Assembly (NCBI GenBank): GCA_963850545.1
Contig: CAWKLP010000002.1
Coordinates: 1,501,934 to 1,565,933, forward strand
Source of the DNA: an uncultured Actinomycetota bacterium
GTDB lineage: Bacteria; Actinomycetota; Actinomycetes; Actinomycetales; Cellulomonadaceae
Length of the DNA: 64,000 bases
Direction of reading: 5' to 3'
Part shown: one piece after another, positions 1 to 64,000 of the stretch
Numbering within the stretch: the first letter of the stretch is position 1
How the letters are laid out: each line of letters starts with the position of its first letter
Made by a program: the position numbers and the translations under genes
Notes under the pieces: generated by a model
What the model saw: the letters and a program-made list of their open reading frames with translations, nothing else
The model's database searches: none
Told to the model about the DNA's origin: nothing

Positions 1-708
1 CCGGAGCATGTCGCCGTCGTCGGTGTCGCGGATGATCGCCGGAATGGTATCCAGCTCGGCCGCCTGCGTCGCGCGCCAGCGGCGCTCACCCATGATGAGC
101 TCGTACTCACCGGGGTGCTCCTTGTCGGGGCGGACGACGATCGGCTGAAGGACGCCGATCTCCTTGATCGACTCGACCAGCTCGTCGAGGTCGCCCTCGT
201 CGAAGACGCTCCGCGGCTGCCAGGTGTTCGGCCGGATCGCGGTAACGGGCAGCTCGGCGAAGCGCGCTCCCGGGACGGGAACGAGTTCGGGTGTTTCACG
301 TGAAACAGCGTCAGCCGCACCTTGCTCCCGGCTGAAGAACGTGTCGTCCAGCGCCGACGCGCTGCTGCCCTCCCCCGCCTCGTTCGCGACCGAGAGCCGG
401 CCGCTGGCAATTGCGGAGTCCCAGTTCACCGTGCTCGGGCGAGGACCCGCGTTCTTGACGGCCTTCTTTTCCGGAGAGGCTTCCGTCGAAACGGTGCCGA
501 CCGAGATGGTGCTCACCGGAACCTCGTCGGTCGGGGCGAGCGCCGGCGACGGTCGCTCCTCGACGACGGTGGCGACCGAGCCGCCCAGCACGCTGTCCGC
601 GCCGTCCGACTCGCCCAAGCCCGCTCCGGTAACCTGATCGTCCAGCTCAGGACCCGTCGGGATCAGGGCGCCCAGGCCCCGCCCGAGCCCTCGTCGCTTC
701 GCACTCAT
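1..708 (-). CDS. parB: Chromosome partitioning protein ParB (runs off the window start)
   Basis: Read manually, not in ORF track. Starts MSAKRRGLGRGLGALIP after an AGGAG RBS, contains YELIMGERRWRA (ParB CTPase motif), and lies directly downstream of parA. Confidence 0.95.
   Translation of the reverse strand, partial: MSAKRRGLGRGLGALIPTGPELDDQVTGAGLGESDGADSVLGGSVATVVEERPSPALAPTDEVPVSTISVGTVSTEASPEKKAVKNAGPRPSTVNWDSAIASGRLSVANEAGEGSSASALDDTFFSREQGAADAVSRETPELVPVPGARFAELPVTAIRPNTWQPRSVFDEGDLDELVESIKEIGVLQPIVVRPDKEHPGEYELIMGERRWRATQAAELDTIPAIIRDTDDGDMLR
292..307. promoter_or_regulatory. parS site (inside parB)
   Basis: TGTTTCACGTGAAACA, perfect parS palindrome. Confidence 0.9.
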
Positions 709-805
709 CGTGTCTCCTCGTCGGTTCCGGTCCGACGCCGAGCGCGGACGGGCTTCGTCTCCATCATCACGGGGTGCATCTCTCCCCGTTCGTCACTGCG
801 GACCA

Positions 806-2791
806 TCAGTCCTGCGCTCCGACCGGCTCAGCCTTCATCGCGCGCCGCGGGCTCGAACCGCCCTGGCCGCGCTCCGCCAGCTCGCGGGACGCCTGAAGAT
901 ACGCGAGTGCGCCCGTCGATGTCGCGTCGTACGTCATCACCGTCTGCCCATAGCTCGGCGCCTCCGAGATTCGCACCGAGCGCGGGATCGTCGTCTTGAA
1001 GGTCTCGGCCGGGAAGTGCGACCGCACCTCGCCCGCGACCTGCTGCGCCAGGTTGGTACGACCGTCGTACATGGTCAGCAGGATCGACGAGACGCGCAGC
1101 TCCGGGTTGAGGTGCGAACGGATCAGGTCGATCGTCTTGAGCAGCTGGCTCAAGCCCTCGAGTGCGTAGTACTCACACTGGATGGGGATGAAGACCTCAC
1201 GACCCGCGACGAACGCGTTGACCGTGAGCAGACCAAGACTCGGCGGGCAGTCGATGAGGACGTAGTCGATCCGCTCCTCACCCGCTGCGACGCGGTCGGC
1301 GAGATACTTGTCGATCGCCTTGCGGAGCCGTGTTTCACGTGAAACGAGAGAGACGAGCTCGATCTCGGAACCCGACAGATCGATCGTCGCCGGCACGCCC
1401 CAGAGGTTCGGGACGTCCGGGCACTGCTGCACGGTGCTCGCCAGGGACTCGCCCTCGACAAGGATCTCGTAGACCGACGGCGTTCCCGCGCGGTGCTCAA
1501 TGCCGAGCGCCGTCGAGGCGTTGCCCTGAGGATCGTTGTCGATGACGAGCACGTTCAGACCGGACTGCGCCAGCCCGGCAGCGACGTTCACAGTGGTCGT
1601 CGTCTTGCCGACGCCACCCTTCTGATTCGCGACCGTGATGATGCGCGTCTTCGAGGGGCGAGGAAACCGCCGCCCCTGGAGTTCGATGCGTCGGCGAGCG
1701 TCCATTGCGAGCTCGGCGGCGACAGGAGTGGTTTCGTCAACGGCCGGGACGGTTGCGATGAGGGCCGACCGCCGCTCGTCATCGCTACCGTGCGGGCCGT
1801 CCGTGGGCTGCTGGGTGCCATTGGGCGTCTGCACGGACCCGGGTGTTTCACGTGAAACACCGGGAGCGGAGAGGCTCTGCACAGGAATCGGATCCGTCAC
1901 GCGGACACTGTAATCGCTGGCCACGTCATCTGGCTCGGACTCCGGCTCAGTTTCTTCGTCGAAATGTGTGAGTTCCGCGTCGACGAAGGCCACCGCCTCG
2001 TCGTCGTCGATCATCGTGGCCGATCCGATGACCGAAGGGGCGGCGTTCACTGCCGCGTCGAGCGCCTCGCTCGCCCGCTTGATCGCGTCCACCGGGATCG
2101 GGCGATCCGAAGGCAGCTCGTCCATGAGATCGGGATCCTCGTCCGTGGCTCCCGCCGCATTCTCCCCGGCCATCTCGTCCACCGCCGAATCCAGGACCTT
2201 CGTCACGTCGTCGACCTCCACTGCGTCCGCCACGTCGGTGGCCTTCTCTTCCCCGGCGGGCGCCGCCTGCGTGACTGACTCGATCAGCTGGCTCAGCACT
2301 GCCACGTTCCTTCCTTGGGGATCGGGACGGTCCTGGCCCCAGACCTCGTCGCGAGGTCCAGCACTCACGATCTCGGGCTGAGGTGGCGCCATGTCTTCGG
2401 ACGACGGGACTCCCACGCTCTCGGGGTCCTTCGACACGGACGGCTCAACGGCTGGCGCGGCGTCCTCCGCGGGTTCTCCATCGCCTCGCAACTCCGAAGG
2501 CTCTGCTCGCCCTGCGATCACCCTCGCCTCGACCCCATCGGCCCTCGGCTCGGAGGCGGGCGCGTCCGTCGTCTGCTTCTCCGCCACCACGTCAGCGCCC
2601 GACGCTGGTCGATCGGTCAGGACGGCCACGGGCGACGTCGACGCGGACTCGGTCGCCGTCTCTGTCGCGGACTCCCCCCTCGTCGAGGACTGTTCCGAAG
2701 CGGACAAGTCAGGCTCCGCTGCGTTCGCGGCCGGCGCCGCGACAGACGCAGCTGCCGCTACTCGCTTGGACTTTCGTCTGAAGAAGCACAC
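806..2791 (-). CDS. parA: ParA/Soj ATPase with a long acidic low-complexity N-terminal extension (true start uncertain)
   Basis: ANQKGGVGKTTT deviant Walker A, IDNDPQGNAS, IDCPPSLGLLT, EYYALEGL. About 370 aa of Ala/Glu/Asp/Pro-rich sequence precede the ATPase. Confidence 0.9.
   Translation of the reverse strand: MCFFRRKSKRVAAAASVAAPAANAAEPDLSASEQSSTRGESATETATESASTSPVAVLTDRPASGADVVAEKQTTDAPASEPRADGVEARVIAGRAEPSELRGDGEPAEDAAPAVEPSVSKDPESVGVPSSEDMAPPQPEIVSAGPRDEVWGQDRPDPQGRNVAVLSQLIESVTQAAPAGEEKATDVADAVEVDDVTKVLDSAVDEMAGENAAGATDEDPDLMDELPSDRPIPVDAIKRASEALDAAVNAAPSVIGSATMIDDDEAVAFVDAELTHFDEETEPESEPDDVASDYSVRVTDPIPVQSLSAPGVSRETPGSVQTPNGTQQPTDGPHGSDDERRSALIATVPAVDETTPVAAELAMDARRRIELQGRRFPRPSKTRIITVANQKGGVGKTTTTVNVAAGLAQSGLNVLVIDNDPQGNASTALGIEHRAGTPSVYEILVEGESLASTVQQCPDVPNLWGVPATIDLSGSEIELVSLVSRETRLRKAIDKYLADRVAAGEERIDYVLIDCPPSLGLLTVNAFVAGREVFIPIQCEYYALEGLSQLLKTIDLIRSHLNPELRVSSILLTMYDGRTNLAQQVAGEVRSHFPAETFKTTIPRSVRISEAPSYGQTVMTYDATSTGALAYLQASRELAERGQGGSSPRRAMKAEPVGAQD
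1331..1346. promoter_or_regulatory. parS site (inside parA)
   Basis: TGTTTCACGTGAAACG; encodes VSRET in ParA. Confidence 0.88.
1844..1859. promoter_or_regulatory. parS site (inside parA N-terminal extension)
   Basis: TGTTTCACGTGAAACA. Confidence 0.9.
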
Positions 2792-2968
2792 GCGTGTAAC
2801 GCTACGGTCGCGTGCCTGCTCAAGCGTGTCGAAACGCCGACCCCGCGGGGATCAGATCCAGTGTTCGACCCGAGATGCGCCTCGCACTCCTGGTTCAACC
2901 TCACCAAGCCCCCGTTCGACACTTATCCGGGGTTCTCCCCCCAGGGCCGACCCCGCGAGGCGCAGACC

Positions 2969-2984
2969 TGTTTCACGTGAAACA
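2969..2984. promoter_or_regulatory. parS site
   Basis: TGTTTCACGTGAAACA, intergenic upstream of parA. Confidence 0.9.
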
Positions 2985-3336
2985 GGCACACCTTGAGCCT
3001 CTGACTCTTCTGACCCCCCGCTCGCCCGAGCGGCAGGCGTAGGGATGAGCGATCGAGATGGCGTGGCGGGATCGGAGGGGAACCAGACCCATCACCGGGA
3101 ACCGGATCGAGCCTGAGGGGCAACTGGCAGCACCAGCCAGCTCGCCAACCCCGCACGATCTCGGCGCCTCCGCTCACCCCGCCTGGTGCGCCACCGCCGC
3201 TCCCGCCCTTCGTCACTTCGCCACCAATCCGGCGGTTCGTCGACGCCATGCGCCAGCCCCCTGCTGCTCCCCTGCGGCAAGCGCCACCGAGCTCGGGAGT
3301 CGTCGTCGCCTCCTGATCCGGCCGTGGGGCGACATC

Positions 3337-3352
3337 CGTTTCACGTGAAACG
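3337..3352. promoter_or_regulatory. parS site
   Basis: CGTTTCACGTGAAACG palindrome. Confidence 0.88.
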
Positions 3353-3529
3353 GAACCCGCCGTCCCGCATGGCAAGGACCCAGCGCGCCTTAGTGGACCT
3401 CAGCCTCTCGCCCACGCCCCGGTCCGACGGATCACCTTCGCTATGGCCGATCTGATATGTCCCGGTAGATCGGCGCGCCGCATATCCTCGATACGCCCAG
3501 GCACGTCTGACTCCACGCAGGGAGGCGTC

Positions 3530-4027
3530 TTGTCCAGACCCATCACCCGAGCCACCGCACTGATCACAGCGTTCACCGCCGCGCTCGTGCTCGTCTTCGC
3601 GACCCCGGCCAGCGCTGCCACATTCCTCACCCACGCCCAGGCCACCAGCCAGCTGAGCGCGGCCGGCATCAGCTGGACGTCAAGCGGGGGATGTAGCGAC
3701 CGCAACGTCCCCACCTGCACCTCGTTCGAACAGGTGCGGCAGACGACGATCGACGGGATCCGAACTCTCCGCTCGGCCAGCGGATGCGCCATCACCATCA
3801 CCGGCGGCACTGAGACCGGACATTCCAGTGGCACCTACAGCCACTGGAACGGCTACAAGCTCGACATCCGCCCGACCACGTGCATCGACAGCTACATCAC
3901 CAACAACTTCACGTACGTCGGGTACATCTCCGGCTGGGGCTATCAGTACCGCTCCGGCGCTGGGAACCTGTACACCGACGAGGGCAACCACTGGGACATC
4001 CTCTATTACAACTGCGGCGGCTGCTGA
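3530..4027 (+). CDS. Secreted small protein, putative Hedgehog/DD-peptidase (M15-like) Zn-binding fold
   Basis: GGAGG RBS and TTG start. Signal peptide ends PASA-A. Has HWNGYKLD (H-x6-D), a downstream NHWD His, and several Cys. Confidence 0.6.
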   Translation: MSRPITRATALITAFTAALVLVFATPASAATFLTHAQATSQLSAAGISWTSSGGCSDRNVPTCTSFEQVRQTTIDGIRTLRSASGCAITITGGTETGHSSGTYSHWNGYKLDIRPTTCIDSYITNNFTYVGYISGWGYQYRSGAGNLYTDEGNHWDILYYNCGGC

Positions 4028-4104
4028 CGACGCAGCCCCCGGCTGGGCACACACGGTGCCCACAGAAACAAGAACGGGAGCGGTCGCCCTCTGGCGGCCG
4101 CTCC

Positions 4105-4120
4105 CGTTCCACGTGAAACA
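4105..4120. promoter_or_regulatory. parS site (variant)
   Basis: CGTTCCACGTGAAACA. Confidence 0.85.
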
Positions 4121-4136
4121 TCGCTCCGGGAGGGAG

Positions 4137-4826
4137 CTACTTCCCGCGACGCACTCGAACGATCGTCGTCGACTCGACACCCTCCACGGTGGTTCCCTCA
4201 AGGATCTCCGGGTCACCCGCGCCGTACTTGCGCAGGACCTTGCGCGCCGGCTCAACCTCCTGCGCCACATTGCGCCCCTTGAGAATCACCATCTCACCGC
4301 CCACCCGGACGAGAGGCATGCTCATCCTGACCAGCTTCGAGAGCGCGGCCACCGCCCGGGACGTCACGGCATCGACCTCGAACGCACCGTGATACTCCTC
4401 GGCCCGTCCGCGCTTCACCTGGACGTTCGTCAACCCGAGCTCCGCCACGACCTCCGCGAGCCAAGTCGTTCGCCGCTCCATCGGCTCCACGAGCATCACC
4501 TCGAGCTCCGGTCGCATCGCCGCGACCACCACGCCGGGCAGTCCAGCACCCGACCCGATGTCCGCCACGGAACCCGCAGTGGGCAGATACGGCACCACGG
4601 CAGCCGAGTTCAGGATGTGTCGCTCCCAGATGCGGGGAACCTCGCGGGGTCCGATCAACCCTCGCAGCTCCCCCTGGTCACGGAGCAGCTCCGCGTAGTG
4701 CGCGACCCGGTCGTACGCGTCGCCCAGGTACGCCCTGACCGCATCGCTCGCGCCGAGGGTCTCGCCGTCGGGCACTCCAGCGATGGTGCCGAACTCCTCC
4801 TGGCCTGCCACGTCCGAACCTTCCAC
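4137..4826 (-). CDS. rsmG: 16S rRNA m7G527 methyltransferase RsmG (GidB)
   Basis: WERHILNSAA, DIGSGAGLPG, VTSRAVA motifs; GGAGG before GTG at 4826; conserved position. Confidence 0.95.
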   Translation of the reverse strand: MEGSDVAGQEEFGTIAGVPDGETLGASDAVRAYLGDAYDRVAHYAELLRDQGELRGLIGPREVPRIWERHILNSAAVVPYLPTAGSVADIGSGAGLPGVVVAAMRPELEVMLVEPMERRTTWLAEVVAELGLTNVQVKRGRAEEYHGAFEVDAVTSRAVAALSKLVRMSMPLVRVGGEMVILKGRNVAQEVEPARKVLRKYGAGDPEILEGTTVEGVESTTIVRVRRGK

Positions 4827-4923
4827 GTCCTGTCCTCCACTAGCTGTCGAAAAGAAGCCAAACACACCGAGGGCCGGTGCACGTCCTCGGGACGCACACC
4901 GGCCCTCGGCCGAAACCAGTGGC

Positions 4924-5478
4924 TCAGTCGTTGACCACAGCCGGCGTCTCAGCAGGCTGGACCACCACAAATCGCTCGGGCTCTACACCCCGCGAGTCGC
5001 TGACCAGGCCCGCTGCGGCGACGGCGTCGTGCACGACCTTGCGCTCGAAGGCGTTCAGCGGCTCGAGCTCGACCTCCTCGCCAGAAGCCCGTACCTGCTC
5101 GACCGCTTCCCCGGCGATCCGGGTGAGCTCCACCCGACGCGCCGCTCGATAGCCGCCGATGTCGAGCATCAGCCGGCTCCGCTCCCCCGTGCGCGTCTGC
5201 ACGGCCAGGCGTGTGAGCTCCTGCATCGCGTCGAGCACCTCGCCCTCGCGACCGATCAGGTGCGTCAGCGACTTGGGGTCGTCGGCGACCACCTCAACCG
5301 CTGCGCGGTCGTGCTTGATGTCCAGGTCGATGTCGCCGTCGAGATCGGCGATGTCGAGGAACTCCTCGAGGTAGTCAGCGGCGATCTCGCCCTCCTCCTC
5401 GAGGTGCTTGGTGCGGTCCTCCGGATCCGCGACCGGAGCCGCGGGATCGGGCGCGGCCGTACCTGTGCTCGCGTTCAT
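4924..5478 (-). CDS. jag: Jag/KhpB KH-R3H RNA-binding protein
   Basis: EEGEIAADYLEEFLDIADLDGDID, LIGREGEVLDAMQEL, ERKVVHD (R3H). Confidence 0.93.
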   Translation of the reverse strand: MNASTGTAAPDPAAPVADPEDRTKHLEEEGEIAADYLEEFLDIADLDGDIDLDIKHDRAAVEVVADDPKSLTHLIGREGEVLDAMQELTRLAVQTRTGERSRLMLDIGGYRAARRVELTRIAGEAVEQVRASGEEVELEPLNAFERKVVHDAVAAAGLVSDSRGVEPERFVVVQPAETPAVVND

Positions 5479-5490
5479 CGCGTCTTCCTC

Positions 5491-6720
5491 CTACTTCTTC
5501 TGCTTGCGCTTGCCCGACGACGCCGGGGTCGACCCGGGCGTCGTACCGGACTGCTTGGGCTTCGAGCCGGGCTGCTTCCCGGGCGTCGTACCGGTCTGCT
5601 TACCAGGCGTCGTGCCGGCCTGCTTGGGCTTGGGACTCGGCTGCTTCTCGGACGCCGCGTCAGGCGCGTCCTGCGGCGCAGACTGCGGCGCGTCCTGCGG
5701 CGCGGACTGCGGCGCGTCCTGCGGCGCGGACTGCGGCGCGGACTGCGCGATGGCCGGACGAGGAGGCATCGCACCCTTCTGCCGGCTCTTCCGCTTCGGC
5801 TGCACCCGCTGACCGCTCTTCGGCTCCTCGACAACCGGGGTCTCATCCTCGATGACCCCACCGTTCTTCGCGGCCCGCTTCGCAGCCTTCGCCGCCTGCC
5901 GCTCCTTCATCTGCTTCTCAGCTACGGAGCCCGGCGTCGGCATCCGCCTGATCGTGTAGTACTGCTGGCCCATGGACCACAGGTTGGTCACCGTCCAGTA
6001 GATCAGCACACCGACCGGGAAGTTCACGCCGGAGATCGCAAAGACGATCGGCAGCATGTACAGCATCAACTTCTGCGTCTGCGCCATCGGGCCCTCGAGG
6101 GCCGACGGCGGCATGTTCTTCATAGTCAGCTGGCGCTGCGTGGTGAAGGTCGTGACGCTCATCGCGACGATGAGCACGATGACCACGATGCGCGAGGTCA
6201 TGGAGTCCGTCTGCAGGAAGACGTCGCTCAGCTGCGCGCCGAACAGTGTCGACGACTCGATGTCACCGGCGACCGAGCGGGTGATCGGGCCGATGGGGTC
6301 CGCGGTGCCCTCGGAGATCTGCTTGAGGCTGTTCAGTACCCGGAACAGCGCGAAGAAGATCGGGGACTGCAGCAGGATCGGCATGCAGGAAGCGAACGGG
6401 TTGGTCCCGTGCTTCCGGTACAGCTCCATCGTCTCGCGCGTCATGTTCTCGCGGGACGCCGGGTCCGTCTTGCCCTTGTACTTCTTCTGCACGGCCTGCA
6501 GCTCGGGCTGGATCATCTGCATCCCGCGCGAGGCCTTGATCTGCTTGAAGAAGAGCGGGATGAGCACGATGCGGATCACGATCACCAGGGCGACGATCGA
6601 CAGGACCCAGGCCGTACCGGGACCGGAGGACATCCCCAGTGTCGTGAAGAGCCAGTGCGACCCGTAGATGATCCAGGCGACGACCCATTCGATCGGCCAG
6701 AGGAAAGCGAAGAAGTCCAT
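5491..6720 (-). CDS. yidC: Membrane protein insertase YidC
   Basis: IRIVLIPLFFKQIK, NPFASCMPILLQSPIFFALF, GVLIYWTVTNLWSMGQQ; basic repetitive C-tail. Confidence 0.95.
   Translation of the reverse strand: MDFFAFLWPIEWVVAWIIYGSHWLFTTLGMSSGPGTAWVLSIVALVIVIRIVLIPLFFKQIKASRGMQMIQPELQAVQKKYKGKTDPASRENMTRETMELYRKHGTNPFASCMPILLQSPIFFALFRVLNSLKQISEGTADPIGPITRSVAGDIESSTLFGAQLSDVFLQTDSMTSRIVVIVLIVAMSVTTFTTQRQLTMKNMPPSALEGPMAQTQKLMLYMLPIVFAISGVNFPVGVLIYWTVTNLWSMGQQYYTIRRMPTPGSVAEKQMKERQAAKAAKRAAKNGGVIEDETPVVEEPKSGQRVQPKRKSRQKGAMPPRPAIAQSAPQSAPQDAPQSAPQDAPQSAPQDAPDAASEKQPSPKPKQAGTTPGKQTGTTPGKQPGSKPKQSGTTPGSTPASSGKRKQKK
5663..5746. repeat. 7 x 12-bp coding tandem repeat (APQS/APQD) in the YidC tail
   Basis: Units GGCGCGTCCTGC / GGCGCGGACTGC. 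Confidence 0.85.
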
Positions 6721-6801
6721 CGGTCAAGAAGCTCCAGAGTCGGTGACGCGAAGTCTGCGGTAGGTGCGGGTGTCGTGTACGGCGGCACGAGCCGGGGCAG
6801 G

Positions 6802-7110
6802 TCAGCCCTCGGCGTGAGTGTGCGCGCCGCGCGCGGGCGGCACGTCGTCGACGCCGCCGAGACTCCACGGGTTGCACCGCAGCAGGCGCCACAGCGCGAG
6901 ACCCAGCCCGCGCAGCGCACCGTGGCGCCGCAGCGCGATCAGGGCGTACTGCGAGCAGGACGGGTAGTACTTACAGCTCGGAGGGCTCATCGGGCTGATG
7001 AACGCCTGGTAGAAGCGGACCATCCCCACGAGGATGGTGACCGGAAGCCGACCGATCAGCGAGGGCTCGCGCAGCGGTGCCTCACCCTCTGGTGCGGGGA
7101 TGGTGGTCAT
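6802..7110 (-). CDS. yidD: Membrane protein insertion efficiency factor YidD
   Basis: CKYYPSCSQYA, RLLRCNPWSLGGVD. Confidence 0.93.
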   Translation of the reverse strand: MTTIPAPEGEAPLREPSLIGRLPVTILVGMVRFYQAFISPMSPPSCKYYPSCSQYALIALRRHGALRGLGLALWRLLRCNPWSLGGVDDVPPARGAHTHAEG

Positions 7111-7484
7111 CTCTTCCCGTCTCCGGATGCGCGTGCGACGGCACGGCGCAGGCACGAGTTGAGGTCGCGATCGAGGTCGGCGTACGTGGCGCCCGCCGAC
7201 GGCGGAAGTGCGCGCACGACGGCCCGGGCGGAGCTGGGCAGCACCGAGAGCTGCCCGAGCGCGGCGGCTCGGAGCCGGCGCTTCACCAGATTGCGCTGCA
7301 CGGAATTACCCACAGCCTTGGAAACGACAAAACCGACCTGTGGAGTTCCCGATCCCGAGTCCGGGACGTTTTCGTCCGGAACCAGGAGGTGAACCACCAA
7401 GGTCGATCGACCTGCACGCGTGCCGCGACGCACCGTCCGCTCGAAGTCGACGGAACGGCGCAGACGGTGCGCCGCGGGCAACAT
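7107..7484 (-). CDS. rnpA: Ribonuclease P protein component
   Basis: MLPAAHRLRRSVDF, VGFVVSKAVGNSVQRNLVKRRLR. Confidence 0.95.
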   Translation of the reverse strand: MLPAAHRLRRSVDFERTVRRGTRAGRSTLVVHLLVPDENVPDSGSGTPQVGFVVSKAVGNSVQRNLVKRRLRAAALGQLSVLPSSARAVVRALPPSAGATYADLDRDLNSCLRRAVARASGDGKR

Positions 7485-7488
7485 TGGC

Positions 7489-7626
7489 TCAGGCTGAGAG
7501 CTCGGCGCGACCCTTGCGACGGCGGTCCGCCAGGATGGCGCGGCCGGCGCGGGTGCGCATGCGCAGCCGGAAGCCGTGGGTCTTTGCACGACGGCGGGTG
7601 TTCGGCTGGAAGGTCCGCTTGCTCAC
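7489..7626 (-). CDS. rpmH: 50S ribosomal protein L34
   Basis: Read manually: [45 protein letters not shown]. Confidence 0.97.
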
Positions 7627-7951
7627 GAGGTACTCCAAGAACGTCGGGGTAGGCACACCGTCTGTCCTCGACGATGCAGTGAATGGTGGCCGTTCAGTAC
7701 AACAATCGGCCGAGCCGACCCGGGGCCTGGTCCACTGGTCGCAGCCGGCGTCAGAGGACGTGGCTCGAATCCATGTATGGGCGCGCAGAAGTACCTGGAA
7801 CGGCTGTCTGACGTTACGCCGCCGGGACCCTCCGGGTCAAACCAGAACCGCAGGATCATGCGTGTCGGACGCACCACATCTCGCACCGCGGCGGGCCTCG
7901 GGGAGGCATCGACAGCCCGCCCGCGTACCACTTACCCAGCCATGATCCGCG

Positions 7952-7984
7952 CAATCCACAACCTGTGGACAACTGTGTGGACGG
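7952..7984. promoter_or_regulatory. DnaA boxes upstream of dnaA (autoregulation)
   Basis: CAATCCACA, TGTGGACAA (perfect TTGTCCACA on the minus strand), TGTGGACGG. Confidence 0.8.
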
Positions 7985-8058
7985 TGCTCCATCATGGCAG
8001 ACTCCAACACACCCCCAGCACCGCGCACCACCCCCGCGTACGAGACGAAGGAAAGCCA

Positions 8059-9495
8059 GTGGCCAACCCGGACGAGAACATCGGCGACGTCTGGGCACAG
8101 ACCCTGACGGCGCTCGAGGCCCGGCCCGATATGAGCCCCCGGCAGCTCGCCTTCATCCGACTGGCCAAGCCGATGGCAGTGCTGGACGACATGGTGTTCA
8201 TCGCCGTCCCCCACGAGCAGACGCGCACCTACCTGGAGACGGCGGTCCGTGACGACCTGGTCTCTGCCATGTCATCGGTGCTCGGTCGCGACGTCCGCTT
8301 CGGCATCACCGTTGATCCGGAGCTGAGCAGCAGCACCCTCGCCGGCCCGTCGCAGATCTCCGGCCCGGCCGCGCTCTCCCTCGAGCACGAGCCCCCGGAA
8401 CCCGAGCAGGCGCAGATGCCCATCGCGCCCCAGCCGGCACCCAAGCCTTCGGCCGAGCCCACCAGACTGAACCCGAAGTACATCTTCGAGACGTTCGTCA
8501 TCGGCTCCTCCAACCGGTTCGCGCACGCGGCCGCCGTCGCAGTGGCCGAGGCGCCGGCCAAGGCGTACAACCCGCTCTTCATCTACGGCGACTCGGGACT
8601 GGGCAAGACCCACCTGCTGCATGCCATCGGGCACTACGTCCACAACCTGTATCCACACATCCGGGTGCGATACGTGAACTCCGAGGAGTTCACCAACGAC
8701 TTCATCAACAGCATCGGCGAGGGCAAGGCCGGCGCCTTCCAGCGCCGCTACCGCGACGTCGACGTCCTCCTCATCGACGACATCCAGTTCCTGCAGGGCA
8801 AGGAACAGACGATGGAGGAGTTCTTCCACACCTTCAACGCGCTGCACAACGCGAACAAGCAGGTAGTGATCACGTCCGATGTTCCGCCCAAGCAGCTCAA
8901 CGGTTTCGAGGACCGGCTGCGCTCCCGCTTCGAGTGGGGCCTCATCACCGATGTCCAGCCCCCCGACCTCGAGACGCGTATCGCGATCATGCGGAAGAAG
9001 GCCGCGAGCGAGCACCTCGATGTGCCTGCCGACGTCCTCTCTTACATCGGCTCGCGGATCTCGACGAACATCCGGGAGCTCGAGGGGGCGCTGATCCGCG
9101 TCACCGCGTTCGCCAACCTGAACCGGCAGCAGGTGGACCTGGCACTCGCGGAGATCGTCCTCAAGGACCTCATCACTGATGACGACGACACGGCGGAGAT
9201 CACCCCTGCAGTCGTCATCGCGCAGACAGCCGCGTACTTCGGCCTCACCATCGACGACCTGTGCGGCTCGTCACGGTCCCGCGTGCTGGTGACCGCCCGC
9301 CAGATCGCCATGTACCTGTGCCGCGAGCTCACGGACCTGTCGCTGCCGAAGATCGGCCAGCAGTTCGGCGGGCGCGACCACACCACGGTCATGCACGCGA
9401 ACAAGAAGATCGCCGGCCAGATGGCGGAGCGTCGCTCGACTTACAACCAGGTCACTGAGCTCACTAGCCGAATCAAGCAGCAGCAACGCGGCTGA
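8059..9495 (+). CDS. dnaA: Chromosomal replication initiator DnaA
   Basis: NPLFIYGDSGLGKTHL, LLIDDIQF, RELEGAL, GGRDHTTVMHA; GTG start after a GAAGGAAAG RBS-like sequence. Confidence 0.98.
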   Translation: MANPDENIGDVWAQTLTALEARPDMSPRQLAFIRLAKPMAVLDDMVFIAVPHEQTRTYLETAVRDDLVSAMSSVLGRDVRFGITVDPELSSSTLAGPSQISGPAALSLEHEPPEPEQAQMPIAPQPAPKPSAEPTRLNPKYIFETFVIGSSNRFAHAAAVAVAEAPAKAYNPLFIYGDSGLGKTHLLHAIGHYVHNLYPHIRVRYVNSEEFTNDFINSIGEGKAGAFQRRYRDVDVLLIDDIQFLQGKEQTMEEFFHTFNALHNANKQVVITSDVPPKQLNGFEDRLRSRFEWGLITDVQPPDLETRIAIMRKKAASEHLDVPADVLSYIGSRISTNIRELEGALIRVTAFANLNRQQVDLALAEIVLKDLITDDDDTAEITPAVVIAQTAAYFGLTIDDLCGSSRSRVLVTARQIAMYLCRELTDLSLPKIGQQFGGRDHTTVMHANKKIAGQMAERRSTYNQVTELTSRIKQQQRG

Positions 9496-10138
9496 ACCAC
9501 ACGTCTGCGGGGCCTTCAACGCCTCAAAATGGGACATCGCGCTCGGTTTCCACACCTGTCCCCACCCCTGTGCACAACGTCACCCGTGCGCAGGGGTCTT
9601 GCGTATACGCACCTCCACAGGTCTATCCACATACGGATCCCTGGATTCTGGGGACTCCGCTCTGCTTGTCCCCAGCACTGTGGACACGTGCTGTGCAGAA
9701 CTTGGCCCACACCGCTGACCTGCCCATACACACCTGGGGACAAGCCTGTGGACGGGTGTGGATGAACCGCCGATTTCTGTGGGCAGAGACCCCCAAATCG
9801 GTGGACAGCCTGTGTGTACAAATTGGTCCTCCACAGGGGTCCCCAGTTCATGCACAGGTCGGCCCACAGCTCCTCCACAGGAGAAAATGGCCGCTGACCT
9901 GCGAGAAGACCCGATTTCCCCAGTTTCCACAACACCGACTACTACTACGACATCTATCTCTTAGGGGGAATCCACACGCCTTCATCAGGCGGCTCGAGCG
10001 TTCGGCGCACCACTTCGAACACTAGTACTAGTCACCCCGAGATGTCCATCCACAGGCCCGGCCTATCGAGTGCCGCCCGGTCGCCAACTCGCGTAGGGTT
10101 TCCCTCGACAGTCCAGGAACAAGAGGAGATGCAACGGC
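9496..10138. other. oriC (dnaA-dnaN intergenic region)
   Basis: Dense DnaA-box-like 9-mers (TGTGGACAC, TGTGGATGA, TCCTCCACA, GTTTCCACA and others). The GACTACTACTACGAC DnaA-trio-like tract at 9937-9951 adjoins boxes and an AT-richer segment. Confidence 0.92.
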
Positions 10139-11272
10139 ATGAAGTTCAGGGTCGAGCGCGACGTCCTCGCCGATGCCGTGACATGGACCGCTCGCACGCT
10201 CCCCACGCGCCCGCCGGCTCCGGTGCTTGCCGGTGTCCGGATCGAGGCCGACGCGCAGGGCGTGATCAACCTCGCGAGCTTCGACTACGAGACGTCTGCG
10301 CGGTCCGAGATCCCCGCTGAGGTCGCGGAGCCGGGCACCGTACTGGTCTCGGGGCGGCTGCTCGCCGAGATCTCTCGCGCGCTGCCCAACAAGCCCGTGG
10401 ACGTTGCCCTCGAGGGCAACAAGGTGATCGTCACCTGCGGCGCCAGCCGGTTCACGCTCCTCACCATGCCTGTGGACGAGTACCCCGCGCTGCCCGGCCT
10501 GCCAGAGGTCAGCGGCACCGTCTCGGGCGACGCCTTCACCCATGCGGTCGCACAGGTGACCGTCGCCGCCAGTCGTGACGACACCCTGCCCCTGCTGACC
10601 GGCGTACGTGTGGAGATCGAGGGTGAGCGCATCACGCTCCTGTCCACAGACCGCTACCGGCTCGCGCTGCGTGAGCTGACGTGGACCCCGGCCACGCCGG
10701 GCTTCTCCGCGGTCGCGCTCGTGCGCGCACGCACGCTGAACGACGTCTCCAAGTCGCTCGGCTCGGGTGGGGGCCTCGTGAACGTCGGCCTGTCCACAGG
10801 CCAGGGTCTCGACCTTGTGGGTTTCGAGGCCGGCGGCCGACAGACCACGTCCCAGCTGGTCGACGGCGACTACCCCGCCGTCCGACGACTGTTCCCCGAC
10901 AGCACGCCCATCCACGCCGTGGTCGCCACCGCTCCGCTGATCGAGGCGGCCAAGCGGGTGAGCCTGGTCGCTGAGCGCAACACGCCGATCCGGCTCTCGT
11001 TCAGCGAGGGCCAGGTCGTGCTGGACGCCGGGCAGGGCGACGACGCACAGGCGTCGGAGGCGCTGGAGGCCGTCCTGGTGGGTGAGGACATCGCGGTGGC
11101 GTTCAACCCCCAGTTCCTGCTCGACGGGCTGGGCGCGCTGGGCACCGACTTCGTCCGGCTGTCGTTCACGCACCCCAACAAGCCGGTCGAGTTCACCGGT
11201 CAGGGCAGCCTGGACGGCGAGGACGACTCCGCCTACCGGTACCTGCTGGTCCCGATCCGTTTCACCGGCTGA
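10139..11272 (+). CDS. dnaN: DNA polymerase III beta sliding clamp
   Basis: MKFRVERDVLADAV, SFDYETS, STDRYRLA, AFNPQFLLDGL, YLLVPIR. Confidence 0.97.
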   Translation: MKFRVERDVLADAVTWTARTLPTRPPAPVLAGVRIEADAQGVINLASFDYETSARSEIPAEVAEPGTVLVSGRLLAEISRALPNKPVDVALEGNKVIVTCGASRFTLLTMPVDEYPALPGLPEVSGTVSGDAFTHAVAQVTVAASRDDTLPLLTGVRVEIEGERITLLSTDRYRLALRELTWTPATPGFSAVALVRARTLNDVSKSLGSGGGLVNVGLSTGQGLDLVGFEAGGRQTTSQLVDGDYPAVRRLFPDSTPIHAVVATAPLIEAAKRVSLVAERNTPIRLSFSEGQVVLDAGQGDDAQASEALEAVLVGEDIAVAFNPQFLLDGLGALGTDFVRLSFTHPNKPVEFTGQGSLDGEDDSAYRYLLVPIRFTG

Positions 11273-11390
11273 TGGTCCCGGGCTCGCCCTGTGGACGGGT
11301 CCCGGCAACCGCAACCACCGCATCGTCAGTCTGCATCAAGGACGGCCGCCACGAGCGCGCTCGTCGAACGACCCAGGAGGATTCACGCAC

Positions 11391-12287
11391 ATGGTCACCC
11401 ACATCGGCCTGGTCGGCCTGGGGAAGATGGGCAACAACATGCGGGCCCGTCTGCGCAAGGGCGGCATCGAGGTCACCGGGTTCGACCCGCGACCGGAGGT
11501 GTCCGACGTCCCGACGCTCGTCGACCTCGCCGCCGCACTCCCCCAAGAGAAGCGGGTCGTCTGGGTCATGGTTCCGGCGGGCGAACCGACTCGGGGTGTC
11601 CTCGACCAGCTCGGTGAGATCCTGGCCGAGGGCGACATCGTGATCGAGGGCGGCAACTCGCACTACGTGGAGGACCAGGAGCGGGCCGCGGAGCTCGCCA
11701 AGAACGGCATCGGCTACCTCGACGTCGGCGTGAGCGGCGGCGTCTGGGGTCTCGAGAACGGGTACGGCCTGATGGTGGGCGGCGCGGCCGAGGACGTGAA
11801 GAGCGTCATGCCGGTCTTCGACGCACTGCGGCCCGAGGGCCCCCGCGAGGAGGGCTTCGTCCACGCCGGCGGCGTCGGCGCCGGCCACTACGCGAAGATG
11901 GTCCACAACGGCATCGAGTACGGCCTCATGCAGGCGTACGCCGAGGGCTACGAGCTCCTCGCCGCCAAGTCGGAGCTCATCACCGACGTGCACGGCACTG
12001 TGAGGGCGTGGAGCCGCGGCACGGTCGTCCGCTCCTGGCTCCTCGACCTCATGGTCAAGGCACTTGAGCAGGACCCGAAACTTGCCCTGCTCGACGACTG
12101 GGTCGACGACTCCGGCGAGGGCCGCTGGACCGTGGACGAGGGCATCGACATGGCCGTGCCGCTTCCCGTGATCTCCGCCGCGCTCTTCGCCCGGTTCGCC
12201 TCCCGCCAGGAGCAGTCGCCGGCCATGAAGGCCGTGGCCGCGCTTCGCCAGCAGTTCGGCGGGCACGCGGTGAAGTCGGCGGAGTAG
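11391..12287 (+). CDS. gnd: 6-phosphogluconate dehydrogenase (short decarboxylating type)
   Basis: [51 protein letters not shown]. Confidence 0.95.
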
Positions 12288-12313
12288 CGGCCGGGACGTA
12301 CGATCACCTACCG

Positions 12314-13552
12314 ATGTACGTCTCCCACCTCTCCCTGCTGGACTTTCGGTCATATGCGGCGGCCGACATAGAGCTCGAGCCTGGAGTCAATGCCTTCGTG
12401 GGGCGCAACGGCCGGGGCAAGACCAACCTCGTCGAGGCGATCGCCTATGTCGCGACCCTCGGTTCGCACCGGGTGGCCACCGATGCGCCCCTCGTCCGGT
12501 CGGGCGCCGACCGGGCCGTCGTGCGGACACGGATCGTGCGGGGCGACCGGGCGAGCACCGTCGAGCTGGAGATCACCCAGGGCAAGGCGAACCGCGCCCG
12601 GATCAACCGCGGCCAGCCGGTGCGGGCGCGAGACGTGCTGGGGGTACTGCGTACGGTGCTCTTCGCGCCGGAGGACCTCGCCCTGGTGAAGGGTGACCCG
12701 GACGGCCGGCGGCGGTTCATGGACCAGCTGCTGGTCCTGATGATGCCGCGGGTGTCCGCCGTGCTCTCCGACTACGAGCGGGTGCTGCGACAGCGGTCCG
12801 CACTGCTCAAGTCGGCGCGGGGGGCACGTCGTTCGGGCGGCTCGTCGCGGTCCGACAGCGCGGCGGCGGCCGAGCTGGCGACGCTCGATGTCTGGGACGC
12901 CCGGCTGGCCGAGCTCGGTGCGGAGATCCTGTCGCTGCGGGTCCAGCTGGTCGACGCGCTCCGCCCCGCGGTCGCAGCGGCGTACGAGCAGGTGAGCGAC
13001 GCCGACGGGCATGCGGAGATCGCCTACCGATCGTCACTGCCGACGCTCTCGTCGAGTAATCCACCGGAGTTGTCCACAGGCTCTGGGGATAACTTTTCGG
13101 ACGTCGGACACCTCCGTGACCTGCTGTTGGAGGCTCTCGTCGCGGCCCGGCCGCAGGAGCTCGAGCGCGGAGTCAGCCTTGTCGGCCCCCACCGGGACGA
13201 CCTCGTCCTGACCCTCGGCGGGCTGCCTGCCAAGGGCTACGCCAGCCATGGCGAATCCTGGTCGTTCGCGCTCGCGCTGCGGCTCGCGTCGTTCCGGCTC
13301 CTGGGCGGAGATCCGCAGAATTCGGCGGATTCACCCGCATTCTGGGATCCGGATCTGGGCACTGATGCCGACCCGGTGCTGATCCTCGACGACGTGTTCG
13401 CCGAGCTCGACGTCCGACGTCGGGAACGGCTCGCGGAGCTGGTCCTCCCCGCCCGCCAGGTGCTGGTGACGGCGGCCGTGCCCGAGGATATCCCCAAGGT
13501 CCTCGACGGCGTACGGTTTCACGTGGAACCCGGGACGGTGACCCGTGACTGA
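12314..13552 (+). CDS. recF: DNA replication/repair protein RecF
   Basis: [10 protein letters not shown] Walker [28 protein letters not shown]. Confidence 0.97.
13515..13530. promoter_or_regulatory. parS site (inside the recF 3' end)
   Basis: GGTTTCACGTGGAACC. Confidence 0.75.
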
Positions 13553-14087
13553 CGAATCTCCACAGGGGCCTGTGGATAACTCTGAGCCCAGTCTGACCCC
13601 GGCGTCGGAGGTGGCGCGGGCCGCGTTGAACCGCGCCAAAGCAGCGGCCCGTGCCCGTGGGCTGCGGCCCGGATCGCCCTCGCGCCGCTCCCCCCTTGCC
13701 GAGCCCCGGTCGAGCGGATCCGGGCCTGGTGCGCGGGATCCGCAGCTCCTCGGGTCGTTGGTAGGCCGGCTCCTGCGCGAGAAGGGCTGGACCGAGGACG
13801 TGTCCGTCGGGGGCGTCATGGGCCGGTGGCGCGAGGTCGTAGGCCCGGAGATCGCCGACCACTGCACGCCAGAGACGTTCGAGGACAAGGTGCTGGTGGT
13901 GCGCGCGGACTCGACGGCCTGGGCGACACAGCTCCGAATGCTGGCGCCGACGCTGATCCGGAGGATGGCGGAGGAGATCGGCGAGGGCGTCGTCGAGGAG
14001 GTCACGGTGCTCGGGCCGGCCGGACCTGGGTTCCGGCGCGGGCCCCGGTCCGTGCGCGGACCCGGTCCACGGGACACCTGGGGCTGA
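13545..14087 (+). CDS. DUF721 / DciA-family protein
   Basis: [39 protein letters not shown]; syntenic between recF and gyrB. Confidence 0.88.
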
Positions 14088-14174
14088 CGCCGCGGGCGGC
14101 GTTCGACGACCCTGTGCACCACCGCTGGGCTCGTAGGCGGGAGCCCCAGCGGGAACTGCACGTGAAATAGCAAA

Positions 14175-14206
14175 AAGGGCTCCCCGGCCGAGGCCGGGGA
14201 GCCCTT
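14175..14206. terminator. Bidirectional intrinsic terminator between convergent genes
   Basis: AAGGGCTCCCCGGCC-GA-GGCCGGGGAGCCCTT, with an A-tract before and a T-rich tract after. Confidence 0.8.
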
Positions 14207-14248
14207 CTTCGCTCAGCTGCGCCGTAGCGTCAGCCAGAAGTCACTTGC

Positions 14249-15043
14249 TCAGGCGTTCGACATGCGCTTGCGGGCCCAGACCAGGGCGACGCCACCGGCG
14301 GCGAGCAGTGCGGCGAACGCGATGGCGCCACCGACGGTCGCACCGGTCGCGGCGAGCACCTCGGGCTCCTCAGCTTCGGCGCTGGGGCTGGGGCTGGGGG
14401 ACGCGGACGGCTCGTCGACGGGGGCCACGGAGGCCTCCACGACCGGCTCGCTCGGCTCGGGCGCGGGCTCGCAGTTCTCCTCGATGACGACGAGCTCGAC
14501 CGGCAGCAGCGCCGTGCCGTCGTCCTGGAGCAGGTATGCACCCAGGTCCTCGGGGAAGGCGAAGGCGTCCGAGTTGAGCGTGGCGATGATGCCGGCGTCG
14601 GACTTGGAGTAGGTGATCGCCTCGGTGTTCTCCGGCAGGGCGACGTCGTCGAGGCTGGCGGCGCAGCCGGACACGATCTCGGGGGTCAGCGGGGACACGA
14701 CCTCGGCGGGGGGCGGCGTCTGGCAGACGCCGATCGAGCCGGACTCCGACCAGTCGAACTGGTCGTTGTCGTACGCGTCGACGGTGACGGTCCACTCGTG
14801 CGCTGCGTCGAGCGCGAGGCCGTCGTACTGCGCCTGGAAACCGTCCGAGAACTCGGCCTCCTCGACGAGCTTGCCGTCGATGGTGACCGTGACCGAGGCC
14901 CCGGAGTAGTACTTGAGGTCCACGTTCACAAACCCGCAGTCAGCGGAGACGCTCGGGGTGTGCGCGGAAGCGGGAGCGGCTCCGGCGATCATGCCGCCGA
15001 ATGCCAGTACGGCGAGAGTTCCGCCGGCGAGAAGCTTCTTCAC
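14249..15043 (-). CDS. Secreted cell-wall-anchored protein with LAxTG sorting signal
   Basis: Signal peptide (PASA-H), Pro/Ser linker, LAATG + hydrophobic helix + basic tail RKR. Confidence 0.75.
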   Translation of the reverse strand: MKKLLAGGTLAVLAFGGMIAGAAPASAHTPSVSADCGFVNVDLKYYSGASVTVTIDGKLVEEAEFSDGFQAQYDGLALDAAHEWTVTVDAYDNDQFDWSESGSIGVCQTPPPAEVVSPLTPEIVSGCAASLDDVALPENTEAITYSKSDAGIIATLNSDAFAFPEDLGAYLLQDDGTALLPVELVVIEENCEPAPEPSEPVVEASVAPVDEPSASPSPSPSAEAEEPEVLAATGATVGGAIAFAALLAAGGVALVWARKRMSNA

Positions 15044-15473
15044 TCTGGTTGCCCTTCGAAGAGAGACTGTGCGCGCAGCCGCGCGCGTGTGACCGGTCGG
15101 CGCAATTAGAGCAGAAAACTACAAATCAACGAAATGTCACCTTCTGCGTGCAAAATTTCTGACCTTCGACAGCCACGGGCATGACCATTCGGAGGCGATC
15201 CGGCCTGTTCGGACCGGCTGTCGCACGGGTGTGCGAGGGCTCGGCGCCGACGCGGTGACGGACCCCGCCGAGATGGTTGGACGCGGCCCCGATCGAGGGC
15301 CTGGAGGCCGTCCTGGAACCCCTTCAGGACCCCAAAAATCACCCTGTGGAGAAAGGTTGTGGAGGACTGGCTACAAACAGCCTCGGATCCCGGGTTTTCG
15401 CCGCTCAGAAGGTAGTATGAGGGGGTCAACCGCGCCGGGTTCCCAGGATCGTCCTGAGGACCCGGAACGCTGA

Positions 15474-17696
<2,223 letters not shown>

Positions 17697-17816
17697 GGAG
17701 AGAGCTCGCGAGCACCGGCGCGATCGCCCCCATCCGGGCGTGCGGCGTCGGGCACGGAAATGGTGGCCCAGGAGACGAAGTGACACGCCCATCGGCGTGG
17801 AAAGGAAGTACAGACG

Positions 17817-20483
17817 GTGACGGACGAGACCCCCGGCGTGGAGAACTCCGACGACGGCATTCCCATGGACGAGGCGCGGGTCGCGGTGCATCACGGCCGC
17901 GTCGAGCAGGTAGACCTGCAGCTGGAGATGCAGCGGTCGTACCTCGACTACGCGATGAGCGTGATCGTGGGCCGCGCGCTGCCCGATGTGCGCGACGGCC
18001 TCAAGCCGGTGCACCGCCGCGTCATCTACGCGATGTACGACGGCGGCTACCGCCCCGACCGCGCGTTCTCCAAGTGCTCGCGCGTGGTGGGCGACGTCAT
18101 GGGCAAGTACCACCCGCACGGTGACACCGCGATCTACGACACCCTGGTGCGCCTGGTCCAGGACTGGGTGCTGCGCTACCCGCTGGTCGCCGGCCAGGGC
18201 AACTTCGGCTCGCCGGGCAACGACCCCGCGGCCGCCCCGCGGTACACCGAGTGCAAGATGGCGCCGCTCGCGATGGAGATGGTGCGCGACATCGAGAAGG
18301 GCACCGTCGACTTCCGGCCCAACTACGACGGCCGGACGCAGGAGCCGGTGGTCCTTCCGGCGCGCATCCCGAACCTGCTGGTCAACGGCTCGGCAGGCAT
18401 CGCCGTCGGTATGGCCACGAACATCCCGCCGCACAACCTCCGCGAGGTGGCCGACGGCGTGCGGTGGCACCTCGCCCACCCCGAGGCCACGCGCGAGGAG
18501 CTGCTCGAGGCGCTCATGCAGCGCATCAAGGGTCCGGACTTCCCGTCGGGGGCGCAGATCCTGGGCCACAAGGGCATCGAGGACGCCTACCGCACGGGCC
18601 GCGGCTCCATCACGATGCGGGCCGTGGTGAGCGTCGAGGAGATCCAGAACCGGATCTGCCTGGTCGTCACCGAGCTGCCGTACATGGTGAACCCGGACAA
18701 CCTGGCGTCGAAGATCGCGGACCTCGTCAACGACGGTCGGATCAACGGGATCGCCGACATCCGCGACGAGACGTCGGGCCGCACCGGCCAGCGCCTCGTG
18801 ATCGTGCTCAAGCGCGACGCCGTGGCGAAGGTGGTGCTGAACAACCTCTACAAGCACACGCAGCTGCAGGAGAACTTCAGCGCGAACATGCTCGCGCTGG
18901 TCGACGAGGTGCCCCGCACGCTCAGTGTCGACGCGTTCGTGCGGCACTGGACCACGCACCAGATCGAGGTAGTGCGCCGGCGCACCGAGTACCTCCTCAA
19001 GGAGGCGCAGGACCAGATCCACATCTACGAGGGCTACCTCAAGGCCCTCGACGCGCTCGACGAGGTCATCGCGCTGATCCGCCGCTCCCCCGACGCCGAC
19101 GAGGCACGGACGGGCCTGATGGACCTGCTCACCATCGACGAGCAGCAGGCGAACGCGATCCTCGCGCTGCAGCTGCGCCGTCTGGCTGCCCTCGAGCGGC
19201 AGAAGATCCTCGACGATCACGCCAAGCTCCAGACCCAGATCGACGACTACCTGGACATCCTCGCCAAGCCGGACCGCCAGCGGTCCATCGTGGGCGAGGA
19301 GCTCGACGAGGTCACCGAGCGCTGGGGCGACGAGCGTCGCACGACGATCCTCCCCTACGACGGCGACATGTCCATGGAGGACCTCATCCCCGAGGAGGAC
19401 GTCGTCGTCACGATCACGCGTGGCGGCTACGCCAAGCGGACGCGGACGGACAACTACCGCTCGCAGAAGCGGGGCGGCAAGGGCGTGCGCGGCACGCAGC
19501 TGCGCGAGGACGACATCGTGGACCACTTCTTCACGACGACGACCCACCACTGGATGCTGTTCTTCACCAACCTCGGCCGGGTATACCGGGCCAAGGGCTA
19601 CGAGCTGCCCGAGGGCGGCCGTGACGCCAAGGGGCAGCACGTCGCGAACCTGCTGGCCTTCCAGCCCGGCGAGAAGATCGCCCAGGTGCTCGACATCCCC
19701 GACTACGAGGCCGCCGAGTACCTGGTCCTGGCCACGCGGCGCGGGCTCGTGAAGAAGACGCGCCTGAGCGAGTACAACTCGCCGCGCACGGGCGGCCTCA
19801 TCGCGATCAACCTGCGTGAGGACGCCGACGGCGCCGCGGACGAGCTGGTCTCCGCTCGTCTCGTGAACGCGGACGACGACCTCATCCTCGTGTCGCGCAA
19901 GGGCCAGTCGATCCGGTTCCACGCGGACGACGAGTCGATCCGCCCGCTGGGCCGGGCCACCTCCGGTGTCACTGGGATGAAGTTCCGGGAGGACGACGAG
20001 CTGCTGTCCGCCGCGGTCGTCATCGACGGGGCCGACCTCTTCGTCGTGACCGAGGGCGGCTTCGCGAAGCGCACGCGCATCTCGGAGTACCGGATCCAGG
20101 GCCGTGGTGGCCTCGGCATCAAGGTCGCCAACCTCGTGGAGGCGCGCGGGGACCTCGTGGGGGCGCTCGTCACGCACTCCGACGACGAGGTCCTGGTCAT
20201 CATGGAGCGCGGGAAGATCGTGCGCTCGGCAGTTGCCGAAGTTAACCTCACAGGCCGGAACACGCAGGGGGTAACCTTCGCAAAGCCGGACAAGGGGGAC
20301 AGGATCATCGCCGTCGCGCGCAACGCGGAGCGTGAAGATGCGGGCGATGCGACGGGTGCTGTCGACGAGAACTCCGACGACGATCCTGCTGAGCGGGTTA
20401 CCGTGGAGATTCCGACCCCCGACGAAGTTCCGAGCACCCCTGAGCAGACAGCACCGGACGCGAGGACAGCTGATGACGAGTGA
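17817..20483 (+). CDS. gyrA: DNA gyrase subunit A
   Basis: [17 protein letters not shown], GyrA box QKRGGKG. Confidence 0.98.
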
Positions 20484-21741
20484 CAAGAACGGGCCCGTGC
20501 GCACCGCGACGCCTGCGCTCGAGGACGACCTGGAGATCACCCGGGATCGCAAGGCCATAACCGAGGACAAGGCCCCGGCCGAGACCCCGGGCACCAAGCC
20601 GGCAGGGGCCGGTTCCGAGAAGAGCTCCGCATCGAACGGGTCGTCGACGGCCAAGAAGGCCGACGCTGGTGCCACTTCGAGCAGCGAGGCGTCCACGGCC
20701 GGCGGGGACAAGGGCGGCGACGCGCTGCCCGAGCCGATAGTGATCGCGCCGCCGAAGGCGGGCGAGCCCAAGCCGGGGACCAAGCCCCCGGCGCCGCCCG
20801 CACCGGGCGACCCGGGTCTGGCCGTTCCCACGACGGGCGGGGTCTGGCGGTCTGCCTACGAGGCGGGCCGCCCGGGCAAGGAGCCGAAGCCGCCGCAGCC
20901 CGCGCCGTCGGCGAATGGCGAGCCCAAGGCCCCTCCGGGCCTCGTCTCGGCGATCGGGCGGGCGTCGGCGAAGACCGACGCCCCGGCGTCGCAGGACACC
21001 CCGGTACCTGGGCCCGATGCGAGCGCGAAGTCGTGGAACCGGGTTCCGGCGCCCGGGGCACCCGCAAGCGTGCCGGCGGCTGCCCCCACGGGTGCCGCGG
21101 ACGGCGTGAAGGCCGGCGCGATGAAGGCTGCCCAGGCTGCCCTCGACGCGGCCCGCAGCGCGGCGAAGAAGGTGTCGTCCATCATGCCCGACGACGAGAA
21201 CCAGACGGCGTCGGCCCCGAGCGAGACCAAGCCGAGGCCGGACATGCATTACACGGCGGCTGGAGTGCGAGGCACCGCGACCCCGGTCGGTGCGCCGGCC
21301 GCCGGTGCGCCGGGGCAGCAGTCGCCGGCTCATCCGGCGTCGGCCCCCACGCCCGAGGTGCCGCGTCCGGCCCCGGCCGGCCCGCGCCGGGTGCGCCTCG
21401 CGGTCTCCCGGGTGGACCCCTGGTCCGTCATGAAGCTGGCGTTCCTGCTGGCCGTCGCGATCGCGATCATGACGGTGGTCGCGACCGCGGTGTTCTGGTC
21501 CGTGCTGGACGGCTTCGGCGTGTTCACCACGGTGCAGAGCTTCGTGGAGGACGCCGTCGGGCCGCAGAGCAACGTGAACCTCACGCAGTTCGTGGAGTTC
21601 CCCCGCGTCATCTCGCTCGCGACCCTGATCAGCATCTGCAACATCGTGCTGCTGACGGCGATCGCGACCATCATGGCGTTCCTGTACAACATCACGGCGG
21701 CACTCGTCGGCGGCGTCCACATGACGCTCACCGACGACTGA
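20473..21741 (+). CDS. DUF3566 domain membrane protein with long disordered N-terminus
   Basis: C-terminal [22 protein letters not shown]...[12 protein letters not shown]; conserved position after gyrA. Confidence 0.88.
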
Positions 21742-21892
21742 CCGACGCCTCATCGGCGTCACCCAGAGCGTTCCCGTGCGCCGTCGCGCACGACTCGATG
21801 CACGTCACACCGCGGACCACGATTTCGGTTTGGGACATCGTCCCTACCTGGGGTAATCTCCAGTGTCGCGTGAGCGTGCGGAACGCTCGCCC

Positions 21893-21966
21893 GGGGCTAT
21901 AGCTCAGACGGTTAGAGCGCTTCCCTGATAAGGAAGAGGTCGGAGGTTCAAGTCCTCCTAGCCCCA
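21893..21966 (+). tRNA. tRNA-Ile (GAT)
   Basis: Acceptor GGGGCTA/TAGCCCC, anticodon arm TTCCC-TGATAAG-GAA, GTTCAAGT T-loop; CCA not encoded. Confidence 0.97.
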
Positions 21967-22001
21967 CTCCCGGACCTGCAGAGGCTCCCCAGGAGGAACT
22001 C

Positions 22002-22121
22002 GTGAAGAAGCTGCTCGTAGTGCTGCTCGCGGCCGGTGCCGGCTACGTTCTCTGGCGCAAGCTGAGTGAGGACGCAGCGGGGCGCGATCTCTGGTCCGAG
22101 GTGACCGACTCGATCGACTGA
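22002..22121 (+). CDS. DLW-39 family small protein (39 aa)
   Basis: Read manually: MKKLLVVLLAAGAGYVLWRKLSEDAAGRDLWSEVTDSID; AGGAGG RBS; typical location between tRNA-Ile and tRNA-Ala. Confidence 0.9.
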   Translation: MKKLLVVLLAAGAGYVLWRKLSEDAAGRDLWSEVTDSID

Positions 22122-22133
22122 GCGGCCCTCAGC

Positions 22134-22206
22134 GGGGCCATGGCGCAATTGGTAGCGCACCTGCTTTGCAAGCAGGGGGTTGCGGGTTCGAGTCCCGCTG
22201 GCTCCA
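22134..22206 (+). tRNA. tRNA-Ala (TGC), integration target
   Basis: GGGGCCA acceptor, CCTGC-TTTGCAA-GCAGG anticodon arm, GGTTCGAGTCC. Confidence 0.97.
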
Positions 22207-22208
22207 CC
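22171..22208 (+). repeat. attL core (38 bp)
   Basis: AGCAGGGGGTTGCGGGTTCGAGTCCCGCTGGCTCCACC, identical to 49980-50017. Confidence 0.95.
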
Positions 22209-22212
22209 TGGT

Positions 22213-22244
22213 GAAGGCCGTTGACCTGCTGGTCAGCGGCCTTC
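22213..22244 (+). terminator. Element-supplied hairpin downstream of the restored tRNA
   Basis: GAAGGCCGTTGACC-TGCT-GGTCAGCGGCCTTC. Confidence 0.55.
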
Positions 22245-22288
22245 CGCGTTCCTCGCAAGGCATCGACGAAAGAGCGATGCGATGAGGA

Positions 22289-22310
22289 TGACACGGTTTG
22301 TGACACGGTT
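22289..22310 (+). repeat. Putative integrase arm-type sites (left), TGACACGGTT x2 at 12-bp period
   Basis: Copies at 22289 and 22301; same motif recurs near attR. Confidence 0.7.
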
Positions 22311-22383
22311 GCGGCGCCCATGGTTGCCCGTGGCCGACGGCGATTACGGGCGGGACTTGGTCGCCGCCGGATTCTTAATGGGT

Positions 22384-22659
22384 ATGAGCACGACGCCCGA
22401 CGAGCACCCTCGGCTGGACCGCACTCCGATGTGGACGCTGGACGAGTTGTGCGCGCTGGTGCGTACGACGCCGGCCACCGTGCACACGTGGCGCAAGCGC
22501 GGCACCGGTCCGCGTGCATACAAGGTCGGGCGCCACCTGCTGTTCGCAGAGTCGGACGTTGCCGCATGGCTGGCCACGTGCGCCGCCGCTGCAGAAACGG
22601 ACATCGACGGTGAGTGGTACGGCGACCGCGACTCTGCTGGCAACGGGTCGGGGTGGTGA
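22384..22659 (+). CDS. Excisionase / AlpA-like HTH protein
   Basis: WTLDELCALVRTTPATVHTWRKRGTGPRAYKVGRHLLFAESDVAAWL; immediately upstream of the integrase. Confidence 0.85.
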   Translation: MSTTPDEHPRLDRTPMWTLDELCALVRTTPATVHTWRKRGTGPRAYKVGRHLLFAESDVAAWLATCAAAAETDIDGEWYGDRDSAGNGSGW

Positions 22660-22662
22660 CCC

Positions 22663-23982
22663 GTGGGCAAGCAGAAGCTCCAGCCGGGCGAGCACGGTGA
22701 GATCTTCCTTCAGGAGACCGGCCCGAATAAGTGGCGCGCCCGCACGCGGCTATGTCTGTGGGACAACTCCGAGGTGTGGGTTTCCCGCAACGCGTCGACC
22801 GACGATGCCGCCAGGTTGAAGGTGCAGAAGGGTGTGGTCGAACGCCTCGCTGCGGCGCGCGGGTCGGACGACCTGAAGCCGACGTCGAAGCTCGGACTCG
22901 CGTGTCGGCAATGGATCGAGGAAATGCGAGAGCGTTCCTCGTGGCCGAAGCCGCCGATCCTTCCCCAGTCCATAGACGAATACGAGCGGGTCATCGGCAA
23001 CCACGTCATTCCGCGCCTGGGTCAGCGGCGATTGAACGAACTGACCCCTGCGCTGTGTCAGAAGTTCCTGGACACGCTTCTCAAGCAGGGCAAGGGCGGC
23101 AAGCACAACATGGTCACCACGACGCGGCAGGCCCGAAACGTGGTGAACCAGGTGCTCGACCGCGCCGTCGTGCACGACGCACTGCGGGACAACCCGATGC
23201 GTAAGACGATCGCGCCGTCGAAGGTGAAGCCCGAACCGAAGGCGATCACCGCTCTGGAAATCGGTCGCCTTCGAATGATCGTGCGCGGCTGGGAGGCGTC
23301 GAGGGAAGGCAAGTTGGGGCCGAAGCCGACCGGGCACCTACGCGTAGCGGTCGACGTGATGCTTGGAGCTGGTCTACGGATCGGGGAGGTCATGGCACTG
23401 CGTTGGGGAGAGGTGAATCTCTCCCCCGACGGGCTGCCCACGCTCGCCGTGGAAGCCACCATGACCGACATCAAGGGTCAGGGGGTCGTGCGGCAGGAGC
23501 AGCCGAAGACCCCTGCCGGGGTGCGAACGATCATTCTCCCGCCATTCGCAGTCGATGCGTTGAACTCGATCCGGCCCGCCGTGACGTCCGCCGACATGCC
23601 GGTCTTCCAGGGCCGGCTGTTCAAGGACGGCCGCAACGCCGGGCGGCCCGTGTCGACGCACAACCTCCGCCGAATGCTGCGCACCGCCTTGGAGCTCGCG
23701 GACATGAAGGGAGCAGTGCACCCGCACCTGTTGCGCTCGACAGTGGCGACCCAAGTTGCCCGCAAGATGCGAGCATCGGACGCAGCAGCGCTCCTCGGTC
23801 ACGCGATCGACGCAGGAATCACCGGCAGGCACTACATCAAGCGCCTCCGGCTGGCTCCAGACACCTCGGCGGTACTGCAAGCCATGGTCGAGGCCGGCGA
23901 CGAGGAAGCGGCACGCGAAGCAGCCGAGAACTACGAGGCGGCGGCGGACGCAACTACCAGAGTGGTGGCTGCTCTTCGTTGA
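22663..23982 (+). CDS. Tyrosine recombinase / integrase
   Basis: GLRIGEVMALRW (R), PKT (K), HLLR (HxxR), LLGH and RHY (catalytic Tyr). Confidence 0.93.
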   Translation: MGKQKLQPGEHGEIFLQETGPNKWRARTRLCLWDNSEVWVSRNASTDDAARLKVQKGVVERLAAARGSDDLKPTSKLGLACRQWIEEMRERSSWPKPPILPQSIDEYERVIGNHVIPRLGQRRLNELTPALCQKFLDTLLKQGKGGKHNMVTTTRQARNVVNQVLDRAVVHDALRDNPMRKTIAPSKVKPEPKAITALEIGRLRMIVRGWEASREGKLGPKPTGHLRVAVDVMLGAGLRIGEVMALRWGEVNLSPDGLPTLAVEATMTDIKGQGVVRQEQPKTPAGVRTIILPPFAVDALNSIRPAVTSADMPVFQGRLFKDGRNAGRPVSTHNLRRMLRTALELADMKGAVHPHLLRSTVATQVARKMRASDAAALLGHAIDAGITGRHYIKRLRLAPDTSAVLQAMVEAGDEEAAREAAENYEAAADATTRVVAALR

Positions 23983-25066
23983 CGGCGTGACCCTGCGCTC
24001 CGGCTGGCTTCTTGCGCCGGAGCGCAGGGTGCCGCTTGTGGTGCGCGGTGTGAACCCCGGTGCACAGGTGGTCGAGGCGTTCGGTCGCGTGGTGCAGACG
24101 CGCGAGGTCGCCGCTGTTCGCGCGTGCGGAGAGAGCGTCGACGTCGGCGCGGTCGATCCACTCGTCCAGGTCGGCGACTACCTCGGCGAGTGGTCGTGCC
24201 GCATCTGGCGTCGTGGATCGATCACGGTCGTCGGGTGCGGGTGTCTTGGAGCGTGGCTTGCGTGGTCGGGCGAGCGCGGCCTTCGCGACGGCGGCCAGAT
24301 CAGCGGGATCGTCCTGCGCGTCGTCTGCTGAGGGAGCGGCGCTGGTGGCGTCGCGTTCAGTAATTGCCGCTCGAATCTGCTTCCACTGCTTCTCCGGGGA
24401 GGCGCCGTTGGTGGTGATGTCGTGCCAGGCGGTCTCGGCCATGGCGCGGATGTGGGCCGGCATGTCGGGGTCGTCGCGGGTGTCCTTGATCCGTCCGGTG
24501 TGTTCGAGGCGGGTGTAGGACTTGGCACCGGTGACCATCTGAGCGGCCTTGGCGCGTGCATCACCGTGCCGGGCAGGCAGGGTGTTCTGGCCCGGTCCCG
24601 CCGATTCGGCGGGACCGTTGTTGTCCCCTTTGCCCTCCCCCTTCGGGTCACCAAGGTTTTGGTCCTGGGCGGTGTGGAAGCGGGTGGCGTTCTGTCGGAG
24701 GGCGGCCTGTTCGGACTCGATGGTCTTGTACTCGCGGTACAGCTCTTCGGCGGCCTGAAGCGGCAGGGGCTCGCGGATCGTGTTCTCGTCGTGCTCGGCG
24801 ATTACGTCGCGCAGTCCGGCTGTGGCTCGGCGAACGAACACCGGCACGGTCTTCCAGGCGAGCAGCTTGACGGCTTCCAAGCGTCGCCACCCGCACAGCA
24901 GCAGGCCATCAGGGGTGACGGTCAGGGGGCAGAGCAGCCCGTTACGCGCGATCGAGTCGCAGAGCGCCGACAAGTCTCCGACCTCGCGCCGGTGCCGTGG
25001 CCCGACGGTGATGGAGTCGATCGCACGGTCCATCCGCAGCCCGTCGCTGAGGTCGTCATGCGGCAT
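23954..25066 (-). CDS. ParB/Srx N-terminal domain protein
   Basis: SIARNGLLCPLTVTPDGLLLCGWRRLEA; followed by a putative HTH and a low-complexity tail. Confidence 0.8.
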   Translation of the reverse strand: MPHDDLSDGLRMDRAIDSITVGPRHRREVGDLSALCDSIARNGLLCPLTVTPDGLLLCGWRRLEAVKLLAWKTVPVFVRRATAGLRDVIAEHDENTIREPLPLQAAEELYREYKTIESEQAALRQNATRFHTAQDQNLGDPKGEGKGDNNGPAESAGPGQNTLPARHGDARAKAAQMVTGAKSYTRLEHTGRIKDTRDDPDMPAHIRAMAETAWHDITTNGASPEKQWKQIRAAITERDATSAAPSADDAQDDPADLAAVAKAALARPRKPRSKTPAPDDRDRSTTPDAARPLAEVVADLDEWIDRADVDALSARANSGDLARLHHATERLDHLCTGVHTAHHKRHPALRRKKPAGAQGHAVNEEQPPLW

Positions 25067-26039
25067 GTCCGGCCTCCCGCTGGTCGAGGTGGCGTGGCGG
25101 GGTCAGGTCGTGCGCGTCCTGCGTGATCACCTGGTGCGCGGTGTCGCCGGCAAGGAGGCGGTGCAGCAGGCCGTCCCGGGTCCGGGTGCCCAGTACGGCC
25201 GAGACGAGGCGGGTCCAGGTGCGCCGGTCGACGTCCAGCGCTGCCACCGGTTGGCGGTCCTTGCGCAGCCGCTCGCGCGCGGCAGCGACGCCACCGGCCA
25301 CGGTCAGGGTCGTGGTGATGTGCTCGAGCCCGAGCCGGGCCACGTCGTTCGGCCACCCGACCGCGACGAGGACCGCGACCGTCGCCCGGGTCGCGGCCCG
25401 GACCTGACCCACGACCAGGGCTGTGGCCGGGTCTAGATCGTCGGCCGCCGCGGAGTCATGACGCGTGGTGGCCAGGGCCAGTTCGAGCCAGGGCGCCGGT
25501 TCGGCACCCGGAGTCGGCGTCGGGGCGGAAGGGTCACCGATACGCCAGGCCGGTGGCAGGTCGGTGCGAGCCATCACACGACGGGCACGATCCCGGGAGC
25601 ACAGCAGTTCGTCGGCACGGGCCTCGGCCCGCAGAGTGCGGGTCACCGCCGTGGTCACCACCGCCCACGGGTTCTCCGCACGCCGAACAGCCCGGTTGCG
25701 GAGCGCTTCAAAGGCCGCGACAGCCGCATCGTGCGAGGAGAGGTGATGCTTGCGCGCCAGATTCCGGTAGCGATCGGCGCAATGCAGCAACAGCTCTGCG
25801 GCCTCCGGGACGGTTGCCCAGGGCCGATCCCCTGCCTGGGCAAGGCGATTGAGCAGCGCCCGGAGTCCTTCTGGAGTGGCGAACGACGGACGAGCCTCGG
25901 TGAGCTCTGGGCCCTTCCGACCAGCGGGAGCAGGTACGGCGGGGTCGTCGGGGCGCGGTAGAACCTTGGCGGGTCCCGGTTCGGGGTGACGGTCCGGCCC
26001 TGCCGTCCGGACTGCGCCCGTCGTGTCGTCGCTCATCAT
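25056..26039 (-). CDS. Conserved hypothetical protein of actinobacterial integrative elements
   Basis: FATPEGLRALL...AAVAAFEAL...NPWAVVTTAV...DELLC; stop overlaps the ParB-like start. Family recognised from memory only. Confidence 0.6.
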   Translation of the reverse strand: MMSDDTTGAVRTAGPDRHPEPGPAKVLPRPDDPAVPAPAGRKGPELTEARPSFATPEGLRALLNRLAQAGDRPWATVPEAAELLLHCADRYRNLARKHHLSSHDAAVAAFEALRNRAVRRAENPWAVVTTAVTRTLRAEARADELLCSRDRARRVMARTDLPPAWRIGDPSAPTPTPGAEPAPWLELALATTRHDSAAADDLDPATALVVGQVRAATRATVAVLVAVGWPNDVARLGLEHITTTLTVAGGVAAARERLRKDRQPVAALDVDRRTWTRLVSAVLGTRTRDGLLHRLLAGDTAHQVITQDAHDLTPPRHLDQREAGHAA

Positions 26040-26106
26040 CAGTCGCCAGCCGCAGCACACGTCGCGAGCCACGGCATGTGCACCACGGTACGTCTCAGAA
26101 CACTAA

Positions 26107-26123
26107 TGTGCAATACCTGCACA
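26107..26123. promoter_or_regulatory. Candidate operator between divergent genes
   Basis: TGTGCA-ATACC-TGCACA inverted repeat in an AT-richer intergenic segment. Confidence 0.45.
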
Positions 26124-26167
26124 ACTGACTTCCGACTGTTGTGATCGCACACTCTGGGGATAGCCTG

Positions 26168-27199
26168 ATGCGCATGGGACATCCGAGCGTGCCTGAGCGC
26201 CCCGACCTGGGCGCCCGCCCCGACCATGCTGGCGAGGCGTGGTCGAGTTCCTGGACTGCGGGGATCGGCGAGCGGCTTCGGTCCGCACGCCTGAACGCAG
26301 GGCTCTCGACGCAGCAGGTCGCCGACCGGACCACCGCGCTCGGCTACCCCATGGCACGCGCGAGCATCGCGAACCTGGAAACCAGGCCCCGGGAGAAGAT
26401 CTACCTCCAGGACGTCACCGTGCTCGCTGCCGCGCTCAGGGTCTCCCCGGTAGAGATCCTGTACCCGTTGGAGGTCAACACCGTCCCCGCCGCCACGCCC
26501 ACACCCGTCGGTGTGATCCGGCGTGGCGTGCTGAAGAACACCAGCACGCAGGTCCTTCCCGGCCGAACCGAACGAGCCCCAGCCGCCGCAGCCTGGTTCA
26601 CCGGCGGATACGGACGAGTCCTCGAAGCACGCCTCGCGGCCATCACCGCCTACGGCAAGTACGAAGCCCGCTTCCAACTCCTAGCGATGCTCCACGAGGA
26701 AGAGAAGGCCGGCACGCTGGCCGCCCGAGCGGAGTCAGTCGGAGCGCCCACGCCTGCCGAGTTCATGAACGTGCTGTGGATGGAGGTCTACGACCTCGCG
26801 CGCTGGGCTTTGGATGCAATCACCACCTACGAACAGCTCGCAGCCAAGGTCGCCGACAGCAGGCCCGCCGTCGGCGACGAGCAACGCTCGCTCGCCGAGC
26901 GTGGAGCCGCGACGCCTCCGCCCGGATACATCGAAGACCCGTACGACCGGCCTGACGTGCGCGGAGTGCTGACCATCGGCGCGCCCGAACCGGGAGCGAC
27001 ACCGTTCTACCTCCAGGACGACCCCGAAGACCGCTGGACCCCACCCGACCTCACCCGGCCGGCCACAGCGTTCGAGACTGCCTCGCAGGACCCGCCGCGT
27101 CGGGCAGGGCCCAAGCGGCAGTACGCCGAGCCCGCCGCGACGCCCGCCGGTCCGACGCGACGGCGAGAAGACCGAGGCATCGACGCGCCTGGACTGTAA
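26168..27199 (+). CDS. Xre-family HTH regulator (element repressor-like)
   Basis: RLRSARLNAGLSTQQVADRT...RASIANLE...LAAALRVSPVEIL. Confidence 0.75.
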   Translation: MRMGHPSVPERPDLGARPDHAGEAWSSSWTAGIGERLRSARLNAGLSTQQVADRTTALGYPMARASIANLETRPREKIYLQDVTVLAAALRVSPVEILYPLEVNTVPAATPTPVGVIRRGVLKNTSTQVLPGRTERAPAAAAWFTGGYGRVLEARLAAITAYGKYEARFQLLAMLHEEEKAGTLAARAESVGAPTPAEFMNVLWMEVYDLARWALDAITTYEQLAAKVADSRPAVGDEQRSLAERGAATPPPGYIEDPYDRPDVRGVLTIGAPEPGATPFYLQDDPEDRWTPPDLTRPATAFETASQDPPRRAGPKRQYAEPAATPAGPTRRREDRGIDAPGL

Positions 27200-27374
27200 T
27201 GCGCTGCATCGAGTGTGAGTGCGTAGCTCCGGCCATGAAACCCAAAGGGTGGTCTGCGTGACGTTGCAAGTGGACCGATCACGGTGCCGCTACGACGCGC
27301 CAAATCGCGCCCGAACCCGCATGGACGTGCGGGTTCGGGGGCCGGATCGGTGCCGGGCAGGCGCCCGCTCTGCG

Positions 27375-28052
27375 CTAGATAGAACGCGCCCATTCCTTCA
27401 CCTGGGCACGCAGTTCCATCCGGACCTCGCTGCGCACCTGGGCATCGGAAAGACGATCGCGCCGAGTCTCGCCGCGCGGCCCCTCGCTCAGCCATGCCTC
27501 GACCGTTTCGCGAGCAGTCGCTGCGGGCATGCCAGCCTCAACGAGGTCGCTGACTGCGTCACCGAACAGGTCCGCCTCGTCAAACGGCCCGGAAATCATC
27601 TCGTTGATCAAGTCGGTGGGCACGACCACTCTCGTGAGGTGGTTGGCCCATCGCTGCACGAGGAGGTTTACCCCTCGTTGCGAGAGAATCGCAACCCGCT
27701 CCGCATTCTCAGCTTCGCTGGCATCCAGCAGCTCGATCTCCTCGAACTCGATAACCCGATCGTCCTGCCCATCGAACTTTGGCAGGAACATGCGGCGCTG
27801 ATGCAGCCTCCAATCCGAAGGCACGCCCGACGTCCATTCGTGCACCGTTGCGGCCATGAGTCGTGGGGCAAGCACCGGCCCCCGACGCATCGAGCAAGGA
27901 TGCTGAACCAGCGCGACTGTACGTTCTGCTCCGAAGACGAGGACGTCACCAGTGAACAACGGGCGTTCACGCAGTTCTGCGATATCAACCCCTCGTGCCT
28001 GGTAGAGCCTCGCTGGATCCCCGGGGTTCTCCAGATCATGCTCAGCGGACAA
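27375..28052 (-). CDS. Hypothetical protein, third gene of the TIGR04255-like operon (possible toxin/effector)
   Basis: LFTGDVL...QHPCSMRRG...FLP...LSQRGVNLLVQRW...RVVVP; TTG start 3 nt after the reconstructed upstream stop. Confidence 0.6.
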   Translation of the reverse strand: MSAEHDLENPGDPARLYQARGVDIAELRERPLFTGDVLVFGAERTVALVQHPCSMRRGPVLAPRLMAATVHEWTSGVPSDWRLHQRRMFLPKFDGQDDRVIEFEEIELLDASEAENAERVAILSQRGVNLLVQRWANHLTRVVVPTDLINEMISGPFDEADLFGDAVSDLVEAGMPAATARETVEAWLSEGPRGETRRDRLSDAQVRSEVRMELRAQVKEWARSI

Positions 28053-28066
28053 CAGTCACGCCCTTA

Positions 28067-29058
28067 GAGATCGCGCGGGTAGGGCGTCGAGGTCGCTGGG
28101 GTGGAGTGTCGCGGGTTAGGGGCGTCGGGCGGGTCGTTGGTTCCAGCGGTGGGTCTTCCATGCCTCGCGGATCAGTCGTCGGGTGACGATGATCGCGTTG
28201 ATCAGGGCGAGGAATGCCTCGATCACGACGGTGCGGCGTTCGGTGCAGATCACGACGATGTTGAAGCCGCGGCTGTTCCAGGAGTTGGTACGTTCTACGA
28301 CCCACCGTCGGGTGTGGTTGATCGGGACGACCTCGCCCTTGGGCTGGATATGACCATCGAACCCGAGCTCGTCGAGCAGCTCGCGGGTGACGTTGCTGTC
28401 GTAGCCGGCGTCCAGGTGCAGGCGCATCTGGTCGGGCAGGTCGAACCCGAACCGGGACAGCTTCTCCAGGGTGGGGCGCAGCAGCGGGGAGTCGTGCCGG
28501 TTCGCTCCGGCGATCACGCAGCCGAGCTGGATACCCCGCTTCTCGGTCAGGCGCGACCACTTGATGCCCAGCTTTCTGCGGTCGACCGGGGACTTCCCGG
28601 CGGCCTGGCCGCCTGCCGGGGCCTTGGTGATCTGCCCGTCGACGCTCACGTCACCGAGCTCGAGCCCGACGATCTTGTCGTAGGCGTCCAGCACGATCTG
28701 CTCCAGCCGCTGGAACACTCCCGCGGCGATCCACTCGTCACGACGGGTCCGGATCGTGGTCGCCGAGCACGTGGCATCGGCGTGCTTCTTGTAGGAGCCG
28801 CTGAAGACCAGCTTTGCCACGATTTTGTCGAACACCACCCTGTCCGGGATGCGCGGGTTGTGACATCCCAACGGGTGATCGTCGTGATGCGCGGGCAGGA
28901 GGGCGGCGAACTGGACCCACAAGGGGTCGATCGCCCATGCTTCAACAGCAGGCACCGGGGACTCCGTGTTCAGATGTAGATCTAGGCAATCCACATCAAA
29001 CCGGACACCCGGTGCCTGCGTCACATCACCCGACCCGCACACCTACCCGCGCGATCTC
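28067..29058. mobile_element. IS5-family insertion sequence (992 bp)
   Basis: Perfect 17-bp terminal inverted repeats GAGATCGCGCGGGTAGG; TTA target duplication at 28064-28066 and 29059-29061. Confidence 0.93.
28116..28955 (-). CDS. IS5-family DDE transposase
   Basis: HPLGCHNPRIPDR, VDGQITKAP, HLDAGYD, RWVVERTNSW. Confidence 0.9.
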   Translation of the reverse strand: MPAVEAWAIDPLWVQFAALLPAHHDDHPLGCHNPRIPDRVVFDKIVAKLVFSGSYKKHADATCSATTIRTRRDEWIAAGVFQRLEQIVLDAYDKIVGLELGDVSVDGQITKAPAGGQAAGKSPVDRRKLGIKWSRLTEKRGIQLGCVIAGANRHDSPLLRPTLEKLSRFGFDLPDQMRLHLDAGYDSNVTRELLDELGFDGHIQPKGEVVPINHTRRWVVERTNSWNSRGFNIVVICTERRTVVIEAFLALINAIIVTRRLIREAWKTHRWNQRPARRP

Positions 29059-29698
29059 TTAGTCGGATCGACGGCACACCATCAGCCGCGGTGAAGACCT
29101 CGAACCGGTCTTCTACGCGCGTCGTGTGCCAACTGGGGTCGAACTCGTCGAGGACATCGTTCGCGGTCTCGACGGGCGAGTGTTCATCGTTCGCAAGTTC
29201 GAGCACCAGGTCGTAGCGGCCCGCTATGAGCAGGTCAAGCGCACTGACCGACACGCCCTGGCGGATCGGGACTTCAAGCCACGACACCGGCTCGCTGATC
29301 ATGTTGTCGCGCAGGTACGCCAGTAATGCGACGATGCCGGCAAGCTTGAGGCGGTTCGCACCAGTGATCCCTTCACCACGGCGCCACTTCTGTACCGCTG
29401 CGACGCTCACTCCCACCATGCGCGCAACGTCGCGCCATGCCATGCCCTGCTCGCCGAGCTGGTCCAGTAGGTACTGACCATCATGGTTGGCCTCGGCACG
29501 CTGACGGTCTTCCCAGTGATGCTGAAGCGTCGCCCTTCTCAGGCCCGCAGCCTGTGGACCGAGGTTGCGGACTGAGCGGTGAAGTTCGGCAGCATCGGCC
29601 AGGACCGAAGCGCTCTGCGTCCGCGTGATACGGACGCCCGAGAACGGAGCAACGGCACCAGTCTGAACGTCGCCGATGAGGTCGGTGTCACTCTGCAT
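29021..29698 (-). CDS. Xre HTH protein with MbcA/ParS-like C-terminal domain (antitoxin-like); C-terminus altered by the IS
   Basis: GMAWRDVARMVGVSVAAVQKWRRG HTH; SWLEVPI...SALDLLIAGRYDLVL; last residues are read from the IS end. Confidence 0.65.
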   Translation of the reverse strand: MQSDTDLIGDVQTGAVAPFSGVRITRTQSASVLADAAELHRSVRNLGPQAAGLRRATLQHHWEDRQRAEANHDGQYLLDQLGEQGMAWRDVARMVGVSVAAVQKWRRGEGITGANRLKLAGIVALLAYLRDNMISEPVSWLEVPIRQGVSVSALDLLIAGRYDLVLELANDEHSPVETANDVLDEFDPSWHTTRVEDRFEVFTAADGVPSIRLRDRAGRCAGRVM

Positions 29699-30500
29699 CG
29701 AGCACCTCCGTACGTAGTCGGTCAGTTAGCGAAGCCTCAAACAACTGCTTGACGAAGCGATGCATCACATCGGCCTTGCCAAGCACCTCGCTTGGGTCGA
29801 GGGCTGGGATCTCCTCCCCCGGCCCAGGTGTCCAGCCTGCGTCACTATCGATCAGGAAGAACGGTCCAACTGGATGAGCGTCTGGCCGCGCCAACACTGT
29901 GGCCCCAACCGAGGTGGCGGCAACCACAGCCCCATAACGGAGCGTGACTAGGACGTTCGGCACATCCGTTGCGTACTGGATCGTCGCTTGTTGCTGCTGT
30001 ACACGTAGATTCTGCCCGGATTCATCCAAGATCGGGGGCGCTAGCTTCGAGTTCACCCACGTGGACCAGTCGGGGGTTTGGTCCGGCACGCGCACCTCGT
30101 CGATGTAACGCAGTCCGATCCGCTCGACGCCGTCGACCGGAGCGATGTCCATGCGCGCGGACAGCACGGTATGGGCAAGCTGGAGCAGATCTCCCCAGGT
30201 GTCGTACTTGGTGGTCTCAATCGTGATCGAGTTCGGGTTGAAGGTGACTCCGAGACGCTTATCGCGGGTCGTGAAGCGCACGACGGGCTCTGAGCGCACC
30301 TGAGAGCCGCTTGACTGTGTACCCGAGACGGCGAACTCAACACTGTTGATGACGCCCCTCTCGGACAGCGGGAGCACCTTCAAGAGCGCCGCCTTGAGCC
30401 CAGCCTCTTCGCCACGGCTCAGGGACGGTGCAGCAGGATGCGTGACCTGGAGGATGACGAGCTCCAGCGGCGCGTTTCGGTACTTCGTAGACTCCGGCAC
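29688..30500 (-). CDS. TIGR04255-family protein (function unknown)
   Basis: N-terminal YRNAPLELVILQV, central ERIGLRYIDEV, late FFLIDSD; stop overlaps the next start by 11 nt. Confidence 0.7.
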   Translation of the reverse strand: MPESTKYRNAPLELVILQVTHPAAPSLSRGEEAGLKAALLKVLPLSERGVINSVEFAVSGTQSSGSQVRSEPVVRFTTRDKRLGVTFNPNSITIETTKYDTWGDLLQLAHTVLSARMDIAPVDGVERIGLRYIDEVRVPDQTPDWSTWVNSKLAPPILDESGQNLRVQQQQATIQYATDVPNVLVTLRYGAVVAATSVGATVLARPDAHPVGPFFLIDSDAGWTPGPGEEIPALDPSEVLGKADVMHRFVKQLFEASLTDRLRTEVLDAE

Positions 30501-30815
30501 ACAAGCCACGATACCGAAACGACAACCGAAGTAAACACTTGGGGGGGAGTAAGTTCGCGAAGGTGCCGAAGCCCACGTGAGCCCTGGCCGCGCCACACTT
30601 CAGGGCCGGACGGCTCGCCAGCAACCAGAAGCGGATGCGGGCACATTCGGCTAGATGCGTCCGGATCGAGATTCACCAGGAGGGCGGCTTGCCCAGAGCG
30701 GGGGCGACGGCCGCCATCGTTCGGCTACGTCCGGACGCAACCGGCTGGGTTGGGACAGTTGGTGGGGCCAGTGGACGAGAGGCCCGTGAACGGCGCGCGG
30801 CTTCGTGCGAGATGC

Positions 30816-31721
30816 TCATCCGACCTGCGCCCCATTGTCGGACACGGCGTCAGGGACAAGTCGCATGTAGAAAGTGCTCAGCTCAGTCTTGAGGACCATG
30901 CTCGACAGCCCGTCCCGGCGGGCCTCTTCTCGAACCTCCTCGATCCGGCGCCTGCGGGCTTCCCAGTCCTTGCGTGGCCAAAGTGCCGGTGTCGCCTGTC
31001 CGAAGGCGAGTCTCCCGCTGGGGTACTCGCGCACAACCTTCTCGGTTGCCTCCACGTTGGTCGCGAGCAGGCTGTGCAGAGCCGCTTCCATGCGGAACAG
31101 GTCGATGGACTCGCGACCGAACACGAGCAGACCCGGGAATGGTGCAAAGTGCCGGACGCCCTCGTGCCTGGCCGTGACGCCCCTGCTCTTGGCCTCGTCC
31201 TCCGAGAGCGACACGAAGTAGAGCTCCTCCGAGATGTACCAGTCACTGAGCGACCAGATATCGCCAGCAGTGACGAGAGAGTCGATGCGTTCGTCGATGT
31301 GCTCGTAGCTGTTCCTCACGTCCGCGACGCCAAGCAGCGGTGAATCGGCTTTGATCTCAAGCAGCTCTCTAAGCCGCTCGCCACGGAGGAGGGCTTGACG
31401 CGCTAGCACCGCCTTGCGCTCGTCAGCCTTTCGATGCTTCTGAGGCTTGGGATCGAGGAACCGGTTCAGGATGATCGCTGCAGTCACGAAGCCCTGAAGT
31501 TCGGCCCACACAGTTAGATCCCTGGCTTCTCGCAGCTTCCGCCAAACAGTGAGGTCAGCCGGCGAACCTTCGAGGGCCCACAGTCGATCAAGGTGATATA
31601 GCGCGATGCGCGCCTGGTGCACACAGCACGAGAGGTAGTAGTCCCAAGCGTGGGTCTCGTCCCCTCGCCGGATTGAAGTCATCGGTGCATACCGCCCGTC
31701 ATGGGGCGTTGGGCTGTCCAT
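30816..31721 (-). CDS. Putative HEPN-like (RxxxxH) protein, possible RNase/Abi
   Basis: Helical protein with VRNSYEHIDERI; atypical codon usage. Confidence 0.5.
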   Translation of the reverse strand: MDSPTPHDGRYAPMTSIRRGDETHAWDYYLSCCVHQARIALYHLDRLWALEGSPADLTVWRKLREARDLTVWAELQGFVTAAIILNRFLDPKPQKHRKADERKAVLARQALLRGERLRELLEIKADSPLLGVADVRNSYEHIDERIDSLVTAGDIWSLSDWYISEELYFVSLSEDEAKSRGVTARHEGVRHFAPFPGLLVFGRESIDLFRMEAALHSLLATNVEATEKVVREYPSGRLAFGQATPALWPRKDWEARRRRIEEVREEARRDGLSSMVLKTELSTFYMRLVPDAVSDNGAQVG

Positions 31722-31929
31722 ACCTCAGCGAATCACCGTGGCAGTTTCGACGCTGAGGCGCCACGCGCTACCAGACTGCGGTTCACCCGCATGCGCCGTA
31801 GCCGCCCTTAGCAGTCCTGCCCTCCTCGCCACCGAGGCTCCCTGCGCGGTCACCACGAGGGGACCTGCGCCCTCAAGCCCGTCAGGAACCCGGTGGCACC
31901 CGACGCGGCTGGTGTGACACGGTGTCGCC

Positions 31930-33507
31930 GTGACCTCGGGCAGCGTGATCGATGCGTACACCAGCGAGCAGGTGCAGACGGCCGTAGCAGGCGCCTTGGC
32001 GGTTGCGCGCAGTGAGGACGAGCTGATCCGGAGGGCTTCGTTCGGCCTGGCGCAGGTGTGTCTGACAGAGCTGCGGGACAGATTCGGATCGGCGCATGGA
32101 CGTACCGCCATTCTCTTTGTCGGCACGGGCAAGAACGGCGCGGACGCGATGGTCGCGGGCAAGCATCTGCGTGAGCGTGGCGTCGCGGTGCACGCGGTCG
32201 CGACCAGCGGCCACGTGGATGCGATCGGGACGCGTCATCTCGACGTCCCGGTCATCGACGCGACCGATGCAGCGGGGCTCAAGCAGGCTCTCGATCTACT
32301 CGCGGGCGCGGACATGGTGGTCGACGGAATCGTCGGCGACGCGATGGTCGGAAGCCTGCGCGCTCCTGCGTGCACCCTCGTGGAGACGATTCCGGACACC
32401 GCTCTGGTCGTCGCTGTGGATCTGCCCAGCGGTGTGGACCCAGATTCGGGCGCGATCAGTGGCGTGCACGTGCGGGCGGATGTCACGGTCACGTTCGCGG
32501 CATACAAGCGGTGCCTGCTGCTGCCTCCGGCAGCCCAGGCCGCGGGACGCTTGGTGTTCGTCGACGTCGGGATCTCGCCGCGCCTCGACCCTGCGGGCGA
32601 GGTCCAGCGACTGACTCCGTCGGGTGTCGCTGAGCGTTGGCCAGTGCCGGGACCTGGTGATCACAAGTATTCGCGTGGCCTGCTCGGCATCGTCGCAGGG
32701 TCGGACCGGTACCCGGGCGCAGCGGTACTGGCGTGCCTGGGCGCCTTCGGGACGGGCGTGGGCATCGTCCGGTATACAGGTCCGCGCCATGTGGGCGACC
32801 TGATTCTGCAGCACGTGCCAGAAGCTGAGAGGTTCCCCGGGAAGGTGGACGGCTACCTGCTGGGCTCAGGCGTGCTCGATGACCCAGATCAGGACCGCGC
32901 GATCGATGAAGCTCTGGCGACCGGTTTGCCATGCGTGGTCGACGCCGGGGCCATCGAGACGTGCGTGCGTCGACGAGCAGCGGGCGACCGGCCCACACCG
33001 GGAGATCGCATCTTGCTGACGCCACATGTCGGTGAGTTGGCTGGTTCCCTGGCCGCGTTCGGGTACGAGGCGACGACGACGGACATCCTCCAGCGGCCTT
33101 ATGAGCACGCGCTGCGGGTCGCGGAGGCGGCCGAGGTGACGGTGCTGTTGAAGGGCTCGACCACGATCGTCGTTGGGCCGGATGGTCGAGCATTCAGCCA
33201 GGACGAAGGGCCTGCTTGGCTAGCCACTGCCGGGTCAGGTGATGTGCTGGCTGGGATCGCCGGTGCGCTCACCTCGGCCGGCCTTACCGCGCTGGACATA
33301 GGTGCCATGGCTGCGTTCGTTCACGGCCGCGCGGCACGTATCGCGGCGGACGACGGCCCGCTGCGAGCCAGCCAGATCGCCGAGCACACGCCGACGGCGG
33401 TGCGGGAACTGCTGGCGGAACGAGAAGCGTCGGTCAGGCCGCGAGCAGGCCGCCGCGGCGGGCGAGGCCGTGCACGTGCGGGCGGGCGCGGGCGCGGTCC
33501 CGAATGA
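31930..33507 (+). CDS. nnr: Bifunctional NAD(P)HX epimerase/dehydratase homologue (YjeF/NnrDE)
   Basis: GTGKNGAD, VAVDLPSGV, HKYSRG, TPHVGEL, LLKG, LATAGSGDVLAG. Confidence 0.85.
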   Translation: MTSGSVIDAYTSEQVQTAVAGALAVARSEDELIRRASFGLAQVCLTELRDRFGSAHGRTAILFVGTGKNGADAMVAGKHLRERGVAVHAVATSGHVDAIGTRHLDVPVIDATDAAGLKQALDLLAGADMVVDGIVGDAMVGSLRAPACTLVETIPDTALVVAVDLPSGVDPDSGAISGVHVRADVTVTFAAYKRCLLLPPAAQAAGRLVFVDVGISPRLDPAGEVQRLTPSGVAERWPVPGPGDHKYSRGLLGIVAGSDRYPGAAVLACLGAFGTGVGIVRYTGPRHVGDLILQHVPEAERFPGKVDGYLLGSGVLDDPDQDRAIDEALATGLPCVVDAGAIETCVRRRAAGDRPTPGDRILLTPHVGELAGSLAAFGYEATTTDILQRPYEHALRVAEAAEVTVLLKGSTTIVVGPDGRAFSQDEGPAWLATAGSGDVLAGIAGALTSAGLTALDIGAMAAFVHGRAARIAADDGPLRASQIAEHTPTAVRELLAEREASVRPRAGRRGGRGRARAGGRGRGPE

Positions 33508-34666
33508 TCAGTTCGCGCAATAGCTCGCGAACGATCGTGGAGTCGTGAACCTCGTCGGAGGAGATCTGCTCGGCGTCCAGTAGGACCAGTGCGGCGGACT
33601 CGTCTTCGCCGCGTCGCACGAAACCCCGGGCCGTGGAGATCAGTGCGGCTGACCGGCGTTCCACGCTTGGGATGTTGTTCAGGTTGAGGCGGGCTGACAG
33701 CTCAACTACGTCGTCCGGGCGCCCGAGCTCGGCGTTGATCGCCACGGCGTGGATGTCGACGTTCCCGGCACCGAACTTCGTCCACGGGTCGTAGTAGCCA
33801 GGCCCGAGGGCGTTGGCTGCGTCCTGCGCGACGCGGTGCAACGCCCAGGCGCGGCCGTCCTGATCGGACTGCGCGGCGCTGACCGCCGCCGCCAGGTGCA
33901 GCATCCCGTACGCGCCCAGAAGGTCCTTGCGCGGATTCGCGGGGTCGATGCGGGTGTGCACCTCGTCGGCAGCGACCAGGCAAATTCGGGTGGCTTCGTC
34001 CTGATGACCTGCGCGCCGGTAAGGACCTGACAGTGCCCAGGCGGACAGCGCGATGAGGTAGGGGTCGTCGGCCTCGCGGGCAATGTGAGCAGCGCGGTCG
34101 GACACGACCCAGGCCAGGTCCCCGGACGGGACGTGGTGCAACCACTGGCGCGTGATCTGGTAGGCGCCCGCCAGCGTGCGAGCGCTGCGCGCCCGGTCCG
34201 ACGACGTGGCATGGGCGGCGTGCGCATCAGCGACGAGTGCGGGAAGAAGGGCACCGACGCCGCGGTGCGCCGAAGGCGACTCATGCCAGATCGTCCAGGC
34301 GTCATCGACGCGGCCCGCCACGTCGGTCAGGTCGGGTGCCGGATCGGTGACCGGGATCGGTCCTGCAGTGCGCATGATGACCTCGCGCAGCGCAGTCACG
34401 GTCTCAGCCTGGGACGGACCGGTGCCAGGGGTCAGCGCATCCAGAGGCCGGCCGATCAAGTCGTCGACGGTGCAGCCGATGACTGACGCGATCCGGACCA
34501 GGTCCGTGAGCCGCTCGGCGTGCCGGCGGCCCTGCTCCACTGCGGAGACCCACTGGACGGACTTGCCGATGCGCTCGGCGAGCGCAAGCTGCGTCACGCT
34601 GGCCGCGCGACGGTGAGCGGCGATTGCCGCTCCCACACCACGTAATAGGTCCGCGTCGTTTGTCAT
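33434..34666 (-). CDS. Xre-family regulator with large helical C-terminal domain
   Basis: IAAHRRAASVTQLALAERIGKSVQWVSAVEQG HTH, followed by ~330 aa of Ala-rich helices. Confidence 0.8.
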   Translation of the reverse strand: MTNDADLLRGVGAAIAAHRRAASVTQLALAERIGKSVQWVSAVEQGRRHAERLTDLVRIASVIGCTVDDLIGRPLDALTPGTGPSQAETVTALREVIMRTAGPIPVTDPAPDLTDVAGRVDDAWTIWHESPSAHRGVGALLPALVADAHAAHATSSDRARSARTLAGAYQITRQWLHHVPSGDLAWVVSDRAAHIAREADDPYLIALSAWALSGPYRRAGHQDEATRICLVAADEVHTRIDPANPRKDLLGAYGMLHLAAAVSAAQSDQDGRAWALHRVAQDAANALGPGYYDPWTKFGAGNVDIHAVAINAELGRPDDVVELSARLNLNNIPSVERRSAALISTARGFVRRGEDESAALVLLDAEQISSDEVHDSTIVRELLRELIIRDRARARPHVHGLARRGGLLAA

Positions 34667-34711
34667 GGCCACCACGATAGGCGGCCTGCGGGGTAACCAA
34701 CAGGCTCAGAA

Positions 34712-34729
34712 CTGCTACGCGTGTAGCAG
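34712..34729. promoter_or_regulatory. Candidate operator in the divergent promoter of the tailoring cluster
   Basis: CTGCTAC-GCGT-GTAGCAG inverted repeat. Confidence 0.5.
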
Positions 34730-34847
34730 CCCTCGCGGGTCTCTCGCTCATAGCGTCGTTTTCGTCGGTGGGCTGCGTCCCAGCAGCGGCCCGCCGACTG
34801 CCAGAGCACCAACCATGCCGAGCACGACGTAGTGACACGAGGGGGAC

Positions 34848-35192
34848 GTGATGGGACTTCGAGGCCACGACTTGGACCTGGTCAAGCACGATCACCCGAC
34901 GCCGGTCGCCGAGCGGCCGCCGGTCGATGATCTGACGCGCGCGCTGGGCGACGCGTTGACGGCGATACGCGCCCTCGGTCCCAACCGGATCGAGCTGGTC
35001 ACCGTGACCAAGGATCGGATCTCTCTGCAGCCCACGGACCTGGAAGACGGCCAGCAGATCGCCCACGCTCTGGGCTGCGATCTTCCACTGGATCACCGGA
35101 TGTTCGTGCCCGGGCACACACTCTGGACCGGGACCCGCTACGGACTGGAGATTCAGGTCCGGTCGGTCTTGCGTCAGGTGGTGGCCCGATGA
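34848..35192 (+). CDS. Hypothetical protein, first gene of the cluster
   Basis: GAGGGG RBS; ATGA overlap with the HAD gene. Confidence 0.6.
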   Translation: MMGLRGHDLDLVKHDHPTPVAERPPVDDLTRALGDALTAIRALGPNRIELVTVTKDRISLQPTDLEDGQQIAHALGCDLPLDHRMFVPGHTLWTGTRYGLEIQVRSVLRQVVAR

Positions 35193-36313
35193 ACGCCGCA
35201 ACCGTCACCTGCATACGGACCCTCGTGGCGCTCGACATCGACGGGACCCTCGTGGACGGCAAGAGCAAGATCCCGCCCGGGACGGTTGAGGCGCTGGACC
35301 TGGCCCGCGCGGCAGGACACGAGGTCGTACCCGCCTCCGGGCGGTCGCTCGCCGGATTGCTGCCAATCGCGGTCCGGTTGGGGCTTACCGACGGATGGGC
35401 AGTGGCCTCCAACGGCGCCCTGACCGTACGCCTGGATCGGTCCGCGCCGTCGGGGTACGACGTCGTTGACGCCCGGACGTTCACTCCAGGGCCGGTGATC
35501 AGCCGCGCCGTGGACCTGGTCCCGGGTGTCCGGGTCGCGGTGGAGGAAGTCGGGTGGGGGTGGCGCACGAACCACCCCTTCGCCCCGGGAGAGCTCAACG
35601 GGCAGCAGAAGCCAGCGACGCTGGACTACCTGACGTCCGAGCCAGCAACCCGGGTCGTGCTCGCTGCACCAGGCATCGGGCGGTTCGTCGATGCGCTGGG
35701 TGCTGCCGGGGTCACGGTCACCCCGGCGGGGCCGAACTGGTGCGATGTGACAGCGCTCGACGTCGACAAGGCGGTCGCGCTCGATGGGGTGCGTAAGCAC
35801 CTGCACATCCCCGCTGAACGCACGGTGGCGGTCGGCGACGGCATGAACGATCTGACGATGCTGGCCTGGGCCGGGCGCTCGATAGCTATGGGGCACGCAC
35901 CCGCGATCGTGCGCAGCGCGGCCGTCGAAACGACCGGCACGATCGACGAAGCCGGGGCGCTGCCCGTTCTGGCCTCGCTCGTCCCGGACATCGACGGTTC
36001 ACTGTCATCGCTGGCCGCCCAGATTGCGGTCGGGGCGCGCACCGCGCCGGGCCCGGCCGTTTTGCGGGTGTGGCACGGCACCGGGCCGGACCTGTCCCGG
36101 TGCGAGATTTGGACCCTCCAGACTTCGCACTGGGTCCGGCACGCACCTGTCCCGTCCGGCGTCGGCACCACCATGCGCGCAATCGAAGCCGCCGCGCTGG
36201 AGGCGGGCCTGCCGTTCCCACGCGGGGACGAGGGCCGCCGCCGCGCTCAATGGCGCAGTGTCACCACCCGCAGTGGTCCGGCCGGGTTCGAACTCCCGCT
36301 CAACAGTTTCTGA
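35189..36313 (+). CDS. Cof-type HAD hydrolase (phosphatase) with C-terminal extension
   Basis: ALDIDGTL (motif I), ASGRS, DKAVAL, AVGDGMNDLTML. Confidence 0.88.
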   Translation: MNAATVTCIRTLVALDIDGTLVDGKSKIPPGTVEALDLARAAGHEVVPASGRSLAGLLPIAVRLGLTDGWAVASNGALTVRLDRSAPSGYDVVDARTFTPGPVISRAVDLVPGVRVAVEEVGWGWRTNHPFAPGELNGQQKPATLDYLTSEPATRVVLAAPGIGRFVDALGAAGVTVTPAGPNWCDVTALDVDKAVALDGVRKHLHIPAERTVAVGDGMNDLTMLAWAGRSIAMGHAPAIVRSAAVETTGTIDEAGALPVLASLVPDIDGSLSSLAAQIAVGARTAPGPAVLRVWHGTGPDLSRCEIWTLQTSHWVRHAPVPSGVGTTMRAIEAAALEAGLPFPRGDEGRRRAQWRSVTTRSGPAGFELPLNSF

Positions 36314-36486
36314 CGCCGAAGACTTGCAGCCGCCCCGCATCGATCTCCGGCTGCATGCCCGCCTCCAGACGGCGGGAAGGCCGAGGTCCCCACCCCCGGG
36401 AACCTCGGCTGCCCCCACGAGCGCCTAGAACGAACAGGGGCCAGCCAGCCCTGGCAGCTCCACGAGGTTCCGACCGGAGGCGAACG

Positions 36487-37827
36487 ATGAGTGAGATCGC
36501 AGACAGGACGGCGGGCTCCCGGCAAGGCATGGGCTGGGGTGGCGCGGAGGCAACCGCTGTTGTCGTTCGTCCCGGACCTCGTCTGGCAGGCAGGGTCCGA
36601 GTGGACGGCTCGAAGAACGCGGCACTACCGCTGCTCGCCTGCGCTGCGGTGACGGAAGGGCCGGTGCACGTGTCGAACGTTCCGTCGAGTGCGGATGTGG
36701 GCGTGATGCTCCTGCTCCTGGAACACGCTGGCTTCCAGGTGGACCGCTCGACGGACGATCAGCAGTCCGTGACCGTTCGCCTGGCGTCGGAGCACCGCCC
36801 TCACGGACTGGAGCTCGCTGGGGCCATCCGGGCGTCGTACTACTTGGTTCCCGCACTCCTGGCAGCCCATGGCCGCGCCGACCTGCCGTGGCCTGGTGGC
36901 TGCCAGATCGGAGATCGTGGGATGAACCTGCACTTCGACGTCTACGCCGCATTCGGTGACGAGATCGAGCTTGACTCCACTGGGTACCACGTAGCGGCGC
37001 GGGAGACTCCGGCCCGGGTGACAATCGATCTTCCGTTCCGGTCCCGGGGCGCGAGCGTCGTGGCCGTTCTGCGGGCCGTGGTCGGACGCGTGCGAATGGA
37101 GTTGGGCAACCCGAATCTCTCCCCAGAGTTCACCGGCATCCTCGACAGCCTGCGCTCAGTCGGCTGGCGCATCGATCTGCGTCCGTCCCGCCTCCGGATG
37201 GTTCCACCACAGGTGGTTGACGCTGCGCTGGTGTCGTGGCGGGTTCCCGGAGACAAGGTCGAGGCCGGGACTCTGGCATGCGCGATAGCGGCCACGGGCG
37301 GCAGTGGGCGTGTCGAGGGGGTCGCTGGTCGTGACGTCGAGTGCGTCGCTCGACTTCTCAACAGCGTCGGCGTTGGCATCGGCGTCGAGGACGACGCGCT
37401 CGTCGTCTTCGGCGATGGTGAGCGGATAGGCCATGGTTTGCGAGCGAGCGCATCCCTGGATCCAGCGGGCCTGGACGCCGACTTCGAGCCGGCGCTGATG
37501 GCCCTGGCGCTGTGTTTGCCCGGGACCCACGAGTTTTCCGACGCGATCAACCCCGGACGGCACGGCAATCTGCTGGCGCAGCTCGCCCGCCTGGGTGCGG
37601 ACATCGAGGCGCTGACCGCGACCACGGCCCGCCTGACAGGGCCGCAGCATCTTGCCGGAGGGACGGCAGAGGCTACGGACATCCGTACCGGTTCGGCCCT
37701 ACTCATTGCTGCCTTGACCGCGTACAACGAGACGGCGGTGACTGGACTCGCACAGCTTCGACGTGGGCACGCCGACCTGCCCGGGAAGCTCCGTGCGCTG
37801 GGCGCGGACGTTCGGGAGCGACCGTGA
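36487..37827 (+). CDS. MurA/NikO-like enolpyruvyl transferase
   Basis: DGSKNAALP, IRASYY, PGGCQIGDR, TDIRTG, LRRGH; GGAGG RBS; diverged acceptor-binding motifs. Confidence 0.85.
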   Translation: MSEIADRTAGSRQGMGWGGAEATAVVVRPGPRLAGRVRVDGSKNAALPLLACAAVTEGPVHVSNVPSSADVGVMLLLLEHAGFQVDRSTDDQQSVTVRLASEHRPHGLELAGAIRASYYLVPALLAAHGRADLPWPGGCQIGDRGMNLHFDVYAAFGDEIELDSTGYHVAARETPARVTIDLPFRSRGASVVAVLRAVVGRVRMELGNPNLSPEFTGILDSLRSVGWRIDLRPSRLRMVPPQVVDAALVSWRVPGDKVEAGTLACAIAATGGSGRVEGVAGRDVECVARLLNSVGVGIGVEDDALVVFGDGERIGHGLRASASLDPAGLDADFEPALMALALCLPGTHEFSDAINPGRHGNLLAQLARLGADIEALTATTARLTGPQHLAGGTAEATDIRTGSALLIAALTAYNETAVTGLAQLRRGHADLPGKLRALGADVRERP

Positions 37828-39029
37828 CCGAACGCATCCTGGAGCGGATCGTGGCGACGACTGACGTGCATTCCCAGCTCCGTGAGGTCGGCCCGCTGCT
37901 CGCCGGGCTGCACCGTGCACGGCGCGACGCTCTGGTCGTGGACTGCGGGGACTTCTTCGAGGGAACCGGCTACTACCGACTCGGCCAGGGCCGGATCGAG
38001 ACGGAGATCATGAACTCGATCTACGACGTCGTCGCCCCAGGAAACCACGGCTGGCGCCACCATCTGCAGCCCGGCCTGCGCGAGCTGACCGTGTGCGCCA
38101 ACGTCGCCGACGCCTTCAGCGGCGAGGCACTGTTCCGCCGCCTGCACCGGACCGTCATCGGCGGACGGCGGGTGGGCGTGACCGCCGTCGTTGGCGAGCA
38201 GGCGTTTGCGGCGATACCCATGGGCGAGCGGTCTGGGCACCGTGTCGTCGACCCTGTCAGCGCGCTCATGGACGTGTGGGAGAAGCATCGTCATGAGGTC
38301 GAGGCGTGGGTGCTGCTGTCACACTCCGGCTTTGAACACGATGTTCGCCTCGCCGAGGCTTGCCCGTTCCTCGACGTCATCTTCGCGGGCCACTGCCATA
38401 GTGAGCGCCATGGACCCGAGCGGGTCGGCTCAACTGTCGTCGTCAAGGGGGCTGAACTCGCGGCAGGCTTCTCGACCGCTGCACCAGCCGCGGAAGGTTG
38501 GCGCGCGAGTAGCGCCCGGTTCGAGCCGGTCGACACGCTTTCTGCGCCCCTGGAGTCGTTCGGCCGTCAGGTCGAACTCCTCCGCGACCAGTTGGCGACA
38601 GCGATCGGCCCGCTCGATCCCTCCTGGAGGGACCGCGACCTTGACCGCAGGGCTGCGCTCGAACAGATTGCCCAGCGTCTTCGCACAAGCGCGCCCTCTG
38701 CCGTGGTGGTCCTCAATGAATCCGCGCTGCGACAGGTCCACCTTGGGCAGGTGCTGACCGCCGACAACCTGCTTGCCATCGAACCGTTCGGCAACCGCGT
38801 CGTGCATGCCCGGGTCGAGCACGAGACAGATCTCTCAGCGCTGCTCGCTGAGCTTGGGGAGCGGTCCGGTCCCTTGGTCGTCGACCCCCACTCGGCTCCC
38901 GACCGTGTGAGCAGCGTCCTGACCACGGACTACCTCGCCGAGACGCTTCCCGTTCACAGCCCGCCCACGACAGTTCTCGAACTCAGCCAGGCCGTCCGTC
39001 ATGTCCTCTGCTCGGAGGTTACGTCATGA
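37824..39029 (+). CDS. Calcineurin-like metallophosphoesterase / 5'-nucleotidase-like (no signal peptide)
   Basis: TTDVHS, DCGDFFEG, PGNHG, LLSHSG, FAGHCH. Confidence 0.88.
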   Translation: MTERILERIVATTDVHSQLREVGPLLAGLHRARRDALVVDCGDFFEGTGYYRLGQGRIETEIMNSIYDVVAPGNHGWRHHLQPGLRELTVCANVADAFSGEALFRRLHRTVIGGRRVGVTAVVGEQAFAAIPMGERSGHRVVDPVSALMDVWEKHRHEVEAWVLLSHSGFEHDVRLAEACPFLDVIFAGHCHSERHGPERVGSTVVVKGAELAAGFSTAAPAAEGWRASSARFEPVDTLSAPLESFGRQVELLRDQLATAIGPLDPSWRDRDLDRRAALEQIAQRLRTSAPSAVVVLNESALRQVHLGQVLTADNLLAIEPFGNRVVHARVEHETDLSALLAELGERSGPLVVDPHSAPDRVSSVLTTDYLAETLPVHSPPTTVLELSQAVRHVLCSEVTS

Positions 39030-39562
39030 TCCTCACCGGTCCCGAGATCACTGCATCAGTGCGCGACGGGCGGTTGCGGGTCACGCCGTTCGAGCCCGCG
39101 CAGGTCAACCCGAACAGCTACAACGTGCGCCTTGGCCCGACTCTGATGACGTACGTGGACCCGGTCATTGATGCGCATCGGCCGAACCCGACGTCCATCA
39201 TCGAGATTGGCCCGAAGGGGTACGTGCTGCAGCCGAACGAGCTGTACCTCGGGCACACCCTGGAGGAGGTCGGCTCGGACGTGTTCGTGCCGCTGCTGTT
39301 CGGCCGGTCCTCGGTCGGGCGGCTCGGCCTGTTCGTGGAGATCACCGCCCCGATCGGTGACATCGGCTTCCACGGCCAGTGGACTCTCATGCTCGCCCCC
39401 ACCCGTCCGCTGCGTGTCTACGCCGGGATGAAGATCGGGCAGATCATGTTCTTCGTCGCCGCCGGCCCGCTCGAGCTGTACACGGGCAAGTACCAGGCAG
39501 CGCAGGGGCCGCAGGCCTCGCGCTACTGGCACGACATTCCACGCCCGGCGGCGGCCTCATGA
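39026..39562 (+). CDS. dCTP deaminase-like protein, copy 1 (RSS motif present, catalytic Glu absent)
   Basis: QVNPNSYNVRLG, GRSSVGRLGL, GDIGFHGQWTLM, YTGKYQ. Confidence 0.88.
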   Translation: MILTGPEITASVRDGRLRVTPFEPAQVNPNSYNVRLGPTLMTYVDPVIDAHRPNPTSIIEIGPKGYVLQPNELYLGHTLEEVGSDVFVPLLFGRSSVGRLGLFVEITAPIGDIGFHGQWTLMLAPTRPLRVYAGMKIGQIMFFVAAGPLELYTGKYQAAQGPQASRYWHDIPRPAAAS

Positions 39563-40095
39563 TCCTGACCGGCCCCGCGATCGCCGCCGCCGTCGCGGCC
39601 GGAGATATCACCATCGACCCGTTCGACCCGAACCGGCTGTCCGCGAACGCGTACGACTGGCGGCTCGGGTCAACGCTTCGGGTCTGCACCACGGATCTGG
39701 ACGCCGCGATTCCGACCCCCTTTACCGAGGTCACCATCCCTGAGTCGGGGTACGTCCTGGAACCCGAGGTCCTGTATCTCGGGGTAACCCTGGAGCAGAC
39801 GGCCTCCGACCGGTATGCCCAGATGCTCAACGGCGACCTTGTCACCGGCCGCCTCGGTATCTGGGTGCACGTCTCCGCGCCGCTGGGCCATGTCGGGCAC
39901 GCGATCCGCTGGACGCTGGAGATTCGCGCCGTCAGACCCGTTCGCATCTACCCGGGCATGACGTTCGGCAAGCTCATCTTCCTGCGCACTTACGGGGCGG
40001 CGGCCAGCTACCAGCAGCTCGGCCGCAAGTACACGTCGACCGACGGCATCGATATCTCCCGGCTCCACGAGGAACTCCAGGAGGACAACCCGTGA
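39559..40095 (+). CDS. dCTP deaminase-like protein, copy 2 (Glu present, RSS motif absent)
   Basis: RLSANAYDWRLG, GDLVTGRLGI, GHVGHAIRWTLEI, GRKY. Confidence 0.8.
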   Translation: MILTGPAIAAAVAAGDITIDPFDPNRLSANAYDWRLGSTLRVCTTDLDAAIPTPFTEVTIPESGYVLEPEVLYLGVTLEQTASDRYAQMLNGDLVTGRLGIWVHVSAPLGHVGHAIRWTLEIRAVRPVRIYPGMTFGKLIFLRTYGAAASYQQLGRKYTSTDGIDISRLHEELQEDNP

Positions 40096-41177
40096 CCGCT
40101 CGTGTGGCGACCTTCCTCGATCTGCCGGCGGCAAGCCCCGGCGGCAGCGTGGAACTGTTCCGCGATCTGTACGCCGGCACCGACCCGCTCATCCCCGCAC
40201 GAGCATTCATGCTCGACGCCGGCCACAACGGGCTCCCAGCCGTTCCCGGTCTGGGCCTGCTCGCGGTCGACGGCAAGTGCCTCGACGAGCCCGGATTCAC
40301 GGCGTACGTCACCGCCCTGCACCGCGCCCTGGCCGATGTGCTCGACCCGGGGGATGTCGATGTCGTCCACCTGCAACACCTCGCCTTCGGTGCCACTCCG
40401 GCGCTCCTGCGAACGCTCCCGGGCCACCCGGCCGTCGCCTTGGTCCACGGGACTGACCTGCTTTTCGCCGAGACCTACCCTGACCAACTGCGAGTCCTGC
40501 GCGACACAGTCCGCCGCGCGGACGCAATCGTCGTACCCACCTCGGCCATGGCAGACCGACTCCGCGTGCTGGCCCCAGCCGCGGATCGGGTAATGAAGAT
40601 CCCCTGGGGCATTCCCGACCACCTCCTCGCCGGACCGCTTCCACGACGCTCGTCCCCGAAGGGCACGCAACGGCTCATGTACGCGGGCAGGCTGACCCCC
40701 GAGAAGGGCGCCGACCGCCTCATCCAAGCCCTCGGTGCGGCCACGAACTTCACGCTCAGCATCGCCGCGCCGCCTCACGAGTTCCGCGCCCTCGGCCCAT
40801 CCCTACGACGGGCCGGGGTCGACGTCGACTACCTCGGGTGGCTCTCTCGACCCGATCTGTGGAAGGCATTCGCGGACCACGACGCGCTACTCATGCCCTC
40901 CACCACCCTGGAGGCCATGGGTCTGGTCGCCCTCGAAGCGCAAGCCTGCGGACTGCCCGTGCTCTACCAACCCGTACCCGGACTCGACGAGACACTCGGC
41001 GAGGCCGCCATGCCCACCGACTTCACCGACCCGGACCAAGTCGCGGCCAACCTGCGTCACCTCGCGTCGCCCGACCTGGTCGACGACCTCCGAGCTGCCG
41101 CCCGCACCAACGCCGCTCGCTTCCCCTTGTCCGCTACCGCCGCCTCGTTGAGCCAGCTCGGCGACAGCCTCGCCTGA
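40092..41177 (+). CDS. GT-B family 4 glycosyltransferase
   Basis: HGTDL, YAGRLTPEKG, PSTTLEAMGLVALEAQACGLPV (E-x7-E). Confidence 0.9.
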   Translation: MTARVATFLDLPAASPGGSVELFRDLYAGTDPLIPARAFMLDAGHNGLPAVPGLGLLAVDGKCLDEPGFTAYVTALHRALADVLDPGDVDVVHLQHLAFGATPALLRTLPGHPAVALVHGTDLLFAETYPDQLRVLRDTVRRADAIVVPTSAMADRLRVLAPAADRVMKIPWGIPDHLLAGPLPRRSSPKGTQRLMYAGRLTPEKGADRLIQALGAATNFTLSIAAPPHEFRALGPSLRRAGVDVDYLGWLSRPDLWKAFADHDALLMPSTTLEAMGLVALEAQACGLPVLYQPVPGLDETLGEAAMPTDFTDPDQVAANLRHLASPDLVDDLRAAARTNAARFPLSATAASLSQLGDSLA

Positions 41178-41255
41178 CCACAGACAGATCCAGCTATGCC
41201 GTCCTGGCCGCCCCTACGCTGACCAGGACGGCTAACCCGAGAAGCAGAGGAACCG

Positions 41256-42301
41256 ATGCCCTCCACCACCGAACACCTCCACGCCCTGGCGACCGCAGGA
41301 GTCCACAACGGCGTCTACCCCGGTGCAGTGTGGGCCGTCGGCAACGCCGACGGCGTGATCGACCGCGGCGCCACCGGCCTCCTGGACCCAACACGTTCCG
41401 ACGAGCCCATGAAGCCGGACACCGTGTTCGACATCGCGAGCCTCACCAAGATCCTCGCCGTCTGGACCACCATCGGGACCCTCTGGCAGGACAGGCACCT
41501 GGACCTCGACGAGCCCCTCGGCCAGCTCTGGCCCGGCGTCGCCGGATACCCGCTCGGCCAGGTCACCGCCCACCAGCTCCTCACCCACACCGCCGGACTG
41601 CCGCTGCGCGCCCAGCTCAAGAGCCTCTACGGCACCGACCCTGACGCCATCCGAAGCGGCGTCCTGCACGAAGCCCTGCACCGCCCACCGGGCCAGGCCG
41701 TGGAGTACACCGACCGCGCCGCCCTCATCCTCGGCTACCTCGCCGAGTACCTCAGCGGCGAGCAGTTGGACCATCTCGCCACCGACCGCGTCTGGCGGCC
41801 CGCTCGGCATGCGAGAGACCCGATATGGACCCCTGCCGACGAACGTGGCCGCGCGCTGCGCCCCCACCGAGCTCGACGACGAGACCGGCGCGCACCTCAA
41901 GGGCGTCGCTCACGACTTCTCCGCCCGCCTTCTCGGCGGCGTATCCGGCATCGCCGGAGCGTTCTCCACCCTCGACGACCTCACCGTGCTGCTGCGCTAC
42001 CTGCTGGACCCTGCCACCGCCGCGACGCCCCCGGGCTTCGGTCCCGAGTGGATCGCGCGAGTCCCTCAACGTCCACACCGGCGGCCTCGAACCGGCACGG
42101 GGCCTGTTCTGGCACCCGGCTCCCGGCACCGACCCCGCCGACCAGACCTGGACCCACTACGGCTTCACCGGCACCGCCATCTGGCTCAACCCGAAACAGA
42201 ACCACTGGGCGGTCCTGCTCACCAACAAGCTCTACTACACCCGCGACCGCGAACCCCTCGCTAGCATCCGCGACCAGTTCCGCGGCATCGTCTTCGGCTG
42301 A
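41256..42301 (+). pseudogene. Beta-lactamase-related serine hydrolase, two apparent frameshifts
   Basis: ASLTK (SxxK), EYTD, HYGFTG. Reading frame shifts near 41800 and 42060; could be real decay or assembly error. Confidence 0.8.
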
Positions 42302-42452
42302 TTCAGCCTCACGGACAAGCAGCGCGCGGCTGGCGCCTGGCGCTGACCCCGCGACGGTGATCCCAGAAGGCGCGGGAGGCCGGCACGCGGAGGCGACGGG
42401 CGGGGGACCCACCTCCGCGGCTCATCCCAGACCCAGACCCTCTCCAGACCAG

Positions 42453-42553
42453 TCCCACCACAACCCCCACATCACACCCAACCCCCACATCCCACCCCCA
42501 ATCCCTCACCCTCTACCACATCCCCCTAAATCACCCCCCAATTCCTCCCCCCA
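42453..42553. other. 101-nt tract with no G on the + strand (G-run-rich - strand)
   Basis: No G between 42452 and 42554; upstream of the relaxase. Confidence 0.85.
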
Positions 42554-42659
42554 GATCCCTCCCTCAAATTCCATCACGCCTCTTGCAGATTGAGGTACAT
42601 AGAGCAATTCCGGACCTGGTTCCGCTCGGACACCTCCTGCTGTAGGAGGTGTGCAGCGG

Positions 42660-45600
42660 ATGGCTGCGACGATTGCTGTGATGTCGGCAGGGGATGGGTA
42701 CTCGTACTTCATGAAGTCGGTCGCGACCGGCGACGTGGACCGGTCGATGAGTACCCCGTTGACGCGGTACTACACCGAGACCGGGACCCCGCCGGGCCGG
42801 TGGCTGGGTTCCGGGGTCGCGAGCCTCGGCTCAGACGAGCTGGGTCGCCTGCTCGTAGGCGATCTGGTGACCGAGGAGCAGATGGCCCGGCTCGTGGGCA
42901 AGGGCCTGGACCCGATCACCGGCGAACAACTCGGCCGCGCCTACCCGGTCTACGGCAAGGGCAAGGGCGGCAAGTCTCGGCGGGCGGTGGCGGGATATGA
43001 CTTCACGTTCTCGCTGCCGAAGTCCGCCTCGATCCTGTGGGGCGTGTCCGACGCCGGGATCCAGGAACAGATCGTCGCCGTCCACCGCGCCGCGGTGGTC
43101 AAGGTGTTCGAGTTCATGGAACACGAGCTGGCCGCGACTCGGACCGGTGCGTCTGTCGCCGGGAACGCGACGAGCGAGGCAGGGGAGGGCGGCGCGGTCG
43201 CCCAGGTCGACGTCACCGGTTTGATCGCGATGTTCGTTCGATCACTGGGACTCGCGGACCAACGACCCGCACCTGCACACCCACGTCGTGGTCTCCAACA
43301 AGGTCAAGACGCTGCTCGACGGGAAGTGGCGGTCCCTGGACGGGCGCGGGTTGCACGCCGCGACGGTCGCGATGTCCGAGCTGCACGAAGCGATCGTGAT
43401 GGACGACCTGACCCGCACCCTCGGCGTGGGAGTGGGAACTACGGGCCAGGGCCGGGCAGGGCCGTAACCCGGCTGGTCGATCAAGGGCGTCCCGGACGAC
43501 CTGGTCGATTGCGTTCTCCCAGCGCTCGGAGCAGATCAACACCCGCACCGACGAACTGATCGCGCAGCACGTCGCGAAGTACGGGCGCCGGCCCAGCCCG
43601 AGCACGATCGACAAGTACCGCCAGCAGGCCAGCAAGGAGACCCGCCCGGACAAGACCCACCACTCCCTGGCCGACCTGACCACGGAGTGGCGGCAACGCA
43701 CCGCCGAGATCCTGGGCCGTGACCCAGGCAGAGTGGGCTCGCGAACTGGTCGCGAACCTGCCGCCGCGGATGCTGCGAGCCGATGACGTCCCGCTGGACC
43801 TGCTCGACGACCTTGCACAGACAGTGCTGATCGTGGTCTCGGAGAAGACGCCGGTGTGGCGACACTGGAACCTGTACGCCGAAGCCGTCCGGCAGACCAA
43901 AGATCTGAGGTTCGCCACCGCCGAAGACCGCATGGCCGTGGTCGCTGCGATCACCGATCGGGCCGAGGCTGGCTCGGTGCGGCTGACGCCGCCCGACCTC
44001 GCTGCCACGCCTGCCGAGTTCCGGCCGCGCGGACGGCACCAGCATCCTGCGCCCGAAGCACTCCGCCCTCTACTCCTCACAAGCCCTGCTCGACGCAGAG
44101 GCCCGGCTCCTGGACCGGGCCAGTACCCGCACCGCACCGACGATCACGCTGGACGCCGTCGAGCACGCCATCACCAAGGGCAGCCCCGGCGAGCGGGCGT
44201 GGACGGTCTCAGCCGAGCAGGCCGAAGCCATCGCCCGTGTCGCTGTCTCGGCCCGGCAGGTCGACCTGCTGGTCGGCCCGGCCGGGACGGGGAAGACCAC
44301 GACCATGCGCGCTCTGCGCGCGGCATGGGAGCAGCGAGCACGGGGCAGGGTCCGTGATCGGGCTGGCGCCGTCGGCTGCGGCTGCGGCGGTCCTGGCCGA
44401 TGACCTGGGCATCGAGTGTGAGAACACCGCGAAGTGGCTCTACGACCACGTCCACCAAGGCACGGCGTTCCGTGACGGGGCAGTTGGTCATCATCGACGA
44501 AGCCACGCTCGCCGGGACCCTCACCCTGGACCGGATCACCGCGCACGCCGCGGAGGTGGGGGCGAAGGTGCTGCTGGTCGGTGACCCGGCCCAGCTCCAG
44601 GCCGTCGAGGCCGGCGGAGCCTTCGCTCTCCTGGCCGCCGCCCGCAACACCGAGGACGGTGTGCCGGAGCTGACCGAGGTGCACCGGTTCACTGCACACG
44701 TGGGAGAAGCACGCCTCCCTGGCCCTGCGCCACGGACACGACGAGGCGATCGACGCCTACCTGGACCAAGGCCGGGTCCGCGACGGTGACACAGAGGCCA
44801 TGGTCGAGGCCGCCTATGCCGCCTGGCAGACCGACCTCGCAGACGGCAAGGACTCCGTGCTCGTCGCCGGGGACAACGAGACCGTGCGGGCGGTCAACGA
44901 GCGCGCCCGCGCCGAACGACTCCAGACCGGGGCCACTGAACCCGGCCGGGCTGTTCGACTCGCCGACGGGCTCGACGCTTCGGCAGGGGACGTGGTCATC
45001 ACCCGGCGTAACGACCGCCGCCTGTGCACCCGGAACGGCTCCTGGGTACGCAACGGCGACCGGTGGACCCTCGTCCAGGTCCGCGACGACGGGTCGGTCA
45101 TCGTGCGCCGACCGGAAGCCAAGTACGGCAACACGATCGTGCTCCCCGCCACCTACGCCGCCGAGCACTTCGACCTCGGCTACGCCGTGACCACCTACCG
45201 CGCCCAGGGGATCACGGTCGACACGAGCCACCTCATCACCGGGCCGGGCATGACAAGGGAGCACCTGTACGTCGGCCTGACCCGCGGGCGGGAGACCAAC
45301 ACCGCCTACGTCATCACCGACACCCCATTGGAGATCACGCCTGACGACTACGAGGACCTGACACCCAGGGGCGTCTTGGCCCGGATCGTCCGCACGGTCG
45401 GAGCCGAGAAGGCCGCCACGCAGGCGCGTCGGGACGAGCGCGAGCGGTGGGGATCGGTCGCACAGCTCGCCGCCGAGTACGAAACCCTCGCCGCAGCCGC
45501 ACAACGCGACCGCTGGACCGGACTCCTCCACCACTCCGGACTCTCAGCCCGCGACGCGGACCAGGTCATCACCGCACCCGCATTCGGAGCCCTGACCGCC

Positions 45601-46179
45601 GAGCTCCGCCGCGCCGAAGCCGACGGCCACGACGTCGAACACCTGCTGCCCCAACTCGTGGCCCAGCGCGGCCTGGACGACGCCGACGACGCGGCAGCCG
45701 TCCTGCACCACCGCCTTGCCACAGCCACCACACAACCCGTCCGCCACGACGGGCTGAGCATCCAACGCCGCTCGCCGCGCCGAATCGCGGGCCTTCTCCC
45801 TGAGGCGATCGGACCTATGACGAGCGAATACCGGCAGGCACTCCAGGAGCGGGCAGCACTGATCGAGCGACGCGTCACCGACATCGTCCAGCGCGCCATC
45901 CATGACCATGAACCCTGGCTCGCCCCGCTCGGCCCCGAACCAGGCGACACCAGAGCCCGACGCACCTGGCAGACCGCCGCACGCACGATCGCCGCTTACC
46001 GCGACCGCCACGGCATCAGTAGCGCGGCACCACTCGGCACCGAGCCAGTCACCACCGACGCACAGGCCGTCGACGCCGCGCGCTCCGCGACGGCGCTACG
46101 TCGAGCGACACGACCCCCGAGCGCACAGCTCCGGCGACCAGCCGTCGGGGCCCACGAGGGTCGAGGTATCGGCATGTAG
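42660..46179 (+). pseudogene. MobF/TrwC relaxase-helicase, multiply frameshifted
   Basis: VMSAGDGY, RYYTETGTPPGRWLG, YDFTFSLPKS, out-of-frame FDHWDSRTNDPHLHTH (HUH), GPAGTGKT, IIDEA, VGDPAQL, GYAVTTYRAQG. Confidence 0.88.
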
Positions 46180-46295
46180 CGGAGGTGAGCCTCGTCAGGT
46201 ACTGCACTTCGACGATCACTGAATCACCCGGTCATGTCTGGAATCACCGCTACACGACTCGCCCGTTCTGGAGGCAAGCCGGGACGATGGTCGGT

Positions 46296-46865
46296 ATGAC
46301 GTGGAACGAGACGCTCTTCGACTGGACTCAACTCGATGCTGTAGTCGGGGTTGCGTCAACCATCGCGACCCTTGTCGCCGTCGGATTCAGCGTGTGGACT
46401 GCGCACCGGGAGCATAAGGCTCGCATCGCCGCCGAAGAGCGGGCGAACAAGCTGGAGGACCAAGCTCGAGCCGAGGCCGAACGTGCACAGGCTTCGCGCG
46501 TCTTTGTCGGGGTCGAGAATTTCATCGGGTTCTCGGTCAGGAACGAATCGGACCTATCGATCCGCATGGCGAGAGCCCAGGCATACCACCCAGAGGTGGG
46601 GGCACTCGACTCCGACCCCACAGACGTCGTGGATCCTGGCATGCACGGCGTACTCCAAGCCGAGATGTATCAACGTGACCTTCCGGAGCATCTCTGGTTT
46701 CGGGTGCCATATGCCGTCGTCTTCCGGGACGACGGCGACCGATGGTGGGCCCGGTTCAAGAACGGCGACCTGCTCCGGCTGCCCGACGAAGTGGGCGCAG
46801 GTCGGAAGATGGTGCCGGAACGACTTGAACGTGTCTGGGCCGAGCATGCCCGCATTGCTGCCTGA
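46296..46865 (+). CDS. Hypothetical protein with N-terminal TM helix and short coiled coil
   Basis: VVGVASTIATLVAVGFSVW followed by EERANKLEDQARAEAERAQA. Confidence 0.6.
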   Translation: MTWNETLFDWTQLDAVVGVASTIATLVAVGFSVWTAHREHKARIAAEERANKLEDQARAEAERAQASRVFVGVENFIGFSVRNESDLSIRMARAQAYHPEVGALDSDPTDVVDPGMHGVLQAEMYQRDLPEHLWFRVPYAVVFRDDGDRWWARFKNGDLLRLPDEVGAGRKMVPERLERVWAEHARIAA

Positions 46866-46965
46866 TCGGCGTCGGTCTGGTCACCTACGATGAGATCCTC
46901 GTGGGCGGTTGAAAGATGCTCCGAGTGTTTCCCGTAGCCGACCCCGGATGTGACGGGAGAGCGAC

Positions 46966-48195
46966 ATGCCAATCGTGCCGTTCGGTGATTTGTCCGAACC
47001 CAACGAGGTTACGTACGCGGAAGGACGTCTCACCACGCGCACGTACGCGAGCAAGAATTTCACTGCGGCTTTCGGACAAGACCAAGGGCACCCGTCTCGG
47101 TATATCTACCGGGCCTTCGACGAAGTCGTCACCGCGGACGACGATGAATGGGATTGGACGGTCGATGTGGTCTCCACAACTCCCGGCGCGCGCAAGCAGA
47201 TCCAACTCCAAGTGGCCCGTTCTGCGGGTGCCGTCCGGAAGATACGCATCCAGAAGGTTCCGACCTCCGGCGACCTTACCCGGCTGGAGAACGTGCTGGA
47301 ACTCGACCGGGACCAGTCCACTCGCCTCATCGACATGTTGCGGGCACTTGACGCAATACCGATAGAAGGAGAGAGCACGGTCCATGTCGACGATCAGTTG
47401 CTCCGAGACGTCTTTGCCGACCCCAACGCAATCTCAAGGGTCTACGCCGACGACCCCGACCGCTTCCGTGCACTCATCGAGAGCGACGCGAACGCCAGTG
47501 ACGTGATTGCCCTTCAGCACCGGCGGGAGATCGCCGCGACCATGCGGCAGTGGCTCGGCGATGAGGAAGCTTTTGCAAGGGCGAATGCTGCGGCGGGTGG
47601 CCCGGAGAGGGCTTGGCAACAGCTGCTTGAAGCGAATCCGTGGGTGCTCGGCGTGGGTCTTGGTGGTCAACTTCTGACCTCTTGGGAGACGGGGAAGCTG
47701 GAACAGACCGTAGTCGGAAGGAGCATCAAGGGCGTAGGCAAGCGCGCCGACGCGCTATTGCGCACCGCCGGCCTCGTTCGATCCCTCGTCTTCGCTGAGA
47801 TCAAGCACCACCAGACCCGCCTGCTCGGCGATGAATACCGCTCCGGCTCGTGGAGCCCATCAAAGGACCTCGCTGGCGCAATCGTTCAGGTCCAGCAGAC
47901 TGTCCACCTGGCAGGCCGAGAGTTCGATGACTACATCCAAGACCAGGCTGAAGACGGAGAACTGCTCGGCGAAGGAACCTTCTTCCTCCAGCCCCGTTCG
48001 TTTGTGGTCGTCGGCTCGCTCGACCAGCTCACAGGCAGCAGCGGAGGCCCAATTCCAGACAAGGTGCGCAGCTTCGAACTGTTTCGCCGCAACCTACACG
48101 AGCCTGAAGTAATTACGTTCGACGAGCTGGTCGCGCGCGCAGAGCTGCACATCGAGGGCGCCGAGCTCACAGACCGCGGTCTCGCTCCACGCTGA
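46966..48195 (+). CDS. sduA: Shedu anti-phage nuclease (DUF4263)
   Basis: WQQLLEANPWVLG, RADALL, FAEIKHH, DLAGAIVQVQ, PRSFVVVG, SFELFRRNL, ITFDELVARA. Confidence 0.88.
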   Translation: MPIVPFGDLSEPNEVTYAEGRLTTRTYASKNFTAAFGQDQGHPSRYIYRAFDEVVTADDDEWDWTVDVVSTTPGARKQIQLQVARSAGAVRKIRIQKVPTSGDLTRLENVLELDRDQSTRLIDMLRALDAIPIEGESTVHVDDQLLRDVFADPNAISRVYADDPDRFRALIESDANASDVIALQHRREIAATMRQWLGDEEAFARANAAAGGPERAWQQLLEANPWVLGVGLGGQLLTSWETGKLEQTVVGRSIKGVGKRADALLRTAGLVRSLVFAEIKHHQTRLLGDEYRSGSWSPSKDLAGAIVQVQQTVHLAGREFDDYIQDQAEDGELLGEGTFFLQPRSFVVVGSLDQLTGSSGGPIPDKVRSFELFRRNLHEPEVITFDELVARAELHIEGAELTDRGLAPR

Positions 48196-48198
48196 GCC

Positions 48199-48609
48199 AT
48201 GCACATCAAAACCGGCAGGCGGCCGTCCTGCGCGTGGTGTCGTGGGGGGATCGGGTGGAACACCCGCCAGGACGCCAAGTTCTGCTCCAGAAAGTGTCGC
48301 CAGGCCGACTACAGGTTCAGAGCCAAGTTCGGGAACGCGCCTGCGCGAACCGTCCCCGCCGTACGCGACCGAACGCCGATCGACACCGAAAACTTCGACT
48401 TCCCGGAGCTTCCGCTGCTGTACGCGGACCGGCCGGTGTACTGGGTGGTCTGCACAGTACCGGCTGTCTGCCGCCGGTGCCGTGCAGAGATCGGGTCAGG
48501 AGCCGACGCGATGATTTTCGGACCCGGGATCTACTTCCTCAACGAGTTGGGTCCGTTCTGCAACGGGGACTGCGCACTGGACTTCGTCTACGCGCGCCCG
48601 GTCGCATGA
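48199..48609 (+). CDS. Small Cys-rich (putative Zn-binding) hypothetical protein
   Basis: CAWC...FCSRKC and CRRC...FCNGDC; starts 3 nt after the Shedu stop. Confidence 0.5.
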   Translation: MHIKTGRRPSCAWCRGGIGWNTRQDAKFCSRKCRQADYRFRAKFGNAPARTVPAVRDRTPIDTENFDFPELPLLYADRPVYWVVCTVPAVCRRCRAEIGSGADAMIFGPGIYFLNELGPFCNGDCALDFVYARPVA

Positions 48610-49048
48610 CCCGGGGCCGTTACGCCTCTGACTCCCTGACCTGGGTGGACGTCGTTTGAAGTGTTACCGATGTCAGACGCCACTCCTAGGATTAGGCCCA
48701 GTAGCGATCACCCGCTCGAGAAACACAGGATGTAGCGTGTCGAACACTCGTCCAACTACAACCTGCGATGTCGGCGCAAGTGCCGGTGGGCTCGGATAGA
48801 GTGTTCGCTGTGATCAGTTCGTGACGTACTGACATCTCGATGTTTGGGACGGCCGGACAGCACAAAGCCCAGGTGCGGGAACACCTGGGCCGAGTGCGCC
48901 ACGCAAGGCAGCACGAAGCCGCGCTGCAAGGTGACTGGTTGTTCTTATCAGAGAACTCGCCGCCATCTTGCCATGCCTCGAAGGTCCTGGCGACCAATCG
49001 GGGAGACCAACCGGTGGCGCGGTGTGAACGAGAAGGGTTCATACCGCA

Positions 49049-49660
49049 GTGTCAAACATCAGTCTCACCAGCATGGTGAAGTATCTCAACGCCCGCCCCG
49101 CGCGGGCCGGCGTGGTGGCCAACCAGATCGCCGCGCAGGTCGGCCAGCCGTACTTCCTGCCCGGCGACTACTGGAAGTCGATGCGGGAAGCCCTCGTCGC
49201 CGACCGCCGCCTCACCCGCGACGGCCAGGCCCTGGCGGCAGCCGCGCAGAACGCTAGGGACCCCAAGAAGAAGGCATCGTTCGCCGCCGCCGCACACAAC
49301 TGGGCGGAACTGGCCCCGCGGTGGGACGGGTGCGAGCACGTGCACCTGCCGGCTACGACGGTCACGCTCGGCAACCTGCCCGTGCGGATCCCCGCGCTGT
49401 GCGCGGAGCGGCGTCCGGATGGCCAGCTCGAGGTGCTGCTCGTTCGCTTCAACCTCGAGGAGCTCGGTTCTGACGCCGTCCAGGGAGCGCTGCGCATCCT
49501 GCAGCGCGCCTACCCGGGCGCCACCGTCACGTTCGTCGACGTGCCGCGCAAGAAGGTCACCGCGGCGCGGGGTGACCTGGCAACGTACGACGCCTACCTC
49601 GACCAGGCGGGGATGTACCTCGCGTACATCCTCGACAGCCAGGGCGGCCAGGCCGCGTAG
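49049..49660 (+). CDS. Hypothetical protein near attR
   Basis: 203-aa ORF with strong high-GC codon bias; no recognised motif. Confidence 0.55.
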   Translation: MSNISLTSMVKYLNARPARAGVVANQIAAQVGQPYFLPGDYWKSMREALVADRRLTRDGQALAAAAQNARDPKKKASFAAAAHNWAELAPRWDGCEHVHLPATTVTLGNLPVRIPALCAERRPDGQLEVLLVRFNLEELGSDAVQGALRILQRAYPGATVTFVDVPRKKVTAARGDLATYDAYLDQAGMYLAYILDSQGGQAA

Positions 49661-49765
49661 CTGGCATGTCGTAGGGAGTGGTGATCTCGTCGTGGCCGAA
49701 CTGCCATTCGGAGATCACCACTCCCTGTAGAGCGAATCCATTCAAGCCGCGATGTGTTCGAGCCG

Positions 49766-49816
49766 TGACACGGTTCCTGACACGGTTGCGCCCGTGACAC
49801 GCGATGTGACACGGTT
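49766..49816 (+). repeat. Putative integrase arm-type sites (right), TGACACG(GTT) x4
   Basis: Copies at 49766/49778 and 49795/49807; each pair has a 12-bp period, as at the left end. Confidence 0.7.
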
Positions 49817-49979
49817 CCAGCGACCACCGGCGCCGACGCTTGCCTACGGATGCCAACCGTGTCAGGCTGAACCTGAGCGGCGCAGGAATGGCGGAATCTA
49901 GCCATTTCTGCACCAACATCAGGGCTAACACGGCCCACTCAAGACAGCCTTGCGAGCGAGCGTCGAAATCCGCTCCACC

Positions 49980-50017
49980 AGCAGGGGGTTGCGGGTTCGA
50001 GTCCCGCTGGCTCCACC
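49980..50017 (+). repeat. attR core (displaced tRNA-Ala 3' half, followed by A completing CCA)
   Basis: Identical to 22171-22208. Confidence 0.95.
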
Positions 50018-50026
50018 ACCTGACCG

Positions 50027-50050
50027 AAGCCCGGATTCGTCCGGGCTTTT
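50027..50050 (+). terminator. Intrinsic terminator (probable original tRNA terminator)
   Basis: AAGCCCGGA-TTCG-TCCGGGCTT plus T tract. Confidence 0.8.
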
Positions 50051-50255
50051 GTCGTTCCCGTGGTCGGACGCCCCGCATTGGAGAGAACACGTACGCGCAC
50101 CCTGTGGCATCCCCGTACGTTTGGCCCCGACGCCGGATTTTTCACCCCCAATCTGTCTCCGGCTGCTGACAAGTCAGGACCCCTTTCATATCGTCGAGCG
50201 GGAGGGGCACGCACCACCCAACTGTTTCGGCCCCTCGTCATCCGAGGAGGACAGC

Positions 50256-51458
50256 GTGTCCCTGACCAGGAAACTCATCGGCACTGCCGCCGCATTGACC
50301 GCCGCCCTATCGGCCGCGGTGGTTGCCACACCGACGGCCACCGCAGTACCCGACACCATCCCGCTCACGATCACCAACGACTCGGGCCGCGGCGACCAGG
50401 TGTTCATCTACGTCCTGGGTGAGACGGGTGGTCAGCTCGGCTATGCCGATGCCCAAGGAACGTTCCATGCCTGGCCGGACGCCGGGAGCGTCCCCGAGCC
50501 GGCACCCGACGCGTCGATCGCCGGGCCCGCGAACGGGCAGGACGTCACGATCCAGCTGCCCAAGCTGTCGGGCCGCGTGTACTTCTCGTACGGCAGCAAG
50601 CTCGACTTCAAAATCGTGAACGACGGCCGGCTCGTGCAGCCCGCCGTGCAGAATCCGAGCGACCCCAACCGGAACATCCTGTTCAACTGGACGGAGTACA
50701 CGCTCAACGACTCCGGCCTGTGGATCAACAGCACCCAGGTCGACTTCTTCTCCGCGCCCTACCAGACGGGTCTGCGCTCCTCGAGCGGCGAGCTGAAGCA
50801 CACCGGGATGCTCAAGCCCGACGGTTGGGACAACGTGGTCTCGGCGCTGTCGCAGCAGGACGGCTGGGACGGTCTCGCGCAGACCGGCTCCGACGGTTCT
50901 GTGCTGCGAGTCCTCTCCCCCGGCCACGGGGTCGGCACGGGCCAGGTCGACGCGAACATCCTGTCCGACTACGTCGACCGGGTCTGGAGCAAGTACTCCA
51001 GCGAGACCCTGACGGTCGTGCCCTACGGCGACCAGCCGGAAAAGAAGTTCCTCGGCACCGTCTCGGGCGACACCATGACGTTCACCGACACCTCGGGCGC
51101 CGTCATCACTACGTTCCCGAAGCCCTCGGGCGAGTCGATCTTCGGGTGCGCCGGTGACCTGGCGGCGCCGAACAACGACATCGGCGCCATCGCCCGCACG
51201 CTGTGCGCCGGCTTCAACCGGTCCTCGCTGCTCGACAGCACCACGCAGCCCACCCAGGACCCCGCCGGCTTCTACCAGGACCCGGTGACGAACTACTACG
51301 CCAAGTACATCCACGAGCAGATGGCGGACGGCAAGGCGTACGCGTTCGCGTTCGACGACGTCGTGGCGCAGGAGTCGCTGGTGCACGACGGCGACCCGAC
51401 CGAGGCGTTCATCCAGCTGGACCCGTTCGCCGGGGCGGCCACACCGATCGGCGGCTGA
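50256..51458 (+). CDS. Secreted GH64 beta-1,3-glucanase (catalytic domain only)
   Basis: Signal peptide, IPLTITNDSG, QPAVQNPSDPNRNILFNWTEYTLN, NSTQVD, YAFAFDDV. Confidence 0.9.
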   Translation: MSLTRKLIGTAAALTAALSAAVVATPTATAVPDTIPLTITNDSGRGDQVFIYVLGETGGQLGYADAQGTFHAWPDAGSVPEPAPDASIAGPANGQDVTIQLPKLSGRVYFSYGSKLDFKIVNDGRLVQPAVQNPSDPNRNILFNWTEYTLNDSGLWINSTQVDFFSAPYQTGLRSSSGELKHTGMLKPDGWDNVVSALSQQDGWDGLAQTGSDGSVLRVLSPGHGVGTGQVDANILSDYVDRVWSKYSSETLTVVPYGDQPEKKFLGTVSGDTMTFTDTSGAVITTFPKPSGESIFGCAGDLAAPNNDIGAIARTLCAGFNRSSLLDSTTQPTQDPAGFYQDPVTNYYAKYIHEQMADGKAYAFAFDDVVAQESLVHDGDPTEAFIQLDPFAGAATPIGG

Positions 51459-51485
51459 CGCCGGTCCGCTGATCGCAGCGCGCAC

Positions 51486-51526
51486 CGTCAGGAGGGCCCG
51501 GCCTGTACGGCCGGGCCCTCCTGACG
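51486..51526. terminator. Long hairpin between convergent genes
   Basis: CGTCAGGAGGGCCCGGCC...GGCCGGGCCCTCCTGACG. Confidence 0.7.
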
Positions 51527-51547
51527 TGCTCGGGGAAGCGACCGGGG

Positions 51548-52564
51548 TCAGTCCCCCTGCTTGGTCTCCCCCGGCGGAACCTCGTCCACGATCGGCTCGT
51601 CCTTCGCGGCCGGAGCCGCTTTGGTGGCCTTGGTGTCCGCTGCCTTCGGCGTGGTACCGGCGGGGCTGTCGGCGCCGCTGCGACCGGCCTTCTGCGCAGC
51701 GTCGGACACCACAGTGCTCGCCTTCTGCGCCGTCGACTTCGCCGCGTCGATTACCGGAGCGGCCTTCTCCTTGGCGGCGTCGAACACCGGGGCCGCCTTC
51801 TCCAGCACCGGCCCGGCCTTCTCCTTGGCCGCCTCGAACGCGGGGCTCGCGGCCGAGTAGGCCCGAACGCCGAGGTCCTTGGCCGTCTGCGCGGCCTTGG
51901 CTCCCGCCTCCTTGCCCTTGGCGACCGCGGAACCTGCCGCGGAGCCGACGCCGGACGAGTGCTTCGCGGCGCCGTCCGAGTAGTCGGCTCCCGAGCCCTG
52001 CTCCCATGGCTCGGCCCACGGGTCGGTCTGGGGCTGCGCGCGCTTCCAGAACACATAGCCCGCGACGGCGGCGCCGCCCGCGACCAGCGCTACGAGCCAG
52101 CCCTTCTTGGAGCTCTTCTTGCTGGCCTGGTCCGCCGCCTCGGTGACGGTCTCGGCGAGCGATGCCTTGCCCTGGGCCGCCGCGGCGTTGGACGCCGCCG
52201 CGTTGAACGCGGAGACCATCTTCGGCAGCAGGTCGTCCACGAGCTTGTCGTGTGCGGAGTCGATGAGCGGCGCAGCCTTCCCCGCCGCCTTCTCGACCTG
52301 CGGAGCAGCGGCCTGGAGGCTGTCCTGCCACGCCTTCTCGGCGCGCGGCGTCAGCCAGGCGATGAAGTCGTTGACGCGGGGCTGGGCCCATTCCTTGGCG
52401 TTCGAGGCCCGGTCCTTGGCCTGGGCCGCGATGGACCCCGCCTGTGTCGCGGCTTTGGAGCTGACATCGGAAAGCAGAGCTGTGGCCTCCGCGGCCCTCT
52501 CCTTGACCTTCTCGGTGTCGATCTTGCTCGTGTCCACGTAGTCGGTCACTTTCTTGCGGGTCAT
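51548..52564 (-). CDS. Ala/Lys-rich hypothetical membrane protein
   Basis: One TM segment (GWLVALVAGGAAVAGYVFW), DPWAEPW, AKEKAAPV repeats. Confidence 0.7.
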   Translation of the reverse strand: MTRKKVTDYVDTSKIDTEKVKERAAEATALLSDVSSKAATQAGSIAAQAKDRASNAKEWAQPRVNDFIAWLTPRAEKAWQDSLQAAAPQVEKAAGKAAPLIDSAHDKLVDDLLPKMVSAFNAAASNAAAAQGKASLAETVTEAADQASKKSSKKGWLVALVAGGAAVAGYVFWKRAQPQTDPWAEPWEQGSGADYSDGAAKHSSGVGSAAGSAVAKGKEAGAKAAQTAKDLGVRAYSAASPAFEAAKEKAGPVLEKAAPVFDAAKEKAAPVIDAAKSTAQKASTVVSDAAQKAGRSGADSPAGTTPKAADTKATKAAPAAKDEPIVDEVPPGETKQGD

Positions 52565-52687
52565 GAAACTCCCCCCGAACTGTTCAAATAGTCCTCAAGG
52601 TGCCACTCTGCCATCGCCTGCCCTTGCTGGCGAGGGCGGGCGGCGACGGTGCAGCACCAGCGGGCCGCTCCGTGGGAGGATTGATGC

Positions 52688-53227
52688 ATGTTCGCAATCC
52701 TGCATACCACCTCCGGTGACATCCGCATCGAGCTCTTCCCGAACCACGCGCCCAAGACTGTCGAGAACTTCGTCGGCCTCGCGACCGGTGAGAAGGCCTG
52801 GACGGACCCGCGGACGGGTGAGGAGCGCAAGGACCCGTTCTACGACGGCCTGATCTTCCACCGCGTCATCGACGACTTCATGATCCAGGGCGGCTGCCCG
52901 CTCGGTACGGGAACCGGCGGCCCGGGGTACACGTTCAACGACGAGATCCACCCGGAGCTCCAGTTCAACGAGAAGTACATCCTCGCGATGGCCAACGCCG
53001 GCAAGCGCCGGAACCCGGTCACCGGGGAGATCGAGGGCACCAACGGGTCGCAGTTCTTCCTCACCACCGCCGAGACCCCGTGGCTGAACGGCAAGCACAC
53101 GATCTTCGGCAAGGTGGCGGACGACGCGTCGCGTGAGGTCGTCGACCGGGTCGGCAAGACGCGTACGCGTCCTGGCGACCGCCCGGTCGACGACATCACC
53201 ATCGAGTCCGTCACCATCGAGCCCTGA
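52688..53227 (+). CDS. ppiA: Cyclophilin-type peptidyl-prolyl isomerase
   Basis: APKTVENFVGLA, FHRVIDDFMIQGG, GTNGSQFF, WLNGKHTIFG. Confidence 0.96.
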   Translation: MFAILHTTSGDIRIELFPNHAPKTVENFVGLATGEKAWTDPRTGEERKDPFYDGLIFHRVIDDFMIQGGCPLGTGTGGPGYTFNDEIHPELQFNEKYILAMANAGKRRNPVTGEIEGTNGSQFFLTTAETPWLNGKHTIFGKVADDASREVVDRVGKTRTRPGDRPVDDITIESVTIEP

Positions 53228-53310
53228 GGAACGACGGCGGCCGCGCCGCCCGGGCTGGATCAGGCACGACCCTGTGCACCGAGGACCGAGGGGACTGAGG
53301 ACGTATCGCG

Positions 53311-54192
53311 ATGAACGACCCGGCCGCCGACGAGCCGACCGAGGCCGCGGCTCCCGTCTGCCCACGACACCCGGACCGGGTGTCCTACGTGCGCTGCCAG
53401 CGTTGTGGCCGACCCGCCTGCCCGGAGTGTCAGCGGCCGGCCGCCGTCGGCGTGCAGTGCGTGGACTGCGTCCGGGAGTCGAAGCGTTCCGCTCCCCGCG
53501 TACGTACGGTGTTCGGCGGCACGGCCAGTACCACGACCACCAACGGCCGGCCGATGGTCACGCTCACGATCATCGGGCTCTGTGTCGTGAGCTGGCTGCT
53601 GCAGCTGGTGACGTCGGGTGCGTGGACGGAGATGCTGTGGTTCTGGCCCTGGGGCGGCGCGGTCGAACCGTGGCGCTTCCTCACGGCATCGTTCCTGCAC
53701 TCCACGTCGCCGCTGCACATCCTGTTCAACATGTATGCCCTGTGGATAACGGGCCAGTTCCTCGAACCCCTGCTCGGTCGGGCGCGCTTCGGGATCCTGT
53801 GCCTGCTCTCCGCCGTGGGCGGTTCGGTCGGCGTGCTGCTCCTCGCGGGCGACCCGTTCACGTCCGCCGCCTGGGTGACGCCGGTGGTCGGCGCGTCCGG
53901 CATGGTGTTCGGCCTGTTCGGGGCGATGCTTCCGGTGATGCGGCGCCTGGGTCGCAGCATGGGACAGGTGCTCGTCCTGCTCGCGGTGAATGGCGCGATC
54001 GGGTTCTTCGTGCCGAACATCTCCTGGCAGGCGCACCTGGGTGGGCTCGTCACGGGTGCCCTGGTGGCGACGGCATACGCGTACGCCCCGAAGGACCGCC
54101 GCGCCGTCGTCGCCTGGGTGGTCCCGCTGGCCGGCGTCGCGCTTCTCGTGGGCCTGGCGGTGTGGCGCTACAGCTCGGTGGGCGTCCTGTGA
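53311..54192 (+). CDS. Rhomboid intramembrane serine protease with N-terminal Zn finger
   Basis: CPRHP...CQRC...C; HILFNM, GASG, WQAHLGG. Confidence 0.92.
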   Translation: MNDPAADEPTEAAAPVCPRHPDRVSYVRCQRCGRPACPECQRPAAVGVQCVDCVRESKRSAPRVRTVFGGTASTTTTNGRPMVTLTIIGLCVVSWLLQLVTSGAWTEMLWFWPWGGAVEPWRFLTASFLHSTSPLHILFNMYALWITGQFLEPLLGRARFGILCLLSAVGGSVGVLLLAGDPFTSAAWVTPVVGASGMVFGLFGAMLPVMRRLGRSMGQVLVLLAVNGAIGFFVPNISWQAHLGGLVTGALVATAYAYAPKDRRAVVAWVVPLAGVALLVGLAVWRYSSVGVL

Positions 54193-54276
54193 GCGAACCG
54201 CCCGCGCCTCGCCGGAGCCCGGCCAGGCATGCGGATCCGGACCGGACGAACCAGCTGGCGGTGTACCACCACACTC

Positions 54277-54308
54277 TTTTCCCCAGCTTTACCCACAGCT
54301 GTGGATAA
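54277..54308. promoter_or_regulatory. Cluster of three DnaA boxes between rhomboid and crgA
   Basis: TTTTCCCCA, TTACCCACA, TGTGGATAA (perfect TTATCCACA on the minus strand). Confidence 0.65.
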
Positions 54309-54353
54309 ATGGGTACACGGCCCCGCGGCCGCCTCAGCGCGGCCGCGGAACCG

Positions 54354-54626
54354 TTACCGCCAGCGGGTGGTGAGGCCGAAACCGACGATGATCAGGCCGA
54401 AGCCGACCGCGAGGTTCCACTGGCCGAGCTGCGGGATCGGCAGACCGAGGTCGGCGCTCGTGAGGTAGAACGTCACGATCCAGGCGAGGCCAAGGACCAT
54501 GAGGCCGACCATGACCGGGGCCAGCCAGCGCGGGTTGACCGCCTCACCAGGCAGCGCGATCTTGGCCTCGGCCTTCTCAGCCTTGGACGTGGTCTTCTTC
54601 TTGTTGCGGGACTTCGACTCGGGCAC
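54354..54626 (-). CDS. crgA: Cell division protein CrgA
   Basis: MPESKSR, NPRWLAPVMVGLMVLGLAWIVTFY, WNLAVGFG...TTRWR. Confidence 0.93.
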   Translation of the reverse strand: MPESKSRNKKKTTSKAEKAEAKIALPGEAVNPRWLAPVMVGLMVLGLAWIVTFYLTSADLGLPIPQLGQWNLAVGFGLIIVGFGLTTRWR

Positions 54627-54771
54627 GAGGCGGGCTCCTGTCCTGGGGGGTCCGCCCGACGGGTGTGCCGAGCCGACGTCTGCTTGCTCGTGGACTAGCG
54701 TAGTGCTCAACAGGCCCGAGTCGTGACCAGACGCGTCCGCGGGTTTGTCGAATGTTGCAGGAGGGACGCGT

Positions 54772-55587
54772 GTGACCGGAGCCGAGCCGACGCCCGCGCC
54801 GTCGTCCAAGGGCGGTGCGGCAGGTTTTTTTCGTGACCCGCCGAACGCGGGATGGCGGTCGTGGCTCAGTGTGGGCGCCGTCGCCGTGCTGGCCGGCCTC
54901 ATGTTCAGCGCCAGCGCCCGGCTGGCCGACGGCGGCGGCGCCGACAACCGCGACCCACAGGACCTCGCCCAGCTCGTGGACGCCGAGACGGGACGCGTCA
55001 CCGATCTCACCGAGCGCACCGCCGAGCTGGACCGCGAGATCGAAGCGCTCACCGCGCGGGCCGGCACCACGGTGCCGACGCTGGACCCCGACCTGGTGGA
55101 CCGTGAGGGCGTGGTGTCGGGAACCGAGCCGGTGGAGGGCGCCGGCCTGACGGTGACGCTCGACGACGCGCCGTCGACGTCGGTCGGTGCGGGCCCGGGC
55201 GGTGTGGAGCCGCAGCCCGACGACCTCGTGGTGCACCAGCAGGACCTGCAGCACGTCATCAACGCGCTGTGGGGCGGAGGCGCGGAGGCGATGACGCTGC
55301 AGGGCGAGCGCGTGACGTCGACGTCGGCGTTCCGTTGCTCGGGGAACATCCTGCTGCTGCACGGCAAGGTCTTCTCCCCGCCCTACAAGGTGACGGCAGT
55401 GGGCGACCCGGCGAAGATGGAGGCGTCGCTCGACAGCTCCGACGGTGTGCAGACGTATCTCGAGTACGTGGACTGGGTACACCTGGGCTGGGACGTGCAG
55501 AGCAGCGACCACCTGGACCTCCCCGCGTACGACGGCGGCGGTCTGCAGTACGCGACGGTTCCCGACGGTACGGAGGTCTTTGGATGA
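54772..55587 (+). CDS. DUF881 family protein
   Basis: VEGAGLTVTLDDAP, VVHQQDLQHVINALWGGGAEAM, SPPYKVTAVG. Confidence 0.88.
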   Translation: MTGAEPTPAPSSKGGAAGFFRDPPNAGWRSWLSVGAVAVLAGLMFSASARLADGGGADNRDPQDLAQLVDAETGRVTDLTERTAELDREIEALTARAGTTVPTLDPDLVDREGVVSGTEPVEGAGLTVTLDDAPSTSVGAGPGGVEPQPDDLVVHQQDLQHVINALWGGGAEAMTLQGERVTSTSAFRCSGNILLLHGKVFSPPYKVTAVGDPAKMEASLDSSDGVQTYLEYVDWVHLGWDVQSSDHLDLPAYDGGGLQYATVPDGTEVFG

Positions 55588-56417
55588 CCCACGCGCAGGC
55601 GGGCCACAACGTGCCCCTGCCACAGGAGGTGTTCCCCATCACGTACCAGCGGGGTCCGTCCGGGATGGGACCGCGCAACGCGCGGCGCCCGCGGACGTCG
55701 GGGTCCCCCATGCGGCCCGTCGCCTGGCTGATCGGCGTGATGGGCGAGCTCCTCGTGACCGCCGGTCTGGTGCTCGGGCTGTTCGTGGTGTGGCAGCTCT
55801 GGTGGACCGACGTCGAAGGCGCGCGTGCGCAGAACGAGATCATCGCCGAGATGGACTGGGAGGGCGCCCAGTCCGGTCCGGCGACCGCAACCGAGCACCA
55901 CGGGCCGCCGCCCGTCATGGAGGAGCCGCCGGAGGCAGGGACCCTCTTCGCGCAGATGTTCATCCCGCGATTCGGGGACGACTACGTCAAGCCCGTCGCG
56001 GAAGGCACGGACAAGGCGACGGTGCTCGACACCATCGGCATCGGGCACTACGTGGACACCGCCATGCCGGGCGACCTGGGCAACTTCGCCCTCGCCGCGC
56101 ACCGCACCACGTACGGCAAACCCTTCAACCAGATCGCGGAGCTCAAGAACGGCGACGCTCTGGTGGTCCGCACCGAGGACACCTGGTACGTGTACAAGGT
56201 GACGGAGTCGAAGATCGTGTACCCGCAGAACGTCGAGGTCATCGCGCCGGTGCCGGGCGTGACCGACGACCAGCCGATGCCCGAGCTGACCAAGCGGTTC
56301 ATCACGCTGACCTCCTGCCACCCGATGTTCTCCGCGACCGAGCGGTACATCGTGCACGGCGAGCTCGAGTACTGGTCACCGGTGGGCGAGGGTAAGCCGA
56401 AGGAGCTGGTGAGCTGA
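55584..56417 (+). CDS. srtE: Class E sortase
   Basis: GNFALAAHRTTYG, ITLTSCHP...ERY (His/Cys/Arg triad). Confidence 0.92.
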   Translation: MTHAQAGHNVPLPQEVFPITYQRGPSGMGPRNARRPRTSGSPMRPVAWLIGVMGELLVTAGLVLGLFVVWQLWWTDVEGARAQNEIIAEMDWEGAQSGPATATEHHGPPPVMEEPPEAGTLFAQMFIPRFGDDYVKPVAEGTDKATVLDTIGIGHYVDTAMPGDLGNFALAAHRTTYGKPFNQIAELKNGDALVVRTEDTWYVYKVTESKIVYPQNVEVIAPVPGVTDDQPMPELTKRFITLTSCHPMFSATERYIVHGELEYWSPVGEGKPKELVS

Positions 56418-56575
56418 TGTACGCGCTGCTGTGGCGGGCCATCCCCGGCCCCGGCTGGTTCAAGTTCCTGGTCTGTCTCGTGCTCGTGTTCGGCGTGGTC
56501 GCCGTGTGCTTCACCGAGTTCTTTCCCTGGCTCAGCGAGTACATGCCGTTCAACGACACGACCGTCGGCGCGTAG
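56417..56575 (+). CDS. Small membrane protein (52 aa)
   Basis: Read manually: MYALLWRAIPGPGWFK...FPWLSEYMPFNDTTVGA; ATG overlaps the srtE stop. Confidence 0.75.
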   Translation: MYALLWRAIPGPGWFKFLVCLVLVFGVVAVCFTEFFPWLSEYMPFNDTTVGA

Positions 56576-56584
56576 CATTCCAGC

Positions 56585-57262
56585 ATGACGCGCATCCTTG
56601 TCGTCGACAACTACGACTCGTTCGTCTACACGATCGTCGGCTACCTCGACCAGATCGGCGCACGGACCGTGGTGGTCCGGAACGACGCCGTGCCCTCCCC
56701 CGACGCCGACGGCCGCTTCTGGTACGACGGCGAAGACGGCACACCCGTGCCCTACGACGGCGTCCTCGTGTCACCCGGACCAGGGACGCCCGCCGAGGCC
56801 GGCGCCTCCGAGGACGTGATCCGCGCCTGCGCCCGGTCGCGCACCCCGATGCTCGGCGTCTGCCTGGGACACCAGGCGCTCGCCGAGGTGTACGGCGGCA
56901 AGGTGACGCACGCACCCGAGCTCATGCACGGCAAGACGAGCGAAGTGCTCGCGAGCACGGGCAACCTGCACCAGCCCAGTGTTCTCGCCGGCCTGCCGAC
57001 GCCGTTCACCGCCACGCGCTATCACTCGCTGGCCGTGACCCCGGACAGCGTGCCCGCTGAGCTCGAGGTGACGTGCTCGACGGCGTCGGGCATCGTCATG
57101 GGGCTGCAGCACCGCGAGCTGCCGCTGCACGGCGTCCAGTTCCATCCCGAGTCCGTGCTCACCGAGGGCGGGCACCGGCTGCTGGCGAACTGGCTCGAGA
57201 CCTGCGGGCTCGAGGGCGCCGTCGAGCGGGCAAAGGGAATGGCGCCGCTGGTCACCTCGTGA
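56585..57262 (+). CDS. pabA: Anthranilate/aminodeoxychorismate synthase component II (glutamine amidotransferase)
   Basis: VVDNYDSF, SPGPG, GVCLGHQ, TRYHSL, GVQFHPES. Confidence 0.9.
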   Translation: MTRILVVDNYDSFVYTIVGYLDQIGARTVVVRNDAVPSPDADGRFWYDGEDGTPVPYDGVLVSPGPGTPAEAGASEDVIRACARSRTPMLGVCLGHQALAEVYGGKVTHAPELMHGKTSEVLASTGNLHQPSVLAGLPTPFTATRYHSLAVTPDSVPAELEVTCSTASGIVMGLQHRELPLHGVQFHPESVLTEGGHRLLANWLETCGLEGAVERAKGMAPLVTS

Positions 57263-57316
57263 CCAACGACGCCATTCGCGTGCTGCTCCGACCGGGCGTC
57301 CCGGTCGGAGCGTGGC

Positions 57317-59326
57317 TCACGGGATGATGTCCTCGCCGTCAGCCTCTCCGCCGTCCTCCGGACCGGACGAGATCACCAGGTTGATCGTGGCGCCGATCTC
57401 GACGGTCGAACCGGGAGCCGGGTCCGACCTGATCACGGTGCCCTCCTCGAAGGTGCTCGACGGTTCCTGTGCCGCCTCGACGCAGGTGACCTGCGCACCG
57501 GTGCACGAGACCTGGGCGTCCTCGAGCGTCTTGCCGTAGAGATCCGCGGGAACGGTCGTCTCCTGGGGCGCCGGAGCCGTCGCGATGTAGACGGTGATGT
57601 AGGAGCCCTGATCGACGTCGCCCTCACCCGGGTCGGTGCGCGCCACGGTGCCCTCGGTGACCTGGTCGCTCTCCTCCTCGTCCCACTGGATGTTGAGGCC
57701 GAGGGCCTGCAGCTGCTGCTCGGCAGCGTCGCGTGACTGGCCCACCAGGTTCGGGATCGTGACCTGGCCGCTCGACACGTACAGGACGACCTCCTGGCCC
57801 TCCTGCACGGTCTGGCCGGCACTGGGCTCGGTCTTGGTCACCATGCCCGCGTCGACGTCCGGGCTGTTCTCGGTCTCGGTGCTGCTGTACCGGAGGCCGG
57901 CCTCTTCGAGCGCGGCCTTGGCGGCGTCCTCGGTCTGGCCGCTGAGGTCGGGCATGTTGAACTGCCCAGGGGCCCCGGCGACGTAGACGGTGACCGTCGA
58001 GCCATCGGAGACCTCCGTGCCTGCGGCCGGGTCGGTCGTGCCGGTGGTCAGGCCCTCTTCGAGGTCGGACTCCTTGTCGATGGCCCGCTGGAACGTCAGC
58101 CCAGCGGCCTCGATCTGCGACTTGGCCTCGTCGGCGGTCAGGCCGTCCGAGATCGCGGGCACGGGGGTCGTCGTCGGCTCCTCGGTACCGTTGTTCATCA
58201 ACATGGCGATGACGATCGCCGCGACGGCCGCCAGGGCGATGCCGAGCAGCCACCACATGAGCGCCCTGCTCTTCTTCTCGGGCTCGCGCTGGCCACGGGT
58301 GGGCTGGCCGGGGTAACCGCCGCCGGGCGTGACCGGGCTCTGCTGCGCCGTCGCCGGTCCCCAGTTGCCCTGCCCGGGCGTCATGACCTGCGTGGCGCCG
58401 TACGCGGGCGGCCCCGCGACCTGCGTGGCGCCCATCATGGCGCCGACCATCGGAGCGCTGACCTGCCCGCCACGCATGGCGGCCTCCAGGTCGCGACGGA
58501 ACTCCGCCGCGGTGCTGTAACGGTGGTCGCGGTCCTTGGTCAGGGCCTTGAGGGTGATGCGGTCGAGCACCTCGGGGACGTCGGTGGCGACCTCCGACGG
58601 GCGCTGCGGCTCCTGGCCCACGTGCTGGTAGGCGACGGCGACCGGCGAGTCGCCCTGGAACGGCGGGCGCCCGGTGAGCAGCTCGAACAGCATGCAGCCG
58701 GTGGAGTACAGGTCGGACCGGGTGTCCACCTGCTCGCCGCGGGCCTGCTCCGGCGAGAGGTACTGCGCGGTGCCGATCACGGCGTGGGTCTGCGTCATCG
58801 TCGCGGCGGAGTCCGCCATGGCGCGCGCGATGCCGAAGTCCATCACCTTGACCGCGCCCGTGGGCGTGATCATCACGTTCGCGGGCTTGATGTCGCGGTG
58901 CACGATGCCCGCGTGGTGCGAGTACTCCAGCGCGCTCAGCACGCCGACCGTGATCTCGACGGCCTCCTCGATCGGCACCGCGGCGCCGTCGGTCAGGATG
59001 TCGCGGACGGTGTGCCCCTCCACGTACTCCATGACGATGAACGGCACGTGCACGTCCTGGCCGGAGGCATCCTGGTGGATGTCCTCGCCCGTGTCGTACA
59101 CGGCGACGACCGCCGGGTGGTTCAGGGCGGCAGCGGACTGTGCCTCACGCCGGAAGCGCGTGAGGAAGGACGGGTCGCGAGCGAGGTCGGAACGCAGCAC
59201 CTTGATCGCGACCGTACGACCGAGACGTGTGTCGTGGCCGATGTGTACCTCGGCCATGCCGCCACGGCCGATAAGCTCACCGACCTCGTAACGGCCGGCG
59301 AGTACGCGGGGCGTGTTCTCCACCAC
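57317..59326 (-). CDS. pknB: PASTA-domain Ser/Thr kinase PknB
   Basis: IGRGGMAEV, VAIK, HRDIKPAN, DFGIARA, TM helix, multiple PASTA repeats. Confidence 0.96.
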   Translation of the reverse strand: MVENTPRVLAGRYEVGELIGRGGMAEVHIGHDTRLGRTVAIKVLRSDLARDPSFLTRFRREAQSAAALNHPAVVAVYDTGEDIHQDASGQDVHVPFIVMEYVEGHTVRDILTDGAAVPIEEAVEITVGVLSALEYSHHAGIVHRDIKPANVMITPTGAVKVMDFGIARAMADSAATMTQTHAVIGTAQYLSPEQARGEQVDTRSDLYSTGCMLFELLTGRPPFQGDSPVAVAYQHVGQEPQRPSEVATDVPEVLDRITLKALTKDRDHRYSTAAEFRRDLEAAMRGGQVSAPMVGAMMGATQVAGPPAYGATQVMTPGQGNWGPATAQQSPVTPGGGYPGQPTRGQREPEKKSRALMWWLLGIALAAVAAIVIAMLMNNGTEEPTTTPVPAISDGLTADEAKSQIEAAGLTFQRAIDKESDLEEGLTTGTTDPAAGTEVSDGSTVTVYVAGAPGQFNMPDLSGQTEDAAKAALEEAGLRYSSTETENSPDVDAGMVTKTEPSAGQTVQEGQEVVLYVSSGQVTIPNLVGQSRDAAEQQLQALGLNIQWDEEESDQVTEGTVARTDPGEGDVDQGSYITVYIATAPAPQETTVPADLYGKTLEDAQVSCTGAQVTCVEAAQEPSSTFEEGTVIRSDPAPGSTVEIGATINLVISSGPEDGGEADGEDIIP

Positions 59327-61090
59327 TCATAGGTCCTTTGATGTCGTGGCCGTATGCCTCAGGGCGTACGACTCGTTGAGGAGCATCATCCCAGAAGCGG
59401 CGAGTGCAGCCCCTGCCGGGGGATTCAGCGTTTCGGCGTAGATTTCGGAGGAACCCCACGGCTCCTGCAGAGCGCTGTCGCCGCCGCCCCCGGTGACCAG
59501 CGTGATGATGAGGACCACGAGCAGCAACGCGACCAGTGCGACGAGCGGCCAGGCCACGCGGACCCCAACACGATCCTCGATCCCGTTCACCCAACCTCGG
59601 ATGTCGGACGACAGACTCCGGCGTCCCTTCCCAGGGTGCCCTCCCGAGCGGCCCTGCTGGGGGACCTTCCGCCCGTCCTGGCGTGTCGAGTGCAGGTCAC
59701 GGCGAGAGGGATAGGACCGAGCCGCTCCGCTCCCGGTCCCGGCACCAGTCGGCGGCATGTACCCCGGAGCGGCCGGCCGGCCGTAGGCGTCAGAACCGTA
59801 CGCGCCCGACGTCGTGCCGTAGCCGGCCGAGTCCGAACCGTACCCGGCGGAATCCGTGCCGTACGCCCCCGAGCCGGGACCGCCGGCCGGGGCACCCGGC
59901 CCAGGCGAGTACGGACGCCCGTAGGCGTCCGTTCCATAGGCTCCCGACGTCGTGCCGTAGCCAGCCGAGTCGGAGCCGTAAGACCCCGAAGCGTAGGGCC
60001 CGGAGCCGTAACCACCCGCCGGGGTACCCGAGCCGTAACCACCGGCCGGCGTGCCCGGATCGGAACCGGGGTGAGGCGGCGCGGACTGCGCATTGGCCAC
60101 AGTGGTGTGCCGACCGCCGCTGTTCTGGCCGAACGGAGCCTGCCGTCGCGCGTGCGACGGGCCTGGCTGCGCCGGGCTTGTCCGGCTGTTGCCGGCCCGC
60201 TGCGGCGACGGAGCCTGCCCGTCGCGGCGCGGGCGGCGCGCGTAGCGCGAGCTGCCGAACGGGTCTTCCGCGATCTCCGCGGCGAGCATGTCGAGGTGCC
60301 GCGCGAGCTGGTCCGCCGAGGTGATGCGCTGAGCCGGGTCCTTCTCCAGCATCTTCGTGATGGTCTCCGCGAGACCCGGGTGCACCGAGGTCGGCAGCAG
60401 CGGCATCGGCGCGTTGACGTGCGCGATCGCGATGTCGACCGGCGTCCTGCCGGTGAACGGGCGACGGCCCGCCGTCGCCTCGTAGGCGACCACGCCGAGC
60501 GCGTAGATGTCCGAGGCACCCGTGGCCGACTGCCCCACCGCCTGCTCGGGGGAGAGGTACTGCGCGGTGCCCATGACCATGCCCGTGGCGGTCATGGGGA
60601 CCTGGTTCTGCGCCACCGAGACGCCGAAGTCGGTGATCTTCACCGTGCCGGAGTGCTCCAGCAGGATGTTGCCCGGCTTCACGTCACGGTGCACCACGCC
60701 GGCGAGGTGCGCGGCGTGCAGGCCGCGCGCCGTCTGCGCCAGGATCGGCAGCAGCCGCGCGGGCTGGAGCACCGGCTCGCGCTCGAGCAGGTCGGCGAGC
60801 GGCTCACCCAGGACCAGCTCCATGACGAGGTAGCCGGCGCCGTTCTCCTCGCCGTAGTCGAACATCTGCGCGATGTTGGGGTGGACGAGGGTCGACGAGT
60901 TCCGGGCCTCGGTGCGCAGGCGACGAAGAAAGTCCTCGTTGCCCGTGTACTCCTCACGAAGCACCTTCACGGCGATCTCGCGCGCGAGCTTCACGTCGCG
61001 CGCGACCCAGACCTCGCCCATGCCGCCCATGGCGATGCGCCGCACCAGCGTGTAGCGCTCACCGAGCGTCAGACCCTCGACCGGCCTCAT
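59327..61090 (-). CDS. pknA: Ser/Thr kinase PknA with G/Y/S-rich repetitive linker
   Basis: IAMGGMGEV, HRDVKPGN, DFG, GTAQYLSPEQ; TM near the C-terminus. Confidence 0.92.
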   Translation of the reverse strand: MRPVEGLTLGERYTLVRRIAMGGMGEVWVARDVKLAREIAVKVLREEYTGNEDFLRRLRTEARNSSTLVHPNIAQMFDYGEENGAGYLVMELVLGEPLADLLEREPVLQPARLLPILAQTARGLHAAHLAGVVHRDVKPGNILLEHSGTVKITDFGVSVAQNQVPMTATGMVMGTAQYLSPEQAVGQSATGASDIYALGVVAYEATAGRRPFTGRTPVDIAIAHVNAPMPLLPTSVHPGLAETITKMLEKDPAQRITSADQLARHLDMLAAEIAEDPFGSSRYARRPRRDGQAPSPQRAGNSRTSPAQPGPSHARRQAPFGQNSGGRHTTVANAQSAPPHPGSDPGTPAGGYGSGTPAGGYGSGPYASGSYGSDSAGYGTTSGAYGTDAYGRPYSPGPGAPAGGPGSGAYGTDSAGYGSDSAGYGTTSGAYGSDAYGRPAAPGYMPPTGAGTGSGAARSYPSRRDLHSTRQDGRKVPQQGRSGGHPGKGRRSLSSDIRGWVNGIEDRVGVRVAWPLVALVALLLVVLIITLVTGGGGDSALQEPWGSSEIYAETLNPPAGAALAASGMMLLNESYALRHTATTSKDL

Positions 61091-62628
61091 TGCGTGATCG
61101 CCGCCTGCATGATCTGCGCGGCGATGGGGGCGGCGAGGGCGCCGCCCGTGGACTCGTTGGTGGACTGGCCCTCGTTCTCCAGCACCACCGCTACGGCGAC
61201 CTGCGGGTCGTCGGCCGGGGCGAACGACGTGAACCACAGCGTGGGCGACCGCGGGTTGTCCTCGGCCGTGCCGGTCTTGCCGGCCACCTGGACGCCCGGG
61301 ATCTGCGCGCCCGCGCCGGTGCCGCCCTCGTCGTTGACGACGCCGAGCATCATCTCGGTGAGCGCGTCGGCAGTGGACGACGAGAACGGGCTCTTGTAGC
61401 GGTTCGGCTTGGTCTGGCTGACCAGCTCGAGGTCGCTGTCCCGCACGTTCTCGATGAGGTACGGCTCCATGAGGTCGCCGTCGTTCGCGATTGCGGCCGA
61501 GATCATGGCGACCTGGAGCGGCGTCATGCGCAGGCTGCCCTGGCCCATGCCGGACAGCGCGATGCGGGCGTCGGAGTCGTCGTCCTCCTCGCCGCCGACG
61601 AGACCGGGGTAGGCGCCCTTAGACGTCGACATCGGGATGTCGATCGAGTCGGTGAACCCGAAGTCCTGGAACATCCGCTGCATGCCGTCCTTGCCGACGT
61701 CGTTCGCCAGGCCGAGGAACGCGGTGTTGCAGGAGATCTTCAGCGCGTCCTTGAGCGTCATCTCTTGCGTCGAGGAGCAGGTCTCGCCGTCGAAGTTCTG
61801 CACCTCGCCGTTGGGGCCGGTCGTGCCGGGGAGCTGATAGATGTCCGGCGCCGGGATCGAGGTATCGGGCGACTTTCCGTCGTACTCGATGGCGGCGGCA
61901 GACGTGAGCAGCTTGAACGTGGACCCGGGCGGGTAGAGCGCGTTGATCGCGCGGTTCACCGTGGGGCCGTAGGCGCTGAACCGCTCCTCGCCCTCGACGG
62001 TGTTGACCTGCGGGTTCTGGTTCAGGAGCGCTTCGTAGGCAGTGGTCGCCTCGGCGCCGTCGTGCACGGCGATCGTGTTCGGGTCGAAGGACGGCTTGGA
62101 GACCATCGCAAGGATGGCGCCCGTCTTCGGGTCGAGGGCCACGGCAGCGCCGATGTTGTCCCCGAGGGCATCCCAGGCGGCCTTCTGCACCTTGGGGTCG
62201 ATGGTGAGCTCGACCGACGAGCCCTGCGCCTCCTCGCCCGTGATGAGGTTCTGCAGCCGGTCGAGCCACAGCGAGTCGTCCTCGCCGCCGAGGTACCCGT
62301 TGGCGTAGCGCTCGAGCCCCGTGTACGTGCCCGTCACGGCGAAGAAGCCGGTCAGCGGCGCGTACACGCTGGCGGCACCCGCATCCCCGGCCGAGTAGGT
62401 GCGCTGGTACTTGTAGTCGTCGTCGACCGGCTCCGAGGTGACGATCGGCTCGCCGCCCACCACGATGGGCCCGCGGTTGCGGCCCAGCTCGCTGTAGATG
62501 TTGCGGACGTTGCGCGGGTCCGCGTTCAGCTCGCCCGCGCTGACGAACTGGATCCAGGTGGTCGCCACCATGAGGGCCAGGAACATGGCCATCACGATGG
62601 TCGACAGGCGGCGCAGGGTCGCGTTCAC
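61087..62628 (-). CDS. pbpA: Class B penicillin-binding protein PbpA
   Basis: PGSTFK (SxxK), SCN, KTG. Confidence 0.95.
   Translation of the reverse strand: MNATLRRLSTIVMAMFLALMVATTWIQFVSAGELNADPRNVRNIYSELGRNRGPIVVGGEPIVTSEPVDDDYKYQRTYSAGDAGAASVYAPLTGFFAVTGTYTGLERYANGYLGGEDDSLWLDRLQNLITGEEAQGSSVELTIDPKVQKAAWDALGDNIGAAVALDPKTGAILAMVSKPSFDPNTIAVHDGAEATTAYEALLNQNPQVNTVEGEERFSAYGPTVNRAINALYPPGSTFKLLTSAAAIEYDGKSPDTSIPAPDIYQLPGTTGPNGEVQNFDGETCSSTQEMTLKDALKISCNTAFLGLANDVGKDGMQRMFQDFGFTDSIDIPMSTSKGAYPGLVGGEEDDDSDARIALSGMGQGSLRMTPLQVAMISAAIANDGDLMEPYLIENVRDSDLELVSQTKPNRYKSPFSSSTADALTEMMLGVVNDEGGTGAGAQIPGVQVAGKTGTAEDNPRSPTLWFTSFAPADDPQVAVAVVLENEGQSTNESTGGALAAPIAAQIMQAAITQ

Positions 62629-64000: not shown

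Follow-up and report, generated by a model that had tools for sequence, protein, structure and literature searches.

The three co-oriented genes at 27375-30509 of the window (the whole 64,000-nt stretch of DNA analysed) are, on balance, probably one copy of a mobile and apparently undescribed tripartite cassette of the toxin-antitoxin or defence type, in which gene 3 would be toxic, gene 2 would neutralise it, the products would form a complex and the whole would serve in defence. An earlier note, made from the sequence alone, had proposed a candidate module of this kind, and its in silico parts (conservation of the triad, the fold of gene 3 and the affinities of the gene 2 core) held to differing degrees. 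The features concerned are as follows.

22171..50017, no strand: tRNA-Ala integrative island bearing the triad, ~27.8 kb (direct repeat, tRNA-Ala, integrase)
22171-22208 and 49980-50017: direct repeat of the island, 38 nt (alignment of the two ends)
22663-23982: tyrosine integrase of the island (Phage_integrase Pfam match)
27375..28052, minus strand: gene 3, probable toxin/effector, 225 aa, TTG start (AF2 and Foldseek)
28064-28066 (gene 3-proximal) and 29059-29061, no strand: target-site duplication TTA (read off the sequence)
28067..29058, minus strand: IS5-family insertion sequence, 992 bp (NF033580 transposase, inverted repeats, TTA duplication)
29021..29698, minus strand: gene 2 in its present form, HTH antitoxin-like, 225 aa (HTH_3/HTH_23, hhalign)
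29688..30509, minus strand: gene 1, TIGR04255-family protein, 273 aa, GTG start (NCBIfam match)

The triad has the layout of a type II toxin-antitoxin locus: its genes are adjacent, co-oriented and translationally coupled, and gene 2 encodes an HTH. The gene 1 reading frame spans 29688-30596, and its likely start, the GTG at 30509, gives 273 aa, the same length as the product on record (P0229). The span of 27375-30500 given by the earlier note therefore stands except for its upper coordinate, which is ~30509, the sole correction to that note's statements about the sequence. As it had described, the stop region of gene 1 (29688) and the ATG of gene 2 (29698) overlap by 11 nt, and joining the flanks of the insertion yields an IS-free gene 2 of 215 aa that ends in ...SIRLRA*, with gene 3 beginning 3 nt later (TGA, ctg, then the gene 3 TTG). 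Overlaps of 8-17 nt between genes 1 and 2 recur at homologous loci, gene spacing within the triad ranges from -17 to +9 nt across all loci, and the N-terminus of gene 3 lines up with those of its homologues in the alignment. The three products are coupled through the overlap of start and stop codons.

The neighbourhoods of loci with an intact gene 3 bear out the proposed conservation: all three genes are present at every such locus, closely coupled and in an unchanged order, and their identities to the window copy fall in the same rank order for genes 1, 2 and 3. Gene 3 is found in 4 of 401 Actinomycetota genomes and in 2 of 30 species of the genus, and the same-genus copy shares neither DNA similarity nor flanks with the window copy. 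The GC content of the triad is 62-63.5%, versus 68% for the window, and the exact 25-nt 3' end of the tRNA-Ala recurs at 49993-50017, where the island ends (0 chance matches expected). Elsewhere the triad lies between hsdS and hsdR in a type I restriction-modification operon (L071), next to a TIR gene (L068), in a patch rich in toxin-antitoxin genes (L069), in a prophage (L070) and beside a MobF relaxase on plasmid pNAPH. The triad is a conserved, horizontally mobile unit. Lesions cluster on gene 3: besides the IS in the window there is an apparent frameshift in G202, which could be an assembly error (670 contigs), and in pRaL13e IS1380/ISL3 insertions have taken the place of genes 1 and 2 and of the 5' portion of gene 3, half its length.

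The AF2 model of gene 3 (pLDDT 93.4) consists of a MazF/PemK/CcdB-like barrel with a closing helix (~aa 1-140), followed by a helical extension of ~85 residues (~aa 146-223). In a Foldseek search of the PDB, the best 50 matches were all MazF/PemK/CcdB-fold toxins (E 2e-4, prob ~1.0), with target-normalised TM scores mostly of 0.55-0.76 over ~115 columns; the top matches in BFVD were 'PemK-like' proteins, some of them 220-233 aa long. What had been offered as a weak guess of a PemK/MazF-like fold is thus borne out by a confident model. At the sequence level gene 3 has no Pfam, NCBIfam, PADLOC or PHROG family match, none of 24 family members matches Pfam at E <= 1, including PF02452 (PemK_toxin) and PF01845 (CcdB), and hhalign against one genuine PemK gives 0.1%; we counted this lack of a sequence-level link to MazF against the main reading. 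A RES domain was sought in Pfam and not found, in agreement with the missing RES motif reported earlier. The family comprises 381 clusters at 50% identity, 0 of them annotated, with lengths of ~199-252 aa (most 221-237), not the 100-120 aa of a single-domain MazF. Automatic annotation under-calls it in at least two records.

The pattern TGDV...QHPCS...FLP...QR, previously picked out by eye, coincides with conserved columns of the family alignment, in which G35, D36, H51, P52, C53, Q133 and R134 are invariant and L90 and P91 nearly so. In published MazF structures a catalytic Arg is conserved in the beta1-beta2 loop, together with a Thr/Ser. In our gene 3 alignment (A1) no Arg is invariant in this short loop; the position preceding beta2 is variable (R, N, D, C), with R30 and R56 invariant nearby, and the chemistry of gene 3 may therefore differ from that of MazF. 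Rather than being a MazF-like endoribonuclease, gene 3 might poison a protein target such as gyrase, as CcdB does, or have a wholly new activity that uses the Cys. The CcdB structures 2vub and 1vub are among the fold matches (target-normalised TM 0.73-0.74), and the lack of an invariant Arg in the loop, the H-P-C-x-x-R motif and the extra helical domain, the last two without a counterpart in MazF, point the same way. However, MazF/PemK E-values are about two orders of magnitude better than those of CcdB, and nothing points to a particular target, so we consider this alternative unlikely. Under the preferred reading gene 3 would be the effector, a MazF/PemK/CcdB-fold domain with an invariant G-D ... 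H-P-C-x-x-R signature and a helical C-terminal extension, and would most likely arrest growth by acting on RNA in the manner of MazF.

Directly upstream of this putative toxin, gene 2 matches HTH_3 (E 1.2e-4, aa 83-118), and an HTH_23 match occurs in all 28 members of its family. None of the 28 matches Pfam PF20432 or PF09722 at E <= 1, a failure that we also counted against the main reading; PF09722 has no match anywhere in the genome, and the genome's second cassette reaches PF20432 only at E 6e-4, below the cut-off. Although Pfam misses it, the MbcA/ParS-like C-terminal segment claimed for gene 2 is supported by hhalign: the family aligns with six genuine PF09722 (Xre/MbcA/ParS) proteins at 82.9% (E 9e-6, aa 85-164), and its sister class aligns with PF09722-bearing antitoxins at 95.9%. 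The aligned core (aa 85-164) comprises the HTH and the W..P...DLL segment, flanked by ~80 extra residues at the N-terminus and ~50 at the C-terminus. Judged from these profiles, the core appears to be remotely related to Xre/MbcA/ParS antitoxins, and gene 2 would be the cognate antitoxin and probable autorepressor of gene 3, a role in part shown by the above. Public records describe gene 2 simply as a transcriptional regulator.

For gene 1, the suggested likeness to TIGR04255 is confirmed by a match to the NCBIfam model at 142.7 bits (cut-off 30; E 1.7e-41) over model positions 1-250 of 252. Its AF2 model (pLDDT 93.6) shows a duplicated beta-alpha-beta fold, for which Foldseek found no confident structural match in the PDB. 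The fold matches listed (AdoMetDC/prozyme, TBP and Bet v1-like) are all weak; SecB is absent among them, and we rejected a SecB-like chaperone as a candidate. Across 27 TIGR04255 proteins with differing partners, R130, R134, D221, D223 and F257 are conserved in 27/27 and Y102 and Y135 in 26/27, while in the triad subfamily E98, D137, E138, R140 and Q174 are also invariant. From their pattern, the few residues conserved across the whole set (two Arg, two Asp, two Tyr and one Phe) fit an enzyme or a ligand sensor just as well as a chaperone. No accessible paper names TIGR04255.

Could gene 1, instead of being a passive sensor or chaperone, be an enzyme whose substrate for chemical modification is the toxin (perhaps its invariant Cys) or the antitoxin, as in a type VII-like system, with gene 2 mainly an adaptor and repressor? 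The invariant set across the 27 proteins is compact and mostly polar or charged, the subfamily adds its five further positions, and the best fold matches, though weak, belong to an enzyme family (AdoMetDC/prozyme, E 2.8e-4); moreover, one Cys, along with the Q of Q-G-D, is invariant in the wider third-gene alignment described below. Yet the AdoMetDC match is poor (TM 0.29, rmsd ~18 A), so that no catalytic site can be transferred from it, the charged invariants would also suit a ligand- or peptide-binding site, and gene 1 has no identified cofactor-binding motif. We therefore regard an enzymatic mechanism of this type as improbable. In the scheme that we favour, gene 1 would be the conserved third partner, encoded first in such cassettes whichever pair lies downstream, and would probably act as a sensor or regulator that gates the antitoxin-toxin complex by way of its universally conserved R-x-G-x-R-Y / D-x-D site.

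The pairing of TIGR04255 with other genes bears on this scheme. Of 20 further TIGR04255 loci, 9 have a third gene with a 'GD...SQxCD' motif that hhalign relates to gene 3 (95.8%), and at 7 of those 9 the middle gene is related to gene 2 (hhalign 96.8%); in the wider third-gene alignment, one Cys and the Q of a Q-G-D motif are the only invariant residues. Other TIGR04255 loci have unrelated downstream pairs, including small ones at L056 and L057, where the last gene of L056 has a weak HicA match (E 0.045). Some close TIGR04255 homologues (L045, L046, L053) are solitary, without partners, which we counted against the main reading, as we did the lack of a PADLOC model match: against PADLOC-DB 2.0 the three triad proteins gave only chance-level matches (E 0.023 or weaker). 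A broader proposal, possible but doubtful in our estimation, would place TIGR04255 proteins at the centre of an extensive, unrecognised group of tripartite toxin-antitoxin or abortive-infection modules, in which the universally conserved R-x-G-x-R-Y ... D-x-D site senses a shared signal, or catalyses a shared modification, that releases many unrelated antitoxin-toxin pairs, and gene 3 is a new family of MazF-fold toxins with the invariant Cys as a possible control point.

The same observations can be set against a reading without any toxin, in which the triad would be a regulatory module made up of a transcription factor (gene 2) and two accessory proteins that bind nucleic acid or ligands, and its mobile contexts would be coincidental. 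The public annotation of gene 2, the empty PADLOC search and the fact that gene 3 is still intact here although the IS has broken its coupling to gene 2 are all in keeping with such a module. But nearly all known proteins of the MazF/CcdB fold are toxins, placements in a restriction-modification operon, beside a relaxase and in a prophage are typical of toxin-antitoxin and defence genes, several different downstream cassettes are paired with TIGR04255, and independent lesions strike gene 3; a non-toxic module is thus very unlikely.

It is instructive to compare the cassette, read as a toxin-antitoxin triad, with known systems. In TAC systems, such as M. tuberculosis HigB1-HigA1-SecB(TA) and CmdTAC, a toxin-antitoxin pair is joined by a SecB-like chaperone (PMC9098466, PMC11618068). 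Both arrangements are three-gene operons in which the pair comes with a third protein of its own, both draw on a single third-component family for several unrelated pairs, and in both the antitoxin (here putatively gene 2) has segments beyond the toxin-neutralising core. They differ in that the third component here is a TIGR04255 protein with a duplicated alpha/beta fold of ~270 aa, not SecB-like, that it is encoded first rather than last, and that its invariant polar site points to catalysis or the binding of a ligand. With MazEF, PemIK and CcdAB the triad shares the predicted barrel and closing helix in the first ~140 residues of gene 3, and a translationally coupled, antitoxin-like DNA-binding gene directly upstream. 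In contrast to those systems, gene 3 falls outside PF02452/PF01845, is double the usual length, carries an extra helical domain and has G-D, H-P-C-x-x-R and Q-R as its invariants, while gene 2 is of Xre type rather than MazE/AbrB or PemI, and a third gene is present. The gene 2 core resembles the antitoxins of Xre-RES, MbcTA and ParST through its alignment with PF09722 proteins, whereas gene 3 has a MazF-like fold in place of a RES domain, and gene 2 differs by failing both Pfam models and by its extra terminal segments.

Two further systems are closer in single respects. Class 8 hicBA (Gerdes 2024, mBio, PMC10865869) has a three-domain 'HicB' of 342-356 aa next to an extended HicA, in which an N-terminal domain (1-171) and a middle domain of unknown function precede the HicB fold; TIGR04255 is not named in that paper, and the pair is HicAB as opposed to the Xre/MazF-like pair here. 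Type II Gabija GajC (NAR 2026, PMC13069673) is a MazF-like effector with helical additions in a validated anti-phage system. Compared by description, gene 3 shares the MazF-like domain and helical additions of GajC, whose partner is the GajB helicase and whose MazF domain is split by an insertion. If our reading holds, TIGR04255 ('sporadically distributed, unknown function') would become a common upstream component of modular toxin-antitoxin/defence cassettes, a second example, of different mechanism, alongside the TAC systems that depend on SecB, and the MazF/CcdB fold would be widened to take in toxins of two domains whose conserved signature is different. Its presence inside a restriction-modification operon, within a prophage, in the transfer region of a plasmid and on a tRNA island would also recommend the cassette for tests of plasmid stability and phage defence.

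The copy in the window has been altered by the insertion sequence, which is identified as an IS5-family element by its DDE transposase, the inverted repeats at its ends and the 3-bp duplication of its target. Its inverted repeats are perfect over 17 bp (GAGATCGCGCGGGTAGG, at 28067-28083 and 29042-29058), and its transposase (ORF 28116-29042, same orientation as the operon) scores 129 bits against NF033580 (cut-off 110) and contains DUF4096 and DDE_Tnp_1 domains. The insertion point is the last codon of gene 2, whose present product has native residues 1-214 (to 29057) followed by 11 IS-encoded residues and a stop. All three reading frames and the ribosome-binding site of gene 3 remain intact. 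Since gene 3 now lies ~1 kb from gene 2, the IS5-family element on the last codon of gene 2 has probably uncoupled or lowered toxin expression, which would make the IS-split copy a natural uncoupled allele for comparison.

A stronger version of this, that the cassette is functionally disabled, with gene 3 expression blocked or strongly cut and genes 1 and 2 alone being made, is a serious possibility to which we give slightly less than even credence. The IS places 995 bp between gene 3 and both its translational coupling and the operon promoter, and a scan of 27000-32000, of a kind not valid for actinomycete promoters, found no sigma-70-like promoter; the element is undamaged and its target duplication perfect, which marks the insertion as recent. 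On the other hand, because the transposase is co-oriented with the operon, read-through into gene 3 is possible, the duplicated TAA preserves an AAGGG ribosome-binding site 8 nt ahead of the TTG, and gene 3 retains every family-invariant residue in the present genome. The genome holds no other identical copy of the element, but a different contig carries relatives of 83% and 76% identity.

The window has the high GC content (68%) of high-GC actinomycete DNA, and four consecutive open reading frames lie on its minus strand between 27375 and 30600. Three of them form the triad, and the other belongs to an insertion sequence (IS) that separates the second and third genes. The features of the locus are these:

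30816-31721, minus strand: gene for a 301-aa protein, directly upstream of the triad and co-oriented with it
29688-30596, minus strand: open reading frame of gene 1, a TIGR04255 protein (GTG start at 30509; P0229, 273 aa)
ATG start at 29698, minus strand: gene 2, an HTH antitoxin-like protein, sharing 11 nt with the end of gene 1
28067-29058: IS5-family element of 992 bp, whose 17-bp terminal inverted repeats match perfectly, flanked by a duplicated TTA target site
27375-28052, minus strand: gene 3, a probable toxin of MazF-like shape (225 aa, TTG start)

The 11-nt overlap had been described in an earlier note on this DNA, and the position of the gene 2 ATG at 29698 agrees with it. The IS, whose transposase is intact (NF033580, 129 bits, cut-off 110), is inserted in the last codon of gene 2. 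When we rejoined the flanks in silico, the IS-free gene 2 encoded 215 aa ending in ...SIRLRA, and three bases separated its TGA stop from the TTG at which gene 3 starts, exactly as that note had read the junction. Its account of the sequence holds throughout. The present gene 2 product consists of native residues 1-214 plus 11 residues encoded by the IS, and the ribosome-binding site of gene 3 (AAGGG, 8 nt ahead of the start) has been kept thanks to the duplicated TAA. Because none of the three triad frames is broken and the transposase reads in the same direction as the operon, gene 3 could still be expressed in this genome by read-through from the IS. A scan upstream of gene 1 for an operator palindrome, promoter and terminator returned nothing usable. 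The exact IS sequence has a single copy in the genome, that of the triad; diverged relatives with 83% and 76% identity lie on another contig (G000:C1:1217741-1218685 and G000:C1:180369-181319).

Gene 3 has no match in Pfam, NCBIfam, PADLOC or PHROGs, and tblastn against the phage collection found none. It does belong to a family, which counts 86 clusters in the 90% collection and, at 50% identity, 381. Almost every full-length member falls at ~215-250 aa, and a functional name is attached to none of them. Among the invariant columns are R30, P31, G35, D36, H51, P52, C53, R56 and W81, followed by R119, G127, Q133, R134, R141 and E159. Since G35, D36, H51, P52, C53, Q133 and R134 are among them, the TGDV...QHPCS...FLP...QR pattern remarked upon in the earlier note is a signature of the family.

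The AlphaFold2 model of gene 3 is confident (pLDDT 93.4, pTM 0.89), and the top 50 Foldseek matches in the PDB are only MazF, PemK/MoxT and CcdB structures (best E 2e-4, probability ~1.0, target-normalised TM mostly 0.55-0.76). These matches span ~115 columns, corresponding to the N-terminal half, while residues 146-223 form an additional helical domain that has no match. Viral predicted structures called "PemK-like", some of 220-233 aa, head the corresponding BFVD list. What had been offered as a weak guess at a PemK/MazF fold is thus borne out by the model and the Foldseek search. A RES toxin is rejected: the absence of a RES motif that had been reported holds, with no RES match and a MazF-like fold. 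Gene 3 shares its fold with MazF and CcdB, but sequence membership failed and the architecture is different. No sequence-level link to MazF was found by Pfam on family members or by hhalign, and no meaningful match came from PDB sequence-profile searches with the alignments of the three families. The catalytic Arg of MazF sits just before strand beta2; in the gene 3 alignment, the residue at this place is variable. We infer that gene 3 encodes an effector that arrests growth; its target is most likely RNA, as for MazF, with a chemistry that may differ. A 402-aa hit (P0187) was considered as a gene 2-gene 3 fusion and rejected, its N-terminus being low-complexity junk from an over-extended high-GC reading frame.

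Gene 2 has its HTH at residues 83-118, and HTH_23 is matched in 28 of 28 family members. The resemblance to MbcA/ParS antitoxins that had been proposed for its C-terminal segment does not extend to a Pfam match: neither PF09722 (the MbcA/ParS C-terminal domain) nor PF20432 (Xre-like HTH) is matched in any of the 28, and PF09722 has zero matches throughout the window genome. The resemblance does appear in profile-profile comparison with six genuine PF09722 antitoxins of other Actinomycetota, in which residues 85-164, containing the HTH and the W..P...DLL segment, scored 82.9% probability (E 9e-6). The middle genes of sister cassettes, which are led by TIGR04255 and have a third gene with a "GD...SQxCD" motif, reached 95.9% against the same antitoxins. 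Because of these two matches, gene 2 is, as judged from its sequence profile, remotely related to the Xre/MbcA/ParS antitoxins; a ~80-aa N-terminal and a ~50-aa C-terminal segment are added around the core. Its product would bind and neutralise that of gene 3 and repress the operon. Gene 2 resembles its counterparts in MbcA/ParS systems, but the partner toxin is not RES.

Gene 1 belongs to NCBIfam TIGR04255 (E 1.7e-41, 142.7 bits, cut-off 30) and to no Pfam family. Its confident model (pLDDT 93.6) consists of two similar beta-alpha-beta halves, for which the best PDB fold match, AdoMetDC/prozyme, is weak (E 2.8e-4, TM 0.29), followed by TBP and Bet v1-like proteins. A SecB-like chaperone was rejected because SecB is absent from the listed PDB fold matches. 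Residues R130, R134, D221, D223 and F257 are invariant in 27 of 27 TIGR04255 proteins from all cassette classes, in which Y102 and Y135 are conserved in 26 of the 27. A search of the accessible literature found no paper containing "TIGR04255", "CHP04255" or "IPR026349". Gene 1 would control the gene 2-gene 3 pair, perhaps as a sensor, regulator or enzyme.

We conclude that the locus is probably a tripartite toxin-antitoxin-type module, which adds a new family of predicted toxins with a MazF fold. The operon layout and its coupling, the folds, the distant homologies, the joint inheritance and the mobility are demonstrated by the analysis; the roles given to the three products are predictions. 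The SecB-dependent TAC systems are nearest to it in logic, but the third component of the triad, gene 1, does not resemble SecB and heads the operon. Gerdes (2024, PMC10865869) describes long "Class 8 HicB" proteins whose N-terminal domains are unexplained; these may be fused relatives.

Wherever an intact gene 3 was found, genes 1, 2 and 3 occur together in the same order with few-base overlaps or gaps, so that the neighbourhood comparison suggested earlier favours a conserved triad. The loci counted were six metagenome/genome loci, three further Actinomycetota genomes, one same-genus species, four more divergent branches and the Rhodococcus plasmid pNAPH. Identities to the window copy drop in the same rank order across loci for all three genes, indicating that the triad diverges as a unit. 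Gene 3 is sporadic: of 401 Actinomycetota genomes sampled, 4 contain it, as do 2 of 30 congeneric species; TIGR04255 is commoner (26 of the 401 genomes). The same-genus triad (G407) was rejected as an orthologous empty-site control, since it shares neither DNA similarity nor flanks with the window. Also rejected as parts of the system were the 301-aa gene, an HTH gene (26141-27199) and a 338-aa gene; each matches only itself, and because they are not linked to triads elsewhere, we regard them as mere neighbours. For the 301-aa gene, Pfam, NCBIfam and PHROGs gave no match, and its one PADLOC match is at chance level.

The foreign GC content of the triad (62-63.5%, compared with 68% for the window) is accompanied by a mobile setting:

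22171-50017, ~27.8 kb: integrative island at tRNA-Ala, containing the triad
22171-22208 and 49980-50017: 38-nt direct repeat of the tRNA-Ala 3' end, bounding the island
22663-23982: tyrosine integrase, within the island

An island boundary inside 22.1-32.1 kb was sought and not found there; the att repeat lies at 50.0 kb instead. Elsewhere, the triad occupies contexts typical of conflict systems. In a metagenome contig the complete triad (L071, 2424-4678) interrupts a type I restriction-modification operon, lying between its hsdS and hsdR genes; at other loci it adjoins a TIR-domain gene (L068), lies amid NYN, HicB and MNT-HEPN genes (L069), or belongs to a prophage, where it precedes an SPP1-type portal gene (L070). 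On pNAPH it is directly 3' of the MobF relaxase gene.

Lesions of the triad concentrate on gene 3, a pattern consistent with a costly third gene. They comprise the window IS, which makes this locus a natural IS-split allele of the triad; an apparent frameshift, possibly an assembly error, that splits gene 3 in one of the three further Actinomycetota genomes (G202); and the IS elements of the Rhodococcus aetherivorans plasmid pRaL13e (L085; NZ_CP130482.1 40625-48984). In pRaL13e, a plasmid related to pNAPH and with the same transfer genes beside the lesion, IS1380 and ISL3 stand where genes 1-2 and the first (5') half of gene 3 would be, and just the 3' part of gene 3 survives.

The triad belongs to a wider class, for which we compared 20 further TIGR04255 loci. 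In nine of these, TIGR04255 is tightly coupled to two downstream genes, a middle one and one for a third protein of 180-326 aa that has an N-terminal "GD...hhhh(S/T)Q.CD" motif. These third proteins are relatives of the MazF-like domain of gene 3 (hhalign 95.8%, E 6.8e-9), whose Cys and G-D align with theirs, and are blank in Pfam, NCBIfam, PADLOC and PHROGs. The middle gene encodes an HTH protein related to gene 2 in seven of the nine (96.8%); in the other two it encodes a small protein in which no HTH is recognised. One of the nine is a second cassette, of a different subclass from the triad, on another contig of the window's own genome (L058; G000:C1:2854000-2861400), composed of TIGR04255, an Xre-like HTH protein (PF20432 E 6e-4, below cut-off) and a 285-322-aa protein with a 'GDV...VVVSQTCD' motif, which is distant kin of gene 3.

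Other loci have unrelated pairs after TIGR04255. In three (L044, L050, L051) proteins of ~162 and 143-152 aa, neither matching Pfam, NCBIfam or PDB, may constitute another toxin-antitoxin pair of the class. One locus has 186 + 127 aa and two have ~142 + 72-87 aa, the last gene in one of these two showing a weak HicA match (E 0.045); NCBIfam and PDB sequence searches on further partner genes identified none of them. In four loci TIGR04255 has no tightly linked downstream partner. L045, L046 and L053 have a TIGR04255 gene closely homologous to that of the triad (the triad profile matches them at E 1e-59 to 1e-83) but neither gene 2 nor gene 3 downstream, and may be relics of cassettes that lost the pair. 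We infer that a conserved first gene, with a single fixed polar site, heads interchangeable downstream pairs.

Automatic gene calls make gene 3 too short: the record for the window genome has 138 aa starting at Met88 (P0001), compared with 225 aa for the intact frame, and RefSeq gives 150 aa (WP_193904039.1) on the two Rhodococcus plasmids, compared with 221 aa for the intact frame (L084, 4001-4666).

Follow-up and report, generated by a model that had tools for sequence, protein, structure and literature searches.

A mobile six-gene actinomycete operon combining a MurA-like enolpyruvyl transferase with a pair of dCTP-deaminase-fold proteins

In the biosynthesis of nikkomycin and polyoxin, NikO and PolA act as UMP 3'-O-enolpyruvyl transferases: these proteins of the EPSP-synthase fold transfer enolpyruvate from PEP onto a nucleotide, and phosphatases act thereafter. 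A protein of the same fold, which has the catalytic residues in common with NikO and PolA, is encoded in the cassette described here. It is located in a stretch of 64,000 nucleotides from an uncultured Actinomycetota bacterium (the window). In the copies examined (window, L001, L003, L004, L006), the cassette differs from the nikkomycin and polyoxin pathways in having no radical-SAM (NikJ/PolH) or peptide-ligase partner, as a preliminary description of the window had stated. Moreover, its two dCTP-deaminase-fold proteins (DCD-A and DCD-B), its GT4 glycosyltransferase and its serine hydrolase are without counterpart in these pathways. Known clusters, defence models, Rfam families and the accessible literature were searched and gave neither a match to nor a description of the cassette, in line with the earlier statement that no described pathway has this gene set; the pathway is uncharacterised.

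Gene order, conservation and mobile context

The interval 34848-42301 contains eight ORFs, all on the + strand and with a GC3 of coding type. The five genes between 36487 and 41177 are linked by 4-nt overlaps, which were read directly from the sequence as GTGA at 37824 and 40092 and as ATGA at 39026 and 39559. A fifth overlap, ATGA at 35189, joins the first, small ORF (34848-35192) to the gene of a HAD phosphatase. The small ORF belongs to no family and comprises 114 aa as drawn. Because homology to the other copies begins at 34975, its true start may lie further downstream; the counterpart in L003 is called as an 88-aa gene, and the true length is probably about 88 aa.

Six genes, which code for the MurA-like protein, the phosphoesterase, DCD-A, DCD-B, the GT4 and the serine hydrolase, form the core of the cassette. 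Of 80 independent related loci, which come from Streptomyces, Kitasatospora, Streptacidiphilus, Nonomuraea and Promicromonospora, 79 show them in identical order and spacing, and the cassette is kept in at least 79 species-level genomes. The possibility named in the preliminary description as speaking against its proposal, that these genes would not be found together elsewhere, is thereby clearly rejected. The MurA-like protein, the phosphoesterase and the serine hydrolase are each present in 80/80 loci, the GT4 in 79/80. The sole natural deletion is that of L077, in which DCD-A, DCD-B and GT4 were lost together and the three other genes were kept. The HAD gene is present in the window, in L003 and in 2 of the 80 loci; the small first ORF was met among the 80 only in L008 and L009. 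Both are lineage-specific add-ons limited to Promicromonospora-type copies, so that of the eight-gene cluster originally proposed only the six-gene core is generally conserved. Alignment of the window with L003, L008 and L009 delimits a homology block of 7.3 kb (34975-42302) with 81-86% nucleotide identity and unrelated flanks. This actinomycete operon is translationally coupled and moves horizontally.

In the window, the cassette lies inside a 27.8-kb element integrated at a tRNA-Ala gene (22134-22208). The 3' end of this gene forms attL (approximately 22170-22208, + strand), and its direct repeat attR (approximately 49979-50017, + strand) closes the element. The repeat is 38-39 bp long, and its 24-nt core gave 2 exact matches versus 0 expected. 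The element further contains a tyrosine integrase (22660-23982 from stop to stop, + strand; PF00589, PF14659), a TrwC-type relaxase/helicase (42651-46179, + strand) and the Shedu gene sduA (46954-48195; PADLOC E=1e-123). The window copy is cargo of an ICE that also bears Shedu. The relaxase is fragmented over several frames: parts of its TrwC domain lie in 42651-43559 and in 43225-43467, and the intact TrwC gene of L008 (1159 aa) can be aligned with the segment 42984-45716.

A relaxase is found within 10 kb of the cassette in 47/80 loci, and plasmid-borne copies exist. Three genomes contain two copies each, which are 72-78% identical. Promicromonospora-type copies are adjoined by defence-type NTPases (nSTAND5, YobI and AAA_15/21); some Streptomyces copies, for example L004, lie amid ordinary-looking genes. 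The flank analysis of the 80 loci yielded no conserved exporter, resistance or scaffold-forming gene. A missing exporter is compatible with secretion through a general transporter.

Divergent from the operon lies the gene of an Xre-type regulator (33434-34675, - strand; 413 aa), which consists of an N-terminal HTH_31 domain (Pfam E=2e-8) and a helical C-terminal part of about 330 aa. A homologue with 25-28% identity occupies the same position in 58/80 loci, whereas L003 and L008 contain a non-orthologous HTH-plus-helical protein there. Most Streptomyces copies also have an anti-sigma-type HATPase_c_2 protein. The intergenic region contains a perfect 7-nt inverted repeat, CTGCTAC-N4-GTAGCAG (34712-34729), which we weakly infer to be a candidate operator. 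The co-orientation of the eight genes, the overlaps linking five of them, the divergent regulator and the location within an integrated element had all been noted in the preliminary description and were found as described. The same holds for the assignment of all genes to protein families, which agrees with the Pfam and NCBIfam profiles.

The proteins of the cassette

The MurA-like gene (36487-37827) codes for an enolpyruvyl (1-carboxyvinyl) transferase with an EPSP_synthase domain (PF00275, E=1e-32; NCBIfam PRK09369, 248 bits). The protein shares with MurA the fold and the catalytic and PEP-binding residues K22, C115, R120, D305, D369, R371 and R397; 53-54 of 54 sequences contain these as well as the catalytic residues N23 and R91. 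In contrast to MurA, it scores below both NCBIfam equivalog cut-offs (for TIGR01072, 231 bits compared to a cut-off of 392.7), the cassette contains no MurB, and the gene lies on mobile elements and not at a housekeeping locus. Furthermore, the substitutions W95Y, P121G, K160F, V163R, T304A and F328N are fixed in the orthologues. These changes fall at acceptor-contact positions, where the substrate is contacted in the MurA-UDP-GlcNAc complex. The nearest PDB entries are MurA structures (151 bits), and NikO (4fqd) reaches 79.5 bits. By sequence, the protein is therefore nearer to MurA, and its designation as a NikO/PolA-type paralogue was not upheld.

Two further enzymes belong to phosphatase families. 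The HAD protein (35189-36313) is a Cof-type HAD-IIB phosphatase (PF08282, E=2e-34; TIGR00099) with a C-terminal extension of about 100 aa. The phosphoesterase (37824-39029; Metallophos, PF00149) is a cytoplasmic two-domain protein resembling 5'-nucleotidases and UDP-sugar hydrolases, whose motifs D-x-H, GD, GNH, H and GHxH are invariant in the orthologue alignment. Its AlphaFold2 model (pLDDT 89.6) predicts a fold of the 5'-nucleotidase type; the best Foldseek match is the E. coli 5'-nucleotidase c4898 with cytidine or uridine (TM 0.74, E=2e-25).

The GT4 (40092-41177; PF00534, PF13692, PF13439) is a retaining GT-B protein. Its nearest PDB entries, UDP-Glc:tetrahydrobiopterin glucosyltransferase, PimB' and MshA, suggest a type acting on small-molecule or lipid acceptors. 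The last gene (41256-42301) codes for a cytoplasmic serine hydrolase of the beta-lactamase fold, with PF00144 on both fragments. Compared to the intact L008 orthologue, it has 1-nt insertions at 41796 (+C) and 42053 (+T) and is therefore split over three frames, so that the gene is not intact in this copy. Because this gene is frameshifted and the relaxase of the element is fragmented, the window copy may be inactive. The nearest PDB entries of the intact orthologue are esterases and class C enzymes, and the hydrolase appears to be family VIII esterase- or amidase-like. When the translations were read by eye, neither an N-terminal signal nor a membrane-spanning segment was seen in the cassette proteins.

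DCD-A (39026-39562; PF22769, E=4.5e-40) and DCD-B (39559-40095; PF22769, E=5.4e-25) both have the dCTP-deaminase fold. DCD-A is the most conserved cassette protein (74-84% identity to Streptomyces copies) and scores above the TIGR02274 cut-off. Its Arg-Ser-Ser loop, Arg106, Asp119 and C-terminal lid are invariant in 63 orthologues, all of which contain a Met instead of Glu129. DCD-B, which with 62 bits stays below the TIGR02274 cut-off of 92.8, shows the reverse pattern: the catalytic Glu129 is present in 60/60 orthologues, the Arg-Ser-Ser loop is lost, and the motif-3 Asp119 is replaced by a His in 60/60. His112, His119, His122 and Arg131 are invariant. Judged by these residues, neither protein is a canonical dCTP deaminase; they are a complementary pair, in which each member lacks a different essential element. 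The family assignment of the preliminary description thus stands, but not its reading as two ordinary dCTP deaminases.

The active sites of DCD and dUTPase proteins are placed at intersubunit clefts (PMC4827122). Natural fused proteins of two and three domains repeat the split: in P0242 and P0243, all that domain 3 contains is the Arg-Ser-Ser loop, and domain 1 has just the Asp/Glu pocket; in P0290 the loop is in domain 1 and the LGH...WVLE motif in domain 2. It is therefore probable that DCD-A and DCD-B come together as a heteromer with a single composite site. The assignment of loop and Glu to separate subunits is based on the architecture of the dUTPase superfamily and on these fused proteins.

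Proposed pathway and competing explanations

The product of the cassette is very probably an enolpyruvylated and glycosylated derivative made from a nucleotide of cytosine or uracil. The individual steps were deduced from family membership and residue conservation; their order and the substrates are guesses. DCD-A and DCD-B would assemble into a hetero-oligomer of the dUTPase/Dcd trimer architecture with a composite active site at the A-to-B interface, to which DCD-A would give the phosphate-binding Arg-Ser-Ser/Arg loop and DCD-B the base pocket and the catalytic Glu. This site would bind a cytosine (deoxy)nucleoside triphosphate and yield a deaminated uracil nucleotide; the His at the motif-3 position of DCD-B may change or abolish pyrophosphate release. 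The MurA-like enzyme would take the enolpyruvyl group from PEP and attach it to a hydroxyl, either on this nucleotide or on a nucleotide-sugar that is not UDP-GlcNAc. The phosphoesterase would remove the 5'-phosphate or cleave a nucleotide-diphospho linkage, and the extra HAD phosphatase in Promicromonospora may add to phosphate removal. The GT4 would place a sugar on a small-molecule intermediate, and the esterase- or amidase-like serine hydrolase would accomplish the last deprotection or maturation. The divergent Xre-type regulator would gate expression.

The lack of an exporter or resistance gene, the carriage of the cassette on mobilisable elements and the fact that a genome can contain two diverged copies of it point to an intracellular conflict role, for example through a nucleotide analogue or by manipulating the nucleotide pool, and less to a secreted antibiotic. 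The scheme as a whole, an intracellular pyrimidine-nucleotide pathway directed against phages or mobile elements, is tentative, and we give it slightly less than an even chance. The biological role may be phage/plasmid conflict or, alternatively, that of an antibiotic or signal. A conflict role had been proposed before on the basis of the neighbouring genes; the association with mobile elements proved to be general, but the neighbourhood is its only basis and PADLOC recognized no cassette protein. The cassette was not found in phage and viral collections.

It is also possible, though rather doubtful, that we are dealing with a minimal, cryptic biosynthetic gene cluster whose product would be a secreted nucleoside, either an antimetabolite or a signal, which is essentially what the preliminary description had favoured. 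Enolpyruvyl transferase, phosphatases, glycosyltransferase and hydrolase represent typical tailoring chemistry, and a phosphoesterase paralogue (42% identical) occurs in a plasmid cluster (L007) with NRPS, kinases, Nudix, ABC/MFS exporter and methyltransferase. Furthermore, a sister DCD operon of S. virginiae adjoins three L-amino-acid-ligase-type ATP-grasp genes and TldD/PmbA genes, and WhiJ-like Xre/HATPase regulators commonly adjoin specialised-metabolism genes in Streptomyces. However, the flanks hold no conserved gene for export, resistance or scaffold formation, no known cluster matches, and biosynthetic clusters are not usually linked to a relaxase or present as two diverged copies in the same genome.

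An unlikely explanation is that the cassette serves only to deplete the nucleotide pool or to sanitise it, with dCTP converted via dUMP to deoxyuridine; the remaining enzymes would then be unrelated passengers. Deaminase-driven dNTP depletion is a known antiphage strategy (10.1101/2021.04.26.441389). A DCD protein and a 5'-nucleotidase could indeed drain dCTP, but all six genes are kept in 79/80 loci and are translationally coupled, and in L077 the two DCD genes went together with GT4, whereas the genes of the MurA-like protein, the phosphoesterase and the hydrolase stayed. The known defensive deaminases are moreover of the zinc-dependent CDA fold and not of the Dcd fold.

Envelope-precursor remodelling or self-resistance is quite improbable. 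The MurA paralogue would then be an alternative or drug-insensitive MurA, acting with the GT4 and the beta-lactamase/DD-peptidase-like protein on peptidoglycan or teichoic precursors. Its proximity to true MurA, the kept Cys115 and the presence of a GT4 and a penicillin-binding-fold hydrolase agree with this. The scores below both equivalog cut-offs, the substitutions at substrate-contact positions and the lack of MurB and of any membrane or secreted protein among the translations read argue against it; in addition, the DCD proteins, the most conserved members, and the 5'-nucleotidase would be left without a role. Chance juxtaposition on a mosaic island, without a functional unit, was rejected as almost certainly wrong given the conservation in 79/80 loci, the discrete mobile 7.3-kb block and the coupled reading frames.

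Comparison with known systems

The intracellular conflict role preferred here recalls nucleotide-based antiphage systems (prokaryotic viperins producing ddhCTP; depletion by dCTP deaminase or dGTPase; AvcD), which likewise would act against phage replication through the nucleotide pool or analogues and reside on mobile islands. These systems comprise one or two proteins, and neither a sequence relationship nor a PADLOC match connects them to the cassette. The closest characterised relatives of the cassette GT4 are enzymes of the MshA, BshA and BGluT type (mycothiol, bacillithiol, pterin glucoside), retaining GT-B proteins whose acceptors are small soluble molecules and whose reaction often precedes that of a phosphatase; the similarity is low, with 30-42 bits.

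In an unrelated and likewise uncharacterised actinobacterial operon (L088, L089), an A-like DCD domain in which the Glu has become a Gln is again paired with a B-like LGH..WTLE protein, in further support of a split site. At its centre is a fusion of this DCD domain with a PEP-synthase-like dikinase, and HAD and phosphodiesterase enzymes add to its resemblance to the cassette. It differs by the dikinase, DUF6001/6031, SRPBCC/ScmC and an AAA_18 kinase, and is without MurA-like protein, GT4 and serine hydrolase. The known Dcd and Dcd:dut enzymes (E. coli Dcd; M. tuberculosis Rv0321, 2qxx; M. jannaschii DCD-DUT) have the PF22769 fold in common with the cassette pair, and trimer-type motifs and C-terminal lid are conserved. 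In contrast, these enzymes are homotrimers or homohexamers with all motifs in each chain, whereas in the cassette the motifs are shared out between two paralogues that always lie side by side.

Gene content, conservation and mobility of the cassette

Eight co-oriented genes, all on the forward strand, were identified at 34848-42301 on the basis of third-position GC content and translation; the GC content of the window is 64-71%. According to Pfam and NCBIfam, they code for a small protein of 114 aa without an assigned family (34848-35192), a Cof-type HAD-IIB phosphatase (HAD; 35189-36313), a MurA-like protein with the EPSP-synthase fold (36487-37827), a calcineurin-like phosphoesterase (37824-39029), the two PF22769 dCTP-deaminase-fold proteins DCD-A (39026-39562) and DCD-B (39559-40095), a GT4 glycosyltransferase (40092-41177), and a serine hydrolase of the beta-lactamase family (41256-42301). 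Start and stop codons overlap by 4 nt in GTGA at 37824 and 40092 and in ATGA at 39026 and 39559; a fifth overlap of this kind, again ATGA, joins the small ORF and the HAD gene at 35189. A Pfam HTH_31 regulator of 413 aa (Xre; 33434-34675, reverse strand) is transcribed divergently. Reading the overlaps and the regulator confirmed the gene cluster as presented in the preliminary description. The closest relative is Promicromonospora soli, with protein identities of 98% for the MurA-like protein and 97% for the phosphoesterase. In the translations of the six cassette proteins, which were read by eye, no N-terminal signal or membrane-spanning segment was seen. The 173-nt gap between the HAD and the MurA-like gene (36314-36486) contains three nested inverted repeats, e.g. 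GCCGAGGTCCCC/GGGAACCTCGGC at 36380-36409, which could form an internal regulatory or terminator structure where accessory genes meet core genes.

In order to assess conservation, one genome per species was scanned with a phosphoesterase profile. A relative is encoded in 256 stretches, and the best 80 of these 256, which stem from Streptomyces, Kitasatospora, Streptacidiphilus, Nonomuraea and two Promicromonospora, were analysed. A tblastn comparison with the window proteins gave matches to the MurA-like protein, the phosphoesterase and the serine hydrolase in all 80 loci, and to DCD-A, DCD-B and GT4 in 79 each. Order and spacing of the six genes are constant except in L077, where DCD-A, DCD-B and GT4 are cleanly deleted as one block and the other three genes are kept. 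Failure of the genes to co-occur elsewhere had been named as an argument against the interpretation; the gene set is clearly kept, in 79 of the 80 loci. The six genes are also found together in Kitasatospora setae (AP010968), in S. zaomyceticus and on one Streptomyces plasmid; the copies of K. setae and of the plasmid are intact. HAD and the small ORF are lineage-specific additions: among the 80 loci they occur only in the two from Promicromonospora (L008 and L009), and additionally in the metagenomic locus L003. A DNA block corresponding to 34975-42302, and hence nearly exactly to the eight-gene cluster, is common to the window, L003, L008 and L009 at 81-86% identity, and the flanks are unrelated. 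Ranked by tblastn identity, DCD-A is the best-conserved cassette protein, with 74-84% between Promicromonospora and Streptomyces compared to 50-65% for the MurA-like protein and the phosphoesterase. The six genes are translationally coupled and form a mobile cassette that has been conserved widely.

A tRNA-Ile and a tRNA-Ala gene are located at 21893-22208, and the last 38-39 nt of tRNA-Ala are repeated at about 49979-50017; the 24-nt core of this repeat has two exact matches, with zero expected. The genes enclosed by the two copies code for a tyrosine integrase (22660-23982), a ParB-like protein, HTH proteins, an IS4/5 transposase and, in several reading frames, a TrwC relaxase/helicase (42651-46179). 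The cassette lies between the tRNA-Ala repeats together with integrase and relaxase and is thus carried as cargo by an integrative element of 27.8 kb, and the location in an integrated element that had been proposed earlier is borne out. The element further contains a full-length Shedu SduA gene just inside attR (46954-48195; Pfam E=6e-29, PADLOC E=1e-123), which is followed by two ORFs without family (48196-48609 and 49028-49660), and, on the forward strand, a gene for a bifunctional NAD(P)HX epimerase/dehydratase repair enzyme (YjeF_N plus Carb_kinase; 31918-33507), whose 3' end shares about 74 nt with the convergent Xre gene. Compared to its L008 orthologue, the serine hydrolase gene is interrupted by single-base insertions at 41796 and 42053. 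Both are outside long homopolymers and represent either true decay of the gene or sequence error; likewise, the frameshifts and the split TrwC gene taken together indicate either decay of the element or assembly indel errors. The element may be decaying. The insertion is adjoined by two large ORFs at 15474-20483, a Pfam-confirmed DUF3566 gene, and then the two tRNA genes. If the two ORFs are taken as gyrB and gyrA, from size and position only, this would put the insertion in the chromosomal origin region.

Mobility is also evident elsewhere. A MobA/VirD2-type relaxase is encoded within 10 kb in 47 and a DUF3631 protein in 22 of the 80 loci, and in K. setae a relaxase and a NikA-like gene lie downstream of the cassette. 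Three Streptomyces plasmids carry full-length matches to the phosphoesterase; for one, NZ_CP108158, the presence of the complete cassette was confirmed. Neighbouring genes of the Promicromonospora-type copies are an nSTAND5 NTPase and an intact TrwC in L008, a YobI-like NTPase in L009, and AAA_15/21, Trypco2, a nucleoside deoxyribosyltransferase-like gene and an SMC-like gene in L003. Kitasatospora sp. NPDC006697, S. hokutonensis R1-NS-10 and Streptomyces sp. MBT53 each harbour two cassettes that are only 72-78% identical at the DNA level (L010/L011, L053/L071, L064/L080). The cassette was not found in phage and viral collections: the Dcd proteins in phage records are all of the ordinary kind and at most 37% identical, and IMG/VR contains no relatives of the phosphoesterase. 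Fragments of the region were found in only four sequencing runs, all of soil-metagenome DNA.

A divergent Xre homologue with 25-28% identity is present in 58 of the 80 loci at about -3.2 kb. In 67 loci, a protein of about 146 aa is encoded between the Xre and the MurA-like genes; it carries the signature of a HATPase_c_2 anti-sigma kinase (detected by Pfam in L001, annotated as "ATP-binding protein" in L006). The divergent gene of L003 and L008 codes for a different, non-orthologous HTH-plus-helical protein, and thus the regulator architecture is kept by replacement. The intergenic region of the window contains a perfect 7-nt inverted repeat at 34712-34729. A sigma-70 promoter scan yielded no sites, the number of terminator-like sites was not beyond shuffled expectation, and no Rfam families were found in 33000-43000.

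Complementary degeneration of DCD-A and DCD-B

Both proteins possess the PF22769 fold. An alignment of 63 DCD-A and 60 DCD-B orthologues on M. tuberculosis Dcd:dut, whose numbering is used here, revealed complementary degeneration of the two. The loop Arg101-Ser102-Ser103 is invariant in DCD-A and reads D/N-R-T in DCD-B (D-L-V in the window). Arg106 and Asp119 are likewise invariant in DCD-A; in DCD-B, position 106 is mostly Ser or Ala (Arg in the window) and position 119 is His in 60 of 60 sequences. The catalytic Glu129 is replaced by Met in 63 of 63 DCD-A sequences and is present in 60 of 60 DCD-B sequences, in which His112, His122 and Arg131 are also invariant. Gly105 is invariant in both proteins, and the C-terminal lid (Lys170, Tyr171, Gln172, Gly176, Pro177, Ser180) is invariant in DCD-A and partly kept in DCD-B. 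The catalytic Glu (Glu138 in E. coli, Glu129 in M. tuberculosis) and the Arg-Ser-Ser/Arg loop are never found in one chain of the pair. With the TIGR02274 model, whose cut-off is 92.8 bits, DCD-A scored 101.1 and DCD-B 62 bits. Glu138 and Arg115 are reportedly essential in E. coli Dcd; therefore, neither DCD-A nor DCD-B would be a complete deaminase. The preliminary description had counted both as dCTP deaminases.

A search with DCD-A was performed against 1.84 billion representative proteins. Its nearest relatives are domains in which Gln replaces the Glu and which are joined to methyltransferases, to HAD or to a PEP-synthase-like dikinase, and the dikinase operon again holds a separate B-like DCD with the motif LGH..WTLE and a degenerate loop. 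In the three-domain single chains P0242 and P0243 (532-549 aa), domain 3 alone has the Arg-Ser-Ser loop, and the Asp/Glu pocket is confined to domain 1. In the two-domain protein P0290 (347 aa), the loop is in domain 1 and LGH...WVLE is in domain 2. As judged from their sequences, these three proteins are natural covalent pseudo-heteromers; they repeat the split and hence lend independent support to trans-complementation. Active sites of the superfamily are intersubunit clefts of a trimer (PMC4827122). We infer that DCD-A and DCD-B form an obligate heteromer, which would contain one composite deaminase-type site per A-to-B interface. The putative split-site heteromer is classified here as one new molecular feature, the divided design of which is also seen in the fused two- and three-domain proteins and in the second, uncharacterised operon.

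This second conserved actinobacterial operon (L088, 8001-18502; L089, 8001-18307) is built on a Glu-less DCD that is fused to a PPDK_N/PEP-utilizer dikinase (about 830 aa). It further encodes an unknown 410-aa protein, a NagD-like HAD, Phosphodiest+DUF6001, DUF6031, SRPBCC+ScmC, an AAA_18 kinase and the B-like DCD. The S. virginiae copy adjoins three genes for ATP-grasp ligases and TldD/PmbA genes.

The MurA-like protein and the remaining enzymes

The MurA-like protein carries a MurA-type catalytic set on an EPSP-synthase fold, as do members of the NikO/PolA family: K22, N23, R91, C115, R120, D305, D369, R371 and R397 are kept in 53-54 of 54 orthologues. Fixed in these orthologues are the replacements W95Y, P121G, V122M, K160F, V163R, T304A and F328N. 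Among the residues that we take to contact UDP-GlcNAc in MurA (1UAE), N23, R91, S162, G164 and D305 are kept, and all orthologues have other residues in place of W95, K160, V163, T304 and F328. The protein falls below the MurA equivalog cut-offs (231.3 versus 392.7 bits for TIGR01072; 248.3 versus 297 for PRK09369). The proposed analogy to NikO/PolA, the UMP enolpyruvyl transferases of nikkomycin and polyoxin synthesis, is not reflected in sequence similarity: the score for NikO (4fqd) is 79.5 bits, whereas 32 MurA structures score 104-151 bits, which places the protein far nearer to housekeeping MurA. A gene of the radical-SAM NikJ/PolH type is missing from the window, as had been noticed earlier, and from those loci whose genes were listed; nor would such a partner fit among the six conserved families. 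We read the MurA-like protein as a probable active enolpyruvyl transferase whose acceptor is neither proven UMP nor UDP-GlcNAc.

In the phosphoesterase, D14, H16, D43, N74, H75, H167, H190 and H192 are invariant and complete the motifs of a binuclear metallophosphatase. Residue conservation argues for catalytically competent active sites in both this protein and the MurA-like protein. An AlphaFold2 model of the phosphoesterase (pLDDT 89.6) was compared to known structures by means of Foldseek. The best match was the E. coli 5'-nucleotidase c4898 (3ive/3ivd, with cytidine or uridine; TMq 0.74, E=2e-25), followed by NadN, CD73 and UshA, and the alignment covers both domains. The model thus predicts a two-domain 5'-nucleotidase fold with a C-terminal nucleotide-binding domain; by sequence, Pfam PF02872 was not detected. 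The protein differs from the secreted or periplasmic 5'-nucleotidases of the UshA family: no signal peptide is visible in the sequence, and it comprises 401 aa compared to roughly 550 aa of the secreted enzymes. On plasmid NZ_CP108490 (170232-187536), a paralogue with 42% identity belongs to a different cluster, which probably makes an antibiotic of the nucleoside or nucleotide type; the genes around it code for an NRPS, an AAA ATPase, a large HAD-IA protein, two phosphotransferases, a Nudix protein, a methyltransferase, and transporters of the ABC and MFS types.

The solved structures nearest to GT4 are UDP-glucose:tetrahydrobiopterin glucosyltransferase, PimB' and MshA, and the nearest NCBIfam models are MshA and BshA. 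The acceptors that all these relatives glycosylate are small or lipid. An assignment to the GT4-conflict family PF20706 (35 bits) was set aside because generic GT4 models score higher. The intact orthologue of the serine hydrolase resembles family VIII carboxylesterases, class C beta-lactamases and a D-amino-acid amidase.

Possible function and relation to known systems

The initial interpretation was correct with respect to the nucleotide-tailoring families and their co-occurrence, but not with respect to a MurA of the NikO/PolA type and two ordinary dCTP deaminases. It is plausible to assume that the pathway would start from a pyrimidine nucleotide and proceed by deamination, enolpyruvyl transfer, dephosphorylation or diphosphate cleavage, glycosylation and hydrolysis. 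For the cassette, an intracellular conflict role is tentatively favoured, because no exporter or resistance gene is conserved with it, because of its link to mobile elements, and because diverged duplicate copies occur. A strong rival is the synthesis of a cryptic nucleoside natural product. An envelope-precursor or resistance function and a simple depletion of the nucleotide pool would each explain fewer of the conserved genes.

If the proposed scheme is true, hundreds of Streptomyces and related species would hold an unrecognised route to a modified pyrimidine nucleotide or nucleoside. This route, spread by plasmids and integrative elements, would represent either a new class of natural products or a novel immune strategy based on small molecules. 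DCD-A and DCD-B would then be the first natural dUTPase/Dcd heteromer with an active site divided between two gene products, and the MurA-like clade would represent a third acceptor specificity for MurA/NikO enzymes.

A more specific version of the conflict role, which we consider rather unlikely, is an inducible immune module of mobile elements. The split-site heteromer would convert dCTP or CTP to a uracil nucleotide, and the MurA-like protein would cap the 3'-hydroxyl of the latter with enolpyruvate. The capped nucleotide would be an obligate chain terminator for phage polymerases, and the production, storage or detoxification of a glycosylated pro-form would fall to the nucleotidase, GT4 and the esterase. 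The chemical logic of such a module would parallel that of viperin and its product ddhCTP.

The cassette is real and widespread as well as mobile, and it is unstudied: searches of the full-text literature found no account of this combination of genes, and a paper on conflict systems (eLife 2020) is silent on GT4, dCTP and MurA in this connection. A comparison of the cassette proteins with PADLOC-DB v2 gave no match, and the Xre protein gave only a generic HTH match. The parts stem from well-known superfamilies, and assignment to NikO/PolA, to the MurA equivalogs and to canonical Dcd failed. We classify the cassette as akin to nucleotide-tailoring operons or nucleotide-centred conflict systems.

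Follow-up and report, generated by a model that had tools for sequence, protein, structure and literature searches.

A predicted MurA-derived enolpyruvyl transferase of a separate clade heads a mobile nucleotide-handling operon in actinomycetes

The operon and its genomic island

The window analysed here, a 64,000-nt stretch of one contig from an uncultured Cellulomonadaceae bacterium, carries a 27.8-kb tRNA-Ala island that holds both Shedu and an operon headed by a gene for an enolpyruvyl transferase (EPT). In its complete form, the operon runs in the order EPT, a UshA/5'-nucleotidase-like phosphoesterase (MPE), two dCTP-deaminase paralogues (DCD1 and DCD2), a GT4 glycosyltransferase and a serine hydrolase (BLA) (Table 1). 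The genes from EPT through GT4 are linked by 4-nt start/stop overlaps, and 78 nt separate this run from the serine-hydrolase gene downstream. Across 82 related loci, EPT is accompanied by MPE in 77, DCD1 in 75, DCD2 in 74, GT4 in 71 and BLA in 70; the 64 loci that have all five are those where EPT heads the complete operon. The divergent XRE-family regulator has weak tblastn matches (23-32% identity) upstream of EPT in 55 of the 82 loci, mostly on the opposite strand, and a Streptomyces form of about 420 aa occurs in 58 loci. The small gene orfX, which has no Pfam, NCBIfam or PHROG match, is conserved solely in the Promicromonospora-type variant (loci L003 and L083). The HAD phosphatase is also variant-specific, recurring outside the window in two of the 82 loci, and its position is occupied by a HATPase_c_2 gene in Streptomyces loci. 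The adjoining relaxase, at 302 aa, amounts to a short N-terminal fragment of TrwC. Among ten proteins scanned against PADLOC-DB 2.0, SduA (Shedu) matched strongly and a 459-aa ORF at 44800-46179 gave two marginal matches (E ~3e-4); no match was obtained for HAD, EPT, MPE, DCD1, DCD2, GT4 or BLA.

Table 1. Features of the island and sequence motifs of the EPT protein. Nucleotide positions are those of the window; motif positions are EPT residues.
Feature	Position	Strand	Evidence or remark
tRNA-Ala (TGC)	22134..22208	+	ARAGORN
attL, 3' 38 nt of tRNA-Ala	22171-22208		Exact repeat at 49980-50017
Tyrosine integrase of island	22660..23982	+	Pfam Phage_integrase, Phage_int_SAM_3, Phage_int_M
XRE-family regulator, 413 aa, divergent from operon	33434..34675	-	Pfam HTH_31, HTH_3
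orfX, 114 aa, no family	34848..35192	+	Stop overlaps HAD start (ATGA)
Cof-type HAD-IIB phosphatase	35189..36313	+	Pfam Hydrolase_3 2e-34; TIGR00099, TIGR01484
Enolpyruvyl transferase (EPT), 446 aa	36487..37827	+	RSKDN-signature clade; predicted MurA-derived, not MurA
MPE, predicted cytoplasmic two-domain 5'-nucleotidase/UshA-family metallophosphoesterase, 401 aa	37824..39029	+	Pfam Metallophos; GTGA overlap with EPT stop
DCD1, dCTP-deaminase paralogue	39026..39562	+	TIGR02274 101.1 vs cut-off 92.8
DCD2, dCTP-deaminase paralogue	39559..40095	+	TIGR02274 62 bits, under cut-off
GT4 retaining glycosyltransferase, 361 aa	40092..41177	+	Pfam Glycos_transf_1, Glyco_transf_4, GT4-conflict
Serine hydrolase (BLA), class C beta-lactamase/esterase fold	41256..42301	+	Pfam Beta-lactamase; SxxK present
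attR, 38-nt direct repeat of tRNA-Ala 3' end	49980..50017	+	Exact match, 0 expected by chance
GSKN	EPT 41-44		MurA K22/N23
IRAS			MurA R91
PGGCQIGDR	EPT 136-144		MurA C115/R120
GLDADF	EPT 328-333		MurA D305
INPGR	EPT 354-358		MurA R331
TDIR	EPT 397-400		MurA D369/R371
LRRG	EPT 424-427		MurA R397

The partner proteins point to nucleotide handling. NCBIfam matches of MPE to UshA-like, NadN and SoxB models are all weak, its PDB matches are 5'-nucleotidases, its metal-binding motif residues are invariant, and its AF2 model (pLDDT 92) has as top folds the E. coli c4898 5'-nucleotidase with uridine or cytidine, CD73 and UshA. In an alignment that includes the Dcd of E. coli and that of the genome itself, DCD1 (about 79% identical across loci) retains R110, S111, R115 and D128 and has Met at E138; DCD2 retains E138 and H121 and has lost R110, S111 and D128. 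From this alignment, the two are predicted to be complementary half-site paralogues. The nearest solved relative of the GT4 protein is tetrahydrobiopterin glucosyltransferase, followed by phosphatidylinositol-mannoside mannosyltransferase, a predicted glycosyltransferase (3c4q/3c48) and BshA, and its NCBIfam matches to MshA and BshA are weak. Its match to the Pfam GT4-conflict family was set aside as a clue, being weaker than that to generic GT4 models, and the source of that family (PMC8195603) does not describe the operon. Two frameshifts, around positions 41800 and 42045, disrupt the serine-hydrolase gene in this genome: tblastn with intact 347- and 350-aa homologues passes through three successive frames in the window and a single frame in L083. 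The pathway may therefore be incomplete in this genome. In line with the original remark on peptidoglycan genes, no mur gene, murB included, was found among the Pfam-scanned ORFs in or around the operon; Pfam also revealed no radical-SAM partner (NikJ/PolH) and no peptidyl-nucleoside genes in the operon or neighbouring genes.

A separate clade of MurA-like transferases

The EPT gene translates without an internal stop, and its ATG is preceded by GGAGG at 8 nt, a good Shine-Dalgarno sequence; because homologues begin near residues 13-22, translation may instead start at M15 (36529). The protein matches Pfam PF00275 (EPSP_synthase) over its full length (residues 28-434; 1e-32, 113.9 bits, gathering score 22.8), and databases label it MurA. 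Its scores nevertheless fall under both curated MurA cut-offs (231.3 vs 392.7 for TIGR01072; 248.3 vs 297 for NF006873), and in PDB searches it reaches 104-151 bits against MurA structures vs 188-240 bits for the genome's own MurA. The AF2 model (pLDDT 93.9) adopts the two-domain inside-out alpha/beta barrel and is most similar to closed, liganded MurA, with Foldseek TM scores of 0.88 to 1uae (rmsd 2.1 A) and 3kqj, 0.81 to NikO and 0.77 to AroA. MurA, about 27-30% identical, is the nearest characterised relative and the probable evolutionary source of the clade. AroA (EPSP synthase) shares the superfamily fold and PEP chemistry of PF00275 but scores at most 32 bits, and its shikimate-3-phosphate site is not conserved in EPT.

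Residue equivalences come from aligning EPT with two MurA sequences, that of E. coli (NC_000913) and that of the same genome. All nine MurA catalytic and PEP residues checked (K22, N23, R91, C115, R120, D305, R331, R371 and R397) are kept, as K43, N44, R115, C139, R144, D332, R358, R400 and R426, and every catalytic equivalence quoted in the original prediction was borne out. These nine residues are conserved across the clade, which is further marked by a five-residue signature, RSKDN (EPT R187, S212, K257, D330 and N355), in place of MurA VERPF (V163, E188, R232, P303 and F328). The signature is invariant or nearly so within the clade, and among about 150 full-length representatives at 50% identity, the two states are bimodal, with degenerate relics as the only intermediates. 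Clustering within housekeeping MurA was one part of the outcome named beforehand as refuting the claim of an acceptor-remodelled paralogue; the tree, with AroA as outgroup, places every signature sequence, EPT included, in one clade (SH-aLRT 100) with canonical MurAs outside, and the actinomycete operon clade has a support of 99 and a stem of 0.96. NikO was compared by bit score and TM score rather than in the tree. On these alignments and profiles, EPT appears to be an intact member of a distinct, unstudied branch of the enzyme family and not the cell-wall MurA. Full-text searches found no paper on the clade or operon. Streptomyces murA2 (sven5810/vnz_28735), a BldM-WhiI developmental target named at a single S. 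venezuelae locus (PMC4125116, PMC11005364), was set apart by description only, as no link to the cassette was found in the literature.

In the genomes checked, the gene is an addition to MurA rather than a substitute. The genome's true MurA lies elsewhere, at G000:C2:60602-61900, and scores 427.8 bits, above cut-off, which upholds the predicted paralogy and rejects EPT as the sole MurA. EPT is patchily distributed: 26 of 301 Streptomycetaceae species genomes carry it, as do 3 of 24 congeners. All 26 Streptomycetaceae carriers also have one or more other MurA-type matches, and a second such match is likewise present in the window's genome and in genomes G002 and G003. At least 79 EPT loci were confirmed, and one scan matched up to 563 species genomes; the operon is horizontally mobile and found in hundreds of actinomycete species. 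Clade members outside actinomycetes adjoin HIT, NUDIX, 5'-nucleotidase, His_Phos, APH and beta-lactamase-fold genes. Phage carriage of the clade was looked for in IMG/VR and INPHARED and not found: the copies there, all of canonical MurA type, show a VEQPW/F signature and 28-32% identity.

The clade includes degenerate paralogues in which catalytic residues are lost, and degenerate EPT copies were found in broken operons. Among the 82 best loci, a set biased towards intact copies, EPT is intact with a complete operon in 64 and with an incomplete one in 12, and catalytic intactness shows no clear relation to operon completeness. A SECIS element downstream of an in-frame TGA in L062 was rejected, its fold being no better than shuffles. 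These degenerate paralogues, together with the frameshifted neighbouring serine-hydrolase gene and the reduced relaxase beside the operon, would fit a decaying or non-catalytic relic riding on the island; we regard this as highly improbable, given an open ORF preceded by a good Shine-Dalgarno sequence, retention of all nine catalytic residues checked and of the whole signature, a confident AF2 model, and 81-83% identity to intact copies in three congeners and one metagenome.

The acceptor site and candidate acceptors

The acceptor pocket departs from MurA in part. The MurA motifs SVGAT, AREPE (xEPE with E188), FPTD and FENR correspond to SRGAS, NLSPE, LDAD and INPGR in EPT. The SVGAT, AREPE and FENR segments thus differ as first described, and the EPT versions are invariant or nearly so across the clade rather than a product of chance. 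Within these three segments, the changed side chains are V163R, E188S, F328N, E329P and N330G, and the 1UAE polar contact positions S162, G164 and V327 are kept or conservatively replaced; further substitutions are R232K, P303D, I94Y/W95Y and F332H. By a docking and modelling paper's table (PMC13750019, Table 1) read through the sequence alignment rather than a ligand-bound EPT structure, seven of the eleven polar UDP-GlcNAc contacts listed for 1UAE are identical in EPT (R120, D305, N23, R91, L124, S162 and G164), and the other four read D123 to N, V327 to I, K160 to F and V163 to R. The D123 position is N147 in the window's protein and D or E in most clade members; the uridine/diphosphate loop residues (R120, D123, L124, H125, S162 and G164) are largely kept. 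E188 and E329, GlcNAc contacts in an S. aureus MurA model (PMC13750019), have become S and P, replacing the acidic residues near GlcNAc. The remodelling originally proposed thus appears to hold for the signature side chains and not for the uridine-diphosphate contacts, most of which are retained.

This mixed picture bears on whether EPT is simply a genuine second UDP-GlcNAc enolpyruvyl transferase, either supplying the operon's pathway or giving a mobile element a MurA that is spare, regulated differently or insensitive to inhibitors. In its favour are the complete catalytic set, the retention of most polar contacts to UDP-GlcNAc (PMC13750019), the liganded MurA structures as top matches, the database name, and the acceptor promiscuity possible in MurA enzymes (PMC11588093). 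We nonetheless judge it unlikely: the protein scores under both curated cut-offs, the block replacement of five positions that hardly vary in canonical MurA runs through a separate, long-stemmed clade, EPT never replaces MurA in the genomes checked, and copies decay once the operon breaks up. The gene, moreover, sits in a mobile nucleotide operon and not among cell-wall genes, with neither murB nor other mur genes linked. Fosfomycin bypass, which the original prediction had already discounted, is rejected, since the retained target Cys leaves no insensitivity through Cys replacement.

The operon context invites comparison with NikO and PolA, the UMP 3'-O-enolpyruvyl transferases of nikkomycin and polyoxin biosynthesis (4FQD), where a MurA-like enzyme that keeps the catalytic Cys was also recruited to a specialised actinomycete nucleotide pathway with a phosphatase acting downstream. 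A NikO-like EPT would cap a (deoxy)uridine nucleotide at its 3'-OH, with the DCD pair supplying dUTP or dUMP from dCTP. The 5'-phosphate(s) would then be taken off by the 5'-nucleotidase-like enzyme, leaving a nucleoside for GT4 and the hydrolase to tailor. Translational coupling of EPT to two dCTP-deaminase paralogues and a 5'-nucleotidase-fold enzyme, the pyrimidine-nucleoside complexes among the phosphoesterase's top structural matches, and the precedent of 3'-enolpyruvyl-UMP, made by NikO/PolA and dephosphorylated later (PMC5365060), accord with this scheme. However, EPT is no nearer NikO in sequence than the genome's own MurA is (79.5 vs 82.6 bits), NikO ranks under all MurA structures, and the cassette has no NikJ/PolH-type radical-SAM partner and carries instead the DCD pair, GT4 and serine hydrolase; it is also widespread and mobile, unlike the rare antibiotic clusters. 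The retained MurA loop residues, which hold uridine diphosphate off the PEP site, argue against a free nucleotide bound NikO-style, since an acceptor presenting a ribose 3'-OH should bind in another way, and they favour an acceptor with a uridine-type handle bound as in MurA. A NikO-like activity therefore seems doubtful. The non-canonical acceptor first suggested, for instance a nucleotide or the GT4 product, is consistent with the operon linkage and less so, for a free nucleotide, with these contacts.

A separate branch carried in a mobile nucleotide-processing operon probably adds enolpyruvate to a novel substrate. The account we tentatively prefer is that EPT, of MurA descent with its own specificity, is a catalytically competent enolpyruvyl (1-carboxyvinyl) transferase dedicated to the operon's pathway, with an acceptor that is linked to a uridine nucleotide but is not UDP-GlcNAc; what this acceptor is, in which order the steps run and what role the product plays we infer. 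PEP would be handled by the MurA-like set of Lys, Cys-loop, Asp and three to four Arg, and enolpyruvate would pass to a hydroxyl of an acceptor whose uridine-type nucleotide handle is held MurA-style. In place of GlcNAc, that acceptor would probably bear another sugar or an alcohol, perhaps an acidic one, on a carrier resembling UDP or dUDP. EPT opens the run of translationally coupled genes. It would probably work with a DCD1/DCD2 heteromer that handles dCTP or dUTP, a cytoplasmic enzyme of UshA/5'-nucleotidase type that strips off the handle, be it nucleotide or phosphate, a GT4 of the kind with small-molecule acceptors, and the serine hydrolase. Against this, the retained UDP-GlcNAc contacts and the closed MurA-like model would fit some remaining, or even full, activity on UDP-GlcNAc just as well, the dCTP-deaminase pair is not obviously needed for a UDP-sugar route and fits a (deoxy)nucleotide acceptor better, and the operon has no nucleotidyltransferase able to make an unusual NDP-sugar.

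Implications for the enzyme family and its hosts

To our knowledge, the EPT fold has only three established acceptor specificities, those of MurA, AroA and NikO/PolA, and two of these three classes are major antibiotic and herbicide targets. The group described here forms a large, coherent fourth clade, now mis-annotated as MurA, that marks a conserved mobile operon. A more speculative and rather improbable possibility is that the cassette is an inducible, mobile-element-borne, nucleotide-based system of immunity or competition, in which the half-site DCD heteromer would divert dCTP to deoxyuridine nucleotides, and EPT would block a hydroxyl such as the 3'-OH with enolpyruvate to yield a chain-terminating or otherwise poisonous pyrimidine nucleotide. 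Maturing this product, or shielding the host from it, would fall to the 5'-nucleotidase-like enzyme, GT4 and serine hydrolase. If true, this would add a fourth functional EPT class and a new nucleotide-analogue defence beside the viperins. More generally, the identity of the acceptor would give the family a new reaction and correct hundreds of annotations, and could bring to light, in actinomycetes that produce antibiotics, a new defence mechanism or a new metabolite derived from nucleotides.

Family assignment, catalytic residues and clade signature

The enolpyruvyl transferase under study (EPT) is encoded by an open frame of 446 codons preceded by GGAGG 8 nt 5' of its ATG. It matched the EPT superfamily profile PF00275 from end to end (113.9 bits), while falling below the cut-offs of both MurA profiles, TIGR01072 (231.3 against 392.7) and NF006873 (248.3 against 297). 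A bona fide MurA scoring 427.8 bits is encoded elsewhere in the same genome (C2:60602-61900; 6.2 Mb, 5 contigs), making EPT a true paralogue, as originally predicted. Hundreds of EPT homologues with ~55-66% identity were recovered from Streptomyces, Kitasatospora, Kribbella, Nonomuraea and other actinomycetes, and public annotation labels them simply MurA.

Aligning EPT with the MurAs of E. coli and of its own genome bore out every PEP-binding and catalytic equivalence that the prediction had listed as intact (K43/N44, R115, C139, R144, D332, R358, D398/R400 and R426), together with its three altered segments, in which SVGAT becomes SRGAS, AREPE becomes NLSPE and (V)FENR becomes INPGR. The genome's own MurA carries SVGAT, IEPE and YENR and keeps the Cys. 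When motifs were tabulated at five positions across a search of 1.84 billion 50%-identity representatives, two discrete classes emerged: ~100 representatives with the canonical MurA residues V163, E188, R232, P303 and F328 or close variants, and a second class with R187, S212, K257, D330 and N355 (EPT numbering; 23 exact matches). The only sequences between them had lost catalytic residues as well. At the sequence level, the altered residues are thus a family signature, and the EPT clade has additional invariant positions at Y118, Y119, F184, N210 and H359. The signature class reaches beyond the actinomycete clade, with members 31-37% identical to EPT in metagenomes and an Armatimonadota MAG (L090).

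We constructed a maximum-likelihood tree of 79 rows rooted on AroA, with NikO and PolA absent from both tree and alignment, by a quick search with SH-aLRT as the sole support measure. One clade holds all signature and degenerate sequences (SH-aLRT 100, stem 0.57), and the actinomycete operon clade is nested within it (support 99, stem 0.96). The canonical MurAs, including those of E. coli and the genome itself, fall outside, which separates EPT from housekeeping MurA. A third MurA-like paralogue, present in a subset of Streptomyces genomes (e.g. G127:C28:4048-5286), scores 120-140 bits against EPT, above housekeeping MurA (~115 bits) yet far under the operon type.

Structural comparison and the acceptor pocket

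Comparisons against the PDB agree with the tree placement. EPT scored 104-151 bits against solved MurAs, for which the genome's own MurA scored 188-240 bits; NikO was equidistant (79.5 bits to EPT, 82.6 bits to the genome's own MurA), and AroA reached at most 32 bits against EPT. The EPT AF2 model (pLDDT 93.9) is nearest to closed, liganded MurA (1uae, 3kqj; TM 0.88, rmsd 2.1 Å), followed by NikO (TM 0.81) and then AroA (TM 0.77).

The polar UDP-GlcNAc contacts in 1UAE are R120, D305, N23, R91, D123, L124, K160, S162, V163, G164 and V327 (PMC13750019, Table 1), to which the alignment assigns, in the same order, R144, D332, N44, R115, N147, L148, F184, S186, R187, G188 and I354 of EPT; in most of the clade, the N147 position (MurA D123) has an acidic residue, D or E. 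E188 and E329 contact GlcNAc in an S. aureus MurA model (PMC13750019), and EPT has S and P at these positions. The two MurA elements that grip the uridine diphosphate, the RPxDLH loop and the S-x-G turn, are in essence retained, whereas side chains around the sugar differ (V163R, P303D/T304A, F328N, and both acidic residues gone). The predicted remodelling of the acceptor site therefore stands for the surroundings of the sugar and not for the uridine-diphosphate loop and turn. By homology, from the alignment and the published contact table, the acceptor would still be held, in the MurA manner, by a uridine-type handle, with a different, possibly anionic, moiety facing PEP. The contacts and the fold would also suit an enzyme that truly uses UDP-GlcNAc, either as a spare MurA or for a specialised purpose, but we consider this unlikely, as the signature, the profile cut-offs and the linkage all misfit.

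Operon organization and partner enzymes

EPT opens a tightly coupled run of genes, with an ATGA or GTGA overlap at each junction as far as the glycosyltransferase GT4.

Coordinates of the EPT operon and associated island features in the window
Feature	Position	Strand	Remark
Island direct repeats, 38 nt	22171-22208 and 49980-50017		tRNA-Ala 3' end
Integrase	22660-23982		within island
XRE regulator, 413 aa	33434-34675		divergent from operon
orfX and Cof-type HAD phosphatase	34848-36313		5' of EPT
EPT	36487-37827	+	first gene of coupled run
MPE, metallophosphoesterase	37824-39029		
DCD1, dCTP-deaminase paralogue	39026-39562		
DCD2, dCTP-deaminase paralogue	39559-40095		
GT4, glycosyltransferase	40092-41177		
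BLA, beta-lactamase-fold serine hydrolase	41256-~42301		78-nt gap after GT4

AF2 models MPE (pLDDT 92) as a compact enzyme of the 5'-nucleotidase/UshA/CD73 type with two domains; the structures it matches best are uridine or cytidine complexes of E. coli c4898 5'-nucleotidase. The metal-binding motif residues of MPE are all invariant. DCD1 keeps R110, S111, R115 and D128 with catalytic E138 replaced by Met, and DCD2 keeps E138 and H121 with R110, S111 and D128 lost; the two further loci in the alignment, K. setae L004 and Streptomyces L006, show the same complementary losses. At another site, the window's genome encodes a normal Dcd (G000:C2:1288195-1288731, 213.8 bits). NikO-like 3'-O-capping of a (deoxy)uridine nucleotide would explain the DCD pair better than a dedicated transferase would, but accounts less well for the conserved uridine loop, and we regard it as improbable. 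The nearest solved relative of GT4 is UDP-glucose:tetrahydrobiopterin glucosyltransferase, followed by phosphatidylinositol-mannoside mannosyltransferase, a predicted GT (3c4q/3c48) and BshA, with weak NCBIfam matches to MshA and BshA; several of these nearest relatives glycosylate small molecules.

Judged against intact 347- and 350-aa homologues, the BLA gene carries frameshifts near 41800 and near 42045, and the listed 445-aa ORF (41256-42593) is an out-of-frame read-through of it, the gene itself ending near 42301. Because of these two frameshifts, the local pathway may be defective in this genome, unless they are assembly indels. That EPT itself is a relic is very improbable: neighbouring genes are decaying, but its own ORF is fully intact. 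No signal peptide was found in the N-termini read (EPT, MPE, DCD1, DCD2, GT4 and the hydrolase), and these six proteins therefore look cytoplasmic. The conserved operon core includes no exporter, and PADLOC returned no match for any operon protein.

Across 82 related loci (79 species genomes and three contexts), tblastn recovered MPE in 77, DCD1 in 75, DCD2 in 74, GT4 in 71 and BLA in 70, with all five in 64. These partners lie 3' of EPT in constant order wherever present, and the DCDs are the best conserved (~79% and ~72% identity). The genes 5' of EPT vary: HATPase_c_2 occurs in 46 loci, and HAD with orfX only in the Promicromonospora-type variant. The domain encoded separately in those 46 loci is joined to an operon-type EPT in P0040, a 595-aa metagenomic protein that represents a natural fusion with HATPase_c_2/HATPase_c. 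At L006:5569-7385 and in 55 of the 82 loci, including most Streptomyces loci, a flavoprotein gene (PF02441, HFCD/UbiX family) comes after the divergent ~420-aa XRE gene; in the window, its place is taken by a YjeF/Nnr gene (31930-33507). On the 5' side lie a 565-aa protein without assigned function (45 loci) and a NikA-like gene (21 loci), which together with the XRE-flavoprotein pair suggest a larger conserved mobile backbone around the operon.

In Streptomyces poriferorum P01-B04, an in-frame TGA falls exactly at the EPT catalytic Cys codon (L062:5301-5303; PWPGG-TGA-AIGERGM). The remaining gene and operon are intact, selA and selB are adjacent in the same genome, and shuffled sequences fold at least as well as the RNA 3' of the TGA. 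The codon may therefore encode selenocysteine, be a nonsense mutation or stem from a sequencing error. Two close relatives without the catalytic Lys, Cys and Arg are operon remnants (L105:7266-10416 and L106:8001-9308): one, with a WhiJ-type triad and GT4 as its only operon partner, lies between prophage capsid and terminase genes, and the other is an orphan adjoining the regulator-flavoprotein pair. Non-actinomycete signature members adjoin HIT, NUDIX, 5'-nucleotidase, His_Phos, APH kinase, ADI/amidinotransferase-fold and beta-lactamase-fold genes. The HIT, NUDIX and 5'-nucleotidase/UshA families include enzymes cleaving nucleotide-X or NDP-X bonds.

Mobile distribution and proposed role

The cassette is patchily distributed. 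Among 301 Streptomycetaceae species genomes, 26 carry it, and all 26 have at least one further MurA-type match. Within the window's own genus (that of Promicromonospora sp. AC04), it was found in 3 of 24 other species; it was absent from 16 other families of the order. Three Streptomyces plasmids also carry it, and the one of these that was inspected is linear. The window's copy is part of a 27.8-kb island integrated in tRNA-Ala and adjoining the gyrA/DUF3566/tRNA-Ile/tRNA-Ala region. The attR site falls inside a listed ORF (49929-51458, GH64 beta-1,3-glucanase), whose real start must therefore be downstream. Other cargo comprises an IS, HTH genes, a TrwC relaxase fragment and Shedu. Within 42651-46179, the TrwC match is confined to a 302-aa ORF; distinct ORFs come after it, and one of these gives a weak RecD-like match, so that the relaxase looks fragmented from its reading frames. 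The cassette has defence genes as neighbours here (Shedu and toxin-antitoxin-like genes), and in L003 its neighbours encode ATPases and helicases of kinds that defence islands often contain.

A dedicated enzyme would agree with the operon context, the clade signature and the conservation of the uridine loop, and we tentatively favour EPT as an active, pathway-dedicated transferase within a separate clade of MurA descent. Enolpyruvate would be transferred to a uridine-nucleotide-linked acceptor other than UDP-GlcNAc, after which the UshA-like MPE would remove the nucleotide handle, with GT4 and the serine hydrolase tailoring the product. Our literature search found no paper on the clade or the operon. 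The cassette could serve to make a metabolite or a signal, or it could defend against phages or other elements, and its transferase clade is a candidate for a fourth class of specificity within the EPT fold.

Follow-up and report, generated by a model that had tools for sequence, protein, structure and literature searches.

The adjacent genes DCD1 and DCD2 encode two dCTP-deaminase paralogues with reciprocal losses in their active-site motifs, and they are best read as the subunits of a mixed DCD1/DCD2 trimer, a reading that we hold with a little over even confidence. DCD1 is the 'B-type' subunit, in which the hairpin Asp is kept and the catalytic Glu is lost; DCD2 is the 'A-type' subunit, in which the Asp is lost and the Glu is kept. 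The mixed trimer is preferred because such A/B pairing recurs elsewhere and because fused multi-domain proteins display the geometry of a composite site. The genes lie in the window, a 64,000-nucleotide stretch of DNA from an uncultured actinomycete of the Cellulomonadaceae. The motifs and their conservation, the gene coupling, the recurring pairing, the fused analogues and the fold are all shown by the data; an obligate heteromer, together with the complex, its stoichiometry, chemistry, substrate and product, we infer from sequence comparison.

The two reading frames that the initial annotation had called as dCTP-deaminase paralogues were borne out, with DCD1 at 39026-39562 and DCD2 at 39559-40095, both on the forward strand. 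Each starts with ATG (preceded by GGAGG for DCD1) and encodes 178 amino acids with the dCTP-deaminase fold, and the stop of the first overlaps the start of the second by 4 nt (ATGA). Both fall in the Pfam family PF22769, 'dCTP deaminase-like' (E 4.5e-40 for DCD1 and 5.4e-25 for DCD2). On the dCTP-deaminase equivalog model TIGR02274, DCD1 scores 101.1 bits and DCD2 62 bits, against an NCBIfam cutoff of 92.8. Alignments complete the assignment of DCD1, and an AF2 model and motif statistics that of DCD2. Matches of the pair to the dCTP-deaminase family in the PDB have E-values of 4e-19 and 9e-13, and the two proteins are 40% identical (E 4e-39). The DCD2 monomer model resembles M. tuberculosis DCD-DUT (2qxx/4a6a) with a Foldseek TM of 0.81; its pLDDT is 81, with the lowest confidence at residues 91-120, the region of motif II and the hairpin.

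Aligned with M. tuberculosis DCD-DUT, the two proteins have their motifs where the initial annotation put them. DCD1 retains motif II as G93-R94-S95-S96-V97-G98-R99-L100-G101 (39302-39328, forward strand), which is invariant in 80 loci and in which Ser95 and Arg99 are the equivalents of E. coli Dcd Ser111 and Arg115. Also retained are the hairpin Asp112 (GDIG; E. coli Asp128), the aromatic gate Phe115 three residues on, and an intact C-terminal lid (GKYQAAQGPQASR). In place of the catalytic Glu, which is Glu138 in E. coli and Glu129 in M. tuberculosis, DCD1 carries Met122 within WTLML (codon ATG, 39389-39391, forward strand), and Glu105 stands at the His121-equivalent position. In DCD2, motif II has degenerated, as has the C-terminal lid: the motif-II equivalent reads G92-D-L-V-T-G-R98-L-G (39832-39858, forward strand), with RSS gone and Leu94 at the Ser position. 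Its hairpin runs between His111 (codon cat, 39889-39891) and Glu121 (codon gag, 39919-39921; forward strand). DCD2 keeps the catalytic Glu in WTLEI as well as His104, the His121-equivalent, and has His111 at the Asp position (GHVG) and His114 at the aromatic sugar gate. The description of the two copies from which the heteromer was first proposed, with GRSS kept and Met for Glu in one, and RSS missing, Asp changed to His and Glu kept in the other, is correct. Neither the catalytic Glu nor the Ser/Arg pair of motif II is present in every chain.

When the conservation of these reciprocal losses across homologous clusters was checked, they held in every cluster examined (80 loci, and 120 homologues of each protein), and the pattern extends over hundreds of actinomycetes. 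GRSS together with WTLML is found in 120/120 of the best DCD1 homologues and at 80/80 genomic loci. The His and Glu of the DCD2 hairpin are conserved in 80 of 81 DCD2 sequences from the homologous loci, and 117 of 120 DCD2 homologues have H..H..E, while RSS occurs in none of the 120. DCD1 and DCD2 are strongly constrained and are the best-conserved genes of their six-gene operon, with mean identities to the window of 80% and 73%, respectively, compared with 53-68% for the other operon genes. Identity stays at 73-80% for the pair across genera that range from Promicromonospora to Streptomyces, Nonomuraea and Amycolatopsis, and its 4-nt overlap is retained in 73/80 loci. Hairpin conservation is 0.98 for DCD1 and 0.97 for DCD2. 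Among DCD2 orthologues, the exact Ser111/Arg115 positions vary, whereas the hairpin is 97% conserved. The Arg115-equivalent, Arg98 in the window, is retained in 4/120 homologues and is Ala or Ser in most, and an Arg four residues earlier is present in 108/120. Because most orthologues have an Arg at one of these two alternative positions, the motif II region of DCD2 may still bind something.

As judged from these alignments, the substitutions in DCD1 and DCD2 are the product of neither chance nor decay. A recent duplicate in decay, with one or both copies being pseudogenes that lack a joint function, could be argued from the substitution of both copies at residues essential in E. coli Dcd and from the frameshifted state of the adjoining serine hydrolase in the window. 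However, both reading frames are intact, they share 40% identity with each other and 73-80% across genera, and the supposed defects are invariant. This reading was rejected as effectively refuted by conservation, and we consider its chances vanishingly small.

In the dUTPase/DCD fold, the hairpin (motif III and the Glu strand) is contributed by one subunit and motif II by its neighbour (PMC12524310), and DCD enzymes have this trimeric build too, their sites lying in the clefts between subunits (PMC4827122). The beta-hairpin holds the base and the sugar, and motif II consists of Arg-Ser-Ser together with, in Dcd, Arg115. The premise of the initial annotation that active sites are built from neighbouring subunits is right for this fold, as the hairpin/motif II split (PMC12524310) and the fused proteins agree. 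For Dcd itself, that Ser111 and Arg115 come from the adjacent subunit is suggested by homology to dUTPase motif II and by the same fused proteins. We propose that DCD1 and DCD2 assemble into one mixed trimer (or hexamer). At the DCD2-to-DCD1 interface, His111, His114 and Glu121 would come from DCD2, and Arg94-Ser95-Ser96, Arg99 and probably the intact C-terminal lid would come from DCD1, giving one complete deaminase-type site per trimer. This composite site would have His where trimeric dUTPases use Asp for hydrolysis. DCD1's own hairpin (Asp112, Phe115, Met122) would be unable to deaminate; combined with motif II of a second DCD1, it could form a triphosphate-binding, possibly pyrophosphatase-type, site, and the chemistries of the bifunctional DCD-DUTs may be divided between the two kinds of interface. 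Because the DCD1 hairpin is as conserved as that of DCD2, this second type of interface is unlikely to be simply dead. A new substrate for the pair, as originally suggested, is weakly indicated; the sugar-discriminating aromatic residue is Phe115 in DCD1 and His114 in DCD2.

Complementary loss is also seen within single chains. Proteins with two or three DCD domains hold exactly one hairpin and one motif II, located in different domains. In the two-domain protein P0290, domain 1 has RSS..R and a degenerate hairpin, and domain 2 has lost motif II and has a His+Glu hairpin. As in DCD1-DCD2, the motif II donor comes first and the His+Glu hairpin donor second. In the three-domain proteins P0242 and P0243, the sole intact hairpin is in domain 1 and the sole intact RSS..R is in domain 3. 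This arrangement is the geometry that a composite site would need. Unlike DCD1/DCD2, each of the three is one polypeptide, of metagenomic origin, with 33-38% identity to DCD1, and their chromosomal neighbourhoods look ordinary, in contrast to the DCD1/DCD2 operon. They are analogues of the pair, not orthologues. A two-domain Agrobacterium 'dCTP deaminase' matched in the fold search (PDB 2r9q) has no detectable sequence similarity to P0290.

Plasmids of Streptomyces, Nonomuraea, Nocardiopsis and Rhizobium carry further A/B pairs in unrelated operons, and DCD1/DCD2 is one instance of a wider, older family of A/B pairs in nucleotide-tailoring operons. At loci L082-L086, L091 and L092, the A and B genes are nearly always adjacent or overlapping, and the adjacency persists where the B-type is fused to a methyltransferase or dikinase. 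The wider set of operons contains methyltransferases, kinases, glycosyltransferases, an exporter and resistance-like genes; the related L082 operon also has a PIG-L deacetylase and an aaRS-like gene. DCD2 is only weakly closer to other A-types (39-40% identity) than to B-types (33-40%). The A-types of L091 and L092 have likewise lost the canonical motif II. Those of L082-L084 and L086 have lost the Asp and kept RSS..R, Glu and all else, and that of L085 has kept RSS..R with Asp changed to Asn. The A-types of L082-L086 could be self-sufficient homotrimeric deaminases, so pairing need not imply a mixed trimer.

A second consideration against the mixed trimer is that the DCD1 hairpin is not a decayed half-site, and DCD1 could work alone. 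Because only the Glu and the His121-equivalent are missing, DCD1 on its own could be a non-deaminating (d)NTP pyrophosphatase, an option that the initial annotation overlooked. The pair might then form two independent homotrimers that work one after the other or side by side. DCD1 would be a non-deaminating (d)CTP/(d)UTP pyrophosphatase whose nucleoside monophosphate product feeds the MurA-like, phosphoesterase and GT4 enzymes of the operon, and the DCD2 homotrimer would act on a different substrate, not a triphosphate, that requires neither motif II nor the lid. DCD1 indeed has motif II, the hairpin Asp, the aromatic gate and the lid, exceeds the dCTP-deaminase equivalog cutoff, and has a fully conserved hairpin. 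Glu-to-Gln B-type domains fused to methyltransferase, dikinase and HAD domains fit a nucleotide-processing module. Glu-to-Gln/Ala variants of M. jannaschii DCD-DUT lose deamination, which also counts for two homotrimers; PDB entries 3gf0 and 2hxd, matched in the fold search, are Glu variants of this enzyme. It is hard to explain, however, why such a DCD2 would strictly conserve the deaminase Glu and the His121-equivalent without the required Ser and Arg. An A-type gene stands beside the B-type in every operon examined, fusions included, and the fused two- and three-domain proteins show that this fold does allow complementary loss within one assembly. We regard two homotrimers as unlikely overall, though to be taken seriously.

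Alternatively, DCD2 could be an inert pseudoenzyme that serves as a regulatory or specificity subunit, capping or tuning DCD1, for instance as a central-channel allosteric nucleotide sensor. DCD2 has neither motif II nor the Asp nor the canonical lid, and DCD-family trimers do communicate allosterically via the central channel (PMC4827122). Yet its most conserved residues are His104, His111, His114 and Glu121 of the catalytic hairpin, which look catalytic or ligand-binding and not structural, and an inert DCD2 is improbable.

The operon that houses the putative mixed trimer is ordered MurA-like, metallophosphoesterase, DCD1, DCD2, GT4, serine hydrolase, and in the window all four junctions from the MurA-like gene through GT4 have 4-nt overlaps. 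The first gene (36487-37827, forward strand) encodes a MurA-like enolpyruvyl (carboxyvinyl) transferase of 446 aa (PF00275, E 1e-32). It is nearer MurA (PDB 3r38, E 4.5e-43) than NikO (4fqd, 2e-21) and scores 231 bits against a murA equivalog cutoff of 392.7. By eye, GSKNAALP and GGCQIGDR appear to hold what we take to be the equivalents of Lys22, Cys115 and Arg120 of E. coli MurA. The second gene (37824-39029, forward strand) encodes a calcineurin-like metallophosphoesterase with a 5'-nucleotidase-like N-terminal domain (PF00149, E 2.8e-8; PDB 5'-nucleotidases, E ~1e-8); at its start it shares GTGA with the MurA-like stop, and at its end ATGA with the DCD1 start. Downstream of the pair, and overlapping the DCD2 stop (GTGA), is a GT4 glycosyltransferase of 361 aa (40092-41177, forward strand; PF00534 and PF13692), whose top solved relative is UDP-glucose:tetrahydrobiopterin glucosyltransferase, followed by PimB and MshA-like enzymes. 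Membership in the Pfam 'GT4-conflict' family was considered and dropped, as that match was weaker than those to the generic GT4 families. The serine hydrolase (41256-42298, forward strand; PF00144, beta-lactamase fold, SxxK = SLTK) carries two frameshifts in the window, near 41800 and 42055. A tblastn search with an intact Streptomyces orthologue recovers it in three pieces, in frames +3, +1 and +2, a pattern also found at loci L001 and L003. At L081, a Streptomyces plasmid locus, this gene is unbroken.

Two further genes lie upstream. A Cof-type HAD phosphatase (35189-36313, forward strand; PF08282, E 2e-34) is confined to the Promicromonospora versions of the operon, with HAD matches in L001-L003 only. 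An XRE-family HTH regulator of 413 aa (33434-34675, reverse strand; PF13560) is divergently transcribed. It shares 26% identity with the HTH protein of L081, and large HTH regulators (about 410-440 aa) also flank DCD-pair operons on Streptomyces plasmids. In PADLOC-DB v2, the six operon proteins had no defence-system match, and the regulator had only weak HTH matches. The translationally coupled operon would most likely start from a nucleotide of the cytidine or uridine type and make from it a nucleoside derivative that is glycosylated, enolpyruvylated or both.

The operon is horizontally mobile. It is carried by an integrated element of 27.8 kb (22171-50017) bounded on both sides by an exact 38-nt repeat of a tRNA-Ala 3' end (22171-22208 and 49980-50017). 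This island contains an integrase (22663-23982), a ParB-like gene, an IS4/5 transposase and TrwC relaxase remnants, and is flanked by the core genes gyrA (17817-20483) and ppiA (52688-53227). The six-gene operon marked by the pair was found in 305 of 185,579 species representatives. A role in housekeeping dCTP metabolism was rejected because the operon lies on a tRNA-Ala island, on plasmids and beside mobilisation genes. Phage genomes held single distant Dcd genes only (<=34% identity) and no DCD pair. The sequencing runs that contain DNA of the window are soil metagenomes only, with no RNA. A full-text literature search found nothing relevant on the operon or on heteromeric dCTP deaminases.

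A broader proposal, which we offer tentatively and consider doubtful, is that A/B pairs form an unrecognised class of heteromeric enzymes with two different inter-subunit sites, one His/Glu and the other Asp/Met(Gln). They would commit a cytidine-type nucleotide, possibly ribo- or sugar-modified, to mobile pathways for exported or DNA-directed modified pyrimidine nucleosides; the product in the window would be an enolpyruvylated and/or glycosylated nucleoside, an antibiotic or antiviral chain terminator. If the composite site is real, this natural two-gene heteromer would offer a clear example of subfunctionalisation where two subunits meet, and hundreds of actinomycete 'dCTP deaminase' annotations would be corrected. 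The pair in any case marks a conserved, mobile and uncharacterised operon, and A/B operons could plausibly yield new nucleoside natural products or nucleotide-based conflict systems.

To our knowledge, every dCTP deaminase or DCD-DUT characterised so far is a homo-oligomer whose sites are identical. The pair shares their fold and length with clear homology, and motif II, the hairpin and the lid are recognisable in DCD1. The known enzymes are homotrimers or homohexamers with Ser, Arg, Asp and Glu in each chain, whereas this set is incomplete in both DCD1 and DCD2: DCD1 has Met for the Glu and Glu for the His121-equivalent, and DCD2 lacks the Ser, usually the Arg, and the Asp (His). This pattern argues against three equivalent sites. 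The genomic settings differ as well, a mobile tailoring operon for the pair and nucleotide housekeeping for known Dcd.

For the operon, NikO/PolA of nikkomycin and polyoxin biosynthesis transfer enolpyruvyl to the 3'-OH of UMP, and in mycothiol-type logic the GT4 enzyme MshA acts before a phosphatase. The operon resembles these in combining a MurA/NikO-family transferase, a nucleotide phosphoesterase and a GT4 with small-acceptor relatives, a comparison that serves as a lead. It differs from the NikO system in that its transferase is nearer MurA and the radical-SAM partner is absent from the window operon.

The closest precedents for the mixed trimer are the herpesvirus monomeric and Drosophila virilis pseudo-heterotrimeric dUTPases, in which duplication within the same superfamily followed an identical logic of complementary loss. 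The herpesvirus-type pattern, with motif III in one unit, motif II in the other and decay of the copies left unused, is seen in DCD1/DCD2 and in P0290, P0242 and P0243, but the match is partial, since the DCD1 hairpin is undecayed. Those dUTPases are single chains, whereas DCD1 and DCD2, which belong to the DCD branch, are encoded by two genes coupled in translation, and the surviving DCD2 hairpin differs from theirs in carrying the deaminase Glu, with His in place of the hydrolytic Asp.

Two adjoining forward-strand genes, DCD1 (39026–39562) and DCD2 (39559–40095), each encode a dCTP deaminase-like protein of 178 amino acids. The DCD1 stop and the true DCD2 start (ATG at 39559) share the overlap ATGA. 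Both proteins match Pfam PF22769 'dCTP deaminase-like' (E = 4.5e-40 for DCD1, 5.4e-25 for DCD2), with 40% identity between them. The closest solved structures for both are the bifunctional dCTP deaminase-dUTPases (DCD-DUT) of M. tuberculosis and B. halodurans and E. coli Dcd; an AlphaFold2 model of DCD2 (pLDDT 81, pTM 0.75) superposes on M. tuberculosis DCD-DUT with a TM-score of 0.81.

Motifs were assigned by aligning both proteins to M. tuberculosis DCD-DUT, and the numbering was transferred to the E. coli Dcd sequence, where it fits Ser111, Arg115, His121, Asp128, Trp131 and Glu138. Motif II (Arg110-Ser111-Ser112 .. Arg115 in E. coli) is kept in DCD1 as Arg94-Ser95-Ser96 .. Arg99; DCD2 has Asp93-Leu94-Val95 .. 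Arg98 and has lost the RSS. The catalytic Glu138 is Met122 in DCD1 and is kept as Glu121 in DCD2. The hairpin Asp128 is kept in DCD1 (Asp112) and is His111 in DCD2, and the aromatic sugar gate Trp131 is kept as Phe115 in DCD1 and replaced by His114 in DCD2. DCD1 also retains the C-terminal lid (GKYQAAQGPQASR), which has diverged in DCD2. His121, the conserved Dcd histidine altered in the H121A variant (PDB 2j4h), is Glu105 in DCD1 (39338–39340) and is kept as His104 in DCD2. The initial annotation, which described one copy with RSS and no Glu and another with Glu, no RSS and His for Asp, was accurate on this alignment.

Decay or chance as the source of this pattern is excluded by its conservation across loci and homologues. 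Protein searches recovered close DCD1 homologues (75–97% identity) from Streptomyces, Kitasatospora, Nonomuraea, Planotetraspora, Embleya, Yinghuangia and others; GRSS and WTLML are present in all 120 DCD1 homologues among the matches listed. H..H..E occurs in 117 of 120 DCD2 homologues and RSS in none. Scanning a single genome from each species yielded 305 relatives, and 80 of these loci were examined. The same six genes, encoding a MurA-like protein, a metallophosphoesterase, DCD1, DCD2, a GT4 glycosyltransferase and a serine hydrolase, stand in the same order in 74–80 of the 80, and the 4-nt DCD1/DCD2 overlap recurs in 73. Across these loci GRSSVGRLGL, Asp and WTLML are invariant in DCD1, and DCD2 keeps Glu and the His replacing Asp in 80 of 81 sequences, with RSS in none, bearing out the expectation that the reciprocal losses would be conserved in homologous clusters. 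Mean identity to the window is highest in the operon for DCD1 (80%) and DCD2 (73%); the other four genes reach 68, 63, 59 and 53%.

DCD and DCD-DUT have the trimeric core of this fold, with sites at inter-subunit clefts (PMC4827122). The hairpin of each site comes from one subunit and motif II from its neighbour (PMC12524310). On balance, the best-supported reading of the sequences is a mixed DCD1/DCD2 trimer, in which a single composite site would be built from the DCD2 hairpin and DCD1 motif II. This reading is favoured because the deaminase Glu is strictly conserved in the chain without the Ser and Arg on which deamination depends, and because gene coupling and recurrent pairing point the same way. 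DCD2 could instead be a regulatory pseudoenzyme, which we consider improbable; its regional conservation is 0.86 in motif II and 0.97 in the hairpin. The corresponding values for DCD1 are 1.00 and 0.98, and these bear on another alternative, that each protein forms a homotrimer of its own. DCD1 is without only the Glu and the His121 equivalent, and its hairpin is as strongly conserved as that of DCD2, so that DCD1 alone, or at DCD1–DCD1 interfaces, may be a non-deaminating triphosphate pyrophosphatase. We nonetheless regard separate homotrimers as rather unlikely.

The Arg115 equivalent is retained in only 4 of 120 DCD2 homologues, and an Arg lies four residues earlier in 108. Arg98 (39850–39852) with Leu94 is found in few sequences, mostly Promicromonospora-like; most remaining orthologues have Arg94 (at the position of 39838–39840) with Ala or Ser at 98. 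Arg at both positions (3/120) or at neither (10/120) is rare. The degenerate motif II of DCD2 thus appears still to need one Arg, and since an Arg is retained at either position 94 or position 98, the 'other' interface of the mixed trimer may also bind ligand.

Searches of plasmids with tblastn revealed more tandem DCD pairs, at 40–51% identity, in quite different operons. On a plasmid of Streptomyces sp. NBC_00239 (locus L082, 4308–18513), the pair is accompanied by an Erm-like rRNA adenine N6-methyltransferase, a phosphodiesterase, TauD, PIG-L, WbqC, GT4, a ProRS-like synthetase with an editing domain, a MurG-like gene, HIT, SDR and two radical-SAM genes; this operon looks like a nucleoside-antibiotic cluster with resistance genes. 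The window phosphoesterase and GT4 are homologous to their counterparts there (35% and 38% identity), so the core common to the two operons consists of phosphoesterase, pair and GT4. In operons of pFRL6, Nonomuraea and Nocardiopsis the pair occurs with a P-loop kinase-like gene, a SAM methyltransferase and a large GT4 (and, in pFRL6, also a cytidine deaminase), and a Rhizobium plasmid carries the pair with a methyltransferase and a NUDIX gene. Each such pair combines a B-type member, in which Asp is kept and Gln replaces Glu, with an A-type member, in which Glu is kept and His, Gln or Asn takes the place of Asp. DCD1 is classed as B-type and DCD2 as A-type. The His121 state is swapped in these other families, with Gln in A-type and His in B-type members (versus Glu in DCD1 and His in DCD2). 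In most of them the A-type protein retains RSS..R as well as Glu and might in principle deaminate on its own, which counts against reading every pair as a mixed trimer.

B-type (Glu-to-Gln) domains are also fused to SAM methyltransferase, PPDK_N/PEP-utiliser dikinase or HAD hydrolase domains (P0244–P0246, P0252, P0253, P0263). A separate A-type gene lies just upstream in both fusion neighbourhoods read (L091, L092), and these A-type genes resemble DCD2 in combining a His+Glu hairpin with a degenerate motif II (GLRSTGSLG, ACRSVSTLG). The L092 operon also encodes an MFS exporter, an APH-type kinase, a HIT protein and an AMP-binding (adenylating) enzyme, which suggests that its product is an exported small molecule.

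An exhaustive representative search provided an independent check within the DCD branch. In two metagenomic proteins, P0242 (532 aa) and P0243 (549 aa; L090, 1189–2838), domain 1 has lost motif II (RSS..R) and keeps the hairpin Asp and Glu, domain 2 has lost both, and domain 3 keeps motif II with a lost hairpin (Ser, Gly). A third, P0290 (347 aa; L088, 8001–9044), has a first domain with motif II and a dead hairpin and a second with motif II lost and a hairpin with His and Glu, the order and pattern of DCD1 then DCD2. All three lie in ordinary-looking chromosomal neighbourhoods. Judged by their motifs, they represent natural pseudo-trimers or pseudo-dimers within the DCD branch, and their domain patterns indicate that complementary loss within one assembly occurs in this fold, with the geometry that a mixed trimer needs.

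The window corresponds to the region around the replication origin of a Promicromonospora-like actinomycete (dnaA, dnaN, recF, gyrB, gyrA, then ppiA and pknB), and Promicromonospora loci are nearest (96–97% identity). Between gyrA and ppiA lies an integrated element of 27.8 kb (22171–50017), bounded on either side by an identical 38-nt stretch from the tRNA-Ala 3′ end, in direct orientation (22171–22208 and 49980–50017); tRNA-Ile (21893–21967) and tRNA-Ala (22134–22208) lie just upstream. The element carries an integrase (22663–23982), a ParB-like gene, an IS4/IS5-family transposase (DUF4096 + DDE_Tnp_1; 28116–29042, reverse strand), an XRE-type regulator, the operon and an apparently fragmented TrwC-type relaxase, with the N-terminal relaxase domain in one ORF (42651–43559) and a UvrD_C-like helicase remnant in another ∼1.2 kb downstream (44800–46179). 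Given this fragmentation, the element may no longer be self-transmissible. Streptomyces copies of the operon are plasmid-borne, and a NikA/MobC-like mobilisation gene and a putative relaxase adjoin it in 26–34 of 80 loci. The operon is mobile cargo, not housekeeping nucleotide metabolism. Outside the element, two adjoining 54-nt units (51740–51847, 74% identical) within a reverse-strand ORF (51548–52564) probably encode a repeated peptide segment of its protein.

Four 4-nt overlaps link the operon genes from MurA-like to GT4. Reading the translations by eye, we saw the Lys, Cys and Arg signature of the MurA-like protein, the metal motifs of the phosphoesterase and the EX7E motif of GT4; the enzymes besides the DCD pair look competent, serine hydrolase excepted. 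The latter (beta-lactamase fold, 41256–42298) carries two frameshifts, near 41800 and 42055, that leave it in three pieces, each in a different frame. It is apparently in the same three pieces in Promicromonospora loci L001 and L003 and is intact in Streptomyces. Either it is a pseudogene specific to the lineage or the pathway can do without its last step. DCD2 has His114 in place of the aromatic sugar gate, and other pairs have Ser or Ala there; a ribo- or 2′-modified nucleotide would be a compatible substrate. By analogy with NikO/PolA and MshA-type chemistry, a nucleotide might be converted to a monophosphate, enolpyruvylated and/or glycosylated, and then dephosphorylated.

Databases label both proteins plain 'dCTP deaminase', and our literature search turned up no description of natural dCTP deaminase heteromers, of the operon or of A/B pairs as a family. 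The DCD pair is a real, conserved feature: a known kind of enzyme in variant form, encoded within an uncharacterised mobile pathway. The monomeric herpesvirus dUTPases, products of duplication and fusion, retain only one motif set (PMC12524310). The DCD pair resembles them in part, with complementary motif losses between its two units and a DCD1 hairpin that has not decayed; unlike them, its two chains are not fused.
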